Shown: piece after piece, positions 1-64,000 of the stretch
Numbering within the stretch: the stretch's first letter is position 1
How the letters are laid out: the number at the start of each line of letters is the position of its first letter
From: Azolla caroliniana
Lineage: Eukaryota > Plantae > Polypodiophyta
Direction of reading: 5' to 3'
Assembly (NCBI GenBank): GCA_043228905.1
Contig: JBHGNT010000001.1
Coordinates: 12,834,001-12,898,000, forward strand
DNA: 64,000 nt
The notes under the pieces: generated by a model
Told to the model about the DNA's origin: nothing
The model's database searches: none
The model's input: only the letters and a program-made list of their open reading frames with translations
Program-made: the position numbers and the translations under genes

Positions 1-1687
1 ATCGGGTCACGTAATGGTGAAATAGATTAAGTTGCCGAATAGTTGATGATACTGAGTTGACTCGCACACCACTGTGCCAGAATCGACATCCATCTTGAGA
101 TTATGATCAAGAGGGGTGGATACAGGTTTGCATTCAGTCATTCCGAACTTGTAGAGCAAGTTGAGAATGTAGTGCCGTTGAGAGATCATTATTCCGACTC
201 GTGTCCGAATTACTTCAATGCCTAGGAAGTAATGGAGCTCGTGCAAGTCTTTCATTTCGAATCTACCGGAGAGAAGTGATTTGACTTTGTTAATCTCGGA
301 AGATCCTTTCCTCCGATGACCAAATCATCCACATAAAGGATGATGACAATCGAGCTATCCGACTCATTTTGGATGTACAGGGAAGTGTCATATTTTGACA
401 TTCAAAATCTGATCTGATGAAGATATTGCGTGATCTTTCAGTGCCACGCATGGGGTGCTTGTTTGAGGCCGTATAGTGGCTTCTTGAGGTGGCACACGAC
501 GTTCAGATGATTACGCGATTCAAAACCGGGTGGCTTGATCATGTACACCTCCTCTTCCAATTCTCCTTGAAGAAAGGTGTTCTTGACGTCCATCTGGTGG
601 AGGTGCCACCCTTTTGCTGTCGCGATTGCAATTACGGTCCGCACAGTTGTCATCTTTGCCACTGGGGCAAAGGTCTCTTCGTAGTCTACGTCGTGCGTTT
701 GCGTGTATCCTTTCGCAACGAGCCATGCTTTAAAGCGATTTACGGAGCCGTCGACATTGTGTTTCACTTTGTAAATCCATCGACAACCAATCGCTTTCTT
801 GTGCGGCGTGTGAGGAACGAGATCCCATGTCTCGTTTTTGCATAACGCTTGCATTTCCTCATTCAACACATTGACCCATCGTGGATCCTTTACGGCTTCA
901 GAAAGCATCTCCGGCTCCGGCTCCCGTACTAAAGCTACCTTCATCATGAAGGCATAATGGTGCGCCATATAATCGTTGTAGCCAAAACAGCTTATGGGGT
1001 TCTTTTCACGGGTTGATTGGCAGAGTTTCTCGTTTACAGATACTAAGGCTTTCTTTGCTCCATTTATCCAGATGATTTGGATGTTCAGGCCTTCGAACTC
1101 ACTGTCGAGGGAGTGAGTCGATGCGTTGTCGATTGGATCTTCGTATTCAGACATCTTGGCCTTCCCTTTGTCGAGTTTCGGACTTGGTCGAAATGTGCTT
1201 TGCTCACTCGGGGGCTCCCATGGTCCACTAAGCCATGTCGTAATTGGGCGTTCATTGAACATGCGTGTGAGCCGATCTTCGTCTTCTATCTCCATTTCGG
1301 TGGATTCCGGGTTGAGCAGAGTCAGAGTCGAAGTTGTTTCTGGTGCGTACTAGGATGCGGACTCGTTGAAGACTACGTCTCGACTTGTTCGAGCTTTTCA
1401 GGTAGATAGGTTGTAGCATTTGTACCCCTTTTGTTCGAGTGAGTATCCTACGAGGATACATTTCTCCGACTTCGAGTCGAGCTTTTGTCGTGTATCATCG
1501 GGAATATGTACGTAGGTGATAGAGCCGAAAATGCGGACATGTGATAAGTCTGGCTTCTTTCCAAAGAACTTCTCATGAGGAGTTACGTCGTGTACACCTA
1601 AGGTTGTGCACCTATTCTTGAGGTATAAGGCCATGTTCGCCGCTTCTGCCCAGTATGATTTTGCAGGTTCTTCTCATTCATCATAGC
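1..1687 (-). mobile_element. Ty1/copia remnant: integrase C-terminus to reverse transcriptase, degenerate, runs off the window start
   Basis: Minus-strand ORFs 1398-1634 (SHVRIFGS..KLDSKSEKCILVGY), 438-1295 (TWDLV, LHQMDVKNTFLQG, LYGLKQAP) and 7-255 (MKDLHELHYFLGIEV). Homology stops abruptly at about 1687 (AMMNEKNL..YWAEA). Confidence 0.93.
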
Positions 1688-2073
1688 TTTTTCATCACCT
1701 TGGTAATTTGAGCCATATTGATTGTTTCTATTGTTCATTGCACAATATAACATCGTTTTTGAAGTGTGGGCAATTAGATAGAGTCACCCTTTGAAACTCA
1801 ATAAATATAAGTGATGTGCATGTATATCTCAATGTTATCTATTTTTGGGCAAGGAAGAACATGTCAAGGCATGATGTAACACGATGGTGAATAACACTTA
1901 CATCAATGTGTTACTCATGGATAAATATTGGATACACATTTTTTGGTGATATAAAATCATTGTTCCTCTATCGATTCTCTTTTAGTAATTCCTAGTTATA
2001 TATTGCAAGTTATATGTATCTAAGTTGATATTTAGACAGAACATCAAGGTTGCCGAAATTGTGAATTTCTAAG

Positions 2074-2169
2074 CTTTGCATTCTTTATACTCTTCAATGG
2101 GGTGCTTCGACGTTTCATGCAAGTCATATGGTTGGCATGATGGCTGCAGTGCTAGTTTCCATGGTTGAG
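2074..2169 (+). pseudogene. Isolated exon fragment of a nucleobase-ascorbate transporter (NAT) gene
   Basis: Translates as LCILYTLQWGASTFHASHMVGMMAAVLVSMVE, followed by a GT donor at 2170. Resembles the plant NAT motif IPYPLQWGAPxFDAGHAFAMMAAVLVSLIE. Neighbouring exons were not found. Confidence 0.8.
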
Positions 2170-2779
2170 GTAAATTTGTCATGTTTAAGTATGTTACTAA
2201 TACAAGAGGCATAATTGAAACTCTATTTTGGTTTTATTTGTTGTGAATTGGATACATGAATTCCCACAATGTGTTTTCATTATGTAACAGTTAATTTGTC
2301 AAGACCAAACCTATCTTTGATCAATATTGTTGTTGAGACCAAACCTTTTAGATTAGATGTTCTTGAATCTAAACCTTTGTGGGTTCCATAGCTTACTTGC
2401 TATGTTTCTTTCGTAGAGAGATTAAGGGCTATGGCTATGGAAGAGATGCTTAAAGGTTAAAAGAATTGTGTGTGGTTGCATTGTAGGAACTTAAGGACTT
2501 AAATGTTGAAGTTTTCTTAGAGAAAAACTCGGTATGTGTTTGTTTTGGCATTGTAGCAACTTCATGTAGTGAAGTTCTTTCTCAAGTTGAATGTTGTGAA
2601 TTATTCTTGCACATCACATGGTATATTCTTGTTATGATATATCTTCTGTTAGATATATCATTTTTCACTTCCATGAAACCATGATATATGCAATGTTACA
2701 TAGGCATGTCAAAGAAGATGGCATTGAAGGTGATCCTATTCTTTGAATGAAGGTGGTGTGAAGACGCACATACTCTCCA

Positions 2780-3440
2780 CGCTCACATACATGAAAATAT
2801 ACATACAAACAAGCAAACATACATTCATACACACACACACACACACAACAAACACATTCTAAACAAAAGAAATGTAGAAAAGAAAAACAAAAAGTACAAA
2901 AATGAAGAACAAAATAAATAAATACTTGTTAAAAATAGTAAAAACAAAAAATAAACACATTGCAAAATGATTGTATGTGAGTGATGCTAATAGTGATGAG
3001 TTTTGGCATCACTACCAACCTATTTTATTGTGACATGTATAGAATACACATTCACATAGATCTAACATGCACATATATAGAACACATATATACATACATA
3101 CATAGACACACTGAACATAGACACATGGCATAATACAATACATACAACACGTGCAATACAATACAATACATACATACATACATAAACATGGAATACAATA
3201 TAGTACATGTATACATACACATGCAATACAATACAATACAATACAATACATAAACATGGAATACAACACAATACATACATACATACACATGCAATACAAT
3301 ACAATACATAGACATGGAATACAACACAATACATACACACACATAACATATACATACATACATACAACCATGCATAAAATATGCCCAACTCATTCAAATA
3401 ATACAATGCAAATTGATATACATCTATAGGATATACATGC
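2780..3440. repeat. Low-complexity (ATAC/CA/ATACA)n compound microsatellite arm
   Basis: Degenerate ATAC/CAATA repeats; the reverse-complement counterpart of the TATG/GT tracts at 13080-13370 and 17317-19380. Confidence 0.9.
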
Positions 3441-3582
3441 ATTTTTCTATGTAAGGGTATTTAAAATAGTTGTTGTCAAAATATATATTGACAATAAGGG
3501 GTATTTTTATTAACTGTTTTTTTACAAAAGGGTTCTAAAATAGTGAAAAAACATATGTATAAGGGGTTTATAAAAGATATCT

Positions 3583-3628
3583 TGAACGCACGTGATACAA
3601 CCTCTTTAAATATAGTGGAGCCCCCGGG
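3583..3628. mobile_element. One terminus of a CCCG-ended DNA element (46-bp degenerate terminal repeat)
   Basis: TGAACgCACGTG...AGTGgAGCCCcCGGG, with the same length and spacing as 19576-19621. Followed by GTTGAC|AT, an 8-bp TSD interrupted by the copia element. Confidence 0.75.
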
Positions 3629-3634
3629 GTTGAC

Positions 3635-6600
3635 TGTCGAATACATGTGTATAATGGACGTATTCACACTATCCCGTTTTGGCCATTTATGTAATTAGCA
3701 TAAAGGGTAGTTGCCCTAAGTCGGTCACTATATATAGTGACCTTGTAACCTTTTTGTAAGGTTGGATGTTGTATTATTGCTTTATGGAATAAAGAGTCTT
3801 TTGTGTCTCTCTCTCTCTCTCTCTCTCTGTGCAACGACCTACAATCTCTCATACGCAGGTACTCAGATGAATCGAATGCTTCTTGATCTTCCGCATTGAC
3901 GACCTTGTCCCTAACATCTGGTATCAGAGCCTGCACAGTAGTCGGTCCTTCAATCCGCTGTCGGCCGTCGTCTCTGCGTTCGGTTTCCTGCGTCATTCGA
4001 AGAAGAGAGAAGAAGAAGAAAAACCAGGTTTGCATCTCATTGCGTTAGATCATCTTTGCTTGGAGTAAGCCAGCAGGTTGTACTCCGTTCCTTGTGATCG
4101 TAACCGCTCGAGGTGAAATCCCCCTGTGCAACATTGACACGATCGTGCTCCATTCGGTTTAACGGCATCCGAAGAGGTAATCAAACGCCGCTCGTTGTAA
4201 CCACTCGGTGCAGATCGGTCTCAAGACAACAACCCCAAATTCGTGCTTCATCTGGCTGATCGACATTCGAGAGGATCAGTTGGATCCGTCTCTCTCGTCG
4301 CTGCAGTCAACCGAAGCAGAATCGGTCCAGATAATCGGTTTCAATAATCGGTATTCGGCATATATATCCGAAGCGAACCGGGCTCACTCCGACTCGGCAA
4401 CATTCGGGAAGACCAGTCGGTTCTGTCCCTCAAGCTACCGGAGTCAACTCGAGCAAGTTCCGAAGCCGAACCGACTCGGGTTCAAATCTGACTAGAACGA
4501 TATCGGGTGAGCCAACCGGCTGCACTCCAACAAGGTTCGTAGTCAACTCCGAACCGAGCTCCGTCAACCGAAACCAAATTTGATGGCATCAACATCCGGC
4601 TCGTCAGAAATGAGTCTACGCAAGTTCGATGGATCGAACTTCAACTTCTGGAAGGAACAAATGCAGGACTATCTCATAGTCAAGGGGCAAATCGATCCCA
4701 TCGAAAATGAAGAACCTCCAGAAGGATACAAACCAATTGAGTGGCAAAAGCTGGACAGAATCGTCCGCGCCACGATTCGGATGCACCTATCGGAATCGGT
4801 ATACTTTACGGTGCAATCGTGTACGACAGCATTCGAACTGTGGAAAACACTGTCGGACACTTATGAAAAGAAGGTCGCCGCAACGAAGATGTTTCTGATC
4901 CGGCGCCTCTACAACTTGCGGATGAAAGAATCCGATTCGGTCCAAGCACACCTCAATGAGTACGAAAGCATAAGCTCCCAAATCTCGTCACAGGGGACGG
5001 CAATCGAGGATGAACTCAGAGCAATGATACTCATGAGCAGCCTTCCCTCATCATGGGAAACTTTCGTCACAACCGTGTGCAACGCGTCAACCACGGCTGT
5101 TAAATACTCCGAAGTCACGAGCGCAATCCTGACCGAAGCAGCTCGGAGAAAGTCTTTCGCCAAAGACTCAACAGACGACGCCTATGTAGTACAAGGTTCG
5201 ACAGACCGATCGAACATACGAGGAAGAGATTCCTCACGGCCGCCGAACAATCAGCGAAGACGGAGCCAGTCACGGGATAACCGAATCTGCAACTATTGCA
5301 AGAAACCCGGACACATCAAAGCCGACTGCCGCGCACTCAAGAACAAGAACAACAAGAAGAGTGGCCGGCATGAGGAGATCAATTACGTCAGCTTCTCGGC
5401 TGATGTACTACCGGACGACCCGAATATACTATCAATCGAAAATCCAGTCGGATCCGAAGTTCTGCTCACGACTGAAGAATCGAGCACATGGCTCTTGGAT
5501 TCGGGCGCGTCATTTCACGTGACTCCTCATAGATCCCAATTTCGGCAATATACGGTCCGTCACTCCGACTCAGTTCGAGTCGGCAACTCACAACACTGTG
5601 ACATCATCGGAATCGGCACAGTAGAGCTCAACCTTGCAGGTGGCTCTACACTTGTACTCCACAATGTCTGACATGTACCCGAGCTCTCAAGGCCATTGAT
5701 CTCAGTCGGACAACTAGATGAAGACGGCATTCGTGCCGGTTTTTCTACGGGAGGGTGGACACTCCACAGGGGGAACCTCCTGCTTGCTAGAGGACCCAAG
5801 ATACACTCCCTGTATCCGTTACATGTTACGCTCAGAGAGGGTAACCTGTTTTTGGTGGATATTCCTGTGTCATCACTATGGCACCGGAGATTAGGACACC
5901 TCAGCAAGGCCGGCATCACGCATCTATCTAGAGCCGGATACATCCCCAAACTCTCCTTCTCCGACCATCAATTCTGCGAGCATTGCCAGTATGGCAAACA
6001 AGCAGCCGTATCACACCCGACATCAGCACCAAGAGAAACGAGACCTCTCGATTTGGTCCACTCGGACGTCTGTGGCCCAATGCCGCATCAGTCTCTTGGC
6101 GGTGCCTCTTACTTCGTCAGTTTTATTGACGATTCGACTCGAAAGGTGTGGGCTTATCCAATTCGCACCAAAGATCGTGTCTTCTCGATCTTCTCCGATT
6201 GGCTCGCTATGGTAGAAAATCAAACCGACCGAAAGCTGAAATGCCTTCGGACCGACAATGGGGGAGAGTTTAAATCCGAAGAATTCGTCAAATTCTGCCG
6301 ACAACGCGGCATCCGACGTGAATTTACGGCACCACACAGCCCGGAGCAAAACGGGATTGCCGAACGCATGAATCGGACAATCCAAGAACGGATAGTTTCC
6401 ATGCTCCAACACTCCGGACTGTCGGATGGCTTCTGGGCAGAGGCTCTACTCACGGCAGTACACATAATCAATATGTCGCCAAGCAGACCTCTAGGACTTC
6501 AAATTCCTCAGGAACTATGGATCGGCAGTAAGCCGAATTACGACAAGCTGAGGATCTTCGGATGCGAGGCGTACGCCCTTATTCCGAAAGATGATCGCCG

Positions 6601-9069
6601 AAAACTTGCACCTCGGTCCAGGAAATGCATTTTCCTTGGATATGGATCCGACGGCGAAATGGGATACCGACTCTGGGACCCCGAACGCAGACAAATCGTT
6701 CGAAGTTCGGACGTTGTGTTCAACGAGTCGGCTATGACTCCATCAGTCGAAAAACCGATCGAAGTCCGAAGGGTAACATTTTCCGATGTGCCGACCCTTC
6801 AAGAAGGCCCCGCTCACAACACACGGTCAGCTTCACGGGTAGCTGAACCTTACACTACCGACTCGGACAACTCTGACTCGGCACAGCCGAATGATTCGGT
6901 TTCGGACCATCCGACCTCGATACCCGATGCGACCAGTCCAATCATACCTCGACGATCCGAGAGACTGTCGCAACCTCCGGAGAGGTATTCTCCTGGAATT
7001 TTCTTCACCGACGCCGGCGAACCGACGTCTTACGAAGAAGCATCGACATCTGTCGATTCAGCCACCTGGCATCTGGCGATGGAGTCGGAAATGCACTCCA
7101 TTCGGGCAAACAAGACTTGGGATCTGGTCGAATTACCTAGGAACCGACGTGCTCTTCCTTGCAAGTGGGTTTATCGACTAAAAGAGACGTCTGATTCGAC
7201 CACCCCAAAGTACAAGGCCAGATTAGTTGCGAAGGGCTTCCGACAAGAATATGGCGTCGACTTCGACGAGATTTTTTCACCAGTGGTGAAAATGACAACC
7301 CTTCGTTTTCTACTCGGCGTAGTGGCAGCCGACAACTTGGAGCTGATTCAGCTAGATGTCAAAACAGCCTTCCTCCATGGTGATCTCGAGGAGGAAATTT
7401 ATATGGAGCAGCCAAAAGGCTTCGTGGCAACTGGCCAAGAACATCTAGTCTGCCGACTCAGGAAGAGTCTATACGGCCTCAAACAGGCACCACGACAATG
7501 GTACAAGAAGTTCGACGACTTCATCCAATCGATCGGCTTCTCCAAAAGCGATGAGGACCATTGTCTCTTCACCAACACAGCTCAAGATGGATCACCCATC
7601 TTCCTCATCATTTACGTGGACGACATGCTAATTTCTGGACGCCACGCGGGCGAACTTGCCGATCTCGTTCGGCAACTGCGGTTGAAGTTTGCCATGAAGG
7701 ACCTCGGTCCGGCACGACACATCCTTGGCATGAAGATTAGTCGGCATCGCGATAAACGACATCTTTTTTTGTCTCAGACCGACTATATCGGACGTGTCTT
7801 GGAACGCTTCAACATGCAATCAGCCAAATCTGCTTCAACCCCGCTCCCCATGAATCTTCGGCTCTCTCAGCGAGACTGCCCGACATCCGGTTCGGAGGGG
7901 GAAGATATGAAGTCGGTACCGTATGCACCGGCAGTCGGCTCCCTTATGTACCTGATGGTCGCGACACGGCCTGATATTTCTCACGCCGTAGGAGTCGTTA
8001 GCAGATTTATGCACAATCCTGGCCGATCGCATTGGAACGCAGTCAAGCATGTGTTCAGATATCTGGCTGGCACAAAAGACCACGGCATTCTTTTCGGTCC
8101 GAACCGAACCTCAGGCGTAGTCGGTTACACCGACTCGGATTTCGCCGGCTGTATAGACAGTCGGAAATCAACAACCGGATACTGCTTCAAATTCGGCAAT
8201 GGAGCAATCTCGTGGAAGTCGAAACTTCAGGAGTGCACAGCGACCTCAACGACCGAAGCAGAATATGTAGCTGCGTCCGACGCAGCAAAAGAAGCTTTGT
8301 GGCTCGGTCGGCTGGCGCACACGTTTTGACAAGTCGACCATGACTCGGCTCCAGTTGTCTACAGCGACAGTCAAGGTGCTGTTGCCTTGTCGAAAAATCC
8401 GGTTCACCACAACGCCTCCAAACATATCGACGTTCGATATCACTTCGTTCGGGACTGCGTCATTTCAGGGAAAATCGGTCTAGAGAAAATATCCACAACC
8501 GACAATGTCGCAGATGGAATGACCAAGTGTCTTTCGGCAGACCGTTTTCGGTCTCTTCGGCATCAGATGGGCGTAACGACAAACCAGTCCGGTTAGAGCC
8601 GGACACAGAGCAGGATGGTTCCCGACAACCGACATCAGTTGCTTAATGATCGGCTTCAACTGTTCCGACCCGACCAGTTCGGTCTTCTGCCTTCGGACCC
8701 TGCCGACTCGAACAAAGCTGATATGTCCGAGAACCTAAGTCTATACCTGTAATCTAAGATAACCCATGTATACGCCCATTACGGGGGAGTGTCGAATACA
8801 TGTGTATAATGGACGTATTCACACTATCCCGTTTTGGCCATTTATGTAATTAGCATAAAGGGTAGTTGCCCTAAGTCGGTCACTATATATAGTGACCTTG
8901 TAACCTTTTTGTAAGGTTGGATGTTGTATTATTGCTTTATGGAATAAAGAGTCTTTTGTGTCTCTCTCTCTCTCTCTCTCTGTGCAACGACCTACAATCT
9001 CTCATACGCAGGTACTCAGATGAATCGAATGCTTCTTGATCTTCCGCATTGACGACCTTGTCCCCAACA
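3635..9069 (+). mobile_element. Full-length Ty1/copia LTR retrotransposon (Tnt1/Tork-like), young but with two nonsense mutations
   Basis: LTRs 3635-3916 and 8790-9069 (TG..CA) differ only by one visible substitution and one TC unit. TSD TTGAC at 3630-3634 and 9070-9074. PBS TGGTATCAGAGC (tRNA-iMet) 3919-3930. PPT 8781-8789. Confidence 0.97.
4580..8596 (+). pseudogene. Copia gag-pol polyprotein (Gag CCHC, PR, INT, RT, RNase H) broken by two in-frame TGA stops
   Basis: CNYCKKPGHIKADC, WLLDSGAS, LVHSDVCGP / RTDNGGEF / NGIAER, YVDDML, YTDSDFAG, KHIDVRYHFVR. All three ORFs are in one frame, separated by TGA at 5669-5671 and 8327-8329. Confidence 0.95.
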
Positions 9070-9261
9070 TTGACATCATGTATTGCACAATTTCAACATT
9101 ATCCAAATGGTTCGGATTGTGGCTTTTATGTGATGAAGACTTTACAGATGTTGGTCGAGGAGTTCTTACGAGGATGGATATCTCCGACGTTTGTAAGTGT
9201 GATTGCAAATGGATGTATCATGTGGATTTTGTATAGTTGTGTTCTTATACATATTTGGTGA
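9070..9261 (+). pseudogene. C-terminal half of a Ulp1/C48 SUMO-protease domain (catalytic Cys)
   Basis: Reads TSCIAQFQHYPNGSDCGFYVMK, matching the Q-x-N-x-x-DCG-x-Y-V motif of C48 peptidases. Confidence 0.75.
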
Positions 9262-9619
9262 TAGGGCACAGAGATGTGTTCACCAAATTTGAAGTGGATT
9301 TATTTTGGATTCAACTCGAAGGGTGGGCACAAAGGGTACTAGGATTTCCAACTACGACCGATGGCCCCATATTGTAAATTTTGTAAAGCTGCCATGGCCA
9401 TGGAAATTTTGTATACAGTGGATATTATAAATATGGTCATATAATTTGTATCCGAGAGGATATTGTAAATGTGGTCTTACATTTTGTAAATGACGGAATT
9501 TGTAATTATGGTCAACTTTTGGTGTACGACATATTTTTATATGGCGAAAAGACGACTCATTCATTGTATATCGAAAATACTTATTAATGGAAAAGTTACC
9601 AAAACTTTTGTTTTAGAAA

Positions 9620-9900
9620 AGGTTGTTTATCTCAAGTGTTTGTTTAGTGTCTTTTATCTCAAGTGTTTATCCGTTGTCTTTGATTCATAGTTTGATAAAC
9701 GTTGAGTGTCTTTTATCTCAAGTGTTTATCTGTTGTCTTTAAGTCATAGTTTAAGTGTTATTTATGTGAATTGTTTATCTCTTGCCTTTGATTCATAGTT
9801 TGAGTGTTTTTTTATCTCAAGTGTCTTTGATTCATAGTTTTAGATGTCTTTTAATCGGAACTCTCGTGTTTTTTATTCAAAGATCTGTTGTTTTGGACTC
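9620..9900. repeat. Degenerate tandem repeat with TTTATCTCAAGTGT and TTTGATTCATAGTTT units
   Basis: Several visible imperfect copies downstream of the Ulp1 fragment. Confidence 0.75.
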
Positions 9901-9960
9901 ATAATGTGATTGTTTTTTATTTACATATCAGTTGTTTTTTGTGTTTGCTATTTTTTAAGT

Positions 9961-10260
9961 CGGTCACCAAACCTATATTAATTAGTTCATCCAATTGTTT
10001 TAAATAAGGTCACCCAACCTTTTTTAACATGTTGGCCCAACCTATTAATCAAGTGGCCCAACCTATGAATCAGGTCACCCAACCTATTAATAAGGTCACC
10101 TAGGACCTATTAATCAGGTTGCCCAACCTGATTAATGGGGTCATCCTTTCTATTATAAGGTCTCCCAACATATTAATCAGGTCACCCAACCTATATTAAT
10201 CAAGTCGCCCAATTTTTTTTTCATAAGGTCACCCAACTTATTAATCAGGTCGCCCAACCA
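9961..10260 (+). repeat. Cluster of GGTYRCCCAACC motif repeats at about 20-24 bp spacing
   Basis: About a dozen copies, e.g. GGTCACCCAACC and GGTTGCCCAACC. The same motif lies on the minus strand at 21999-22190. Confidence 0.85.
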
Positions 10261-10874
10261 AATTTTAAGAAATGGCCAAAAGAATAGTCATATTAATGTG
10301 TTTTTAATCACACAGTTTGAGTTAGTATAATCCCTAAACCCTCGTTTTAATAAAAACTAATTCATCCTCCAATTAATAAGATTCACATCTTATTCATATT
10401 TTCATAGAGGCAACTTTGATTCATACTCCAATTAATTGCATCTAATTCTGAAATTTTCAATTAATCACATCCTACTATCTGATTAATCACATCAAGATTT
10501 AGAAGTTCACTATGATGAATCCAAATGACCATGATTTTATCACCTCATTGTATGATTCTGAGGATGGTTATGCGTCATCATACTCCACAACTATTGACGA
10601 AAAGTTGGACTCATCTACGTCCAACGAAGTGTTGGCGTCGCCTACATCTGACAAAGACTGTGAGTTGACTTCATCCGAACGGGAGGAGGAGGTTGATCCC
10701 TTCATCTATTGTTTGGCCAGGTCCTGGTATTTTTCTTTCACAAGAGGTATGTATGATTTGATGCTTAAAGATTTATCGGGTCAAGTTAAGGTAATGTTTG
10801 AAACATTAAGCGTCATCGCAAGGGGTGCACCTCTCAATCTCCATGCATGGAGGCGCATGAAGAGTCGTCTCATG

Positions 10875-11068
10875 TGTTGAGAGTCAAACTCAATTTCCCA
10901 TAGAGATAGGTTTCACACTAGCTCATAGACATACCAGGCTAGTCTTGTAAATAGTAGAAAGGGCCCTTGCCCTAGTTTAGTTGGTATTTAAACCAACCCC
11001 TTGTAACTTAGTTACTATTGGAAGTATTTTGGTTAATGTAACATACAGTCTTTGATCTCTGTCTTAAG

Positions 11069-11105
<37 letters not shown>

Positions 11106-11106
11106 G

Positions 11107-11141
<35 letters not shown>

Positions 11142-12517
11142 TATCTTCTGTTGCATTACACAACCAACTCCATTTATTTACATGGTATCAGAGCGTGTGG
11201 TTGCTTAATCGAATCTATTCAACTGTGTTGTGATACACGCCGAAGATCAACAGAATCGGCTCATCAACAGAGAAGAAATCAACATAATGAACACTCAGAT
11301 GGGAAGCGCTCTTCCTTCCGAGAAGCTTGACAGAACGAACTTCACATCTTGGGAATACAAGATGCATCAATACCTTGTCAGACAAGGTTATTGGAGCTAC
11401 ATTGAAGGAGCTCACGAAACTCAACCCAACCCAACACACGCCGACTATCCCGCTTGGGAGCAAGCCACAAGTCGTGTGTTGTATTGCCTATATTCGAGAT
11501 CATATGGTTGGCTATATTCGAGATTCGAAAACGCCGCGAGAAGCTTGGGGAAACCTCAAGAAGATTTTTGCGGCCAACATGGCTGCACGAAAGCTCCAGC
11601 TTCGATAGGAGCTAAACAACATGCAACAGAGGGACATGTGAATCAAAGGCTATACCTTAAAGATCAAGGAGATGTGAGATGCCCTCAGATCGATTAATGT
11701 CATAATCGACGATGACGAGATGGTGCAAATATGCCTCGGTGGCTTAGCACCCCGATTTGGCTCGATTAGATCGATCATCCTTGCAAGGGAGAACCCTCCT
11801 TCATTTTTCGATCTCCAATCAATATTGTTGGTTGAGGAAAATCATGCCTCACAAAGGAGCAACGCACTAGAGGGTCATATGCTCTACTCCCAGTCAGATG
11901 ATAGAAGAAATTGCGGTCGTGGAAGTAGAGGTCGATTCAAACAAGGCCGTAATGGTCGACAGACTCAAGAGCGTAATTCCCACCAATGGCAAGCAGATAG
12001 GAACAATCCTCGAGAGTTCGGCAGAAGGGGGAGTCATCACGCCGGACCAAGCAATTGTAATACCCTGATCGAATGCGGGTATTGTGGAAAACACGGCCAC
12101 TATGAAGAGGAGTGCCATAAAAAGGTACGAGACTCAGCTTCAACTAGCTGACAGTTCACGAACTACACATCAAATTCCGACTACGACAATCGTTGCAAAA
12201 TGTTTACAAATTACGCCACGAATTCCAACTACGGTGACCATGGCGGAATGTTCATAATGAGGCACGAAGCACACTCGATGTCAGCACATGCCTCAACTAG
12301 TGCCTCCGCCTCTAATAACGTATGGTTTGTTGACTCAGGAGCATCCAACCACATGACGTCACATGAAGATTGGTTTCGAGAATTATGAAAACCCGAACGA
12401 CCCGAATATGTCGAGACAGGAGATAACACGACTCATCCAATATAGCATATTGGGAATGTCCCATTCGGAAACAATGGCAAAAAAACCTATCTCTAGAACG
12501 TATTGCATGTCCCTACC
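10875..12517 (+). mobile_element. 5' half of a Ty1/copia element: LTR, PBS, degenerate gag and protease, truncated
   Basis: LTR 10875-11182 (TG..CA, contains GT/CA microsatellite). PBS TGGTATCAGAGC 11183-11194. gag MNTQMGSALPSEKLD, CGYCGKHGHYEEEC; PR WFVDSGAS. Ends abruptly after NVLHVPT. Confidence 0.92.
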
Positions 12518-12864
12518 AACGATCTGACGATTGTCTGCAGAGAAGGCAACGCTCAGAACGTCTTTAGAGTGTCTAGTGAATCGACGGTTTGTGGCACCGG
12601 AGTAGAGATCCCACAGATGAAGCTCTCCATCCCAGCTCCCTGATACTGATAGAGCAAACTTCCTATCGGAAGAGATGGCAACATCTTATATGAAGTGACC
12701 ATGACCTGTGAGGCATTTCTTCGTATTGCCATAATTTTCGTCTCGGGTGAGGGACCACACAACAAGAAACTTGTCTCGAGAAGCAGAGACAATCATGTAC
12801 CCATCGATGATGGGGCAAGAAATGGAGGTAAGCCAATTGTTGTGGCCGCTGAGTTTTCCACCAT
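12518..12864 (-). pseudogene. RACK1: RACK1 (WD40 ribosome-associated scaffold) 5' fragment, pseudogenised
   Basis: Manual translation: [109 protein letters not shown]. Unmistakable RACK1 WD1-WD3. ATG at 12864, one stop, and a deletion/frameshift after the start. Confidence 0.93.
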
Positions 12865-13077
12865 GGTTTCGATCTGTCTCTGTCTCTATCTCTGTCTCTC
12901 CCCTCTTTCTTGCCCCACATCAAAATATGTATACTCCCCTCCCTTTCATTCTCTTCATCCCCCCCCCCCCCCCCCATTTTTTGCTAAAACACGAATGTAA
13001 TCCCCCTCCCCCTTTTCTTCCCCCCTTTTTATGAAACAATTAGCATGACTTTGTCACGCGTTTTAAAAATAATGTTG

Positions 13078-13079
<2 letters not shown>

Positions 13080-13121
<42 letters not shown>

Positions 13122-13374
13122 ATGTGCCTTACGTACGTATGTATATTTGGTGTGTGTGCATATGTATGTATTATATTGCATGTGTTGTATGTATGTATCT
13201 ACTATATGGGTAATTGTGTATGTTCTATGCATGTGCTTATGTATGTATTGTGTATATGGCATGTGTGTATGTATGTATTGTATGTACAACATGTGAGTGT
13301 GTGTGTGCGTGTGCACGCGTGTTCTATAGATGTGCTTATATATGTATTGTATGTATATCATGTGTCTATGTATG
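13080..13374. repeat. (GT)n/(TATG)n low-complexity tract
   Basis: Direct reading; continues after the nested gypsy element at 17317. Confidence 0.9.
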
Positions 13375-16300
13375 TGTGAAAGTGTTTTTAGAATCTAAGC
13401 CATTGAACATTAGGAGAATATAAAGTATAGATAATTCACCTTTTGAGGATAAGAACACGAACTAAGACCTTAGGGAAGAAGTCAAAAGTAAAAGTACGAG
13501 ACCAAGAGAAAAGTAAAAAGAGAAAACGCAGACTATAAAAAACAGTAAAAATAGAATGGTCATAACTCCCTCGTTGTTTATCCAAATATCACGTTTAAAT
13601 ATGGATTAGAAAGCTTGTAAAAAGAGCTTTCTATAGCTTTTTAAATCGCTTAATTTGGATATCGGATGAGGGAGATATGACGATTAGAAGGTTGATGTGT
13701 CATAGCTAAAAATAGGGAGATAAAAAGCTTCTAAAAATAGCATGAACGTGGATAAGAAGAGGAAGGTTATAAAAGAAGAAGTAATATTAGTGAGAAGGAA
13801 AAAGAGTGAAGGCCAAAGAGTGGATGAGGAGTGTTAGGAAGAAGTGTCTTTGTGGAAGAGGAAGTGTCTTAGAAGAGGAAGGTCTTTGGTTTTAGTTCAA
13901 TGTGGAGTTTGTCTCCTTTGTATTCTCTTGATGTTGGAATATCAGAATATTCTTATTTCTTGCTCGCTTTCTCTATCTTTTTTCTTAGTTTCTTGAGTTA
14001 TACTCTCTAATCATAATTACCTAGAACTATATAATATATTATGATTTTCAACTCCATCTAATCGGTTTGATCAAGCCCTCATATAGTGTATAACTATCTA
14101 TTATCTTATACATTCTATCATTTTTGGCGCTCCAGGGAGGGTCGATCCTTTCCGTATAGGAAGAGAAGTTATCATTTAATTGTGTTACTATATTACATTA
14201 ACTTAGCTATGCAATTTGCATTTTCGGGTGAAAGAACACAAGATGCTGGTGCCTTTTTGGCATGCTTTGAGCATCATGCCATATCTATTGGACGCATCAC
14301 CGACAACGAAAAGTTGCCCTTGTTGGTAGCTACATTCTATGGTCGTGCTCGAGATTGGTATGACTCTCTTCCGCAAAATGAACAAGGAGAATATCAATTA
14401 TTGGTGCATCAATTTCGTACAAGATATATTCAATGGAAAAGTGCAACTGAGGTAAGGGAGGAGCTTTTTCAACTAAAGATGGAATCACCTTTTGGTTTTT
14501 TAGAGTATGAACGAAATTTCCAAGAATTGTGGACGACGTGGATTCGTCTTCGTGGTGGCACCGAAGACGAGTGGTTTAAGATAGAACAATTTAAGGTGGG
14601 CCTTGATATGCATTTCCGTTTGGAGGCAAGCTTGAAGGATCCAACGACTTTTCAAGCTCTTCTCCAAGTTTGTCAAGATTATGATCGACAAGTGAAGATG
14701 ATGAGTTCCATGGGGGATCCCCAAATGACGGCTTTGGGTGCAAATTTGATGCCTCGTGCCAACTTTCAAGCCTCATCTTCAATTGTGCATGGGGGACAAG
14801 TGTTTCCAAATGTGTATACCACCACAACAATAAACCCAACAAGTATATCCCAAGAAGTTGAACAAGTGAGGAGTGAACAAGATACCATGGCATTGGTAAA
14901 TCGGCGCTTTGATGAAGTGATGGCCCACTTGCAACAATCCCAAGCAATTTCCAACACTATTCCCGATGGTGGTGGCTCTAGAGGGCATCAAGGTGTAATT
15001 TGTTATTCTTGTCAAGAGGAGGGACACTCAACAAGATGTCCTCATCGACAACAAAGAGGTATGGAAAGAGACATGTATGAAGTGCAACGGAATGGACAAC
15101 GACCTATCAACAATGGAGTCGAAGGAGGCGAATCCATAACACTTCCAATGACTCAGGTTCCTACAATTCCTCATAATGTGAATCTTCTTAATTTTATTGA
15201 TGATAGTGATAGTGCTTGTGAAGTAGCTCTTGTGAAAAGGACAAGAGCCTCGCAAAAGGAGAAAGAAGTTGAAGGAGAATCTAGTGACTCAAGACAAAAG
15301 AAGAAGTCTAAGGAGAATGAGAAAGAGGACAAATTGAGAAGGAGACACTCTAGAAGGAAGATAAAGATGAAGGATATTCCTATGGGAGAAGGTGTAGAAT
15401 CTTTCAATCGGAAGCATGAATTGATTTCAAGTGGACCAAGGATAACATGGCCGCAACTTCTCCAATTATCTCCCACATTACGAAAGGAGTGGGGGCGACT
15501 TGCAAGTATTCGCCAAAGTCGGAAGACTGTGCATTATGTGGGAATCGTGCGAGTAGAAGATCGAAAGGACATACGACCCACCATCCCCGTCTCCATCAAA
15601 GGGTTTCACATCAAAGATGCGTTGGTTGATAGTGGTGCTAGAGTAAGCTTGATTTCTGAATTTGTGGTAAACAAAGTGGGAATTCCTATTAGTAGGTCAT
15701 CTTCAACAAGGGTGGTTGTAGTAGATAGTGGAGTGGTGCATTGCACAAGCATAGTGGAGGATGTGTTCATCAAGTGTTTTGGAATAAGAGGAGAAGCTTG
15801 CAACAAATACCACATCAACTTGAAGGAAAGTGTATCAATTTCCCCAAAGCTTCGGCAATTGAGTGTTGAACAAAAGGAAGAATTTATGCAAGAGTTCAAC
15901 GCATGGTTACAAGAAAGTTCCAATTATAAGATGGAAGATTTGAGGTGTGTGTCACCTATAGTTTTGGTTCCAAAGAAGAATGAGATCAATTTCAAACCCT
16001 TGAATGATTCGACCAAACGAGATGAATTTTCACTTCCTTCTCGAGATGAGATTGTCGATAAAATGGTTGTTTATACAAAACAAGGTAGTGTGGACAATAT
16101 GTTGTGCCAAAAAGGATTTCATGTGGATGATTCAAAGATTAACATAATTACAAAGATGACAATTCCGACAAGTCTTGAAGCTTTGAAAGTATTTGTGCAA
16201 AAGGTGCGCTCGCTCGAAAGATTCATTTATATGTTGACATGCTTACTGCTATCAAGAGTGATGTATCCCATGGCCCTACTAGTCTTTGGAGAGTTAACGA

Positions 16301-17316
16301 AGACATAATGATTGTGGTAACCTCTTTCTTTGTGTTGACAAGGAGAAAGATGATGATGGAATTGTCAATGTGTGTGTGGGTGTGTCTAGGAGTGTGAGGT
16401 TTTTCCTACCGATTAGCGGGGGTTTTACTCACATCTTTTTATTTTCTTTTTATTATATCTCTCTCATTGTCTATAGCCAAGAGATTGGCGAGAGAGCTTT
16501 TGTTTGTTAAGTACTGCCAATAAGTGCTTCGCCATAAATGGCTTAGCCTCTAACAAGGGGGAGGGCTAAATGTGAAAGTGTTTTTAGAATCTAAGCCATT
16601 GAACATTAGGAGAATATAAAGTATAGATAATTCACCTTTTGAGGATAAGAACACGAACTAAGACCTTAGGGAAGAAGTCAAAAGTAAAAGTACGAGACCA
16701 AGAGAAAAGTAAAAAGAGAAAACGCAGACTATAAAAAACAGTAAAAATAGAATGGTCATAACTCCCTCGTTGTTTATCCAAATATCACGTTTAAATATGG
16801 ATTAGAAAGCTTGTAAAAAGAGCTTTCTATAGCTTTTTAAATCGCTTAATTTGGATATCGGATGAGGGAGATATGACGATTAGAAGGTTGATGTGTCATA
16901 GCTAAAAATAGGGAGATAAAAAGCTTCTAAAAATAGCATGAACGTGGATAAGAAGAGGAAGGTTATAAAAGAAGAAGTAATATTAGTGAGAAGGAAAAAG
17001 AGTGAAGGCCAAAGAGTGGATGAGGAGTGTTAGGAAGAAGTGTCTTTGTGGAAGAGGAAGTGTCTTAGAAGAGGAAGGTCTTTGGTTTTAGTTCAATGTG
17101 GAGTTTGTCTCCTTTGTATTCTCTTGATGTTGGAATATCAGAATATTCTTATTTCTTGCTCGCTTTCTCTATCTTTTTTCTTAGTTTCTTGAGTTATACT
17201 CTCTAATCATAATTACCTAGAACTATATAATATATTATGATTTTCAACTCCATCTAATCGGTTTGATCAAGCCCTCATATAGTGTATAACTATCTATTAT
17301 CTTATACATTCTATCA
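13375..17316 (+). mobile_element. Non-autonomous Ty3/gypsy-derived LTR element (gag-protease only, TR-GAG-like)
   Basis: 746-bp LTRs 13375-14120 and 16571-17316 appear identical. TSD GTATG at 13370-13374 and 17317-17321. PBS TGGCGCTCCAGGGAGGG at about 14125. PPT AAGGGGGAGGG before 16571. Confidence 0.95.
14209..16308 (+). CDS. Gag, aspartic protease and residual RT fragments in one open frame (no YxDD, RNase H or integrase)
   Basis: FSGERTQDAGAFL, GRARDWY, CYSCQEEGHSTRC, LVDSGA, SPIVLVPKK, FKPLNDSTKRDEFSLP. The first ATG after the PBS is taken as the start. Confidence 0.8.
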   Translation: MQFAFSGERTQDAGAFLACFEHHAISIGRITDNEKLPLLVATFYGRARDWYDSLPQNEQGEYQLLVHQFRTRYIQWKSATEVREELFQLKMESPFGFLEYERNFQELWTTWIRLRGGTEDEWFKIEQFKVGLDMHFRLEASLKDPTTFQALLQVCQDYDRQVKMMSSMGDPQMTALGANLMPRANFQASSSIVHGGQVFPNVYTTTTINPTSISQEVEQVRSEQDTMALVNRRFDEVMAHLQQSQAISNTIPDGGGSRGHQGVICYSCQEEGHSTRCPHRQQRGMERDMYEVQRNGQRPINNGVEGGESITLPMTQVPTIPHNVNLLNFIDDSDSACEVALVKRTRASQKEKEVEGESSDSRQKKKSKENEKEDKLRRRHSRRKIKMKDIPMGEGVESFNRKHELISSGPRITWPQLLQLSPTLRKEWGRLASIRQSRKTVHYVGIVRVEDRKDIRPTIPVSIKGFHIKDALVDSGARVSLISEFVVNKVGIPISRSSSTRVVVVDSGVVHCTSIVEDVFIKCFGIRGEACNKYHINLKESVSISPKLRQLSVEQKEEFMQEFNAWLQESSNYKMEDLRCVSPIVLVPKKNEINFKPLNDSTKRDEFSLPSRDEIVDKMVVYTKQGSVDNMLCQKGFHVDDSKINIITKMTIPTSLEALKVFVQKVRSLERFIYMLTCLLLSRVMYPMALLVFGELTKT

Positions 17317-18122
17317 GTATGTATGTGTTAATGTTTGTGTGTGTGTGTGTGTGTGTATTTTCTATATATGCATATGTATGTATGTATTGTATGTATCATA
17401 TGTGTAGCATGTGTCTATGTACGTATGTATGTGTTATGTGTGTGTGTGTGTTCTATATTTCTACATATGTATGTATGTATTATGTATTGTATATATAGCA
17501 TGTGTCTATGTATGTATGTGTTATGTGTGTGTATTTTCTATTGATGTACATATGTATACATATTGTATTGCAGGTGTATATATGTATGTGTGTGTATGTA
17601 CATATTGTATTGTATTGCATGTGTGTGTATGTACATATTGTATTGTATTGCATGTGTGTGTGTGTGTTTATGTTCTTTACATGTGCATATGTATGTATTC
17701 TATGTATGGCATGTGTGTATGTGTTATATGTGTGTATTCATGCATACAATACAATATATACACACACACACACATACAACATGCACCACATACATATATA
17801 CACATGCACGTATGTATGTGTGTAGGTATGTACATTTGTATTGTATGTATGCATGCATGTATGTACATGTATGGATGTAAGTTGGTAACATTTATAAATG
17901 TATCATTGTAGGCATGTGTACGTATGTACACAATGTATGAATGATATATGTATGTTCATGTACGAATGCATGTATGTGTATATATGTAATATGTATTGTA
18001 TTTATGTATCTTTTCAAGGTATTTTCGTGTTTAGTATGTGTATGGCTCATATATGGATGTATGTTTGCAATATGCACATAATATATATGCATATATCCAA
18101 CGTATGTGTAAGTATACATATA

Positions 18123-18160
<38 letters not shown>

Positions 18161-18776
18161 CTTATAAGTATTGTAATTTGTATGACCCTGTATTACCTAT
18201 GTATATATATGGTGATATGTGGAATATGTATGTATGTATGTATCTGTATACATATATGCATATGTCCATGTACATGATTCGATGTGTTTGGATGTGTGTT
18301 TATAATATGTGCATAATATGTATGTATGTGTATGTGTATGTATATATGTACTATTACATTGTGTATGACCATGTGTGTATTTGTGTTTTGTGTATGTGGT
18401 GATATGTAATAATGTATGTACATATGTAATGTATGTATGTGTGTAATATGTACGTAAGATGCACTCATATATATGATGTGTGTGAATGTATGTAAATATT
18501 TAAGTATTGAAGTTTGTATGGTCCCATATAACCTATATATATATATATGGTGATATGTGGAATAAATGTACATATGCAATATATATAGGAATGTGCTATT
18601 TGCCCCCCCTAAAATAAAAAAAACCTTTGGCTATTTTGGCCCCCCTATTTTGGCTAAACCACCACCACACATTTTGGCTATTTGCCCCCCCCCCACCCCC
18701 CCCCCCCCAAGTTGTTTTTTTTTAGGGGGGGCAAATAGCCAAAATGGAGGGGCAAATAGCGCATTCCTATATATAA

Positions 18777-18833
<57 letters not shown>

Positions 18834-19335
18834 ATAATGTATCTATATATGTAATGTATCTATGTGTATGTAAATTTGTATATTGTGTAATATGAATGGA
18901 TTATATGATATGTAGCATGTAATTTATTTATGTGTTTGTGTGTGTGTATATATATATATATAACTTGTTTGTATGTATGTAGATTTGTAATACATATAAT
19001 ATGTCACTATACGTATTTATGTGTATGTGTATGTGTGTGTATATATAATATGTAATTTTTTTATGTATGTATATTTTTTGTGTTTGGTATGTATATATGT
19101 ATTTGTATATAATTGTGTGCATAATAATATATGTGTGTAATATGTAACATACAAAATATGTATGTAGCATGTATGCATTTACATATATGTATTTGTGTAT
19201 GTATTTACATATGGTAATATATATTTGTACATATATTCATGTTTAGTCAGTATGCATTATAAATGTGTGTAATGCATGTATATACATATTCATGGATGTA
19301 ATGTTTGAATGTAGGTATATGTGCATGTATGCATG

Positions 19336-19367
<32 letters not shown>

Positions 19368-19380
19368 TGTATGTATGTTA
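17317..19380. repeat. Long (TATG/TG/TA)n low-complexity arm
   Basis: Direct reading; source of many spurious Cys/Val/Tyr/Met-rich ORFs. Confidence 0.9.
18588..18767. mobile_element. 180-bp MITE inserted in a TA tract
   Basis: TIRs GGAATGTGCTATTTGCCCC / GGGGCAAATAGCGCATTCC. Internal TTTTGGCTA and TAGCCAAAA repeats. Flanked by TATATATA on both sides. Confidence 0.85.
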
Positions 19381-19575
19381 CTCCAAAATTGACTATTGTT
19401 TGCATAATATATTCTTTACTATCTAATTGAAATATCTAATATTTCATGGGCTTATGTAATTTTTTTCTATAGCGTAATTGATAACACCCTTATGTAAATA
19501 TATTTTTTATGTATTTATTAATACCCTTATGTCTATATATTATGTATCTCAATGGTTAATTTAAACCCCTTTTAA

Positions 19576-19621
19576 TGAACTCACGTGCTATCATACAAGT
19601 TTTGACAGTGAAGCCCTCGGG
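19576..19621. mobile_element. Second terminus of the CCCG-ended DNA element
   Basis: TGAACtCACGTG...AGTGaAGCCCtCGGG followed by ATGTCAAC (19622-19629), the reverse complement of GTTGACAT. Confidence 0.75.
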
Positions 19622-19629
19622 ATGTCAAC

Positions 19630-21350
19630 CCTCAAACACAATGGTGTGGTCTGACGGTTCACTAGAAATTGTCTGAATCACGATATCTGCAAGACTCCGC
19701 ACGGTGCCAGTCACCTCGTTGTTTAGTGGATCGCAAAAGACTACTGCATTGGTTAGCTTAGAAACTATGTGCCACATCTTTGTCCACAACACCCAATGGC
19801 CCTCGACCACGATCGGAATGAAGATGAAATCATGCTCGGCCACCTTCCTGATGATGTCTCGCCCCTCCGTTGTTAGCTTGTGTAGTTGCACCCATAGTGG
19901 GACGACTATGGTAAACTGTTCTGACACCTCATGTGGCAGCGACTACTCCATCCACATGGTGAATAATGTCATCATCCATGTGGATGCCCTTTCTCCATCC
20001 TTGCACATTGTCTCAATTTGCGACTCTGTAACATCAACGGCGATATCGAGTCGTGCGTTGGTCAGCTGATACCTGTATACATAAGCATGCATGCATCATG
20101 AATCGAGCCACAATTTATGATGGATAGAGAATACAAATTGTAATCCACAAATCATCAACCTAACAAAATGTTTGTCTAGTGTTTGGATCCATGTTCTGAC
20201 GGCCTTGGCATATGCTCAATTTTTATCGTGGCCACATTCGGTTTAGTGTCATCTAAATCTGATGTTAATGGGACAACATCTGTGTTTGAGTCCACCTCTT
20301 CCATCTAACTTGCATTTTCGACCATCTCCGTCTCAATGGCGTCGTCACATCGGATGGGTTTTGAGCCTCTGTTGTATCAGTGGAAACACCACACTCTTCG
20401 GTGGATATCCCCGCCTTTTTACACTGTTTCCCCATGAATAGACACATGTTATTATTTAAATTCTGACAATAAACTCTCCAACACTAAAAAAGACTGAAAG
20501 GCTCGCTCATACTTACATAAGAATCCAATCTTGAGGCAATCTTCTTCTTCAACATCTCCAACTGTTCATCCTTTTTGGAGTCATAGATGGACATCTCATG
20601 CTCCATAAATCTCGCCACGAACTCTGCCTCTATGTTGATTTGGAGTTTAACTGGAGTGGAGTTGAACCTCAAAACAACCCTAACCATCAACTTCCGGATG
20701 TATGATTGCCGATTTCTGTGGTACTTGATTTCGGGGTCCATGAAACGCTTCAGCGATCTTTGGCGCTCATAGCTATTGAAGCATGCCCCTGGAGTACCCT
20801 CCTCCTCCTCTATCTGCATCCCTCGTGGCAACATTATACATGTTTCCATGTTGCATTTTTTGCGATACCACTTTGGTAAGAGGCAGCAATACTCAGTCAC
20901 AATACATGCACGAGCCTTGTTCCCCTTTGCATCTCTTCCAACCTTATACAACGAGTTTGGGATCTCACCATCTATTGTTTATGTGTTAGATATGCTAGAC
21001 CATTTGTTACATAAAGTTTTAGATAATACAGTGAGACCATATCCACATACCATTTGGAGGAGCATCTTTGTCAACTAATGCTAGGCCCTGTATGGGGTCA
21101 ATCCGAGGACCATGAACCCCTAGTGCCTGATCCATGCTCTTCCCACCCTTAGACATGTCGGTTGCACAACATCTAAAATGTCTTCTACTGAAAACCCTTT
21201 AACAAATCATCAACCAACATACATGTATCACACATCATTACCACTAGCATTGCAAAATTGGTTCGTCACATACCTCTCTTCGATTGAATATATGCCACCA
21301 TTATTGGAATCCCACTACTCTTTGTACTTGGACCTAGTAGCCATCTACAT
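19630..21350 (-). pseudogene. N-terminal, multi-exon part of a Ulp1/C48 protease-domain gene (transposon-associated type)
   Basis: ORF 19625-19927 contains IFIPIVVEGHWVL (catalytic His) and VVFCDPL (Asp). Upstream exon-like ORF 20484-20951 ends at a GTAAGT donor. The 5' limit is approximate. Confidence 0.7.
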
Positions 21351-21998
21351 GATCAAGCATAAGCAAAACCCTAAATATTTTATGAAATCAGGAATCAAGC
21401 AAAATCCTAAACATAATCCTGAACCCTAAAATCTCAACATGAAAATGATATGTTTTACACCAAAAAATTTAAACCCTAATGCAAGGAAAAGAAAACATAT
21501 AGAAATGACGCAAAATCGTAAATCAAGCATTTAATAAGAAATCAAACATTTTCTGAATTTAATACTCAAGGACACCCAATATCATCTTTAACCAAGCAAA
21601 GCATTAAACCCTAAACCCTTAATAATCAATCATCAATAATGTCTAACAATGATCAATAAACTAAATAGTTTCTAAACAGTTCCTAAAAAATAACCCATCC
21701 TTGGATCAAGACAAACTTTAAATATTTCTAAAATCATAATATCAAGCTAAACCCTAAATCTTCTCCCGAACCCTAATCCCTCGACATGAAAAATCCTTGC
21801 ACAAAAAAAAAGAAGTAGATAAAGTAGAGACAAACAAAAATACACATCTAGGAAATATATGGGTCGCTATGGCAGATGTGATTAATTGATTTTGTCAATG
21901 GCTGACTGCTTGAATCACTTTCCCGGCAAAAAACCCTGTCAATCTCATTTGAAAAGAATGAGAGAGAATGACAAGTTTCAAGGTTTTATTATAGTCAG

Positions 21999-22190
21999 CG
22001 GTTGGGCAACCTGTTTCATCAGTTGGGTGACCAAAACACCGAATGGATTTGGGTAACCACAACACTGAATGGGTTGGGCGACCATGTTTTACTATGTAGG
22101 TTGGGCAACCACAATAGGTAGGTTGGGCAACCTCTGACAGGGTTGGGCGGGTGACTGAGGACTTAGAGTTGGGTGACCTCTGCCAACTTT
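21999..22190 (-). repeat. Second cluster of GGTYRCCCAAC motif repeats, upstream of the Ulp1 gene
   Basis: GGTTGGGCAACC and GTTGGGTGACC copies on the + strand. Confidence 0.85.
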
Positions 22191-22437
22191 TTTGGTTGTG
22201 CATTTTTTTATTATCCAAATCAGACAATGCAGATCGCAATGGGTTCTTACTGCTTAATAAACAGTAATGATAATACACATCAACGGAATCAATTAAGTAA
22301 CCACCGCCGCTGTAACTAAGGTCTTACCACTCTTGGTCTCCTTTTCCATTCGCCATGCTTTGAGCAACCCACACCATCTATGGCCGCAATTCCTGCACCA
22401 GCCCTATTTATGATTTGGTGTATAATAGACACAGCGA

Positions 22438-22796
22438 TGTATGTATGGATGTATGTATGTATTGATGGGAAAACAATCGTCAATCCACAAGAAAGGAATA
22501 CGCTGAAATATACAACTCTTCATCAGTAGGAGTTGTACGGGGTGGTATAAGGGTAAAACATGTTAAAGGGGTTGTTCAGTATGTGTAATGTATATGAGTG
22601 TGAGGATGAGTATGTGTGAGCACATGCACAATTATGTGCATGTGACAAGAATGTAACGGACATATTATTTGTCGTTACATTATGTATTATATAAACCCCT
22701 TATGGGGCATGTAATGAATATAGTTTTTCCCCCTCTCATTTCGTGTCATTTCCTATTTGTCTTTCTCTCTTGCTCTCTCTCTAACATAACCCCCTT
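22438..22796 (-). mobile_element. LTR remnant with adjacent polypurine tract
   Basis: Minus strand reads AAGGGGGTTA then TGTTAGAGAG from 22786, with a TATA-like motif. The left boundary is approximate. Confidence 0.5.
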
Positions 22797-22809
22797 GGGA
22801 GGGGGGTGA

Positions 22810-23275
22810 CTCTCTATTGTCGACTCTTTGACTCTCGGTTCTTGACCCGAACAGTCAGCTCCTCCTTGTCGTCGACTATCGGCAAACTCCCCCGTCACTC
22901 TTGTGGGAGGGAATCGGTCAGTCCTGTCTTTTGTCGATGGACTTAGAGTCTGTCCATTTGCTGGTTCTTTGCAAGCATGTCAAATCCATTTTTGTCGGTA
23001 TGGATCTTCATGCGAGTAAACTCTCCTTGTTTGACTTTTTCCTGCAACTAGTGATACCTCCTCTATATATGCTTAGTACGGGAGTGGTATGCAACATTCT
23101 TGGCTAGATGTATGGCACTTTGGTTGTTACAATGAACCAGGAACTCCCTTTGCTTCATCCCTAGCTCGCTTAGAAAGTTTCTCATCCAAATCACCTCTTT
23201 GCCAGCCTCTACCGTTGCCATGTACTCTGCCTCTATGGTCGACAAGGCCACAACTTTCTGCAATCGTGACTACAC
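22810..23275 (-). mobile_element. Duplicated copia 3' end (RNase H tail, PPT, partial LTR)
   Basis: ORF VALSTIEAEY..HSRTKHI. The sequence is a diverged copy of 23330-24125 without the MITE. Confidence 0.8.
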
Positions 23276-23668
23276 ATCGATATTATTAGTATTATTATAA
23301 TTATAATAATAATCGACAATTAATCAACCGACTCTCTATTGTCGACTCTTTGACTCTCGGTTCTCGACCCGAACAGTCGGCTCCTCCTTGTCATCGACTG
23401 TCGGCTCTTCTCGACCCGAACAGTTAGCTCCTCCCACCAGAGGGACATATTTCCAACAAACTCCCCCTTCACTCATGTGGGAGGGAATCAGTCAATCTTG
23501 TCTTCTGTCGACAAAGTCTAAGTCTGTCCATGGGCAGGTTCTTTGTTAGCATGTCGGATCCATTTTCTTCGGTATGGATCTTCATGAGAGTAAACTCTCC
23601 TTCTTCGACTTTTCCTTGCAATTAGTGATACCTCCTCTGTATATGCTTAGTCCGGGAGTGGTATGCAG

Positions 23669-24088
23669 TAGGGATCGGCAATGGCTCGGCTCAAGCCTAA
23701 AACATTTGGCTAAAGTGGCTTAGCGGCTCAGCTTAGGCTTGAGCCTACCTTAACGGTTTGAGCTCAGCTCGGCTCGACTCGAGCCTCCCAAACCAGTTCA
23801 AACCGGTTAAGCCGTTTAAGTGATTTAATTATAATAAAATTATGAAGTTCAATATAAAATGTAATAATATTATGGTATGAAGTTGAATATTCATTGTAAT
23901 AGTATTGTTGTTTTCTCCCAAACCGGTTCACAAACCGGTTTCCAAGCCGTTTCCCAAGCCGATTCACAAACTGGTTTAGGGATTGGTTTGGTTCACATTT
24001 GAAAACCCCTAAACGGTTTAGGCTTAACTTGTTTGGCTTGGATAAGGCCAAACTGGCTGAGCCTAAACCGAACCCTTGCCGATCCCTA
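23669..24088. mobile_element. hAT-type MITE (420 bp)
   Basis: TIRs TAGGGATCGGCAA / TTGCCGATCCCTA. 8-bp TSD GTATGCAG / GTATGCAA. AAACCG-like subterminal repeats. The empty site is visible in the duplicate at about 23087. Confidence 0.92.
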
Positions 24089-27000
24089 GTATGCAACATT
24101 CTTGGCTAGATGTATGGCACTTTAGCTGCAACATACCTTAGACATTACCCCGAGGTGCCTTTCAAGTATTTGAGTATCCACTCAACACTACCCAATGTTC
24201 TCTTCCTGGATTACTCATATATCAGTTTACTATTCCCACAACAAAAGCTACGTCTGTTTGGTGCAGACCATAGCATACATTAGACTGCCAACGCCTGAGG
24301 CATATGGTACTTTCCTCATCTTAGCCTTGTCCTTCTCCCATCTCGGGCATTGCTTAACATTTAGCTTGCAGTTGGTTGGTAACATAAAGCCGACCGGCTT
24401 TGCTTCCGACATGTTGAACCTCTCTAGGATCTTTGTCACATACTTCTGTTGTGACAACCACAACACTTTCTTAGTTCGATATCTAACTATGTGCATCCCC
24501 AAGATCTGTTTAGCCAGTCCAAGATCTTTCATGGCAAACAATTTGCTTAGAGCTTTCTTCAAACTTTTGATCTTCCTTGCATCTTGATCGACTATCAACA
24601 TGTCATCTACATATAATAAGAGAATCCAGAAGTCTCCTTCCTCGTACCTTTTGACGAACACACAATGATCAACCTGTGTTTTCTGAAACTTGTGTTCCTG
24701 CATAAAGGATTCAAACTTCTTGTACCATTGGCATGGACCTTGTTTCAGACCATACAAGCTTTTCTTCAATCGACACACCATGTTCTCTTTCCCTTTCTCC
24801 ACAAAGCCTTGGTGCTGCTGCATGTAGATTTCTTCATCTAGCTCCCCATGCAAGAATGTTGTCTTCACATCCAATTGTTCGATCTCCAAATCCATGTTGG
24901 CAGTTATGCTCGGAATAGTTCGGACGAATGTCATCTTCACGACTGGTGCGAAAATCTCGTCGAAGTCGACACCCATTTTCTGTTGGAACCCCTTCACTAC
25001 TATGCGGGCTTTATACCTAGGCACGTTGTCAACTTCTCCAGTCTTCACCTTATAGACCCATTTGTTCCTGACTGCTCTCTTACCTTTCGGTAATTCTACC
25101 AAGTCGTAGGTGTAGTTTTCATGCAAGGAGTCCATCTCGTCTTGCATTGCACTCAACCATCTTTCTTTGTGCTTCTCGGCAATGGCTTCATCATAGCACT
25201 CTGGTTCACCTTCATCAGTCAAGAGGATGTATTGATTGACATATGTCACCAGTGCTCTTCTCTCTCTGAGAGGATATCTCCTTCCATTCTTCGTTGGCTC
25301 AGGCTTGGATGTCTCTGCCAACTCTTCTCTCGGTTGAGTTCATTCATATCGATCGGTGTCGAATATCCACTGACTCCGATTTGTAATCTTCGATAGACTT
25401 CAATAGGTCCGTCGATTCCAACTCATAGGTCGGTTGCTTTGAGACAAGGACTCTGATTCAGCTCTTCCATCTAGTTGTCTCCGATTAGCCTACTTGTGTC
25501 AATTCTGTTAGTCTTAAGGTGGTAGTCGAGGGTGATTGGGGAGTCAATTCCGACTTTTGTTTCTTCCAGTCCTCAATTGTTTTTTCTTCCAAGAAAACCA
25601 CATCCCGACTCCTCACCACCTTCTTATCCACTAAGTCCCATAGCCTATAGCCGAACTCGTCCTCCGAGTATCCCATAAATATGCATGGTTTCGACTTACT
25701 GTCGAGCTTCAACCTCTGATCCTTTGCAACATGCATATACACTAAGCATCCGAACACCCTCAGGTGTCAGTAGGAGACATCCTTTCCTATCGACACACTT
25801 TGTGGGACATCACCTTTCAGTGGTACTGAAGGGGACTTGTTGATCAAGTAAACCGCTGTGTACATCGCCTCAAGCCAATATGATTTCAGCAGTTTAGCAT
25901 GAGAGAGCATGCTCCTTACTCTCTCCATGATTTTTTGATTCATCCTCTCTTCAAGCCCGTTCAACTCAAGGGTCTTTGGTACAGTGTATTCGATTCGAAT
26001 ACCCTGGGCCTTGCAGTATTCCTCGAACTTCCCTCTATATTCGCCACCATTGTTAGTTCGGACAACTTTCAACTTCCGACCTGACTCCCGTTCAGCTCTT
26101 GCATGAAACTCCTTGAAGAACGACATTACTTGATCTTTTGACTTTAGTACAAAAGCCCACAACTTCCAACTGTAGTCATCGATGAAAGTCACAAAGTACA
26201 GTCAGCCTCGATGCAATGGAGCATCCACAAAATACACATCCCTGTGTACTAGTTCCAGTGCAACTTCTCTTCTTCTTGGTGGTTTTTTGTGGAATGTTGC
26301 TCGGTTCTGCTTTCTGACTAAGTAGTCGACACACTTCTCCAGGTGCACTCCCTTTACTTCTGGTAGAAGTTTCTGGTTGGCTAACAGATGCATCCCCTTC
26401 TCACTCATATGGCCTAATCTCTTGTGCCATATCTCTCCTACCGAGTCCGCAGCCACATTCACTTCCGACTTGCTCAGTTGGGCATGCATCATATACAATG
26501 TGCCTCCTTTCTATGCTCGGGCCACTATGAGGTTTCCTCGACTAAACTTCCACTTGCCATTTTGAAAGCTACCATTGTAGCCTTCATCATCCATCTTTCC
26601 AATTGATAGCAGATTCAATCTGATATCGAGGACGTGTCGAAAATCCTTCAGAGACAATCGACACACTATCGACGTCGTCAAAATAGACACTTCCGACTCC
26701 GGCTATCTTGCACTCTCCATTATCACCTATCTTTACATAACCATGATCCCCGACTATGTAAGTCGAGAAATACTCTCTTGAGGGAGTTATATGGAAAGGT
26801 GCACCGGAGTCGATCACCCATGTGCATTCTTTGCTTTCAATATTTGCACTTGCCTATTCACAAATGAAGAGGAGTTCTTCATTGCTCGTAGCAATGGCCA
26901 AAGTGCTCTTTTCATCAGGAATCTTCTTGGGTTCGACATTATTATCGACACTCTTGTCCTTCTTAAGATGTCGGTAGTCCTTCTAGAAGTGTCCAAGATT

Positions 27001-27222
27001 TCCACAATAAAAGCACATGAGCTTCCCTCTGGATTTCCGTGACTAAGGCCTACAGGTCAACAATGGACTCTCGGTCCTTCCGGCGAGCATCTTCATTCAA
27101 TAAGCTCGATTTCACCTACTCTAGGGATAGAGATGCTTCCCTTCCGGTCCGGCCTTGCCCAATGTGACAACAAGCGTCTCCTAGCTGTCCGGAAGGGATC
27201 CCAACAACAATAGTGCTAATAT

Positions 27223-27710
27223 TGTTAGGATCGTGACCGATTCACTTCTGAATGTTTGGGTGCAAAGAAAACAAGCAAGTAAGGCTCAAATAGAAGAGAA
27301 TAGAAAACGAGAAACTTAGAAACGAGACACAGATATTTAACGTGGAAAACCCGAAAGGGAAAAACCACGGGGGTCCACAAACCCCGAGAAACAGAATCAT
27401 TAATAATGAGGGAGGACTACAAGGAGACTCAGAGACAACAACCTCGCACTCTTACACACACTCTCTCTCTCCTACTAGTTATGGAGGCAACAACCTTCTT
27501 CCACTATTTCTAACTACTTGCCCTAAGTGTATATATACTCATATACATAGCATACTATTTACACATATAGCCTCAATGGGCACATCTAGAATATTTACAA
27601 ATATAGTCTCTGCCCTAATCGGTTATACAATCGATTCTCGAATTACCCATTGGTTCCATCCGATCCTGCACTACTCTTCTTCCCATTCAGAGGGACCTAT
27701 TTTCCCAACA
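27223..27710 (-). mobile_element. Solo LTR inserted in the copia gag
   Basis: TG..CA ends; TSD AATAT/AATAC. gag reading (LANEV|LALLLLGSLPDS) rejoins across it. Shares TGTTGG..GGTCCCT and TTTTCCACGT with the LTRs at 28160 and 59664. Confidence 0.88.
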
Positions 27711-28420
27711 AATACCTCGTTGGCAAGAGGTACTTCTAGAGAGGTGGTTTGATTCATCAGTCCTTGGAAGGCATTAATATCCTCCACCATGCCGGAGCCT
27801 GATTCATCTTGAGACTTGAGTCTCACGATTTTTTTGAAAATTGAGACTCTGTTCACGACGTTCTTGTTTTCGAACGTCACGCCAATCTTTTTCCAAAGGA
27901 CATCAACACATGTCTCTTCATCAAAGTTGTTGTATAGACTCATGTCTATAAAACACCTTATGTATGTAATAACTTTAGATGCATGACTTCCGAAGTCGAT
28001 GCATTGATCTTGTCTAGCTTTGTCTTTCGGTACTACATCGACAACCACAAGTATTTGCACACGAGCATATCCTGCATCTTCGACTTCCACACTGAATAGT
28101 TGGAGTCGGTTAACTTGAACATTCCACCAAAATGTTCGTCCATCGTTCTGATCTCAATTTGTTAGGGGCGTGACCGGCCCCAACCGGTTCCACTTCGAAT
28201 GTTTGGGTACAAACAATCGAGATAATTGAAGTGCACAAACAGAAACAAAAAACTCAAAGAGACAGAGATGAGACATAGATATTTTACGTGGAAAACCCGA
28301 AAGAAAAACCACGAGAGTCCTCAAACTCCGAACTAGATCACTACAAGGGGAGGAGTACAACGAGAAGCTCCAAGGCAATAACCTTGAGATCTCCTTCGTT
28401 AGACATAGAGTTGTAGAGTT

Positions 28421-28454
<34 letters not shown>

Positions 28455-28722
28455 TCTTTGTGCACCATTGTCGTTTTACTCTAGCCATTATTTTTTACAC
28501 TCTACAGCTCATTGGAAACCTCTTTATGAGAGCTTTCTAAGGAATGTTCATTTACTGAATTCCATTACAGTGGCGAGATGTTATGAGCATTTTCGTCCGC
28601 ATCCATCTTTGCCCCACGGTTCCTCAAATGCAAGGTAGATTTTGAAGCCCTAAATCAAGTGAAAGGTACATTTTCTCTCTCCCTCTCGCCCTCTCTCTCT
28701 TCTCGTAGGGTTTGGTCCTACA

Positions 28723-29601
28723 ATGACACACACTCGTAAGGCCGCCTTAAAGTTCAGGAGTATGATTGATAATGAGCCGAAATCACCAACAAATGTTGAT
28801 TCCAATGCAATAAACACAATGGACAAAATGCTTATGAGTCACTTGATTTCTCTTCAAGAAACCATAAACAAGCAAGGTGAAGAGATTAGGATGTTAATGA
28901 AAGAGAATGCTAAGATCCAAACTATTGCCATTGAGAATGAAATTCTTAAGAAAGTGGTTGCAAAACTTGAAGAAGAGATTCAAGAATGTAAAAGAGCTTC
29001 TTTCAAAACAAATGAGAGTCTTAATAAGATTGAGTTAAAGGAAGCATTAAAAGAAGAAAAATTAGACACGATGAGGCGGGATGTAAGTGAGATGAAAAAT
29101 GTATGTACAACGAAATCATGGGCCGATGTATGCGGTGGGGATGGGGTATCAAAATCATCTAATATGCAAGTGATGCATCAAGAGAAGAATCTAGAAAACA
29201 TAGATGCCCGAGAATTGAAAGAGCGTGAACGAAGATCGAAGAACATTATTATCCGTGGGATTAAAGAGGAGAGTATGGAAACACCCGCTTCCCTTGGAAA
29301 GGCCATTGGTGAATTTTTTAGCATGCAATATGGGATGTCGGATGTGAATGTATATGGGGCACACCGAGTTGGGAAACATGGTGTTATTCGCTCCGGAGAA
29401 AGGCCCATTGTATGCACAATGACGGATGATACAAAGTTGTCGATCATACTCGAAAATAGTTGGGTATACCTCAAAGGTACGCAATGCTTTGTGAGTGAAG
29501 ATCGTACTATCTCACAACAAAATGCCCGTCATAAAGCATATGAAGAAAGATTGAAAAATAAGGTTAAGGATGTGCTTAAATATGGAAATGTAGGCAAATA
29601 G
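28723..29601 (+). CDS. LINE ORF1 protein (coiled coil plus RRM-like region)
   Basis: 292-aa open frame with heptad-rich N-terminus, ERERRSKNIIIRGIKE, HRVG, RPI and VSEDRT motifs typical of LINE ORF1. Confidence 0.85.
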   Translation: MTHTRKAALKFRSMIDNEPKSPTNVDSNAINTMDKMLMSHLISLQETINKQGEEIRMLMKENAKIQTIAIENEILKKVVAKLEEEIQECKRASFKTNESLNKIELKEALKEEKLDTMRRDVSEMKNVCTTKSWADVCGGDGVSKSSNMQVMHQEKNLENIDARELKERERRSKNIIIRGIKEESMETPASLGKAIGEFFSMQYGMSDVNVYGAHRVGKHGVIRSGERPIVCTMTDDTKLSIILENSWVYLKGTQCFVSEDRTISQQNARHKAYEERLKNKVKDVLKYGNVGK

Positions 29602-30683
29602 GGACATGTGACCTATGAGACTAAACCACGTCTTTTACGACAATGTTTTTGGAATTGCAATGGATACCCATGGAATGCGGGATTCGGCATAGAGGAGTTC
29701 ATCGATGACTTGGATATCACACTTCTTGTTGAAACATGGGAGCATGATACTTAAAGGATTCAAGGTTTAGGAAACTATAATGTACACTCTTTGATATGGG
29801 AGAAAAACCCAAGACAAAGAAGAGGACAAGGAGGGGTGGCATGTTTGATTAAGAAGGAAATAGAGAAATATGTGTCAATCGTAAAAAATGATGAACATAA
29901 ATGCCACATATTTCTCAAAATAAATACACCTAATGATTTGCCCACTTTTGTCGTTGGATGTTACATTCCTCATGAAGATTCTAACTTCTATGCTTATTTG
30001 GATAAAGATCAACCTTTTGCAAATCTAGAAGATGATATATTGCTTATTTCAAATCCAAAGGGGAAGTTATTGTCTTTGGTGACATGAATGCTCGTACAAG
30101 AAGTTTCCAACTTGATTCACAAGAATCTTTCATGCCACATATCTCAAGGATGCAAGAGGATATGCAAATGTATAGTCGATCTTCTGGCGATGAAAAAGAT
30201 CCGGACCAATTTGGGAAACTACTCCCAAATTGCTTATGTGCAATAGTACCAGATTGCTTATTGCAAATGGTGTTTCCTTATGGCCCAATACTAACGGCTT
30301 TACATGTAAAAAACATAACGGAAATAGTGTGATTGACTATGTGCTACTTTCTGAAGGTATTTTGGATCGTATACATAAATTCTCACTGGGGGAATGGACA
30401 CCAGAATCCGATCATAGAAATTTATGTATTGATCTCAAATGTATGCATAGGTTTGATTGGGAGAAGGTCATTGAAGATAGTAATGAATATTAAATGAGCG
30501 CCCATGTATTCCAAGATGATTGAGGATATGTTACAAATGACAAAGACATAACATGGTGCCACACTAGAATGCAAATGGGAAGCTTTTAAGAATGTCATTC
30601 TCTCTTGTACAAACAAATGTTTTTTGACCAACCGCACATCATGGAAATGCACCAAGAAATGTAAGAAAAAATGGTTTGATAAA

Positions 30684-31139
30684 TGTGAAAAGTAACGTGC
30701 GGAAGCAAGTATGAAGACCGAACAGAAGGAAGAAAACTCAGGTTTAATGGAGAGCTTGAGCTCACGCAGTATAGGCGGGAGAGACAGAGAGAGTGAGAGA
30801 GGAAAACCACAAGAGGTATATTCAAAAAAATACACAATCTCTATTCACCACACTCTATACATATGTGTGTTCAATGAACACTTTGATACAAGTCCTAGAA
30901 GGATTGACCGAAGTACTGACAGTACTTCAATGCTCATTAAGAGCTCCTACACTAACTCTCAAATATATTCCTCATGGAATATCTTTCCTAATGGCCTCCC
31001 GGTTTCTGCACCGATCCGGCCCTACCTACGCACCGGTCTGCGTACCGGTTTACGCATTCGGCCTAACCGATCGGTCCCAACCGTTCCGGTCCTCGGCTTC
31101 TTCAGCCGATCCGGCCGATGTTGAGCTTGTCTCTCAACA
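30684..31139. mobile_element. Solo LTR within LINE ORF2
   Basis: TG..CA ends; perfect TSD ATAAA (30679-30683, 31140-31144). Host frame WFDK|ECHEA rejoins. Confidence 0.9.
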
Positions 31140-33269
31140 ATAAAGAATGTCATGAAGCTGGAAAGTGCCTTATGGTTTTGGATGTAGTTAAGGATAAAGA
31201 AAATTACCAAAAGCATTTGCATGACTATAAAAGGCTTATTCAAAGAAAGAGACGAATATGGGAAGTTACTCAACAACTTCTCCAAACACAAGAGAAAGCA
31301 CATGCATGTGCTAAATATTGGGGAAATCTAAAGGGGAAACGTGTTGAGAGTTATGGTGACTTAACTCTTCATGACTTGTCTATGCATTGTAAGAATTTAT
31401 ATGAGTTATCTCTTGCCGGAAAGATGATGTGTTATGCTTCTCTTTCACATATGTCTCCCTTCTTTACAATTGAAGATATATGCATAGGACTTAAGAAATT
31501 GGCCTCTCAAAAGTCAAGCGATCTTCAACGTATAAAAGCTTAAATGCTCAAATAGACGTGAAAGGAAGCACATATATGGATATGCGATATGTTTAATGAT
31601 GCATTGTAACATGGTATGACATATGATTGGACTACAAATTGGATCAAACCTTTACATAAAGGTGGAAATGTAAATAATGTAAACAATTATCGATCCATCA
31701 TGGTTGGCTCATTAATGGCAAAACTATTTGGATGTATAATGGAATCAAAGATAAGTGTATGGGCAGAAAAAAATGGTAACTCTTCGAGTATTAATGGAGG
31801 AAAGTTGCCTTAGAGGTCAAGGTTTATATTGTTGCTTTGTAGACTTCAAGAAAGCTTTTGATATGGTACCTCGTGAGCATCTTTGGAGGCGGATGGAAGA
31901 ACTTGAGGTGCCAAATGAATATATGCTTGCAATTTCCTGATTATATGAGAAGGTTATATGTTGTGTGCGTATGAGAGATAGAATTTCAAAATTTTTCAAT
32001 AGCACTATTGGTGTTAAGCAAGGATGCCCACTCTCACCAACATTATTTGGTCTATGCATTGATGAATTAGAAGAAATGGTTACCAAGTTTGTAAAGGAAG
32101 AATGTGTTGAAGAAGTTGCCATTGGGAATGTTATGATTATGCTTTTGTTATATGCGGATGATGTAGTGCTTTTTGCAAATACTTCAGGAGATGCACAAAA
32201 GCTTATGAAGGCATTGGAAAAAATTTGCATGCATACTAGATTAAGTGTCAATAGCTCTAAAACAAAGATTATGCTTGTGAAGAGTCAAAAAAGAGATACA
32301 CCATGCATTATGTACAACAATGAGCCACTTGAATGTGTGGAAAGCTTCAAATATCTTGGCCTTGAAGTTCCTTCAAATCATAAATGGAATGAATGTGTTA
32401 CACGCCACTTAGAGGCGGGTAAGCGAGCATATTATGCATTTGAGAACACATGCAATCTTGGAGATATTAAGTGTTGGGTCCTCAGGAAATATCTTTTTGA
32501 CACTTTGGTGACCCCGGTTCTTCTCTATGGGGTGGAAGTATGGGGCGGTAGCATCCCTAAATCTACGTGGAAAGAGTTTGAAAATGTCCAAAAACATTTT
32601 CTTACAAAGTTTCTACAAGTTAAGAAACAAACACCCTCCTCCTACTTGAGACGAGATTGCTTCCCATTGAGATCATGGCCATGGAAAGGGTTGAATACAT
32701 GCTTAAGGTTCATAAAAGCCCCTCACATGGACTTCCTAGAATTGCATGGGAAACAAGCAAAAAGATCTAGAAGACGCATAAAAGCAAAAAATTTGTATTC
32801 TGGTTGGATGCAAGATTTAGAAAAATGGTTTGGTAGAAGGGATGCAAGACACTTGCTTCATGATGCGTCACTAGATTCCTTTGTAAATGAGGCCTTTTCG
32901 CGAAGATTCCTTTGTAAATGACATGGGACAAATGTGATGACTCACGCTTCACACATTATACTACAAATGTTGCACCTAACTACAAAACCATATTCTTCGC
33001 GGAACGGGGAAGTTGTACACATCGATACATGTTAGAGCCCATCCCGATATCTGCCATTCGAACCATTGCTTCCATGCGACTTAGCTCGCACGCATTGAGA
33101 TGTGAGACGGGGTGTTGGGGCACAAGTGATGAGAGTGGCTGACTATGCACCATTTGCCCTAAACAAGTTTGAGAGTCTGAGTATCACACTTTGATACAAT
33201 GCTCTGCCTTTGGTCTCATAGGTCATATTTGACCTCTGAAGACGATAATATAATCTATATATCTCTCTC

Positions 33270-33329
<60 letters not shown>

Positions 33330-33961
33330 ACACACACACACACAGTTACAGTGGCAACTACCTTCTCAAACTATACAACAATAATGATTAACCACACCTA
33401 TAAAGTTTGCCCTAGTTGTATTTATACTTATACAACTTTCTGGCTATTTACATACATAGCCCACATGGGGCACATTTAGATTATTTACATATATGGTCTC
33501 CCAATTTCGGTTTTGGTTTTCGATTTCCGATTTCGGCCTCTGCCGAAATACTCATCGACTCCATGGGAATCAGTTCTCCCCTTTTTCCTCGATTTGAGCT
33601 TCACTTCCCATTCGAAGGGACCTGTTATCCAACACAATCCCTTTTTTCATTGTGTCCATATTTGCCCACAAATAGTTCCATAATACTTATGAGACAAGCA
33701 AAGCAAGCATGTGGTCAAGCCTCATTAGGATGCTCATACTATGAAATGTGTCGATTTTGAGGGTGTGCACAATTGACCTTTTGTGCTTCCTCTATGAGTT
33801 TCTTCTAGTTTGATAGTGTAATTGGCACATCAAGCAAGATAGTAAATATTAGAACATAGAGAATAATATGGACATTGGAGAGTGTTCATAATTAGGTAAT
33901 TAACTAGGGTTAATTAGGGTCTTATTATGTGAGTATTGATAAAGCAACAGAAATTATGTGA

Positions 33962-34056
<95 letters not shown>

Positions 34057-35829
34057 AGGAAGATACACTTGTGAACAATAATATAAATGGGGGATGATTA
34101 ACAAGAGTGTAGCTAAAGACCTTTCTCTATATTAATAAGCATCAAGTTACAAAAATACCCACACTTAGGTATATATACAACTCATGTGCAAGGGTGCACA
34201 TGTGTGAGTAGAATATAGGTACAAGGATTTAAGTCCTATATTAAATATATTTGGTAGTGGAGGATATAGAATGTATCCCTACTTACGTACAAGTACAAGA
34301 TCCTATTTAAAGGTTTAAAAGGTCAACACACTAACTAGATGCTATCTAGGTAGCTACTAAGTTACATGGTTAACTCAATAGCTAAACTAAGTTCAGCTTG
34401 ATATCTCAACATGCCCCTTCAAGCTCAAGTATGAGGCGTTCAACGTTCGGTTTGGCTTTCGGCTTCGGCTTTCTTCGGCTTTTCCGAGGCAATTTTGGTT
34501 CCTCCCCCCTCAAGCCGGTGACGAAGGCTTGTAGTGTGAAATGGGGGAGGGCCGACTGCTTCCACGCATCGTGGGTGACAAGCCACTTCTGTAGAGCTCT
34601 CGGGCTCGTGTTCGGCTGCTACCTTCTTCGTGAAGGTATAATGATGGGCCATATACTCGTTGTAGCCAAGCTGAGTGATGGGGTTCTTTTCTCTAGATGA
34701 GCGTCAAAGTTTTTCGTTTGCCGATGTGAGCCCCTTCTTTACTCCAGGTGTCCACATAATGGGTACACCAAACTCACTGTCTAGTGAGGGAGCCGACACA
34801 TCCGCATCACTGTCGTCGGGGTGGTCGACTTCGTATTCGGGCATTTTACCTTTGCCTTTGTCCGATCCGGCCCCTAGTCGAGACGTGCTTGGAATGCTTG
34901 AAGGCTCGTGTGCTCCACTTAGCTTGGTAGAGCTTGGACGATCCTTTGGTGAAGGACTTGGCCAAATATCGTCATCTGAGTTGATGTTCAACTCTTCCTC
35001 GGTCGGGTCGGATGGAGCCGAATCGGGCTTACACCAAGATGTCGACCCGTCGAAGACTACGTGTCGACTCACCCGAACCACTTGGGTCGAAGGGTTATAG
35101 CACTTGTATGCCTTTTTCTCAGACGAGTATCCTACAAGGATACATGTCTCCGTCTTCGCGTTGAGCTTCTGTTGTTCGTTCGGGATGCGTACACTCGCAA
35201 TAGCTCTAAACACTTTGAGGTGCAACAGGATGAGCTTCCTTCCGAGAAGGAGCTCGTAGGGAGTTACCTCATGCACTCCATTAGTGGTGCATCGATTCAT
35301 CAGATAGACGGTCGTGGATACCACTTCATCCCAATAGAAGTTCAGCATGTGCTTCTCAAACACCATGGCACGTGCTACCTCGCGTATGTGCTGATTCTTC
35401 CTTTAGGCTACTCCATTTTGTTGGCGTGTGTATCGGCATGAGAATTCTCTCCGGTGTCGTGAAGATTTTCGGCAATAGTGTGAAAATCCCATAAAACGTA
35501 CGAAATCGAGTATGAATCACATAATACAATAATTGTGAAGAAAACATTTTTAATATCTAAGTACAAAATGATGGAGGTTTCGAATGCACTTTATTACACG
35601 AGAAATGGACAACTAAATGTCAAGATATGAGGGTATAAAGTTTGTGAAAAGAAAAGAGAAAATTGTGAGATATCCCACATAGGCACGACAAATACGGCTC
35701 TCATCATATATAAGGTGGAGCAAAAGATATTATCTTTGTGTCTATGTGTGGAGCATAGAGAGTTCAAGTTAACTTGAACTTAGAGTGGAGGTGGCTAGCT
35801 ACTCGAAAAGGGTTTTGGCCAACCAAAAC

Positions 35830-36030
35830 CGGACCGGCGATGGAGCCGATGATCCGACCGCATCCGACCACAATCCGGCGGCGGCATGCGGCACTGGTAT
35901 CCGGCGTTGACATCGGGATCCGGCGGCGGCACCGGTATCCGGCGTCGGTATCCGGCACCGGCATCCGGCGAGGCACCGGTATCCGGGGACGGTATCGGCA
36001 TCCGGCGGCGACATCCGGCGAACCGGCGAC
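35830..36030. repeat. GC-rich (ATCCGGC)-type tandem repeat inside the LTR
   Basis: Repeated GTATCCGGC/ATCCGGCG units. Confidence 0.85.
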
Positions 36031-36077
36031 TAGATAAAATAAATATATAAATATATATACATACTTACATATACAAG

Positions 36078-36150
36078 GAGGGCAAGTGTGGATTCGAACC
36101 TTGCACCTCCAAGTTAGGAGTCAAATGGCTTACCATTAAGCCATGGTATT
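36078..36150 (-). other. tRNA-like sequence (Pol III A and B boxes) inside the LTR
   Basis: Minus strand: TGGCTTAATGG (A box) ... CTCCTAA (anticodon-loop-like, CCT) ... GGTTCGAATCC (B box) at tRNA spacing. The acceptor stem is degenerate. Confidence 0.65.
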
Positions 36151-36759
36151 TAGTTGAAATTATATTTCTATCATTGTACATTTACATGTAAATTCTCATA
36201 CATGAGAGCTAAAATGAGTGACATGGTTAGCATGCACCACATGTAATACTTAAGCGCCAAATGGCAAACATGCAATTTATGCATGTCTTGTACCCTCACA
36301 TGCATCATATGCATGAGAGCATCTATAAAAGAGGGAAGGGGGAGGAGAAAAAGACGGGTTTTTTTTTATGAAAATTAAGAAGAAGAAATTCGTTATCAAA
36401 TCAATCGTGTAATCTCATCTTCTCTCTTTCCCAATCTATCTTAAGTACTTTCTCGCCAAAGCTTGTATCGACTCTAAATCCTTCTGGTCCAGAACCCCGA
36501 CGGTTCCGCCTCACGATCCGCGCGTAGTGACGGATCTTCACGACATAATTAAGTGGTGAACCCGATGTGAACGAGGCGGTAGGTGTCATAACTAGACTCG
36601 AACCCATAACCTGTTGTTACATGGGTCGAGTCTTTACCGTTATATTATACATTGTAATTCGAAGTATATTATTTTCATTTATATTTTATTAGGAAATGGA
36701 TGTATATTCCAGATTTCTCTGGAACATTCTAGAAACTTCAGGAGTATTCCTGAAGACAC

Positions 36760-36766
36760 TATAAAA
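36760..36766 (+). promoter_or_regulatory. TATA box of the chromovirus LTR
   Basis: TATAAAA, 33 nt upstream of the predicted self-primer/TSS at 36793. Confidence 0.7.
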
Positions 36767-37039
36767 GGAGGCGCAAGGCATTAGTTCGAACCAAATCGGT
36801 TCAACGCCAGTCTTAAGCCTTCTAGCTGTTATTGTATATTTTCCTTCACCTAATACATATATCCTTCGTATCATCATTCTCTCTCTCTCTCTCTCTCTCC
36901 CTCTCACTCGTTCCTTCTCTCAACGTTCTACACCTCTCATAGTACTAATCCTTCTCTGTCTTAGTACTGTTCTCAACAATTGTACTAATCCTTCTTTTAG
37001 TACTAATTCCTTCTCCGCCTAGGTAGCGTTCCTGACAGT

Positions 37040-37051
37040 TTGAACCGATTT
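37040..37051 (+). promoter_or_regulatory. Self-priming PBS (Tf1 type)
   Basis: TTGAACCGATTT is the exact reverse complement of AAATCGGTTCAA at 36793-36804. Confidence 0.8.
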
Positions 37052-37134
37052 CCCTCCATCTGGTCTTTCTCTCCCTCTTCCTTCCCTTTTATCCTCCTTC
37101 TCTTCATACTAATACCCTTATTCTCCCTATCAAA

Positions 37135-38325
37135 ATGGAAACTGTTAGCGCTCAAGAATACCAATCTGTTTTCTCGGAGCTCCAGTCCTTAAAGGAGAAA
37201 TTTTTAGCGCTTGAACAAGAAAATCACCGCCTGTTGGGGGATCTTCAACAAACGGCGCTGGAAAAACAGCAACAACATGGGGAGCTGACGCTACGGGTAC
37301 AACAACTCGAAGCGACCATTATATCACTCCAACAACAAGGATCAGGTAATCAAGGGATTCACAGAGAACCCAAGATCGGTCTCCCTACAAAATTTGATGG
37401 GACCAGATCACAGTTTAGAGGATTCCTCAACCAAGTACGTCTAGTGATCCAAATGCATCCTTCTCGATATCCCACCGATGCATCCCGAGTGGGACTAGTT
37501 GGCACTCTACTTAGTGGCACGGCTTTGGCATGGTTCGCCCCTCTGTTAGAGAAAAACTCTCCCATGTTAAATAATTTTGAAGAGTTTATGAGCGAGTTTA
37601 AATCCTGTTTCGGAGATACTGACAGTGTTAGAACCGCCATCAACAAAATCCGGAGATTGCGCCAAGGTGAGCGGCCGGCCTCAGCTTATGCTGCGGACTT
37701 CCGTCTTCTTGCCAGCGATATTCCCTGGGATGACCAGGCATTGATGGAACAATTTCGCTTTGGCCTACGGAATGATGTTAAAGATCTACTCTTAACTTTC
37801 CCCGAAGAGCCAAAATCATTGACCGAAGCAATCAGTCGTGCGGTGCGATGCGATAACCGCCTCTTCGAACGACGCTCGGAACGTCAGTTCCAAATGCCAA
37901 GGACAAGATCGGAGCCTACCTATGCTTCAATCGTAGCAAAGCCTTTTTCAAGGGAGTCCTTCAGTACATCTCCAACGAATACTCCGACTCCAATGGAGAT
38001 CGACACCACACGTCGTCGCGGACCACTATCGGAAGAAGAAAAGCAGCGACGCAGGGCACATCGACTATGTTTGTATTGCGGGGGACCAGGGCATATTGCA
38101 GTAAACTGTCCCAATAGACCAAAAAGACAGGTAAACCAAATAATTGCCTGTACTAATAGTACTAAACCCGAGTCTGTTTCCCTAGGTGTGTCTGATAGTC
38201 TTAATAATACTAAAACTGAGTCTACTTCCCTAGGTATGCATGAAAGTTCTAATAGTACTTATAGTCCAAATTTAGTCAACAAATTTGATGTCCTTAGTCA
38301 GTTAGAAGAAGAGTTAAACTATTAA
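37135..38325 (+). CDS. Chromovirus Gag (coiled coil, capsid, CCHC)
   Basis: LPTKFDGTRSQFRGFL, LRQGERPASAYAADF, TPMEID, CLYCGGPGHIAVNC. Confidence 0.95.
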   Translation: METVSAQEYQSVFSELQSLKEKFLALEQENHRLLGDLQQTALEKQQQHGELTLRVQQLEATIISLQQQGSGNQGIHREPKIGLPTKFDGTRSQFRGFLNQVRLVIQMHPSRYPTDASRVGLVGTLLSGTALAWFAPLLEKNSPMLNNFEEFMSEFKSCFGDTDSVRTAINKIRRLRQGERPASAYAADFRLLASDIPWDDQALMEQFRFGLRNDVKDLLLTFPEEPKSLTEAISRAVRCDNRLFERRSERQFQMPRTRSEPTYASIVAKPFSRESFSTSPTNTPTPMEIDTTRRRGPLSEEEKQRRRAHRLCLYCGGPGHIAVNCPNRPKRQVNQIIACTNSTKPESVSLGVSDSLNNTKTESTSLGMHESSNSTYSPNLVNKFDVLSQLEEELNY

Positions 38326-38351
38326 GTCCAGCCAAAATAGGAGCCGTTTGG

Positions 38352-41300
38352 TTGGACAGCCCTAGATCTGTGCAGCCCATTAGTGGTTCCATTCCCTCTA
38401 AGCAAGTTAGTGATGTGTTCGTAGCCCAAGTAGCAGTTAGTACTAAAAGTACCCCTCCAGTACATACCTTAGCACTTCTAGATTCCGGAGCTAATTCTTG
38501 CTTTATGGATAGGAATTTTGCCCAAGCCCATCAGATATCCCTCAGTAAGCTCCCGTGTCCAGCCTCAGTAGTAGTCATTGATGGTCGTCCCATTGCTTCT
38601 GGGAATATCATAGAAGAGTCAGAACCTGTTAATATTGTCCTAGATAACTTAGCATGTGTAGTGTCGTTTAATATTATTAGTATCCCAGAACATCCCATAG
38701 TTTTAGGATTACCATGGTTCGAATTACACAATCCAAACATAGATTGGAGAACAAGGGCAATCCGGTGTCGACAAACCCAAAAGACAATGGCAACCATTTC
38801 GCTACATCAGTTGCGTGAAGAAGGGCGCAAGGAGGAGATGTTCCTTTTCGCAATATCAGTAAACCCCTCCATCACCACTAAAGAAGACAGTACTGTTCAA
38901 CTCCCCGAGAAGTATCGTCAGTACGCTGATGTGTTCGATAAAGTACAAGCCAACACACTTCCTCATCATCGGCCGTACGATTGCGCCATCGACTTACAAC
39001 CGGGAAAAGAGCCGCCATGGGGGCCGATCTACAGTTTGTCACCAACCGAGCTAAAAGTCCTTCGAGCCTATATAGAGGAGAATTTGGAGAACGGTTTCAT
39101 TCGGCATTCGAAATCTCCAGCCGGCGCACCCATTTTCTTCGTCAAGAAAAAAGATGGCTCGCTTCGACTTGTTGTAGATTACCGTGGCTTGAATAAGGTT
39201 ACAATAAGAAATAGGTATGCTCTTCCCCTTATCTCAAGTCTTTTAGAACGAATCAATGGTGCCAGGTTCTTCACGAAGATCGATTTACGAGGAGCCTATA
39301 ACCTCGTACGAATCCGACCAGGAGATGAATGGAAGACCGCGTTTCGCACCAGATATGGGCACTTCGAGTATACGGTCATGCCGTTCGGACTCACTAATGC
39401 GCCAGCAGTCTTCCAGCACATGGCGAATGATATATTTCGAGATCTATTGGATGATTTTCTGATCATCTATTTAGATGATCTACTGGTTTATTCAAAGACC
39501 CAAGAAGAACATGATTCTCATGTACTATTAGTACTAAAACGACTTCGAGAACATGGGCTATATGCAAAGCTAGAGAAATGTAGTTTCGGGTGCAACCAGG
39601 TGGAATTTCTCGGATATGTCATCTCCTCAGAAGGCATCTCTATGGACCCAGCTAAGGTCAAAACGGTGGTAGAATGGCAAACTCCGCGTTCGGTGCGGGA
39701 TGTGCAGTGCTTCCTAGGCTTTGCAAATTTTTACCGGAAGTTCATACAAGACTACTCAAAAATAGTTCTGCCTCTCACACAGCTCACCAGGAAAGGACAA
39801 TCATTTATCTGGTCTAAAGAAACGGACATGGCTTTCGAGAGTCTTAAGAAGGCGTTCACATCAGCTCCAATTCTAGGTCATGTGGATCCGGAACAACCAT
39901 TCATTATCGAAGCTGACGCATCTGATTTCGCATTGGGGAGCATTTTGTCACAACAGGGTAATGACGAGAAGCTGCATCCTGTGGCTTTCCACTCCCGTAA
40001 GTTTGACGCCGCCGAAATCAACTACGAAATTCACGATAAAGAGCTATTGGCAATAGTTGATTCTTTTATACAGTGGAGGCATTTTCTCGAGGGATCTCCT
40101 CATCAAGTCACTGTATTCAGTGACCACAAGAACCTTGCCTACTTTCAAGATGCTCGTGTACTGAATCGACGTCAAGCTCGATGGGCCCACTTCCTCACAC
40201 GCTTCGACTTCAAAATTACATATCGTCCGGGGAAGCACCAAGGGAAGGCAGATGCATTATCACGACGTTCGTATCTAACACCACGTCCCGGGGAGCCAGC
40301 TTTCGATAACCAGAAGCAAGTAATCTTGGGACCAGCACGACTACAAGGAGCACAGGTCTTTGACATGCCCATGGACTCTGACGTCACCAATACTATACGT
40401 GAGGACTTGAAGACTGACGCCTTCGCCCAAGCTATACTAGCACAAATTGACCCCTGTCGAGCGTCATGTTCACAGTCACAACCACCAGGTACTGACTATC
40501 GGCAATTTAAATACTGTGATGGATTACTCTTCTTTAAAGAACTTTTGTATGTTCCTAATGGTTCTTGCCGCCTTCGAGTAGTACAAAACTGCCATGACAC
40601 ATATACAGCAGGACATTTCGGTAGTACTAAAACATTAGATTTAGTACAACGATCATTCTGGTGGCCCCGTATGCAACAATTTGTCAAAGATTTTGTTCGG
40701 ACTTGTGACACCTGTTGCAGAGCGAAAATGCCAAGGCATCATCCATATGGTTTATTAGAACCATTACCAATTCCAAGCAAGCCATGGCAATCCATTGCTC
40801 TCGACTTCATCACAGATCTTCCAGTCTCTAAGGAGTTCAACGCGATTCTAACAGTGGTGGATCGATATACGAAGATGGCTCATTTCTTACCATGTACTAA
40901 GGAAATATCTAGTGAAGACACCGCCGAAATTGTCATGCGGGAAGTATGTCGGCATCATGGACTTCCCGATAGTATCATTAGCGATCGTGGACCCCAGTTT
41001 GTATCCAAATTCTGGAAGCACCTTTTTAAGATGCTCAAGGTGACTTGTAACCTCTCCTCCGGCTACCACCCACAAACCGACGGTCAAGCCGAACGAACAA
41101 ATCAAACATTGGAGCAGTATCTGCGGTGCTTTCTCAGCTATCATCAGGATGACTGGGCAGATATTCTTCACTTCGCCGAATTTGCCTATAATAACGCTAT
41201 CCACGCATCGACTAAAGTTACGCCATTCTATGCTTATACGGGATGTCATCCCCGGTGGTCTGTCCTTGAAGTCCCAGAAGTGTCCACAAATCCGTGCGCG

Positions 41301-41900
41301 GAGGATCGTTTGGAGCGATTACGCAAGATACAAGAAGATTTATCTACTCAACTCCAGCATGCTCAACAATCACACAAGGACTACGCAGATCGTCATCGAC
41401 TTCCATCCAGTTTTAACATTGGGGATCGGGTGTGGCTGCTACGACGACACATCAAGACTACTCGCCCATGTGAAAAATTGGATTATCGGCGATTAGGTCC
41501 TTTCCGTATTATCGGAAAGATTAATGATGTCGCTTTTCGTCTCGATCTACCTCCGCAACTTCGGATACATCCGGTATTTCATAGTTCCCTCCTTGAACCT
41601 TATCACGAGAGCACTATCCCAGGACGGATTACACAACCTCCACCTCCTATCGAGCTTGAAGATGGACCTGAGTATGAGGTCGCTGCCATCCTTGATTCCA
41701 AGATTGTTCGCAATAAGCTCTACTATCTAGTCGATTGGCTAGGGTATAGTCCCAGCGAGCGTACTTGGGAGCCGATCGAGAACGTGACCAATGCTCGTGC
41801 TCTTCTTGAAGACTTCCATCGTCGATATCCAGAGAAACCGGGTCCTCAATCTAAAACGACTCGTGGAACTCGTCGTTTTAAAGGGGGGATAGTGTCATAA
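38352..41900 (+). CDS. Chromovirus Pol (PR-RT-RNase H-INT-chromodomain), -1 frame relative to gag
   Basis: LLDSGA, YLDD, EADASD, HDKELLA, H..H/C..C zinc finger, LDFIT, SDRG, QTDGQAER, GPF, EYEVAAILD..YLVDWLGY..TWEP. Uninterrupted, and ends just inside the 3' LTR. Confidence 0.96.
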   Translation: MDSPRSVQPISGSIPSKQVSDVFVAQVAVSTKSTPPVHTLALLDSGANSCFMDRNFAQAHQISLSKLPCPASVVVIDGRPIASGNIIEESEPVNIVLDNLACVVSFNIISIPEHPIVLGLPWFELHNPNIDWRTRAIRCRQTQKTMATISLHQLREEGRKEEMFLFAISVNPSITTKEDSTVQLPEKYRQYADVFDKVQANTLPHHRPYDCAIDLQPGKEPPWGPIYSLSPTELKVLRAYIEENLENGFIRHSKSPAGAPIFFVKKKDGSLRLVVDYRGLNKVTIRNRYALPLISSLLERINGARFFTKIDLRGAYNLVRIRPGDEWKTAFRTRYGHFEYTVMPFGLTNAPAVFQHMANDIFRDLLDDFLIIYLDDLLVYSKTQEEHDSHVLLVLKRLREHGLYAKLEKCSFGCNQVEFLGYVISSEGISMDPAKVKTVVEWQTPRSVRDVQCFLGFANFYRKFIQDYSKIVLPLTQLTRKGQSFIWSKETDMAFESLKKAFTSAPILGHVDPEQPFIIEADASDFALGSILSQQGNDEKLHPVAFHSRKFDAAEINYEIHDKELLAIVDSFIQWRHFLEGSPHQVTVFSDHKNLAYFQDARVLNRRQARWAHFLTRFDFKITYRPGKHQGKADALSRRSYLTPRPGEPAFDNQKQVILGPARLQGAQVFDMPMDSDVTNTIREDLKTDAFAQAILAQIDPCRASCSQSQPPGTDYRQFKYCDGLLFFKELLYVPNGSCRLRVVQNCHDTYTAGHFGSTKTLDLVQRSFWWPRMQQFVKDFVRTCDTCCRAKMPRHHPYGLLEPLPIPSKPWQSIALDFITDLPVSKEFNAILTVVDRYTKMAHFLPCTKEISSEDTAEIVMREVCRHHGLPDSIISDRGPQFVSKFWKHLFKMLKVTCNLSSGYHPQTDGQAERTNQTLEQYLRCFLSYHQDDWADILHFAEFAYNNAIHASTKVTPFYAYTGCHPRWSVLEVPEVSTNPCAEDRLERLRKIQEDLSTQLQHAQQSHKDYADRHRLPSSFNIGDRVWLLRRHIKTTRPCEKLDYRRLGPFRIIGKINDVAFRLDLPPQLRIHPVFHSSLLEPYHESTIPGRITQPPPPIELEDGPEYEVAAILDSKIVRNKLYYLVDWLGYSPSERTWEPIENVTNARALLEDFHRRYPEKPGPQSKTTRGTRRFKGGIVS

Positions 41901-42374
41901 CTAGACTCGAACCCATAACCTGTTGTTACATGGGTCGAGTCTTTACCGTTATATTATACATTGTAATTCGAAGTATATTATTTTCATTTATATTTTATTA
42001 GGAAATGGATGTATATTCCAGATTTCTCTGGAACATTCTAGAAACTTCAGGAGTATTCCTGAAGACACTATAAAAGGAGGCGCAAGGCATTAGTTCGAAC
42101 CAAATCGGTTCAACGCCAGTCTTAAGCCTTCTAGCTGTTATTGTATATTTTCCTTCACCTAATACATATATCCTTCGTATCATCATTCTCTCTCTCTCTC
42201 TCTCTCTCCCTCTCACTCGTTCCTTCTCTCAACGTTCTACACCTCTCATAGTACTAATCCTTCTCTGTCTTAGTACTGTTCTCAACAATTGTACTAATCC
42301 TTCTTTTAGTACTAATTCCTTCTCCGCCTAGGTAGCGTTCCTGACAGTAGGAAAGATCAAGTCGAGATTAATAC

Positions 42375-44579
42375 TTGGAGATGGCGTCCTCAAGCAACCA
42401 AGCGGGAGAGCTCGAAAGGATGATGCTAATCGTCGAGCAAATGATGAGATCTCGGGACAACGACGCGAGCGTGGAGAAGGCTGTTGATCGTGTCGTAGAG
42501 CTCGAGGGCCAATTCGATGGAAGGAATGTTACGAAGTTCTTTGATGCATATAAGAGGGAGATGAATCAAAGGGACGTGTCCGAGGCACGTCAAATCGCAA
42601 GCTTCAAGAGAGTTGTCGCCAACAACATCCAAAGACGCGTCATCGAGCTTCAAGAAGGAAAGACAACATGGTCCGAGTTCGAGAAAACGATACTAGCGGA
42701 GTTCGTGACTGAAGACTCAACGAGGATGACTCGACATGCCCTGATGAAGTGGATAGAGAAGAAGAATAAGAAGATGAGCGTCTCGAGGGTGTACGACGAA
42801 TTCGACCAGATGTTTAGTCGTCTCCCCAATACGGACCAAGTGTTGCTTGAAGAGGACAAGACTTTGTACTTCTTGAAGGCCGTGGACATAAAGGATAGAC
42901 GGGAGTTGGGGACTCTTCTCGAAGATGATACCCAAGCAAATGGGCTCATAGCGGACTGGATCGCGGTGAAGCGGGCATGCAATAGGCTCGACAAGCGTCG
43001 CCAATGGGTTGATGACACCGACTTGACGGGACCGACTACCACGGAGAAAGCAAGACCGCCGAAAGTAGCTGAGCCGCCAAGACAAAGTAACGTGGAAGAA
43101 AAGAAGATTGATGACGACATCATTGAAGAGCTAGCGAAGAAGTTCGAGAAGGTCACGCTAGCCAACATGAATCGTCGGGGCCCTAAAGGAAAAAAACCCT
43201 TTAGATGCGTGTGGTGCGATAGCATGGACCACATGAGAAGGGATTGTGCGAGCCTTCGAGAGGCGATTCGACAAAATATCGTATACATAGAGGACAACAT
43301 GATCTGCTCAAGCGAGACTAGAAGACCCCTACGGGTGAATTTCGGAAGAGGAGGAATGAAGAGATCTATGGAGGATGCCGATGCGACTCATGTGGATGCG
43401 ATGCACTATGCTGCGTCGGCCGGAATAAGAGTCGGGAAAGACAAGACTAAAGCTGCTAGAGCGGGAGCAAAGTTTTGGACTTCCGTTCTCGAATATGAGA
43501 AGAAGGGAAAAATCACATCGAACGAGGTAGAGCTTGCGGACCGAAGCGTGCAAAGCATAACCGGGTGGTCGGATCCGGTGGACGACAACACCATACTTGC
43601 AGAGGTGATGTGCGACAACCACGAGGTGTTCGTCGAAGAAAAGAGAAAGAGAATAGAAGAGCAAGGGCCATCAAAAAGACATGAAACAAGGAACGCGAAA
43701 AAGAAGGACGATGCGGAGACGAGTCGACCTTTACAAACGGAGGAACGAGAATCAAGCCGAAAAGGGGAGCTGAGCATACGAGTTGAAGAAACGGTTCGGC
43801 CCGTGAAGGTTGGTGTCGAAGACCCCGCTCGGAGGACAAGGACCATACCTACCTATAAGCTAAGGTCGGACATAGAGCAGATGACGGACCTAAAGAAGAT
43901 TCTCGAAGAACGAGTTCTTGATAGCCACGTGACTTTGTCCTTGAGGGAATTGCTTGGCATTACGAAGAAGGAGTTCCATGACACGATCGTGGACCTTGTA
44001 AAGAGAAAGAGACAACAATCGGACGAGGAAGAAGAGAAGCCGCAGAAAGCAAAAACGAATGCCATAACGATGGCAAGAGACGAAATCGATGAAGATATGG
44101 TGGACAGCCACTACACTCGACCTCATTGGGCACGAGCGACAACGGAGACGCCGGTGAAGATCGGGGAGAAGAAAGAGACCGTCGTAGCCTTGATCGACCA
44201 CGGCTCGGAGATCAACCTCATGTCAACCGACTTCTACAAAATGGGAAGATGGCCAATCAATACAAACCACGGATGGAAGATTCGCGCGGCAACAAAGTCT
44301 ACGGAGGACTTGTACAGAGCTTGTCCCAATGTCAAAGTCACGATCGGGGATGTGGAGATGGATCAACACTTCTTCGTACAAGAATCGGCATTGCATCCTG
44401 TCATCCTAGGGCAACCTTATATCACATCATCTCGGATGGAGACCAAAGTGTTCGATAATGGAGCAGCCTTCGCACGAATAAAGAGTCTTGACAACCAAAG
44501 ATCGGTCCAATTCCTAACCGTGCGAGCCAATCATGAAAGGAATCGAGATAGTCTCGGAGGCGAATCCTCGGATTTTTAG
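42375..44579 (+). CDS. Gag plus protease of the Trp-primed gypsy element
   Basis: FDGRNVTKF, CVWCDSMDHMRRDC, ALIDHGSEINL, VILGQP; 734-aa open frame. Confidence 0.9.
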   Translation: MEMASSSNQAGELERMMLIVEQMMRSRDNDASVEKAVDRVVELEGQFDGRNVTKFFDAYKREMNQRDVSEARQIASFKRVVANNIQRRVIELQEGKTTWSEFEKTILAEFVTEDSTRMTRHALMKWIEKKNKKMSVSRVYDEFDQMFSRLPNTDQVLLEEDKTLYFLKAVDIKDRRELGTLLEDDTQANGLIADWIAVKRACNRLDKRRQWVDDTDLTGPTTTEKARPPKVAEPPRQSNVEEKKIDDDIIEELAKKFEKVTLANMNRRGPKGKKPFRCVWCDSMDHMRRDCASLREAIRQNIVYIEDNMICSSETRRPLRVNFGRGGMKRSMEDADATHVDAMHYAASAGIRVGKDKTKAARAGAKFWTSVLEYEKKGKITSNEVELADRSVQSITGWSDPVDDNTILAEVMCDNHEVFVEEKRKRIEEQGPSKRHETRNAKKKDDAETSRPLQTEERESSRKGELSIRVEETVRPVKVGVEDPARRTRTIPTYKLRSDIEQMTDLKKILEERVLDSHVTLSLRELLGITKKEFHDTIVDLVKRKRQQSDEEEEKPQKAKTNAITMARDEIDEDMVDSHYTRPHWARATTETPVKIGEKKETVVALIDHGSEINLMSTDFYKMGRWPINTNHGWKIRAATKSTEDLYRACPNVKVTIGDVEMDQHFFVQESALHPVILGQPYITSSRMETKVFDNGAAFARIKSLDNQRSVQFLTVRANHERNRDSLGGESSDF

Positions 44580-47500
44580 AGCGGACTATTGAAGCATGGG
44601 GCACAAATAGTCCGAGCAATCACAAGACCCCACAAGAAAGAAGAGCGCGTGGATTGCAAGGAGAAGCAACATGTGTCACACCTAGTGGCGCATGTAAACT
44701 AGTACTACCCGACAAGAAGCACAAGCGCCGGATACAAGAATTCGAGAAGATGCTGAAAGAAGAGAACATAATAGAAGAAGGAGAGTTCGTGACTCATATT
44801 ATGGAAGAAGCCTCATTTAACGACACCATCGGCGAAATCGAGGACGTCGTGGACTTGAGCTATCTTCACAACCAACGTGTGATTTTGGTTAACTCCGTCA
44901 ACATGTACGCTATCATCGATGAATACCGTCGTGGCATCTTGATGAATGAAGCTGACATCAACACGAAATATAAAACAGTGGATAAGAAGATCAAGCCAGT
45001 TGCGGTTCTGCTACCGGAAGATAGCTGGCAAAAGATGAAGGAAGTCGCTAACGATCCAAGCTTAAGAGATCTGAAGAAGATAGGTCATGACTTCACCAAA
45101 GAGACGAAGGGGAAGCTACGAGTTGGAAAGGAGGATTTCCTTCTCCCTGAAGAGGAGCGAATGTTTCGCGATATGCTTGAGAGACATGGGAAGGCTTTCG
45201 CATTCTTCCCACGAGAAATCGGATGCGCCGACCCAAAAGTTATAGAGCCAATGGTGATCTTCATGGTGCCTCATGTGCCTTGGAATTTGAAACCGATACC
45301 GGTTCCGAGAGCACACCTTCCGAAGCTGATTGAGCTCTTAAAAGAGAAGGTGAGTATGGGAATTCTAGAACCGTCGAATGCTCCTTATTCCAATAGGTGG
45401 TTCACGGTGCCGAAGAAGAATGGATCATTGCGATTCATCCAAGATCTTCAACCCGTCAACAAGGTGTCAATTCGAAATGCCGGAATCGGTCCGAGCGTGG
45501 ACGAATTTGCCGAAGCGTTTGCGGGCCAGTCCATCTACTCCATTGGCGATCTCTACTCCGGATATGACCAATTCCAGTTGGCGATCGACAGTCGGGACAT
45601 TACAACCATGAGGACTTTGATCGGGCTTGTGCGGATGTGTACCTTACCCCAAGGCGCAACGAACTCGGTGGCTCATATGGTGAATGCCATGAATAAAGTC
45701 TTGAAGGATTGCATTCCGGACATCACGATGCCATTCTTGGATGATATTCCAATAAAAGGATGTTCGGATGAGGAGAAAGATGAATCGAAAGATAAGGAAG
45801 GTTGTAGAAAGTTCGTTGCGGATCATATGAAAGATTGCGAGAAGGTGCTTCAAAGGCTCGAAGATGCGAATTTGACATTTTCGGGAGAAAAATCCGCATT
45901 CGGGCAACCAGAGATCTTGGTGGTAGGTCACTTGTGTGGAGCATACGGCCGGAAGCCCTCGCCATCCAAAGTGAATGCAATCCAAGACATGAAAGAAGAA
46001 TGCGAAAACCAAACGGAGGTTCGAAGGTTCCTTGGAGCGTGCGCGTTTTATCATATATGGATTCCTCACTACGCTCATGTCGCCGAACCGTTATATGGAC
46101 TACTAAAGAAAAGAATAAAGTTCGAATGGCGAGACGAGCACACAGAGGCGATGCAAAGATTAAAGAAACTGCTTCTTGAAGCTCCGGCACTAAGGAAGGC
46201 CGACTATGCCGAAGGGAAACCAATTTACGTGACCGTAGATACGAGCCCAACCGGAATCGGGTGGGTCATCAATCAAGAAGGTGAAGATAATGCGCGATAT
46301 GCCGTCCGGTTCGGAGCAAAGGTTCTCAGCAAACAGCAACAAAGATATGCCCAAGTCAAGCGGGAACTTTGGTGTATTGTGTCGGCAGTGAAGACGGACA
46401 AAGATTACCTGATCGGGTCAGAAGTGATAATAGAGACAGATTGTCTCCCAATTCTCGGAATGGTCTCGGGATGTTCGACCCCAGATCTTGCTATGCTAAG
46501 GTGGATCGCCTACATCAAGTCTTTAAACCCAGAGATCCGTCTCATCGCAGGGAAGAAGAACGCCATGGCTGACATGCTGTCGAGGGCAAGATTTTCAAAT
46601 GGAAGTAACATGGTTTCGGAAGATGAAGATGTCGCCCTCGACTTCTTCAAGATGGCTCGATTGTCGGCGGAAGACCAGGACACGCAAACCCTCCACGCCT
46701 TCAACGAGAACGAGTACGAAGGAGAGTGGTTACTCATCGGTAGATTCCTAAGAATATTGACGGCAGATGCTTCGTTGACAAAGGAGGAGGCCCTACGAAT
46801 CCAAAAGAAAGCTTACCGATACTTCTTGAAGGGAGGATTCCTTTGGCGACATCCAAAAAGAAGGACAGGAATACCACGTCGAGTGGTGGTAAAGAAAGAA
46901 GAGCAAGAGACGCTAATGACCGAATTCCACGAGAGTGCTTGGGCAGGTCATAGAGGAACATGGGCGACGTTCGAAAAGTTGAAGGAGAAGTACTGGTGGC
47001 CAAGCATGTACAAAGATGTACTCCATTTCGTGTCCACATGCGAAACTTGCCAAGTATATTCAAATATACGTCATCGTGATGAGTTAAAGCCGACATACCC
47101 ACTCACCATACACTTCAAATGGATGGTGGATCTGGTCTCGATGCCAATGGGAGTGGGACAAATGAAGTACTTAGCGTTGGCAAGGGAAGACTTGACAAAT
47201 CAAGTGGAAGGACGAGCCTTGACAAATAAGATGACTTCAGCCGTTTGCAAATTTCTACTTGAAGATGTTGTTTGCCGATATGGATGTGTAGGGAAGATAG
47301 TGGCCGACCGAGGGGAGTTGGACGCGCACGAAGCGACGGAGCTCTTCGAAAGACTAGGCGTGAAGCTCTCCCTCACGACTGCCTACAATCCGGAAGCAAA
47401 TGGGAAGATCGAGCGAGGGCATGGACCTATCGTTAAAGCCATCGTACGGGCATGCGACGGTCGAGTCGGGAATTGGCCATGACTATTACCCTATGCCTTG

Positions 47501-47758
47501 TGGGCCGATAGAACGACACATAGCTCGGTGACAGGGTATATGCCGACGGAGCTTATGTATGGACAAAAGCCGATTATGCCCATCGAAAGGACGATCGCCT
47601 CATGGGTAGCGATACCGTGGGGGAACGAGATGAGCCGAGAAGAGTTATTAGCGGCGCGGATAAGGCAACTTGAAAGAAGACCTGAAGATTTAGAAAAAGC
47701 GCGAAAGATGATGAAGGCAGCCCGAGTAAAGAACAAAGTTCGGTTCGACAACACGCAT
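44570..47758 (+). pseudogene. Pol (RT-RNase H-INT) of the Trp-primed gypsy element; one TGA at 47480, cut by the gap
   Basis: WFTVPKKNGSLRFIQDL, GDLYSGY, LPQG, FLDD, VDTSP, GHRG, ADRGE, NGKIER. The frame is open from 44570. Confidence 0.9.
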
Positions 47759-47858
47759 NNNNNNNNNNNNNNNNNNNNNNNNNNNNNNNNNNNNNNNNNN
47801 NNNNNNNNNNNNNNNNNNNNNNNNNNNNNNNNNNNNNNNNNNNNNNNNNNNNNNNNNN
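47759..47858. other. Assembly gap (100 N)
   Basis: Run of N replacing the integrase end, PPT and most of the 3' LTR. Confidence 0.98.
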
Positions 47859-48247
47859 ACAAATCAATCGTGTAATCTCATCTTCTCTCTTTCCCAATCT
47901 ATCTTAAGTACTTTCTCTCCAAAGCTTGTATCGACTCTAAATCCTTCTGGTCCAGAACCCCGGCGGTTCCGCCTCACGATCCGCGCGTAGTGACGGATCT
48001 TCACGACATCGGATGCCTTCACCTTATAGATGAATTCATTCGAGAACTACTCCTTTCCTCCATCCGATCATAGGCATCGAATGTGCCAATCGGTTTCTTT
48101 TTCGACTTGGCTCTAAGACTTGAGCTTTTGGACGTGGGAGAGCACTTTACTCTTCTTCTTCATTAGGAAGATCCATGTGTAGAGGGAGTAGTCGTCAATG
48201 AAGGTCACGTAGCATCGGCATCTGCCGATCATCAGCGTTTGGGCCGG

Positions 48248-48966
48248 TGTTGTGAAGATTTCCGGCTACAATGAGAAAACCGAATGGATCGACCAAAATT
48301 GGTGAAGTGCACCGTGTGCACATGTACATTCGAAAATTTATATAAAATAAGACAGAAATTAAAGGGTGAAAAAGGCATTGATAGAGTTAATAAGTGGAAT
48401 AATTGTGATGTGTACCTTCACACGCATGTATACATCAAGGGTACTGGGGAAGTGTGAAAGAGGGAGGGTTTAAATGTACTTCTCTGGAAATCGAGGCAAA
48501 TATCTCCTCTGAAATAGAGGAATATTTGTCCCACATTGTAATGTCCTTCCCTCCTTGTAATATAAAACGAAGGAGAGGTGTCTTTTTAAGGGGTTTCCCA
48601 CTTTTTTGGTTTTCTCTCCGTCTTTCGGCTGTGGGGTTCCGTTTTTTGTTTTTTTGGTGTTTGCTTTTGCTCGACCTCGTATGATCCGAGGGTTTCGGTT
48701 TTTGCGGTGTCTTTTGTGCAAGGCCTCCACTCGCGGTGGTGAGCCTGTCAGCTCCCGACTGGAGGCTTGCATGTAGATACTCGTTATATCTAATCCATTT
48801 GGTCCATCTCAAAGCCGGAGATGTAATCCGCTCTTGCTTTGTATATACATATATAAGAAGTTGTGTCTAAACGGTGTCTCTGGTAGTGTCAGGTGTGTTC
48901 TCTCTTTTCTGATACCAATACAAGGTGTGTGTGTGTGGGTGAGTGTGTGTGTGATTGTGCGTGTGT

Positions 48967-49005
<39 letters not shown>

Positions 49006-52000
49006 CAGTTGTCCCTAGTACGTATACAGAACTGCCCATGTTAGTGCCACAGCCGGCGAAGCTCGGTTCTTCTGGATCCGTCTCTCTCTGGTCCAAGATC
49101 CCGGTGGTCCCCCCCGCCAGATCCTACACGTACACTCGTATTTCCGCGACATCTTTGGTGAACCCGACGTGAAAGGGTGGCAAGGGAGGATGGAGTTGGA
49201 AGACGAAGACTTCCCAGAGATGATGGCGAAAGTAGTGGTGGAGTTCGGACAAGTGACAATGAGACGAGAAGCGGCACAACAAGTTGTCGAGAGTGTGTTC
49301 AATCAAGTCGATCATTTCAACGGGGACAAAGTCCCATTCTATTTGGAAGCCTACAATCCAGAAATGGTGAGGAGGGACGTAAGATGAGGCGTTGAGGCAA
49401 GAATTCTTTTGTCGGGTGGTTGCCATCCGGAAGCACGCAGAAGTAAAGCAGCTTTGAGCACCACATAGTTCGTAGGAGGCCTTCAAAGAGGCACTCTTGG
49501 AGGCATACAGAGGGCGGCCAAAAAGCCAGGGTCGGTGCGACTTCGACCAGTGGGTTACATCGGTGAAGACCCACCAGAGGACAACGAAGGCATTCCTGGA
49601 GTTTGAGCGGTGCTTTGCTTGGCTCCTAGAGTGAGAACAAAGACTGGTGCGGGTGGATAAAGTCCTGTTGTTCATGAAGTCAATCGACCAAGTGGAACGG
49701 ATGACCATCAGAATCGAGCTCGAAAATGACGACGGAGAGAATGTCCTTACCAAGCTAGTTGAAAGTTAAACGGGTATGCCAATGGCTGGATAACGAGCGG
49801 CCTGCGAACAAAAAGGAGAAGATGATGTGCAACGGTGCACCATCACAGCAGGGAGCAGGCGCACAACAAGACAGACCAGCGAAGCTCAATGTCGAAGGCT
49901 GAAACCCTAGTTAAAGATCGAGGAAGAGGAGAGATCCAACACGTCGGCCTTCCGAATGACACGGACGTGGCCCATGCGGAGGCCGAGGGACGGTACGACA
50001 ATACCATAGGAGAGGGTGTGGAGCAAACCACCCTCTCTACTTGTGAAGAAAGACCGACCGAGGATAAGGTCGGATTTGGGGAGATGACGATCGTCGGTTC
50101 GGGACGAGACCAACAGTTTCAGCCACGACAGCCCAAAACTCCAGACATTGGAGAAGCAAGCCCCGTAGGGGCTTGCGCGATCTAAGAAGTGATATAGCTA
50201 CTGACTGCAATATCAAGGAGTCGGCTGGTATGGACAACTCGACAGAAGGCGAAGTTATGATATTGTTCCCCACACTGGATCCAGAGACTTTGGCGGTCAC
50301 GTCCGTGAGCCGATATAAGACCGGAGAGATGGAAGATGGTGGTGGGGATGCCAAGGACGACAAGGACGACGAATTGGAGGTCGGACAAAGATGTCCCTCC
50401 ACACCTTTTCCGGACACTTCAGCGGTCGAGCACATGTGCAGACGTGAGGTCAGAGAGAAGGAAGGTGGCAACGACGCGACATGGTCTGAGAGAAAAGATA
50501 GAGGCAAAGAAAAGAAGGACGGTCCTAGGTGTCTCCTCACACTTGATCCGGAGACTTCGGCAGTCGGGCCTGACAGGCGACATGAGACCGGAGAGATGGA
50601 GGGTGGCAGCGGGAGACCAAGGATCGGTGACACGGAGAAGAATAAATGGAACGGTCCCTCCACATCAAATCCGGAGACATCGGTGGTCGGGCCCGTGAGC
50701 TGACGTGAGACCAAGGAGAAGGATGGTGGCAGTGACAAGACATGGTCTGAGACCAGTGTGTGCGTAAAGAACGATGGGGCCGGTGAAGCAGCCAAAGAAG
50801 AAACCATGGCGGGTGCTAACGAGGGAGTTGGTAACCGGCCCGAAGAGGAGACCGACTTCGCCGAGGCAAGTCGGTTGGGCACTTTTCGCCGGATTTGACT
50901 TGGCCGTAAGTCGGCCCATGTAAAGACCAACTGTATGAACCGGCGATTGGACGAAACCGATCCAAAGAGGTGGCAATTCGGCCCAATTGGAGGAGGAAGC
51001 AGGAAGGGCCGGTGATCCTAGACGAAGATGGAGGTGGAGAAGAGCCCTCCATACTGATTCCGGAGACTTCGGCGGTCGCGCCCATGAGCCGACGTGAGAC
51101 CGGAGAGATCGAAGGTGGAGGCATGGAGACCTGGCATGATGCCAACAAAGATAGAAGGAAGAAGAGCCCTCCACATCTGTTCCGAATACTTCAACAGTCA
51201 CGCCTAAGATCCGACTGTTGACCGGAGATATGGAATTTGGTGGCGAGGAGACCTAGGACAATGCCAGCATGCACATATGAGAGGTGTCCTACGATGAGGC
51301 CAAGGATAAACCGTAGGAGAACAAGCTGAAGATGAGAGAGGCGATACCGAGGAAGGGAAAGTCGAAAGTCGGCCCGACCGGAAGACGATCCAGTTGGCAT
51401 TCCGACTCGAATGGAGCACGAACTGAAAATGGATCACTCGAGCAAAATTGGCCCAACATACACGACATCGACCAAACGAGAGAAGAGAGGCAGTCGGGGT
51501 CGATCGACTGAGGACGGGTCCAAATGGAGGCCGAGAATGTCGAGCCTCTGATTATCAAGCCGAACAGAAGTCAAACCAATCCGATCGGGGGTTGGAGGAG
51601 ACAAGACCAGTGCACGCGGAGAAGGGATTGAGCAAGGTCGGTGGCCACAAAGAGAAGGCCCAAGAGGGATCCTCCACACCTAACCCAAAGACTTCGGCAA
51701 ATGCAGGCCAATGTAAAACCAGGGAGACGTAAGGTGGCGGCAAGGGGACAATGGTCAGAACAGACAAAGGCACCGAAAGAATCGAACAAAGTGTCGTGGA
51801 GAAGGATGGAGCCCAAGCGGGCCAATCGAACAAGAAGGGTGCTCCTCGAAGCGGAGAAATGTTACCGGAGTCTACGAAGGACACCAAACCAAAGAACCCT
51901 GACTTGGGTGTCGGGGAGGAAGTTTACTTTACCGAAGGAGTACACAGAAGGAGGAGACGAGAAACGTGTAATGTGGCCACGTAAGGGCCGAGTGTCAAGC

Positions 52001-52030
52001 ACGAAGGAGAACGACGGCGCAAGAAGGAGG
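48248..52030 (+). mobile_element. Second Trp-primed gypsy relative: LTR, PBS, degenerate gag with repetitive extension, truncated
   Basis: LTR 48248-49151 (TGTTGTGAAGATT..CGACA) preceded by CCGG. PBS TGGTGAACCCGACGTGA 49156-49172. gag FNGDKVPFYLEAY. The 3' limit is approximate. Confidence 0.82.
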
Positions 52031-52102
52031 ACTCCCTTGCCGTAAGCCGCTTTACGGAGAGTTGGTGCTACCGTAAGCGCCTCCTTTAGTCTCCGGACCG
52101 AC

Positions 52103-54543
52103 TGGCGTATGTCGACACGAAAACTCTCGCCGTATTCCTTCTTTCCGTAGAAACGCCGAAAATTCATCGGAGAAGTACTCCTTGCCTCCATCCGACCGAA
52201 CACATCGTACATGTCGGCCGGTGGCTTTCTCGACTTCATTCTTAAATTTTTGGAAGTGTCTGAACACTTCGCTCTTTTGTCGCATCGGGTAGATCCAAGT
52301 GTGCCTAGAGAAGTCGTCGATGAAAGTCACATAGTATCGGCATTCGCCGAATGTCGCCATTTGAGCCAGACCCCATACATCAGAAGGAATTACGTCGAGA
52401 ACGCCTTCGCTCACGTTCCGCTCCTTTGGAAATGGGTGCCGATGTTGCTTGCCGAATTGGCAAGCAGCACACACGCCTTCAATCTCTTTCTTTGTGAATG
52501 TCGGGAGCCCAATGACGACTCCTTGAGCTTTTGGAGGTTGATATAGCCAATCCGCTTGTGCCATAACTCTATGTCGGAATCGGCTTTCATGCCCTTTGCG
52601 AACATGGCCGATTTCATCTCGTGTGAGTCGAGAATGAACATTCGGCCCTCTCTTCATCCGCGAGTGATGAGTCGGCCCTCTTTTTCGATGAAGCAACCGC
52701 CTTGATTAAATCAAACTTGCATTCCTTGCTCTACAATTTGGCCGACGGAGACCAAATTCTTCGTGGTAGTTGGTACACGCAAGACATTTTTAATGTAAGT
52801 TTGCTTACCTTCTTCTCCGAACGGAACATTGCCGATATGCCGAATCGGGTGCGTACTGTCGTCTTCGGTTTCGACATAGCCGAGTGGGTCCAGCTCTCGA
52901 AGTTCTCAAAACCATTCTTGATGCAATGTCATATGGTTCGAGGCATCGGAATCGACGAACCATACGTCTTCCAGACTGGAGGCACTAGTAGAGGTAGACG
53001 CCGTCATAGAATTCGCTCTATGTCTCATCACGAACATTCCGTCGTGATCGTTATAGTCGGAGTTGTTGGGGTGCGTAATTGGTGAGTTGTCAGCTAGTGG
53101 AAGCCAACTCGCATATCTTCTTACGGCATTCTTCTTCGTGGTGGCCGATTTTTCCGCAATATCCGCATTCGACCGAGCTTTGTCGGTTCGGAACGGAATG
53201 GAAGCTTCCCCTTCTTTCGAAGGTTCCTCAATGGTTTCCATCTTGATGTCGAACTTGCGAGTTGTTTTCATAAGTCGGGCCTCGTCTGCCTCGTCCTTGG
53301 CTGAATCGGCCTCTTCTTGCATGGCCACGTCCTCTTCCTCCGTTCAAATGCGTGTAGAGTATGTGGCCTTTCGAGGCGTTGCTCCTTGTTCGAACATGAT
53401 TCTCTTCCACCAACAACATGGATTGAAGATCGAAGAAGGAGGGCGGATTCTCCCGTGCTAGTACGGCGGTTCGCATCGTGCCGAATCGTGGTGCAAGGCC
53501 ACCGAGACATACTTGCACCATCTCTTCATCCTCCATGTTTACGCTTATCGAGCTGAGCGAATCATAAAGCTCCTTGATCTTCAAGGTGTAGCTCGTGATG
53601 GACATATCCCTTTGTTGGATATTATTCAACTCTTGGCGGAGTTGAAGCCGGTAGTGTTGGCGGCGAAAATCTTTCGTAGATTCTCCCATGCTTCCTTCGG
53701 CGTCTTGGCTTCTCGAATGTACCCGAGCATGTGGTCGTGAACACATGTCACCAAGCAATACATCACTCGGCTTGCCGCTTGCTCCCACGTTGCATAGTTG
53801 GCGTCTTCCGGGTTGGGCCGATTTTCTTGTGCTCCTTTGATGTAGCTCCGATAGCCTTGGCCGACAAGGTATTGGTGCATCTTGCACTCCCAAGATGCAA
53901 AGTTGTTGCGATCCAACTTCTCGCTAGGGAGAGCGCTCCCCATTTGAGTATTCATTGTCGATGTAGATTTCTTCCTTCTCTCTCGAGCACGAGCTATGTA
54001 GTCGCACTACAATAGCGATGAGCCGGTTCTTCTTGAACGTCGGCGTAGAGCACAACACACGATCACGATGAGGCGAGTGGGCTAGATTGAGCTACCAAAT
54101 CGCTCTGATACCATGTAAAGAATCGGGTATGATTCTTGTGTAGCGGAAGAGATGTGTGTTATGTGTATGTGTGAGAGGAATTAGAGAAGAGATGAGAGAA
54201 CACTAGATAGATAGACAAGAGAATCAAATACTCAAGAAGAAGGTGTATATTTCACAAGTAGAATAAGAATTACAAAATGTAGCATAATAAGGAGTCACAA
54301 CCGACCTAGTATGAAGTATGAGGAGGGTGCTTTATATAGAGTCACCCTCTCTCTTCATTAACTTTACAACATCGATTCTCTCTCTCTTGGGGAATGTGAA
54401 GATTCATAGTCATGGGGAATATGTAACTCATTAGTTATGTGTCATAGAATATGATTCTATGACACAAAGTTAATGTGTAGAGAGTAGTGATGTCACTCTT
54501 GACTTTTGAGTAATCATAGATTCTCAAAAGGTGTGTTCACACA
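52103..54543 (-). mobile_element. 5' half of a copia element (LTR, PBS, gag, PR, INT core); same family as 10875-12517
   Basis: LTR about 54114-54543. PBS GCTCTGATACCA 54102-54113. MNTQMGSALPSEKLD, WFVDSDAS, LWHKRIG, VTFIDDFSR, RSDGGKEY. Confidence 0.9.
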
Positions 54544-57500
54544 TTGTGCAATGTTGAGCTTGATTCTCTGTATGTGGAGGATATAAATATGTTGGATGGG
54601 GTGGATGATACAGAATTAGAGGTATACCTAGACGAGCACCCTCGGATTATTCCGCTGTTCAAAATCGACGTCATCGAAACCGCGGAGGAATATGCCACAC
54701 CCGCTACACTCCACAACGAGGCTTACGAACCAAACCCGGAGTCAATATTAGAACTAAGTAGAGCACGGGCAGCGTTCGAGAGGGAAATGGAAATTTCACG
54801 GCGAGTCACCGCCTCAGCCCTGGAAGAAGTAAACGTGGGTACAGCATCAGAACCTTGATTCCTCTCCATCGCAAAAGAATTACTACCAGATCAGAGAGAC
54901 GCGATGATAGCACTACTCAGGAAGTATAAAGATGTGTTCGCTTGGGCCCACGAGGACATGAAGGGGTTAGATCCGAAGTTCTACCAACATAAGATCAATT
55001 TAGCAACCGACGCAAAACCGGTCCAGCAGCGTCGATACTGTATGAACCCAAATTACGTGGCCCGCGTAAAAGAAGAAATTGACAAACTCCTGAAGGCCGG
55101 ATTCATTCGACCAGTTAAACAAGCTACATGGTTAAGCCCGATAGTAGTCGTACCAAAGAAAAATGGTAAAATACGTGTATGAATGGACTACCAGAAATTG
55201 AATGCCGTAACCATTACGGACGCATTCCCTTTACCATTCACCGATAGCGTACTGGACCCTGTCGCGGGGCATGACATGTACAGCTATTTAGATGGCTTCA
55301 GTGGGTACAACCAAGTACGCATGCACCCCAACGACCAAGAGAAGACGGCGTTTGTCACGGACTGGGGAGTCTATGTCGTAGACGTCATGATGTTCGGGCT
55401 AAAGACGGTGCTGGCGACATTTGAACAGACAATCACGGTGATTTTTGGGGAATATATTCCGGCCTTCATGCAAGTTTTTTTAGATGATTTCGCGGTATAT
55501 GGGACAACAACTAACCATTTTATGCATCTGCAACTTTGCCTAGAGCGTTGCCAAACCGCATGCTTAAGCCTGAATCCTGCCAAATATGCCTTCGGCGTTA
55601 CCAATGGGGCTCTCCTTGGCCATATAGTCAGAAAGGAAGGGATAGCGGTCGATTCGAATAAAATCTCCGCGATTACTCACTCAAAAACGCCGACAAACGC
55701 GAAATCACTCGGCCGGTTTTTAGGGCAAATACAATGGCACAATCGGATGATACGCTATTTGGCGGACTTCGCCACGCTGTTACATGCCGCCGTTCATCAA
55801 ACTCCCTTCCAATGGACAGCTACGGAAGAGAAGGCATATGATGCGCTAAAGGTAATGCTAACGCAGGCACCCGTCGTACAGCCACCAGTTTGGGCGAAGC
55901 CATTCCACGTGTTCGTAGATGCCTCAAACATAGCAATAGGTAGTGCGCTAATGCAGCTCACAGAGCCGAATTGGTACCGGTCGGTGTACTACGCTAGTCG
56001 GAAATTATCAATGGCTCAGCGTAACTATTCCACAACGGAACGTGAGGCGTTGGGTATGATCTACAACATCAATAAGTTTTGGCATTATCTACTAGGGCGG
56101 AAATTCACGTTTCACGTGGATCATTCGGCACAGCTATATTTGGTAGGGAAACAAGCGCTGACGGGGAAATTGGCGAGATGGATGTTGTTGCTTCAAGAAT
56201 TCGACTTTGTAATTCAGCACCGCCTGGGTACGCAACACGTAGTGGTAGATTTTTTGAGCCGACTCGATAATGGAGAAATGGCGTAGAAGGATGACGACGA
56301 CTTTCTGGATGCAGACATTCTGCAGGTAGCAACGCTAGCAGAACGAACGGAAAAGACTTTCCCGGATCGGTGGCTCATGGAAATGACCTACTTCCTGACC
56401 ACGGGGTTACCGCCACCCTAATTAAGGACGGACGAGAAAAAACGGTTGGCCGTATGAAGTCGAAATTTCTGTTTAGTGGAAGACATACTATACCACAATG
56501 GCAGTGACGGCATCTGGAGGCGCGGAATACGGCAGGATGAGAGGGCCGCAGTTCTACACGAAGCCCATTGTGGTATGGCGGGAGGACATTACGTGGGCGA
56601 TGTTATGGCCCGGAAAATTTGGCACGCAGAACTTTGGTGGCCGACGACACAAAAGGACGCGTATAAATATTGCAGACAGTGCGATTTATGCCAACGACTG
56701 GGCCAGCCCACGGAAGTCACAAGAATGCCACACCAACCAGTGTTGCCACTAGATCCTTTCCAAATGTGGGGGTTAGATTTCGTGGGACCCTTTACCCCGG
56801 CGGCCGCTCGAACAGGCAATAAGTACATCCTGGTGGCTACGGATTATTGTACCAAGTGGGTAGAAGCGAAACCACTACGCGAGAATAACGTGAAACTCCT
56901 TTACGAACACATCTAGTGTCGTTTCGGCTGCACTATCGAGCTCGTTAGTGACCAAGGGAGTCACTTTCTGAATACAGTCATCAGCGAACTGACCCAACAT
57001 TACGTTGTGGTGCACAAAAAAAGTACGCCGTATTACCCGCAGGCAAAAGGCTTGGCGGAATCCACGAACAAAACCCTCCAAACTATCCTCAAAAAGATAG
57101 TCAATGAGAATAGGACAGATTGGGACACCAAGTTGCATAGCGCGTTATGGGCATACTGTACCAGCTATAAGACCAGCATACAATCAACATCGTTCAGGCT
57201 AGCATTTGATCTAGAGGCTGTGATGCCAATCGAATTCTAGGTACCCAGTCTGCGGATTCAAATACGAGCCCGGCTATCAGAGGGCAAATCCAAACAAGTA
57301 TGGCTACAGCAACTACTAGAGCTAGGAGAAACAAGGTTACATAGTATGGCCATATTATAGCAGGAACAGCGGCAGCGCAAAGCATTCGTGGACCGACATC
57401 GGCATGCACGTGAAAAAGATTTTACGGTGGGAAAAGCGGTATTAGTTTTCCAAACACGCATGGGGCATATGCCAGGAAAATTAAGATTCTGCTGGACAGG

Positions 57501-58688
57501 CCCGTACTGGATAGTAGGAGCCGAACAAGGCACGTTTCAACTTGGCACATTGGCCATGGAAGTGTTACAACAAAAAGTGAATGTGTTTCGCCTTAAACCT
57601 TATCTGGGACCTACGCCACCTAACCCGTTCCCCGCCGGACAGGACAAAGCTGGAGAATCCGCGGAGTAAGTAGACGGCCCCACTTGTATTATAGTGTAAA
57701 AATAGTATTGTATGTAACCGTTACGAAAAAAACAATACAAAAAAAGAGAAGATAGCGACGCTATTAAAAGGACTTAAGGCATGCACAGACTTCTAGGCCA
57801 AGAACACGCGGCACCACAATGGCTCACCGACCAATGAACCCTAGGCCACAAAAAGAAGGAAATAGAAGGTTTTCTGCACAATACAGAAATCAGCATTCTA
57901 ACTCTCATCGCTCTCATCGCTCTCATCCCTCTTCTACATCCTATCACAGAGCTCAAGCTCGCCGCAGCCAACAGTTTTCACCCATTACACACGAGTCTAT
58001 TCCGACTATGCCGATATCCATATCTACCGCCTTGCGTTGATGGCTCGTGGAGAAACACTTGGATGGTTACATCAAAGTCGCTGAGGCACCTCCACACCCT
58101 GACACAATGGACATCGCTAGGAAGCTCCACATCGACACGGTCACCAACTCATCCATCCGGAAAAAACTAGACCTGTCATCACTGGGTGAAAGGCATTTCA
58201 AAATCCCTTCTGCAGAATCCCTGCAGAGATATTTCGGTCCATATTCGTCATCCGCCAAGGCATATAGAACGAAGGAGATCCCAGATCCCTTTTTCCGCGA
58301 AATCGCCAAGTTCCTATTGGAGGTCGGATGCGTACATGTAAACGCATATGGAATGCCCAAGCAGAAGGCAGGTATCATCATTGATACCTTTGAACGGCAT
58401 ATGGTCGATTGGGGGGTCATTACAGGGTCGGCGTTACAGGAAGGCCTGCACGCGTATCAAAGAGGCAAAAAGCCCAGGCCTATCATACAACAGTATCTGA
58501 TGATACTATTCCCACCCCGAGGTCTACCGGCACCGCAACCCAGCAAACCCACGCCGCCGCCTCGATTCGCAAAGCGAAGGTTAGCGGAGTTAGCCACCCC
58601 AGAGTGGGAGGATGAACCCCAACCCACCCAGTCGAACATGCAAACAACATAGGAAGAGCAGGTTGAGCGCACCGAGGAAGTGGCACAG

Positions 58689-59011
58689 TGTAGGGAATGA
58701 ACAAAGCCGTCAGTGCGGAAGAGATCACACAGTATGAATCTGTGAGGAAGAAATACCTGCGTATGAGAGAGGCAAGAACAAATTACGTACAGGGAGAGAG
58801 AGAGAGAGAGAGGCACAAAGCATATATCTATATTCATAAAAGGGCAACAGTTACAACAACAAACAACCAACCTTTACAAAAGGTTACAAAGTCACTTTAT
58901 ATAGTGACTCACATAGGGCAACTGCCCTTTATGTTATTTACAGAAATAGCCCGAACTTGGGCTCTCTAAGAGAATAGTGTGAATACGTCCATTATACATT
59001 TGTATTCGACA
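58689..59011 (-). mobile_element. Solo LTR related to the copia at 3635-9069
   Basis: Minus strand starts TGTCGAATACAAATGTATAATGGACGTATTCACACTAT, like 3635. Perfect TSD CACAG. Confidence 0.92.
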
Positions 59012-59663
59012 CACAGGAGCCAGAAGCCGAACCACGACAGGAAAGCCCGAGGCCAAAATGGCAGAGACTGGACAGGAAAAATGGGCGCGGGTTAGTTAAA
59101 GACACACTCACGACCGCGGAGACGACAACCGTGAGCCCAACACCACCTTCGAAGTAATCCGGGAACCACGGTCGATCATTACGGCCCAGTTACAACGGGG
59201 GAAAGATGTATTGACGGCGGAAAGCGAGGTCCTGGCGTATCCAAACATTCTAGACACGGCCCATGAGTTCAGCGCACTATTACAATTCGGAACCACTTTT
59301 GAACTCATGGAATTCTTGACAACGCAACAAATAAAAGTCTCACAACGAATGGCCGAGGAGCACGCGGAGCGCCAAATGATCGAGCGTGCGTTAACACAAA
59401 CGACGGAAAGCAACAATGAGGATCAGTTAGCCAGAATCGGCAGGCAGAGGAACGTCGGTATACGCCGAATGGGGATGGAACTACCCCCATTAAACGAGGC
59501 CCTTGTCGAAGTTCATAGGGAACTAGCAAAGGTCAGTATGGGCGCCAATGATATGGCTCCACCAACAACCAACGTCGTTGAAACCCTGAGGGAAGAAGTT
59601 GAAGCTCAGACCGCCATTGCCTCGAAAGCGAAACGGGTTGTGCAACTGGCGGAATCAGAGATT

Positions 59664-60279
59664 TGACGAGAACTACACGTCCCCTATGCGCAATGCTCGG
59701 CCACAACCGATCTTAGAATCATACACAAAAAACAGGAATGAATGCACGACACAGTGAAGAGAAGAGTGCACAGGATGTTTACGTGGAAAACCCAAATTAG
59801 GGAAAAAACCATGGCAACCCACAGGCTGCAAACTATCACTATGTTACAGTGTACAACAGTAAAGCGTCGAGGCAACAACCTTGAGCTTTCTATCTTCGCC
59901 ACAGGTGGCGGTTACAACAGAGGAAACGACCTCTTCCTCTCTCTCTCTCTCTCACTCTGTACACAGTTACGCGCTCTAATCTTTTGCAAACAAGAAAATC
60001 ACACACACTCATAAGTTTTCCCTAAGTCATATTTATATTAATATGACTTTCCGGCTATTTACAAATATAGCCCCGATGGACTCTCAGAAAACATATTTAC
60101 GAATATGTCTCTTCATTCGGTGAGCACTCCTCACCGAGTCTGCACCATCCGGCTCTCCGTAGCCGGGTTCTCCTCATCCGGTTCTCACCGGGTCTGCACC
60201 ATCTGGCTCTCCGTAGCCGGGTTCTCTTCATCAACACTATTCTTCTCCCTTCCCATCCGGAGGGACCTGTCTCCCAACA
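59664..60279 (-). mobile_element. Solo LTR (family of 27223 and 28160)
   Basis: TG..CA ends; perfect TSD AGATT. Host frame AESEI|DRLCAE rejoins. Confidence 0.92.
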
Positions 60280-61474
60280 AGATTGATCGTCTCTGCGCCG
60301 AACTTCCCCAGTCCTCGAATAGAGAAAAGGACATCTAGGCCAACGACCAAAAGGCAGTGAAGACGCTTGAAGAGAAACTCGCAATGGAGACAGCACAGCA
60401 CACTCAAACGAAAGAAGAAAATGCCCAATTACGGGAGGAAGAGAAAAAATCGGAAGCGGCAATCACGGGACTCCGGGCCTTATTGGAGAAGAAGAAAGCA
60501 TGGTTCGACGAGCAGCTGGTTGGAGAACAGGAGAGGAGGCATCAGCTAGAAATCCGCCTGAACAATGAAATGGGAAAACTGGAAGAACTACATTCGAAGG
60601 AATCCCAACTCTAGGCAGGAATGAAGAGCACTTATGAGGAAGCGGCGGCGGTTAGTCAACAAGAAATTGCAAACCTCAAGAAATCCGTAGAAGAAGCACG
60701 CAATCGTTGCAAAGCCATAATAGACCACGTGCGCATCCTTCTGCAAACGAATCGGGAGAGGTTTACGGCGCAATTAAAATCAGCACTAGACAATGGATGG
60801 ATGGTGTGGTGTGCACAAGCGGCGGAATTGCATACGTATCGGGCAGACTGGGAGAACCGAAGGAAAGACGACTGAGGGTTCTCCAAACTCAATGAGGAAA
60901 GCATTGCGGCAGTATGCGAGGACCAACATTCTGAGGAACTCGCACAGCTGCTAGATGATTTTGGCGAAAGTCAGGAGGACCTGTTTCACCAGATCACGCA
61001 AGCCGGCAGCACGCGAACAAACGAGGAATCCATCGCGATACCAATTCCGGATACTGCCGAACAAGAGCAACCTCAGCCCATGTCACCAGAAATTACCACT
61101 ACAGTGAACAGCACGGAACGGCGAGCGGAGCCCCCCGCAATACCAGACAGTGAAACCTCCGACCAAGAGGAACCCCACCCACTGGAGCATACGCTTACGG
61201 CCGACATCACGGAGGAAGTTACAGACAAAACAAAACCGTGACCTACCACAAGCCCGCGAACAGCTGAACCCACCCCAATCGCCCAAGAAGATCCAGCAGA
61301 ACCCGGACCACCCACACAAGAAGCCAACGACACCATGGGAAGCCCTCCCGACCAAGCAGGGGAACCACACAACAACAAGTCTACGGGCCCTACACCATCC
61401 CCGGATCCAGACACCGTAGCAGAACCAAACATCAGGGCCATTTTGGAGGAAGATTAAAGGGGTGGGTCCGACGT

Positions 61475-64000
61475 TGTCGAGGAAATCCTCGCGGATGCGT
61501 GGAAGTCGGGCAGGACCACGGGGGTCTTGAACCGAGGAATTGTGGAAACGAGAAGGGAGCCATTTGAGAATTGCATAGGTCTTGGGACCGCGGGAAAACA
61601 AGTAATGCTGGCAATCGAGAGAGGGTAAAAGAGTCGTGCGTAGACGCGGACACGGGCAAGACACTGAGAACAACGTTTGTTAGGCAAAGAGGGTTTCTAT
61701 TCAACAACACAACTGCGTAGTGTGGTGGGTGATTACAGCCAGATCAGAGCCGGTGATGGAGCGTGGAGCTTGGTAAACAACAAAGGTGCACAGTGCGGTG
61801 GGTGATTACAGTTGGATCAGAGCCGGTGATGGAGAGTGGAGCTTGGTAATAGCCAGACACAAAGGTGCGTTGGCACGCTGAAGGTCGATCCCCTAGCCGG
61901 GAGCACTCGGGCGTCGGACGCATGCAGAGGAAGCGCCTTCTGATGATCAGTCCTCCTCTTTTCTGTATATCCTCTCCTCTCCTCTCAATGGCCTCCTCTT
62001 TTCTAGCACAAGGAGCGACCGTTACAAGCATTCATGACTCCTCGCTTTCCCTTCCTAGATCCTCTCCCCTCGTAACTCTCCCAACATATGCGATGTCTAT
62101 TTCTTCATTAATGTCCTGACTACCTAGTACCCCTCTGTATACTCATGCCTAGTAGTTTCCCTAGCTAATTCTCTCGAGGCGTGCACTCACGTAAACCGGT
62201 GTTCCTGCGTGTTTCACCTTGTTTCTAGCTATGGCTCGGATTCTTCACGACATCCACCCCCACCAAACCGCACATCCTTCGGTATGTGCCGGATAGTGAA
62301 TTTAGTGGAGGATTCCGAGCCACTGGTTACTCGTCCTCCTCTCCTGAGTTGCCGCTTCCAGCTCCCAGGTCTGGTTCCTCCTCGTTCTGTCTCTTGAAGG
62401 CTTTTGTCCGCTTCCCGGCCACCGGAGTCGTTATTCGCGTCCCATCGAGCTCCGCGAGATGATACGTGGCGTTGTCATTTACGCTATTTACCACATACGG
62501 CCCGAACCATCGCTTCACGAACTTGCGCATAGACCTATGCTGGTTGTCGAGGTTGTTGTCGTAGACTAACACTCAGTCGCCCTCCTCAATCTTCCTTGGC
62601 CGGAGCCGGTGCGTTCGGCCGAACCCAGCTTTGTTCCGGATCCTTGCTTTTCTCACCCTCATCGTGGCTCGTTCCACGTCTTCCGGTCTTCGCTCGAGCT
62701 ACCGGATTCGTGCTGCTAGCAACTCTTCTCTGCTCATTTTGCTAGTCCAATCGATCGTTGCCCACGAGGCGATCGTCCGTTCTACTGGCATGATGGGTTT
62801 CTGTCCGTACATTAGTTCCGCCGGCATGTACCCTGTCACCGAGCTGTGGGTAGTCCTGTCTGCCCATAACACGTACGGGAGCAACCTCGACCAGTCGTTG
62901 ACTCGACCCTGGCACGCGCGTACAATGGCCTCTACGATTGGTATGTGGCCCCGTTCAATCTTTTTGTTTGCTTCTGGGTTGTACGCCATTGTGAGGGACA
63001 GTTTTACGCCTAACCGATCGAACAGTTCCTCGGCCTCTTCCGCGTTTAGCTCTCCTCAGCCAACCACTATTTTCCCCACGCACCCGTATCGGCATATGAC
63101 ATCCTCGATCAGAAACTTGCATACGGCTGCGGTGGTCTTGTTCGTTAGCGCTCGTCCCTCCACCTGGTTGGTTAGGTCCTCTCTAGCCAGCACTAGGTAT
63201 CACTTCTTACCTTCGCCCATAGGCATCGTAACTAAGTCAACCATCCATTTGAAGTGCACGGTCGAGAGATAAGTTGGGCGTAGTTCGTCGCGGTGTCGAA
63301 CCACCGAGTGCATCTGGCAGCTTTCGCATGTGGACACGAAGTTGTGCATGCTCTTGTACATGCCTAGCCACCAATACTTTCCTTTTAGCTTCTTGAATGT
63401 AGCCTCGGTGTCCAGACCAAGGGCTCTCGTGGAACTCCGACATCAGCTTCTGTTGGTCATTCGCCCGCACTATCACCCAAAGCAGTGCGTCGTTTCGCCT
63501 TTTTCGGACCCTCCAGATTTTTCCGTTCCGCAAGAAGTATCTATATGCTTTCTTTCGGAGTTGTCCGGCCTCCTCCTTAGTCATCGTGGCATCTGTCGTC
63601 ATTGTCTCCAAAAATCTCCCGATTAGAAGCCACTCCCCATCGTAGCCATCTTCGTCGAACTCATTCACGGGCGGAGCACTTCGCCCTTTTATCCTCACCC
63701 AAGCCGATTTGAAGAAGTCTGCGCTGACTTCTTCGCTCGCTGATACCATGTCTTCCTCATCCTCAAATCTTGCTCTAGAAAGCATATCGGCCATGGTGTT
63801 GTCTTTACCCGAGATGTGTCATATCTCCGGATTCAGGGACTTGATGTACGCAATCCACCTGAGCATGGCTAGGTCGGGAGTTGCGCATCCAGAGACCATA
63901 CCGAGAATCGGCAAGCAATCCGTTTCGATAATTACTTCTGTCTCGATTAGGTAATCTTTGTCGACCTTAACCACCGAAACGATACCTCACAGCTCACGCT
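61475..64000 (-). mobile_element. 3' part of a third Trp-family gypsy element (RNase H, INT, PPT, 3' LTR), degenerate, runs off the window end
   Basis: LTR 61475-62252 begins TGTCGTGAAGA on minus, like 35455. PPT GGTGGGGGTGGA. INT AYNPEANKKIERGH, WADRTT, WFGPY. Flank ACGT. Confidence 0.88.

Follow-up and report, generated by a model that had tools for sequence, protein, structure and literature searches.

A Pack-type transposon family with CCCG ends and variable host-gene cargo, represented by an inverted copy in Azolla caroliniana

Layout of the copy in the window

The window, a stretch of 64,000 nucleotides from Azolla caroliniana (contig JBHGNT010000001.1, positions 12,834,001 to 12,898,000 of the forward strand), contains a dead, inverted member of a multi-copy transposon family. 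Its terminal inverted repeats (TIRs) A and B lie at 3583..3628 and 19576..19621, both on the minus strand. They are the two 46-bp ends with identical spacing that a first-pass annotation had described, and 29-30 of 46 positions are alike. End A starts with CCCGGGGGCTCCACT and has a CACGTG box at 35-40, and the terminus of end B is placed at 19621 by diverse loose ends. The similarity between the two TIRs stops at about 46-48 bp. Only positions 1-15 and 35-46 are common to both, and the spacing of the subterminal motifs is unlike. AAGGG motifs are found 62, 96 and 127 nt from the end in the A subterminal region (3431..3582), at positions conserved in the family, and at 51, 94 and 131 nt in the B subterminal region (19381..19575). 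The TAAGGGT-type subterminal motifs noted earlier beside both ends are confirmed: seven [TA]AAGGG motifs lie no more than 200 nt from the two ends, where 0.38 per 400 nt would be expected. A fuzzy scan and nhmmer gave no third end in the 64-kb window; a motif pair at 22548/22697 was rejected as a further end (nhmmer E 3.2).

Inside the ends are the long TATG/CA microsatellite arms noted previously, the left (A) arm at 2824..3430 with CATA/CA on the plus strand and the right (B) arm at 17317..19380 with TATG/TG on the plus strand. The inner part of the B arm (12961..13374) is common to loci L005, L008 and L019. A foldback-type arrangement of the arms was rejected because in L008 the TATG repeats of the two arms lie on one strand. 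An interior block at 2346..2823, with no Pfam match, is present in 6 of 12 left-type loci at 71-78% identity and is either older cargo or backbone.

The element sits in a relic of a Ulp1/C48 protease gene. The 3' half of this gene, with the catalytic Cys region, is at 9077..9339 on the plus strand and matches the C-terminal part of the homologue P0001, while the 5' half is at 19630..20089 on the minus strand and matches P0001 residues 1-141 with 72% identity. One and the same protein has matches in the two halves, which lie on opposite strands. Ulp1 is part of the host element, separate from the Pack-type element. Another host open reading frame at 20484-20978 gave no hit in the homologue search and no Pfam match.

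The halves are separated by an inversion with breaks at 1687/1688 and 12518/12519, which also split a copia element. The 3' half of that copia (integrase end, SH3 and reverse transcriptase; Pfam RVT_2 and SH3_retrovirus) occupies 1..1687 on the minus strand, and homology to uncut copia starts at 1687/1688. The 5' half (LTR, gag and protease) is on the plus strand at 10874..12518, where the start is approximate, and other copies stay copia past 12518. About 690 bp of this copia were deleted by the inversion. Two further LTR elements are nested on the plus strand. A copia element at 3635..9069, with a 5-bp duplication TTGAC, was inserted inside the target 8-mer, and its LTRs (3635-3917 and 8790-9069) are identical at 278 of 279 aligned bases. 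A Gypsy-type element at 13375..17316 has identical 746-bp LTRs and a 5-bp duplication GTATG. In the probable history, the element would have entered the Ulp1 relic and then received two LTR insertions and undergone an inversion accompanied by deletions, which would have left it broken. The length of about 5 kb proposed after removal of nested elements agrees with the 5,098 bp of the rebuilt element, but because of the deletion at the inversion 5.1 kb is a minimum and the RACK1 and NAT pieces described below were possibly never adjacent.

An assembly error behind the inversion, or an origin of the two ends from separate insertions, is very improbable. No contig bridging the 12518/12519 junction was found among the matches listed, which is evidence neither way. 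The two breakpoints divide both a single Ulp1 gene and a single copia, end types A and B are each represented once and share one 8-mer, and there is no N gap nearby. Even a real assembly error would leave the nature of the element unchanged.

Target-site duplication and other copies

Outside end A the sequence reads GTTGAC, then the nested copia element, then TTGACAT; outside end B it is the reverse complement of GTTGACAT. The first 6 nt of the target-site duplication (TSD) are thus at 3629..3634 and the remainder, split off by the later copia, at 9070..9076 on its 3' side, both on the plus strand. The second copy of the 8-bp duplication adjoins end B at 19622..19629 on the minus strand. The duplicated stretch in the window reaches 11 nt (GGGTTGACATC), so that evidence from outside was needed to decide between 8 and 10 bp, and that evidence gives 8. 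Among 132 comparisons of A and B ends from other loci there were two exact 8-mer pairs, each inside one assembly (L013, with a flank of 1 nt, is omitted). Among lengths of 4 to 12, both independent pairs match at 8 only, and two pairs were obtained in 0 of 20,000 random draws. The empty site of L002/L024 restores a copia RNase H frame. At 19621 contigs depart into unrelated flanks (5, 12, 9 and 7 contigs in runs X1, X2, X3 and X5; agreement 0.42-0.50). A 10-bp duplication with CCG ends is rejected by these contig termini and by the exact 8-mer pairs. Uninterrupted Ulp1 paralogues with a single target site, which the first-pass annotation had proposed to look for, are represented by contigs that cross the site directly and run on into the 3' half (9, 20, 10 and 6 contigs).

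The earlier claims of an 8-bp duplication and of a repeated end motif therefore extend beyond the window. A metagenome scan found 24 more ends, 12 left-type and 12 right-type, starting with CCCGGGGGCT and with unrelated flanks. These loci are possibly from a relative of the species in the window. The 23 of them with a flank have 21 distinct flanking 8-mers. The family terminus is CCCGGGGG (L007, of 78 nt, is omitted from the end profile). The A at position 5 of end B is a private change, since all 24 other ends have G there even though the search pattern permitted A.

Copies loaded with cargo have transposed. L002 and L009 are 99.9% identical over 1,600 nt, and L008, L017 and L019 are 97-98% identical, in each case with different flanks. 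The only contig with both ends is L008, which has no TSD and is likely an assembly chimera. The summed contig depth of end B is several times that of the Ulp1 host, a depth that does not represent a copy number.

The absence of a transposase noted before applies to every interior examined: none scored above the cut-off in the window frames at 1688-2802 or in 104 interior open reading frames, most other interiors being partial and the window copy having lost a segment. Searches of metagenome, prokaryote and viral sequences did not recover a transposase gene between CCCGGGGG-type ends. There were no matches to the composite end in viral contigs. Two viral-contig matches to the 17-nt end were taken as chance, as was one match in prokaryote genomes, from a bacterial MAG, that fails the fixed-spacing pattern.

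Captured host-gene cargo

A piece of a NAT (xanthine/uracil permease) gene with flanking intron-like DNA is found at 1688..2345 on the plus strand and is absent from the 24 other loci. The NAT exon assigned earlier to 2074..2169 is preceded by AG and followed by GT, and its relatives bear PF00860 in an HMMER library search, unlike a word-index search, which gave no NAT match. A second NAT pseudo-exon, P0004, has the same derived residue and the same intron read-through. The RACK1 fragment at 12519..12864 (minus strand) begins at the start codon, contains a frameshift and a stop, and matches plant RACK1 with E 2.5e-47, in agreement with its earlier identification as a 5' fragment. A (GA)n-rich leader (12865..12960, minus strand) separates RACK1 from the shared inner arm and is the slot where cargo varies from copy to copy. 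A RACK1-to-arm junction that differs at 7 bases is bridged by a contig of run X2. The GC content is 48% in the RACK1 cargo and 28% in the arms.

At other loci cargo is likewise enclosed by such ends, and the contents vary: L005 has a glycine-rich RNA-binding protein (GRP) gene (4C7Q, E 4e-31) and L010 a plant LRR gene. IQD-like and serine-acetyltransferase-like cargo, presumed by eye from motifs, was not confirmed with Pfam and PDB. Different cargo, near-identical loaded copies at different sites and the lack of a transposase in the interiors show that the element is a real Pack-type family, multi-copy and non-autonomous with variable host-gene cargo. It has paired TIRs with a TSD, and host gene fragments lie between the ends.

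All four independent interiors that extend as far as the B arm have their cargo joined to it at a (CT)n/C-run tract, while several internal junctions are without a microsatellite. Some cargo sits within an otherwise intact shared backbone, as in L005, which fits capture as filler better than a model of tandem insertion and fusion. Capture was probably by DNA-templated gap repair with switching at (CT)n tracts, judging from these junctions. Angiosperm GRP7 has an intron at a place which the L005 cargo reads through, and DNA-templated capture would there need an intronless donor.

Candidate mobilisers and mode of capture

The P superfamily is, on balance, the likeliest mobiliser, and the family would consist of cut-and-paste elements with CCCGGGGG ends, an 8-bp TSD and variable cargo, mobilised in trans by a transposase of the P superfamily, an account we hold slightly more probable than the others together. 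Known P ends begin with CA, and the family ends start with CCCG. The 8-bp TSD agrees with P (7-9 bp). So does the combination of a short TIR, internal sites and unlike left and right ends, a feature also found outside P. The available text on P elements describes 8-bp TSDs, unlike ends and DNA capture through gap filling (PMC7776569, PMC8277862), as well as a 17-nt staggered donor cleavage and a GTP cofactor (PMC7776569). The resemblance in TSD, in the short TIR with internal sites and in the unlike ends extends to the Drosophila P element and its non-autonomous derivatives in the accessible descriptions (PMC7776569; BuT5, PMC3698922), and capture of outside DNA by gap filling, as reported for P there (PMC8277862), is proposed here too. 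Unlike Drosophila P, the present family has a plant host and natural multi-gene cargo, and its transposase was not seen. Literature searches found no report of a P-superfamily transposon in land plants, and a P-type gene-shuffling transposon of this kind was not found described for them. In the available text of a survey of 1,007 plant genomes, whose screen included P domains, all active clusters belong to seven superfamilies, none of them P (PMC12973397).

The candidate transposase would bind bipartite ends composed of the terminal 15 bp, the CACGTG box and the subterminal AAGGG motifs, excise the element and insert it with an 8-bp stagger. The donor break would be repaired by gap filling, in which the new strand may sometimes switch to host genes where (CT/GA)n tracts are shared. 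Host genomic pieces, introns included, would in this way be copied in and then amplified by more jumps. A wider proposal, to which we give a little less than an even chance, is that land-plant P transposons spawned an abundant exon-collecting family. Its microsatellite arms would steer gap repair onto microsatellite-rich host leaders and introns, with mostly same-sense pieces stacked behind one end and spread by transposition, and in one case possibly a spliced template.

The annotated ends had been said to fit no common plant superfamily neatly, and the termini indeed agree with none of MULE, CACTA, Merlin and the usual hAT consensus. Typical hAT TIRs start with CAG or TAG, with a T2/A7 target preference. 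A divergent hAT transposase acting on the same element, with the same capture but atypical termini, is unlikely: the 24 ends and both window ends start with CCCG and diverge directly outside it, the target 8-mers show no such preference (T occupies position 2 in 16 of 48 symmetrised counts) and there is no hAT domain in the 104 interior reading frames. An assignment to hAT would be compatible with the 8-bp TSD, with TIRs that are short and imperfect and with the repeated subterminal motifs; hAT TSDs and ends are variable (PMC12730594), and the available text of PMC8903248 records Pack-hATs with 8-nt TSDs from maize and rice. Among TIR elements, MULEs are the classic case of gene capture, and typically have long TIRs and a 9-bp TSD. 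A Pack-MULE whose TIRs are short and whose duplication is 8 bp is improbable, since the TSD is exactly 8 and never 9 in both independent pairs and the TIR similarity ends near 46 bp; the RACK1 and GRP cargo, which in both cases comes from the 5' end of a gene and has a higher GC content than the arms, would suit such an element, and MULE is the commonest active plant superfamily in the accessible part of the survey (PMC12973397).

Ulp1 is a KDZ-associated domain and is encoded by the host relic, but it belongs to the host element and not to the Pack-type element. A partner among Zisupton/KDZ, Merlin, Novosib or an undescribed DDE superfamily is rather unlikely, between the hAT and MULE readings in probability. 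Merlin has a TSD of 8-9 bp but 5'-GG ends against CCCG here. A single CxC2 match in L012 (E 0.0056) could point to Zisupton/KDZ and was rejected, at 17 bits against a 27-bit cut-off and as one of 104 queries. Zisupton has 8-bp TSDs, whereas Kyakuja has CA..TG ends and a 7-bp TSD (PMC12730594). CACTA was rejected as its CACT(A/G) ends and short TSD of 2-5 bp (PMC12730594) differ from those of the family. PMC9804982, PMC12477816 and PMC10575402 contained nothing on a terminal consensus or the GRP intron position. The P superfamily is taken as the likeliest mobiliser, and an undescribed superfamily is likely not needed; the earlier suggestion of an undescribed family is likely right, but did not consider P.

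Detailed accounts of gene capture by TIR transposons cover five superfamilies, studied in grasses and in Arabidopsis. The Pack-TYPE elements of rice and maize comprise Pack-MULE, Pack-CACTA, Pack-hAT, Pack-PIF and Pack-Mariner (Gisby and Catoni 2022, PMC8903248, available text). They share with the present family non-autonomous TIR elements, a TSD, host coding pieces and clusters of related copies, but the CCCGGGGG termini match none of the five superfamilies covered there, the supplementary TIR tables aside, and the kilobase TATG/CA arms on one strand set the family apart. Because its ends fall outside these superfamilies, standard annotators would miss or mislabel it. In multicopy animal Pack-TIRs captured pieces were likewise amplified by later transposition, with microhomology at breakpoints, in the accessible text of Tan et al. 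(2021, PMC8277862). In the present family, unlike those, a copy holds a stack of several unrelated genes, and the cargo slot is variable among members of a single family.

The family bears on whether Pack elements arise by filler gap repair or by tandem fusion. It is abundant and has recently moved with cargo, and its variable slot with a visible junction signature offers many natural replicates of how Pack elements acquire DNA. If the P link is true, it would tie plant exon shuffling to a system with experimentally shown gap-repair capture, and would extend P to land plants.

Termini and target-site duplication

Both ends lie where the first-pass annotation had placed them, at 3583-3628 (end A, left) and 19576-19621 (end B, right), on one strand and with equal spacing, and match at 29 of 46 positions. 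Next to end A come GTTGAC, then a copia element of 5.4 kb, then TTGACAT. Taking out this copia, together with one of the two copies of its 5-bp target-site duplication (TSD), leaves GTTGACAT after end A, the reverse complement of which lies outside end B. Taken alone, the window has an 11-nt duplicated stretch, so that the ends could be CCCG with a TSD of 8 bp or CCG with one of 10 bp. Contigs over end B diverge at 19621 into unrelated flanks in four sequencing runs (5, 12, 9 and 7 contigs; agreement 0.42-0.50) that represent at most three samples, and in run X3 another 4 contigs diverge at 19622 instead.

Other copies of the end motif were found by one pattern scan of metagenome data, which gave 24 loci, 12 with A-type (left) and 12 with B-type (right) ends. 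The pattern fixed most of the terminal bases and left the flanks free; these are unrelated, with 21 distinct 8-mers among 23. A- and B-type ends are alike at positions 1-15 and 35-46 and unlike between (30/46 in all), and the ends in the window are 87% and 91% identical to the family consensus, low within the range. AAGGG motifs at fixed distances from the end (62, 96 and 127 in A; 51, 94 and 131 in B) point one way along the element. TAAGGG/CCCTTA motifs face to face with a short TATG tract at 22420-22720 loosely resemble these subterminal motifs; a terminal repeat was sought in that segment and none was found. Both ends also have CACGTG at positions 35-40, a G-box, which is a site for plant bZIP/bHLH proteins. 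A speculative parallel is that Drosophila P ends are bound by a host bZIP dimer, according to a reference title in PMC7776569.

The proposed 8-bp TSD is borne out by two A/B pairs, L002 with L024 and L019 with L007, which have an exact 8-mer in common. Each pair lies within one assembly and, of all lengths from 4 to 12, matches only at 8. None of 20,000 random draws, with 132 comparisons in each, gave two matching pairs. Reduced to one 8-mer, the L002/L024 site reads as an unbroken copia RNase H frame. Locus L008 counts against the TSD, since it has both ends and no TSD, and is suspected to be a chimeric contig because its halves match L019 (97%) and L021 (99%). The target sites lean towards a purine at position 1, a pyrimidine at position 8 and A/T at 3 and 6.

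Host gene, probable inversion and nested insertions

The transposon entered an Ulp1/C48 protease relic. Residues 1-141 of the Ulp1 homologue P0001 align to 20044-19622 (minus strand) and the C-terminal part to 9075-9339 (plus strand). Uninterrupted Ulp1 paralogues do exist, since contigs pass directly from the 5' half to the 3' half (9, 20, 10 and 6 contigs). A second copia is cut at the two breakpoints of the inversion (1687/1688 and 12518/12519), so that a flip of 1688-12518 restores three things at once; about 690 bp of this copia is absent when compared with an uncut copy. No contig bridging the right junction (12518/12519) was found among the contigs listed. The inversion is likely to be real. 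With the nested Gypsy left out, the rebuilt element measures 5,098 bp, in agreement with the annotated length of about 5 kb; since DNA was lost in the inversion, this is a lower limit.

The nested LTR elements are recent, since their LTR pairs are identical at 278/279 and 746/746 positions. At 3629-9076 the copia lies exactly within the transposon's 8-bp duplication, and the 5 bp that it duplicated on entry belong to that 8-mer. The Gypsy-type element (13375-17316), with identical 746-bp LTRs and an interior of only gag-protease and degraded pol, entered a TATG tract. The Ulp1-bearing host element has GGTCACCCAAC(C) repeat arrays near both sides (9962-10259 and 22001-22180), which point the same way once the inversion is undone. 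At 22808-24123 small insertions are nested: one duplication of 286 bp has diverged, and an exact direct repeat of 35 bp flanks a segment whose ends are inverted. At 33253-34053, (TC)n(CA)n and (TG)n(GA)n tracts in inverted orientation are separated by some 620 bp and may be a solo LTR or a small foldback. The only N gap (47759-47858, 100 bp) is followed by a 150-bp match to 36397-36546.

Cargo and its capture

The element is polar, because both microsatellite arms have TATG on one strand, and this rules out a foldback. Compared across copies, the middle is a mosaic. The annotated RACK1 5' piece (plant RACK1 match, E 2.5e-47) and NAT exon are both present in the window, the latter with splice borders and intron DNA; relatives of 70-77% identity have PF00860 and the same exon end. 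In L005 the slot of RACK1 is occupied by a glycine-rich RNA-binding gene (E 4e-31), near-complete and with its leader (3821-4345, minus strand), and L010 has a plant LRR piece in opposite sense. Many A-type copies have in common a two-exon piece with intron that is presumably IQD-like, and L021 has a presumably serine-acetyltransferase-like piece; both labels come from motifs, and database searches gave no confirmation of them.

Loaded copies have moved: L002 and L009 share 99.9% identity over 1,600 nt, L008, L017 and L019 share 97-98%, and the flanks differ in both groups. The cargo of the window is evidently not unique to it, because an X2 contig joins RACK1 to the arm with 7 differences from the window and P0004, a further NAT pseudo-exon, has the same derived residue, with an allele as a possible source.

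Capture would take place during repair of a break from excision or internal breakage, with a DDE transposase acting in trans on the family. The template would be DNA, because introns are retained in the cargo. Template switching at microsatellite microhomology fits, because cargo meets the B arm at a (CT)n/C-run tract in 4/4 independent interiors that reach it, and the RACK1 and glycine-rich RNA-binding pieces each open with a (GA)n leader and the start codon of the gene. This reading is limited by several other junctions, which are without microsatellites. L005 has about 700 bp within a backbone otherwise unbroken in L008, and filler capture fits this better than fusion of neighbouring copies. 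The RNA-binding gene of L005 reads through the place where angiosperm GRP7 has an intron, and it is possibly a retrocopy or an RNA-templated capture. Mechanisms are reviewed in PMC13317346.

Proposed mobilising transposase and standing of the family

No transposase family exceeded the threshold among 104 ORFs from the interiors or in the frames of the window, in line with what the annotation held of this copy. A hAT transposase, which would fit the 8-bp TSD, is improbable as the mobiliser because hAT termini start with CAG or TAG and differ from the CCCG ends. MULE fails on TSD or termini and is very unlikely, while a transposase other than P, hAT or MULE seems quite doubtful. CACTA and Merlin likewise fail on TSD or termini. 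We lean towards a P-type transposase as the mobiliser, and the family itself is not placed in the P superfamily as a member. According to excerpts of PMC7776569, PMC3698922 and PMC8277862, P elements have an 8-bp TSD, short terminal repeats with internal sites and unlike ends, and take up DNA through gap filling. In Repbase, a non-autonomous element is grouped according to its TSD length together with its first 11 bases (excerpt of PMC4455052).

Full-text literature searches found no account of this family, nor of Pack-type P elements in plants. Pack-MULE, -CACTA, -hAT, -PIF and -Mariner are treated in the available part of PMC8903248. In the sections seen of PMC12973397, 17 transposase profiles including P were run on 1,007 plant genomes and active clusters are given for seven superfamilies, P not among them; land plants have no P entry in the table portion of PMC9033089. 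Gene capture by transposable elements has precedent in such plants, since PMC13477047, in the part available, reports it in bulk across vascular plants, pteridophytes included. The elements constitute a real and abundant Pack-type family with unusual ends.

What the first reader, a model, noticed from the sequence alone, without database searches (positions are those of the whole stretch)
1688..12517. About 10.8-kb inversion (or mis-oriented assembly segment) revealed by split elements
Reversing 1688-12517 resolves four anomalies at once. (i) The copia LTR-gag-PR half (10875-12517, +) becomes collinear with the INT-RT half (1-1687, -), with roughly 0.8 kb missing judged against the family copy at 52-54 kb. 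(ii) The Ulp1 His/Asp half (-) and Cys half (+) land on one strand on either side of an 8-bp TSD. (iii) The two 46-bp termini change from direct to inverted. (iv) The ATAC arm (2780-3440) takes the same polarity as the TATG arms. RACK1 is also cut exactly at 12517/12518.
Basis: partly seen in the sequence, partly recalled or inferred. Interest (0 to 1): 0.75.

Follow-up and report, generated by a model that had tools for sequence, protein, structure and literature searches.

The report
Ordinary inversion splitting nested plant transposons
A 10.8-kb block of jumping-gene remnants in this plant assembly lies flipped, with about 730 and 785 bases missing at its two ends; it is likely a real but ordinary chromosome break-and-rejoin event that hit no working gene.

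Summary
The inversion is in the assembly. Intact copies elsewhere in this genome give the original order for three nested elements (a copia retrotransposon, a non-autonomous DNA transposon with 8-bp target duplications, and the Ulp1-bearing element both sit in), and the copia's missing LTR lies upstream beside the predicted 5-bp duplication. The joins share 0-1 bases and lie away from transposon ends, so end-joining after double-strand breaks is the likely cause, not transposase action or recombination between repeats. The cut RACK1 is a dead captured fragment; an uninterrupted host copy lies on C13. An assembly error is unlikely (no N gap, no private indels at the joins, a second inversion with repair-type filler in a sister copy) but read evidence was inconclusive. 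No hotspot was shown: outside the window, 1 of 31 paired family ends and 0 of 28 LTR pairs are flipped. Ordinary; low interest. Side finding: the DNA-transposon family is unclassified here and also carries a spliced RPS8 copy.

The parts
1..1687 (-). Copia element 1, INT-RT half (stops and frameshifts); continues upstream to its 3' LTR at G000:C1:12832906-12833182
1688..1689 (.). Junction 1: TT, 0-2 bases not assignable to either partner, 0-1 bp microhomology; about 730 bp of copia (end of protease to start of integrase) lost here
1690..12518 (.). Inverted block, about 10.8 kb
1690..3628 (+). A-end part of the non-autonomous CCC-ended DNA transposon (internal DNA, ATAC arm 2780-3440, terminus about 3583-3628)
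3629..3634 (+). First part of the 8-bp target duplication GTTGACAT (completed at 9070-9076 after the copia 2 insertion)
3635..9069 (+). Copia element 2, a young passenger inside the block (LTRs differ by 1 substitution in 281 aligned bases, TSD TTGAC)
9070..10874 (+). Host element: Ulp1-like Cys half and downstream repeats; ends in the copia 1 TSD TCATG (10870-10874)
10875..12518 (+). Copia element 1: 5' LTR 10875-11182, PBS from 11183, gag and most of protease
12518..12518 (.). Junction 2: one shared base (A); about 785 bp of the DNA transposon lost here
12518..12935 (-). Captured RACK1 exon-1 piece, with an in-frame stop; 75% identical to the host copy on C13
13080..19390 (.). TATG-rich arms of the DNA transposon (13080-13374, 17317-19390), interrupted by a young Gypsy-type insertion 13375-17316 (identical 746-bp LTRs, TSD GTATG)
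19576..19629 (.). B terminus of the DNA transposon (to 19621) and its 8-bp TSD (19622-19629)
19622..22200 (-). Host element: Ulp1-like His/Asp half and upstream part (outer limit approximate)

Best explanation
Window 1690-12518 is inverted relative to the ancestral order with about 730 bp and about 785 bp lost at its ends, likely a real deletion-inversion-deletion made when double-strand breaks 10-12 kb apart were rejoined the wrong way round by non-homologous end joining. Shown: ancestral order, both losses, junction sequence (0-1 bp shared, 0-2 unassigned bases), breaks inside elements and away from their ends. Inferred: order of events (Ulp1 host first; copia 1 and the DNA transposon inserted into it; the inversion came after both, since it cuts both), that breaks plus end trimming, or four breaks with loss of two small pieces, caused it, and that it exists in the plant rather than only in the assembly. 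Predicted effect: none on host genes; it finished off two already dead elements.
For: Three element families give the same ancestral order; both TSD pairs match only in the reverted order. Junctions: J2 shares one A, J1 0-1 base (bases after 1687 in 11 copia copies). No BLAST hit at E 10 between the two lost regions with flanks. The lost 785 bp has 11 near-full-length matches in the genome, all at sister-element loci, none by the window; neither lost piece has a close match in the window or the 20 kb upstream. For reality: one 100-N gap in 884 kb scanned, 35 kb from the block, none at the joins; no private indels in 400 bp of copia beside each join or in 1690-2760 and 12519-12870, only substitutions, mostly transitions; no near-identical un-inverted haplotype in the assembly (best other hits 94-98%); a sister copy on C18 carries its own three-break inversion with losses of about 24-30 bp and an about 40-bp filler resembling nearby sequence, which looks like repair rather than assembly. 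Passages read: Chlamydomonas inversions not tied to active TEs showed no micro- or macrohomology and short deletions, read as NHEJ (10.1101/2022.05.23.493040).
Against: No read or independent assembly was shown to span either join. Losses of 0.7-0.8 kb are longer than the few to about 100 nt described at irradiation-induced Arabidopsis inversions, 20 of 23 of which had 2-23 bp microhomology (PMC8581144 passages). The two losses are oddly alike: 2-5% by chance under log-uniform sizes (a post-hoc figure resting on an assumed size range). The ancestral junction bases are read from relatives 2-13% diverged, so a short microhomology could be hidden; both partners have TCAT a few bases before J1. 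LTR identity alone does not single out the partner LTR (96.6% against 81-96.0% for family LTRs).
Confidence: 0.72

Rival explanations
1. Assembly artefact: a 10.8-kb piece was placed backwards and its ends trimmed or lost.
For: No independent span of the joins was obtained; similar-sized losses on both sides could reflect trimming; a scaffold gap lies 35 kb away.
Against: Scaffold joins here carry 100 N and neither junction has any; contigs are long and resolve 100%-identical LTR pairs; no shared repeat at the joins for an overlap assembler to use; no private indels next to the joins; two reciprocal false joins would be needed; the lost 785 bp is not left over on a small contig.
Confidence: 0.13
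2. Replication template switching (FoSTeS/MMBIR) or microhomology-mediated joining: a stalled fork jumped about 11.6 kb to the opposite strand, copied back 10.8 kb and jumped forward again, or both forks of one replication bubble broke, which would explain the matched losses.
For: delINVdel variants in humans are ascribed to these routes (PMC6286558 passages); losses of similar size; weak TCAT likeness before J1; filler at the C18 sister event.
Against: That paper found at least 3 bp microhomology at all eight junctions; here 0-1 bp. No templated insert at either window junction.
Confidence: 0.12
3. Transposon-driven inversion: alternative transposition from the DNA transposon's ends, ectopic recombination between inverted repeats, or cleavage of a foldback hairpin.
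For: One break lies inside the DNA transposon both here and on C18 (2 of 10 RACK1-carrying copies with both ends seen, 0 of 22 others; Fisher p 0.09).
Against: Breaks are kilobases from the termini with no TSD at the joins; no homology between the break regions; arms are same-polarity in intact sisters, so it is not a foldback; lost regions fold about as well as shuffles (-86.6 vs -83.6+/-5.4; -107.3 vs -97.9+/-5.0, 20 rough shuffles); without the window 1 of 9 vs 0 of 22, p 0.29.
Confidence: 0.03

Closest known systems
delINVdel complex structural variant (PMC6286558, passages read)
   Same: Inverted middle segment flanked by two deletions.
   Different: The human junctions there had at least 3 bp microhomology; here 0-1 bp. 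Lies in plant transposon debris, no gene affected, not validated by reads.
Spontaneous and radiation-induced inversions repaired by NHEJ in Chlamydomonas (10.1101/2022.05.23.493040) and Arabidopsis (PMC8581144); passages read
   Same: Inversion with sequence loss at the joins; no long homology.
   Different: Losses here are longer (0.7-0.8 kb) and nearly equal; the Arabidopsis set mostly had 2-23 bp microhomology.
Inversions by alternative transposition in maize (PMC8225341) and by ectopic recombination of Galileo (PMC2775673); search listing and start of abstract only
   Same: Inversion with a DNA transposon at a breakpoint.
   Different: Breaks here are internal to the elements, with no terminus, TSD or paired repeat at the joins.
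Pack-MULEs / Pack-TIRs (PMC5861414, PMC8277862; search listing and start of abstract only)
   Same: The cut DNA transposon is non-autonomous, multi-copy and carries host gene pieces (RACK1; RPS8 in other members).
   Different: Ends are CCCGGGGGCT(C/T)CACT with a short imperfect inverted repeat and a constant 8-bp TSD; long TIRs and 9-11-bp TSDs typical of MULEs (recalled) are not seen; no transposase could be tied to it.

Membership tests
delINVdel structural variant | Middle segment inverted relative to the ancestral order | tested here: met
delINVdel structural variant | Sequence lost at both flanks | tested here: met
   712-738 bp in 9 of 10 measured copia copies, 658 in one; 783-791 bp in 7 of 7 measured sisters
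delINVdel structural variant | Lost pieces not relocated | tested here: met
   Met for the 785-bp piece genome-wide; for the high-copy copia piece checked only in the window and 20 kb upstream
delINVdel structural variant | Junctions validated by reads or PCR | tested here: inconclusive
   Only contig-level public data were laid, on junction 1 alone; see Tried and rejected
Alternative-transposition inversion | Breakpoint at a transposon terminus with TSD (feature recalled) | tested here: not met
Ectopic-recombination (NAHR) inversion | Inverted homologous repeats at both breakpoints | tested here: not met
   no hit at E 10 between the lost regions with flanks
MMBIR/FoSTeS or MMEJ product | Microhomology of about 2-3 bp or more at the joins | tested here: not met
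   0-1 bp and 1 bp, judged from relatives
Scaffolding mis-orientation | N gaps or unpolished sequence at both ends | tested here: not met
Foldback element (for the cut DNA transposon) | Long modular arms in inverted orientation | tested here: not met
   arms share one polarity in intact sisters
Pack-MULE (for the cut DNA transposon) | Host gene fragments between the ends | tested here: met
   RACK1 piece; RPS8 in other members
Pack-MULE (for the cut DNA transposon) | Long TIRs and 9-11-bp TSD (recalled) | tested here: not met
   about 17-bp core, imperfect to about 46 bp; 8-bp TSDs
Pack-MULE (for the cut DNA transposon) | Related autonomous element encoding a MuDR-type transposase | tested here: inconclusive
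   No transposase tied to the ends in the loci inspected by ORF listing (part of 52 cut from view); one transposase-like ORF near a B end (L199) has relatives without such ends

The most novel reading that the evidence does not exclude
The RACK1-carrying subfamily of an unclassified CCC-ended, 8-bp-TSD DNA transposon is a portable fragile site: its long strand-biased TATG/CA simple-sequence arms provoke breaks that are repaired as local inversions (2 of 10 copies), and the matched 730/785-bp losses record breakage at both forks of one replication bubble.
Probability: 0.07. Interest if true: 0.5.

Novelty: new member of a known kind. Interest (0 to 1): 0.15.

Why it matters
Little by itself: one more small inversion in transposon-rich DNA, with no host gene touched. 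It is a clean demonstration that nested elements and their target duplications let a rearrangement be mapped to the base from one assembly, and it gives a rough rate (outside the window 1 of 31 paired DNA-transposon ends, 0 of 28 TSD-flanked LTR pairs). It would matter more only if a census showed this transposon family to be a breakage hotspot or left and right losses to be generally matched. The unclassified transposon family with captured RACK1 and spliced RPS8 may deserve its own look.

Tried and rejected
Public reads: 15 runs hold part of 1200-3000, all as assembled contigs. Four runs laid on 1100-2760: none of the 32 listed pieces (1258 not shown) spans 1687/1690; in all four the contig starting at 1690 runs on into the un-inverted sister sequence; in X3 the depth of the junction bin is fully explained by that contig. 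This is uninformative, since these contigs drop minority paths: of 6 sites private to the window copy, only 2038 shows the window's base in X1. Junction 2 was not tested with reads. Exact 29-base junction patterns in metagenome contigs: 0 matches each (the tool may omit this genome). Hotspot test: not significant; the end list is a lower bound (top 40 rows, 100 of 124 pattern rows, 4 ends); four neighbouring pairs of same-type or outward-facing ends were not counted. In the LTR baseline (884 kb) 28 direct pairs with TSD and 2 inverted candidates were returned; one was set aside as a 1.9-kb 84% internal match, leaving the window's; offsets up to 25 bp were allowed, so some TSD matches may be chance. 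Hairpin folding of lost regions: no clear excess. Search for an autonomous partner: nothing tied. The 150-bp repeat after the N gap is a common repeat, not a contig overlap. Earlier notes near this place, or with the word 'inversion': none. Papers: four searches, three papers read as passages only, no supplements; no search was aimed at this organism, so no claim is made that the inversion or the transposon family is unpublished.

Full report
Setting. The window is G000:C1:12834001-12898000 of a 523-Mb, 1503-contig assembly, a land plant by its RACK1 gene and element types (inference). The first 22 kb are nested transposable elements. The only N run is 47759-47858.

Copia 1. Window 1-1687 (minus) encodes INT-RT and 10875-12518 (plus) is LTR-PBS-gag-protease. 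Of 11 close family copies fetched, 10 allowed the gap between the halves to be measured: 712-738 bp in nine, 658 bp in one; so about 730 bp, not 0.8 kb, is lost. The predicted 3' LTR lies upstream on the minus strand (L011 8906-9182), followed by the reverse complement of the TCATG that precedes the 5' LTR. The LTRs differ at 10 of 220 non-microsatellite bases; the 3' LTR has a separate 32-bp deletion removing the PPT and first 20 bases. LTR identity alone is not diagnostic (96.6% against up to 96.0% for a family LTR); the TSD and the host continuity are.

The DNA transposon. Window 1690-3628 and 12518-19621 are two parts of one non-autonomous element. In sisters on C4, C7, C8 (two), C15, C2, C3, C14, C12 and C18 the RACK1 piece is followed by further sequence and then by the equivalent of 1690 onwards; the intervening stretch is 783-791 bp in the 7 sisters measured and is absent here. 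It has 11 near-full-length matches in the genome, all at sister loci. Ends are CCCGGGGGCT(C/T)CACT, TSDs 8 bp; here GTTGACAT, split by the young copia 2 (3635-9069). Arms are of one polarity in intact sisters, so the element is not a foldback. The RACK1 piece has a stop and is 75-76% identical to an uninterrupted host copy on C13.

The Ulp1-bearing host. Sisters run continuously from window 19622 (minus) into 9071-9073 (plus), and from 10874 into the sequence beyond the upstream LTR. This third family gives the same ancestral order. Pfam support for Ulp1 is sub-threshold; the label rests on the His, Asp and Cys motifs seen in translation and recall.

Junctions. J2: copia matches to the A at 12518 and the transposon from the same A, 1 bp shared. 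J1: copia to 1687, transposon from 1690, TT between; 3 of 11 copia copies have T at the next base, and one substitution would extend the transposon side, so 0-1 bp shared and 0-2 bases unassigned. No homology between the break regions; no terminus or TSD at either join. Structure: X, 730 bp lost, 10.8 kb inverted, 785 bp lost, Z.

Real or artefact. For real: no N at the joins and one gap in 884 kb scanned; no private indels beside the joins; no un-inverted near-identical haplotype; and a sister on C18 whose ends share a TSD but are parallel, with two adjacent pieces each flipped in place, losses of about 24 and 30 bp and about 40 bp of filler resembling the smaller piece. Against certainty: nothing independent spans the joins (details under Tried and rejected), and the two losses are similar in size (2-5% by chance under assumed ranges). 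I put an artefact at about 0.13.

Mechanism. Inferred: double-strand breaks inside copia 1 and the DNA transposon, loss of 0.7-0.8 kb at each, and blunt re-ligation of the middle piece backwards by non-homologous end joining. It postdates both insertions; the window's transposon copy is 1.6-2.5% from its four nearest sisters over 1690-2760, so the event is recent on that scale; it cannot be ordered against copia 2 or the Gypsy-type insertion. Template switching is possible but lacks microhomology; transposase- or homology-driven routes fail their defining tests.

Frequency. Among paired ends of the family, 30 face inwards and 2 (window, C18) are parallel with a shared TSD (lower bounds). In 884 kb, 28 TSD-flanked LTR pairs are direct and only the window's is inverted. 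Excluding the window, no excess. An earlier unreviewed note reports another locally flipped retroelement in this genome (e1-10586396; not tested).

Comparison. The layout is the delINVdel class (PMC6286558, passages); homology-free inversion joins with deletions are described in Chlamydomonas (10.1101/2022.05.23.493040, passages), and microhomology-rich ones in irradiated Arabidopsis (PMC8581144, passages). No supplements were read. Verdict: observation confirmed and refined; new member of a known kind; interest 0.15.

Noticed in passing
L048 about 6240-6455 and L049 about 3890 (G000:C18 about 4755740-4761890): A sister copy of the same DNA transposon carries its own complex inversion: two adjacent pieces flipped in place, small losses and an about 40-bp filler.
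   Followed up: yes
window 3583-3628 and 19576-19621; genome-wide: Large family of non-autonomous elements with CCCGGGGGCT(C/T)CACT ends (124 exact matches to the 17-letter motif), 8-bp TSDs and long same-polarity TATG-rich arms; superfamily and transposase not identified.
   Followed up: partly
L097 2626-3213 (= L200) and L182/L201: Other members of that family carry an intron-less RPS8 copy: four collinear exon blocks, 85-94% identical to an intron-containing host gene on C22, next to what looks like the 3' end of a LINE (recalled motif). A processed mRNA copy apparently spread by a DNA transposon.
   Followed up: partly
L199 4095-5951 and 7116-7949: Transposase-like ORFs (619 and 278 aa; no Pfam hit for the first, weak HTH for the second) flanked by long arrays of a short palindrome; relatives in L056, L153, L170, L139, L022, L177/L178.
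   Followed up: partly
L011 about 9182 (just upstream of the window): Copia 1 has a 32-bp deletion removing the PPT and the first 20 bases of the 3' LTR, with TTC on both sides.
   Followed up: yes
window 11072-11139 vs L011 about 8940-9005: The microsatellite in the 5' LTR is (TG)n then (CA)n, able to pair as a hairpin, where the 3' LTR and family copies have (CT)n then a degenerate CA tract.
   Followed up: no
window 13375-17316, 36584-42346, 3635-9069: Three very young LTR insertions (LTR pairs with 0-1 substitutions), one of them a short Gypsy-type element with gag-protease and truncated pol.
   Followed up: no
L044 1-3725: A copy of the copia 2 family (94% identical) sits about 0.7 kb from the C4 sister of the DNA transposon, much as copia 2 sits in the TSD of the window copy; probably coincidence or shared target preference.
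   Followed up: no
L183 19-898: Fragments with an N6/N4 DNA methylase hit (PF01555, E 1e-8), matching the methylase-carrying transposon family in earlier notes.
   Followed up: no

Follow-up and report, generated by a model that had tools for sequence, protein, structure and literature searches.

The element described here lies in a stretch of 64,000 nucleotides of the Azolla caroliniana genome (contig JBHGNT010000001.1, positions 12,834,001 to 12,898,000 of the forward strand), which we refer to as the window. Positions 36584-42346 of the window are occupied by an LTR retrotransposon, a chromovirus of the Tf1/sushi (Tcn1-like) group, with the following features.

36579-36583, + strand: 5' target-site duplication (TSD), GTAGG
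36584-37037, + strand: 5' LTR, 454 bp, TG..CA ends, no mismatch to the 3' LTR
36760-36766, + strand: TATA box (TATAAAA), 32-33 nt upstream of the 12-mer in each family examined
36793-36804, + strand: predicted self-primer (the 12-mer), putatively the first 12 nt of the RNA
36803-36805, + strand: putative site of the cut, behind nt 11 or nt 12; ends of inverted R-U5 in misfired copies cluster from here to 36813
37038-37039, + strand: GT spacer, identical across the families examined
37040-37051, + strand: primer-binding site (PBS), exact complement of 36793-36804
37052-37054, + strand: hypervariable tract abutting the 3' side of the PBS, 1-5 nt long depending on the subfamily
37135-38325, + strand: gag, 396 aa, with Retrotrans_gag, Ty3_capsid and a weak CCHC match (Pfam)
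38298-41900, + strand: pol frame (-1), overlapping gag, with PR motif, RT, RNase H, integrase, Tf2-like SH3 and chromodomain
38313-38357, + strand: candidate -1 frameshift signal (predicted), GTTAAAC followed by an 11-bp hairpin
41880-41892, + strand: polypurine tract (PPT) and TAG
41893-42346, + strand: 3' LTR
42347-42351, + strand: 3' target-site duplication, GTAGG

The domains follow the Ty3/gypsy order, with gag, PR-RT-RH-IN and a chromodomain identified by Pfam and the DSGA motif of PR read from the translation. The chromodomain carries the Tyr, Trp and Tyr of the aromatic cage, at positions that we assigned from HP1 and presume to be equivalent. Within the gag/pol overlap, the GTTAAAC heptamer is followed 6 nt downstream by the 11-bp hairpin, and the segment has a predicted folding energy of -16 kcal/mol. 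The insertion site is the leader of an older gypsy element (36397-48009), which has no chromodomain, a DUF4100 gag and a separate pol. Elsewhere in the window, a perfect 746-bp direct repeat (13375-14120 and 16571-17316) surrounds a 699-aa gag/protease-like ORF and marks a young LTR element that is possibly non-autonomous.

As originally predicted, the element is intact: the two 454-bp LTRs are identical, the GTAGG duplication is preserved, and both frames are unbroken, with 396 aa in gag and 1200 open codons in pol. As to the prediction that it may be active, the identical LTRs and the 12 copies of its young family, which are 96.6-100% identical, document recent transposition and not present activity. 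Contigs from four sets aligned to the element with patchy cover and 85% likeness, and are unable to mark a transcript start.

In a tree of RT-RH sequences the element falls within a 17-row clade of fungal and vertebrate elements (support 99/100), apart from seed-plant (angiosperm) and algal chromoviruses; the tree comprises 23 hits hand-picked from 120 listed, the query and one long outgroup, and includes no named Tcn1 reference (Cryptococcus Tcn1, PpatensLTRs, SM-Tcn1). The Tcn1 clade has been reported in mosses and Selaginella (PMC2864245), and 83% of 1500 plant Tcn1 elements have been predicted to prime themselves, on the criterion of a complementary stretch of 10 bp or more (PMC6317226). 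For the Selaginella element SM-Tcn1, neither tRNA priming nor self-priming was evident in the available part of PMC2864245. The idea of self-priming in the plant Tcn1 clade is therefore not new, and is in print on the strength of sequence (PMC6317226); what we add is covariation and two genomic footprints.

The PBS, TTGAACCGATTT at 37040-37051, matches the reverse complement of 36793-36804 letter for letter, and this is the longest such match. The original prediction had located it just after the 5' LTR; the complementarity is exact, but the PBS begins 2 nt beyond the LTR end, after the GT spacer. The predicted distance of 33 nt between TATAAAA and the 12-mer holds when counted from the first T at 36760. 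Complementarity of 12 nt or more arose by chance in 2 of 20000 shuffled LTRs. Exact sites joining the LTR end to a PBS of the element's type (type A/B, see below) number 580 in the G000 assembly (523 Mb), against 0 for the control. The absence of a TGG-tRNA PBS was confirmed too: no TGG directly follows the LTR, and the nearest, 24 nt downstream, is missing from other subfamilies. Under the self-priming rule of PMC6317226, which asks for a complement of at least 10 bp at 0-5 nt past the LTR, the element would be classed as self-priming, and it also has the 5-bp TSD.

In computed folds, the 12-mer and the PBS of one RNA pair with a probability of 0.997-1.000 for each of seven assumed RNA starts. 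The element's own 5' end could instead prime from a second, co-packaged RNA, that is, in trans and without intramolecular fold-back. Every observation reported here is compatible with a primer from a partner RNA, and the helices that would flank the duplex are weak: in a Tf1-like three-duplex fold, a short invariant inner helix is found in three of four folds, without covariation, and the outer helix has 5 bp and is not conserved, so that the Tf1 'pretzel' is not clearly present in these models. The intramolecular fold is nevertheless near-certain in silico, and Tf1 works via a fold of its 5' UTR (PMC10085805), and we regard priming from a partner RNA as unlikely.

A second alternative is a primer acting in trans, either a tRNA fragment with its end in the T-loop or some other small RNA, in which case the match to the LTR would be a side effect. 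A motif resembling the T-loop occurs in the 12-mer, which has 10 nt in common with tRNA-Thr, -Ala, -Gln and -Leu genes of the assembly. These T-arm matches, however, cover 10 of the 12 nt in all four cases inspected, and the number of tRNA-type pattern hits (39) equals that of the control (36). The survey was made with the A/B type primer, and 30 of the 39 hits were scanned, yielding nine tRNA-bearing loci, from which the four were taken. Two further observations, on covariation and on strand breaks, also speak against such a primer (see below), which we consider very improbable.

Several features of tRNA-like sequences were seen alongside. With a B-box/T-loop consensus that we take to be the Pol III motif, three matches were found in the 454-bp LTR, at 36784-36792 (+), 36799-36807 (+) and 36595-36603 (-); two of them flank the predicted start as a small inverted repeat, and one overlaps the primer. 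The tRNA genes with T-arm matches to the primer are at loci L304, L316, L320 and L324-L329. Locus L304 adjoins a piece of bacterial-type LSU rRNA and the tRNA-Ala copies are grouped on small contigs, possibly representing organellar or symbiont DNA. Copia elements of the tRNA-Met type are also present in the G000 assembly, as is a tRNA-Thr(GGU) insert that is probably of plastid type.

If pairing between the 12-mer and the PBS matters, the two should change together, and this is what a comparison across families reveals. Five primer/PBS types (A/B, C, D, E and F) differ at positions 2, 3, 4, 5, 7 and 8, and every change is compensated on the partner strand; covariation across family members was a check that the original prediction had proposed. 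In all five types the PBS has 12 nt and lies 2 nt past the LTR, and the 12-mer is 32-33 nt from the TATA box where one was found. The pairs other than A/B come from other G000 families and from metagenome contigs whose RT identity is 79-86% (type C at L126, L128, L227 and L231; type D at L108 and L115; type E at L244, L247, L249 and L252; type F at L093). The covariation was read from loci with clear anchors, and a search with Pfam DUF4939 returned many old copies without a detectable pair. Pairing is perfect in 105 of the 130 copies of the anchored table, in which the PBS side was largely preselected and the LTR side alone is unselected; most other copies have one mismatch, at a CpG. Among the metagenome loci, 42 of 77 were examined, and the canonical 12-bp pair was present in seven. 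Relatives at 51-54% RT identity have weak or off-pattern matches only.

The mechanism itself may enforce this covariation, because the PBS would be recopied from the primer in each cycle. A tRNA-derived primer does not account for a PBS that changes along with the LTR 12-mer over five types.

The first genomic footprint of priming is a burst of variation directly 3' of the PBS, seen in five clusters (n=12, 33, 26, 13 and 6) among 122 de-duplicated normal copies. Within the young family (n=12), the pairwise diversity reaches 0.62, 0.59 and 0.41 at positions +1 to +3 after the PBS and is 0.00 over +4 to +110. Diversity peaks at the same place in the four further clusters, over backgrounds of 0.003-0.042; the largest cluster was partly chosen by a downstream anchor. 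The first base after the PBS is T in 74 copies, C in 32, G in 15 and A in one (n=122), and the tract is C/T-rich. The peak is absent in two tRNA-Met-primed copia control families (30 copies in each, at 89-95% identity to the query copy); in the first of these, 29 of 30 copies are identical across 26 nt.

We infer that reverse transcriptase runs off the 5' end of the primer and that the untemplated bases it adds are fixed at the second strand transfer, which would place the start of the RNA at 36793. The constant distance from the TATA box lends this start indirect support as well. The hot spot could alternatively stem from recombination between subfamilies at the second strand transfer, or from slippage in the pyrimidine run, since subfamilies are told apart by deletions that adjoin the PBS on its 3' side, and C and T predominate in the tract. 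Either process would have to produce six variants at +1 to +3 among the 12 young copies, which are identical elsewhere over 107 nt, and to spare the bases just downstream, which are equally pyrimidine-rich and invariant. This makes run-off from the primer the better explanation, and recombination or slippage an improbable one. In some copies the PBS is extended by G, GG or GGT, which may reflect alternative starts upstream, confounded with untemplated addition; 15 of the 122 copies begin with G. A control for breaks at the predicted start, of low power, gave three matches, of which two are point variants and the third is a deletion in U3 with microhomology.

The second footprint is found in copies in which the PBS continues into inverted U3. 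A degenerate pattern detected 88 such places, with 0 for the control. The pooled loci gave 89 event rows, or 88 after removal of one duplicate; L097, which duplicates L082, was dropped, and L081, L088 and L089 were counted as a single event, present at three places. We refer to these copies as misfires. They have U3 or U5 ends at both termini, and sizes down to 418 bp. A perfect 5-bp TSD flanks 36 of the 89 rows, and a 4/5 match 13 more, compared with a mean of 1.6 and a maximum of 6 after shuffling; 15 rows have too little flank for a TSD to be read. The perfect TSDs imply that the misfires were most likely inserted by integrase in their present form.

Three other origins of the misfires were considered and rejected. 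A simple inversion of the DNA between the 12-bp inverted repeats would put the PBS and the 5' UTR at the far junction, and the real far junctions join R to distant internal sequence. Assembly artefacts are ruled out by the TSDs, and auto-integration by the position of the junctions, which are not at LTR termini.

Individual loci illustrate the range of structures. Mini-insertions of 418-679 bp, made of LTR parts only in mirror arrangement and flanked by TSDs, occur once each at L402 (G000:C21, about 10385093), L348 and L344. The event shared by L081, L088 and L089 (G000:C2, C12) is nested in a related element, in the same context three times, so that either its host element carried it along or a segmental duplication multiplied it; two of these copies flank an assembly gap.

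The events fall into two classes. Eleven of the 88 keep U3, primer, R and U5 intact and are plus-strand fold-backs, such as L348 (656 bp, TSD TCTAC) and L344 (679 bp, TSD 4/5); L395 and L404 are full fold-backs preceded by the PPT. The other 77 (class II) read, on the sense strand, as U3, the 12-mer, inverted GT-U5-R and then other sequence, which in 62 of the 77 is coding sequence of the element and often extends to the 3' LTR. The inverted GT-U5-R piece is what minus strong-stop DNA would look like with the primer still attached.

The breaks in these class II events are not spread evenly. In 22 of the 71 measured events the inverted R-U5 piece ends at 36803-36813 (offsets -1 to +9), where 4.4 are expected (P=1.3e-10 under uniform breaks), and with six further events read by eye the total is 23 of 77. 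No end lies inside 36793-36802 (offsets -11 to -2) in the 71 measured events. The remaining 49 breaks are located deeper in R-U5, a group whose size is inflated where alignments drop off or copies were rearranged later. One or two A's from the tail of the primer are present at five ends, and the cut may accordingly come after nt 11, the position known from Tf1, or after nt 12. The empty interval also bears on the tRNA fragment discussed above, because a primer acting in trans would allow strong-stop copying through 36793-36804, which is seen in none of the 71 class II breaks that were measured.

We take the boundary at 36803-36805 to be, probably, a map of the RNA cut. Another scenario, which we rate as possible though distinctly less probable, accepts self-priming and denies that the boundary records the cut. 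Plus strong-stop DNA would fold back, with its PBS sitting on the start of R and extending over U3, and would be nicked in the loop and extended; position 36805 would then be the edge of the stem only. Full fold-backs do exist, in 11 events, and a nicked plus-strand hairpin also predicts an empty interval within the 12-mer. In 47 of the 77 class II events the next piece is oriented as in a jump onto minus cDNA, an orientation compatible with both models. However, random nicking in the loop would distribute the breaks uniformly and would not give a five-fold pile-up at -1 to +9. What we regard as diagnostic is how the breaks are distributed, and not the presence of a fold-back by itself. The next piece in another 15 events is oriented as in a mis-aimed first strand transfer onto RNA (15 more are unassigned), and the second end of L082, where R begins at +1 (36805) at a 6-nt microhomology, has no hairpin. 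Targeted searches for hairpin-free breaks at exactly +1 gave this end of L082 only, L098/L099 and L380 being fold-back events. Even if the loop is nicked, reverse transcription involves pairing of the PBS with the 12-mer.

The two footprints are independent, and their positions fit the predicted ends of the primer. With the complementarity and its covariation, they lead us to hold it very likely that the element primes reverse transcription with the first 11-12 nt of its own RNA. We propose that transcription begins at 36793, that the 5' 12 nt of the RNA pair with the PBS, and that cleavage of the RNA behind nt 11 or 12, for which RNase H is the probable enzyme by analogy with Tf1, then provides a 3'-OH. 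Minus strong-stop DNA would copy GT, U5 and R and end near 36804-05. The primer would remain attached and be copied as far as its 5' end during plus-strand synthesis; untemplated bases added at that point would be fixed directly 3' of the PBS at the second strand transfer. The copied PBS is complementary to the start of R on plus strands as well, so it would sometimes mis-anneal there and copy U3, giving rise to mirror-ended misfires that integrase may still insert.

We lean towards regarding the genome as a fossil record of self-primed reverse transcription, in which run-off bases mark the 5' end of the primer, dozens of captured and integrated minus strong-stop DNAs mark the cut, and mirror-ended misfires are a recurrent, integrase-accepted by-product of the complementarity between PBS and 5' end. 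If this is true, both ends of a plant self-primer can be mapped without experiments, here with nucleotide-level predictions of a start at 36793 and a cut after nt 11-12. The same two footprints would test any lineage with predicted self-priming, and many lineages for which it is merely predicted would gain a test that needs a genome only. Self-priming is proven for fission-yeast Tf1, and the plant Tcn1 case has so far consisted of complementarity alone, with one study seeing no sign of it; the footprints would take the argument beyond 'could pair' and on to 'paired during reverse transcription'. The design appears to have a cost, with 88 distinct fold-back events alongside the 580 exact LTR-end and PBS sites of the A/B type alone, and the inverted-repeat insertions that misfires yield are likely missed by LTR annotators. 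No prior report of either footprint was found by title or by the start of the abstract, in a search that covered few subscription journals.

The closest known relatives by description are the plant Tcn1 chromoviruses (REXdb chromovirus|Tcn1; PMC6317226, PMC2864245), which share with the element the domain order with chromodomain, the 5-bp TSD, overlapping gag and pol, the size and the lack of a tRNA PBS. The survey of PMC6317226 inferred self-priming by complementarity alone, and covariation, the hot spot and misfire junctions were not found in its available text. A Tf1-type mechanism, which the original prediction described as proposed for the element's group and which PMC6317226 had already predicted for the clade, gains support here from the covariation and both footprints.

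In Tf1 and Tf2 of Schizosaccharomyces pombe, likewise, the 5' end of the RNA complements the PBS and the primer is short. Tf1 RNA is cleaved between nt 11 and 12 (PMC7175516), and in Tf1 cDNA a PBS copy is retained, with untemplated nucleotides added at the 3' end (PMC11042837), which fits the first footprint. The element differs from these in its predicted duplex of 12 bp (11 in Tf1), its 2-nt spacer, the lack of an evident pretzel and the overlap of gag and pol.

RLG1 of Physcomitrium patens (PMC7466625), compared by description, is also an abundant gypsy family that bears a chromodomain and has moved recently, it belongs to a non-seed plant, and its affinity is possibly fungal; the term 'PBS' is absent from the main text of that paper as available. 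Finally, the inversion circles that arise by auto-integration in Arabidopsis virus-like particles (PMC7197481) resemble the misfires in being inverted, defective products of the retrotransposon cycle. Those circles join LTR ends to internal sites, whereas the junctions described here lie at the primer/PBS and in R, and the misfires are chromosomal and flanked by TSDs.
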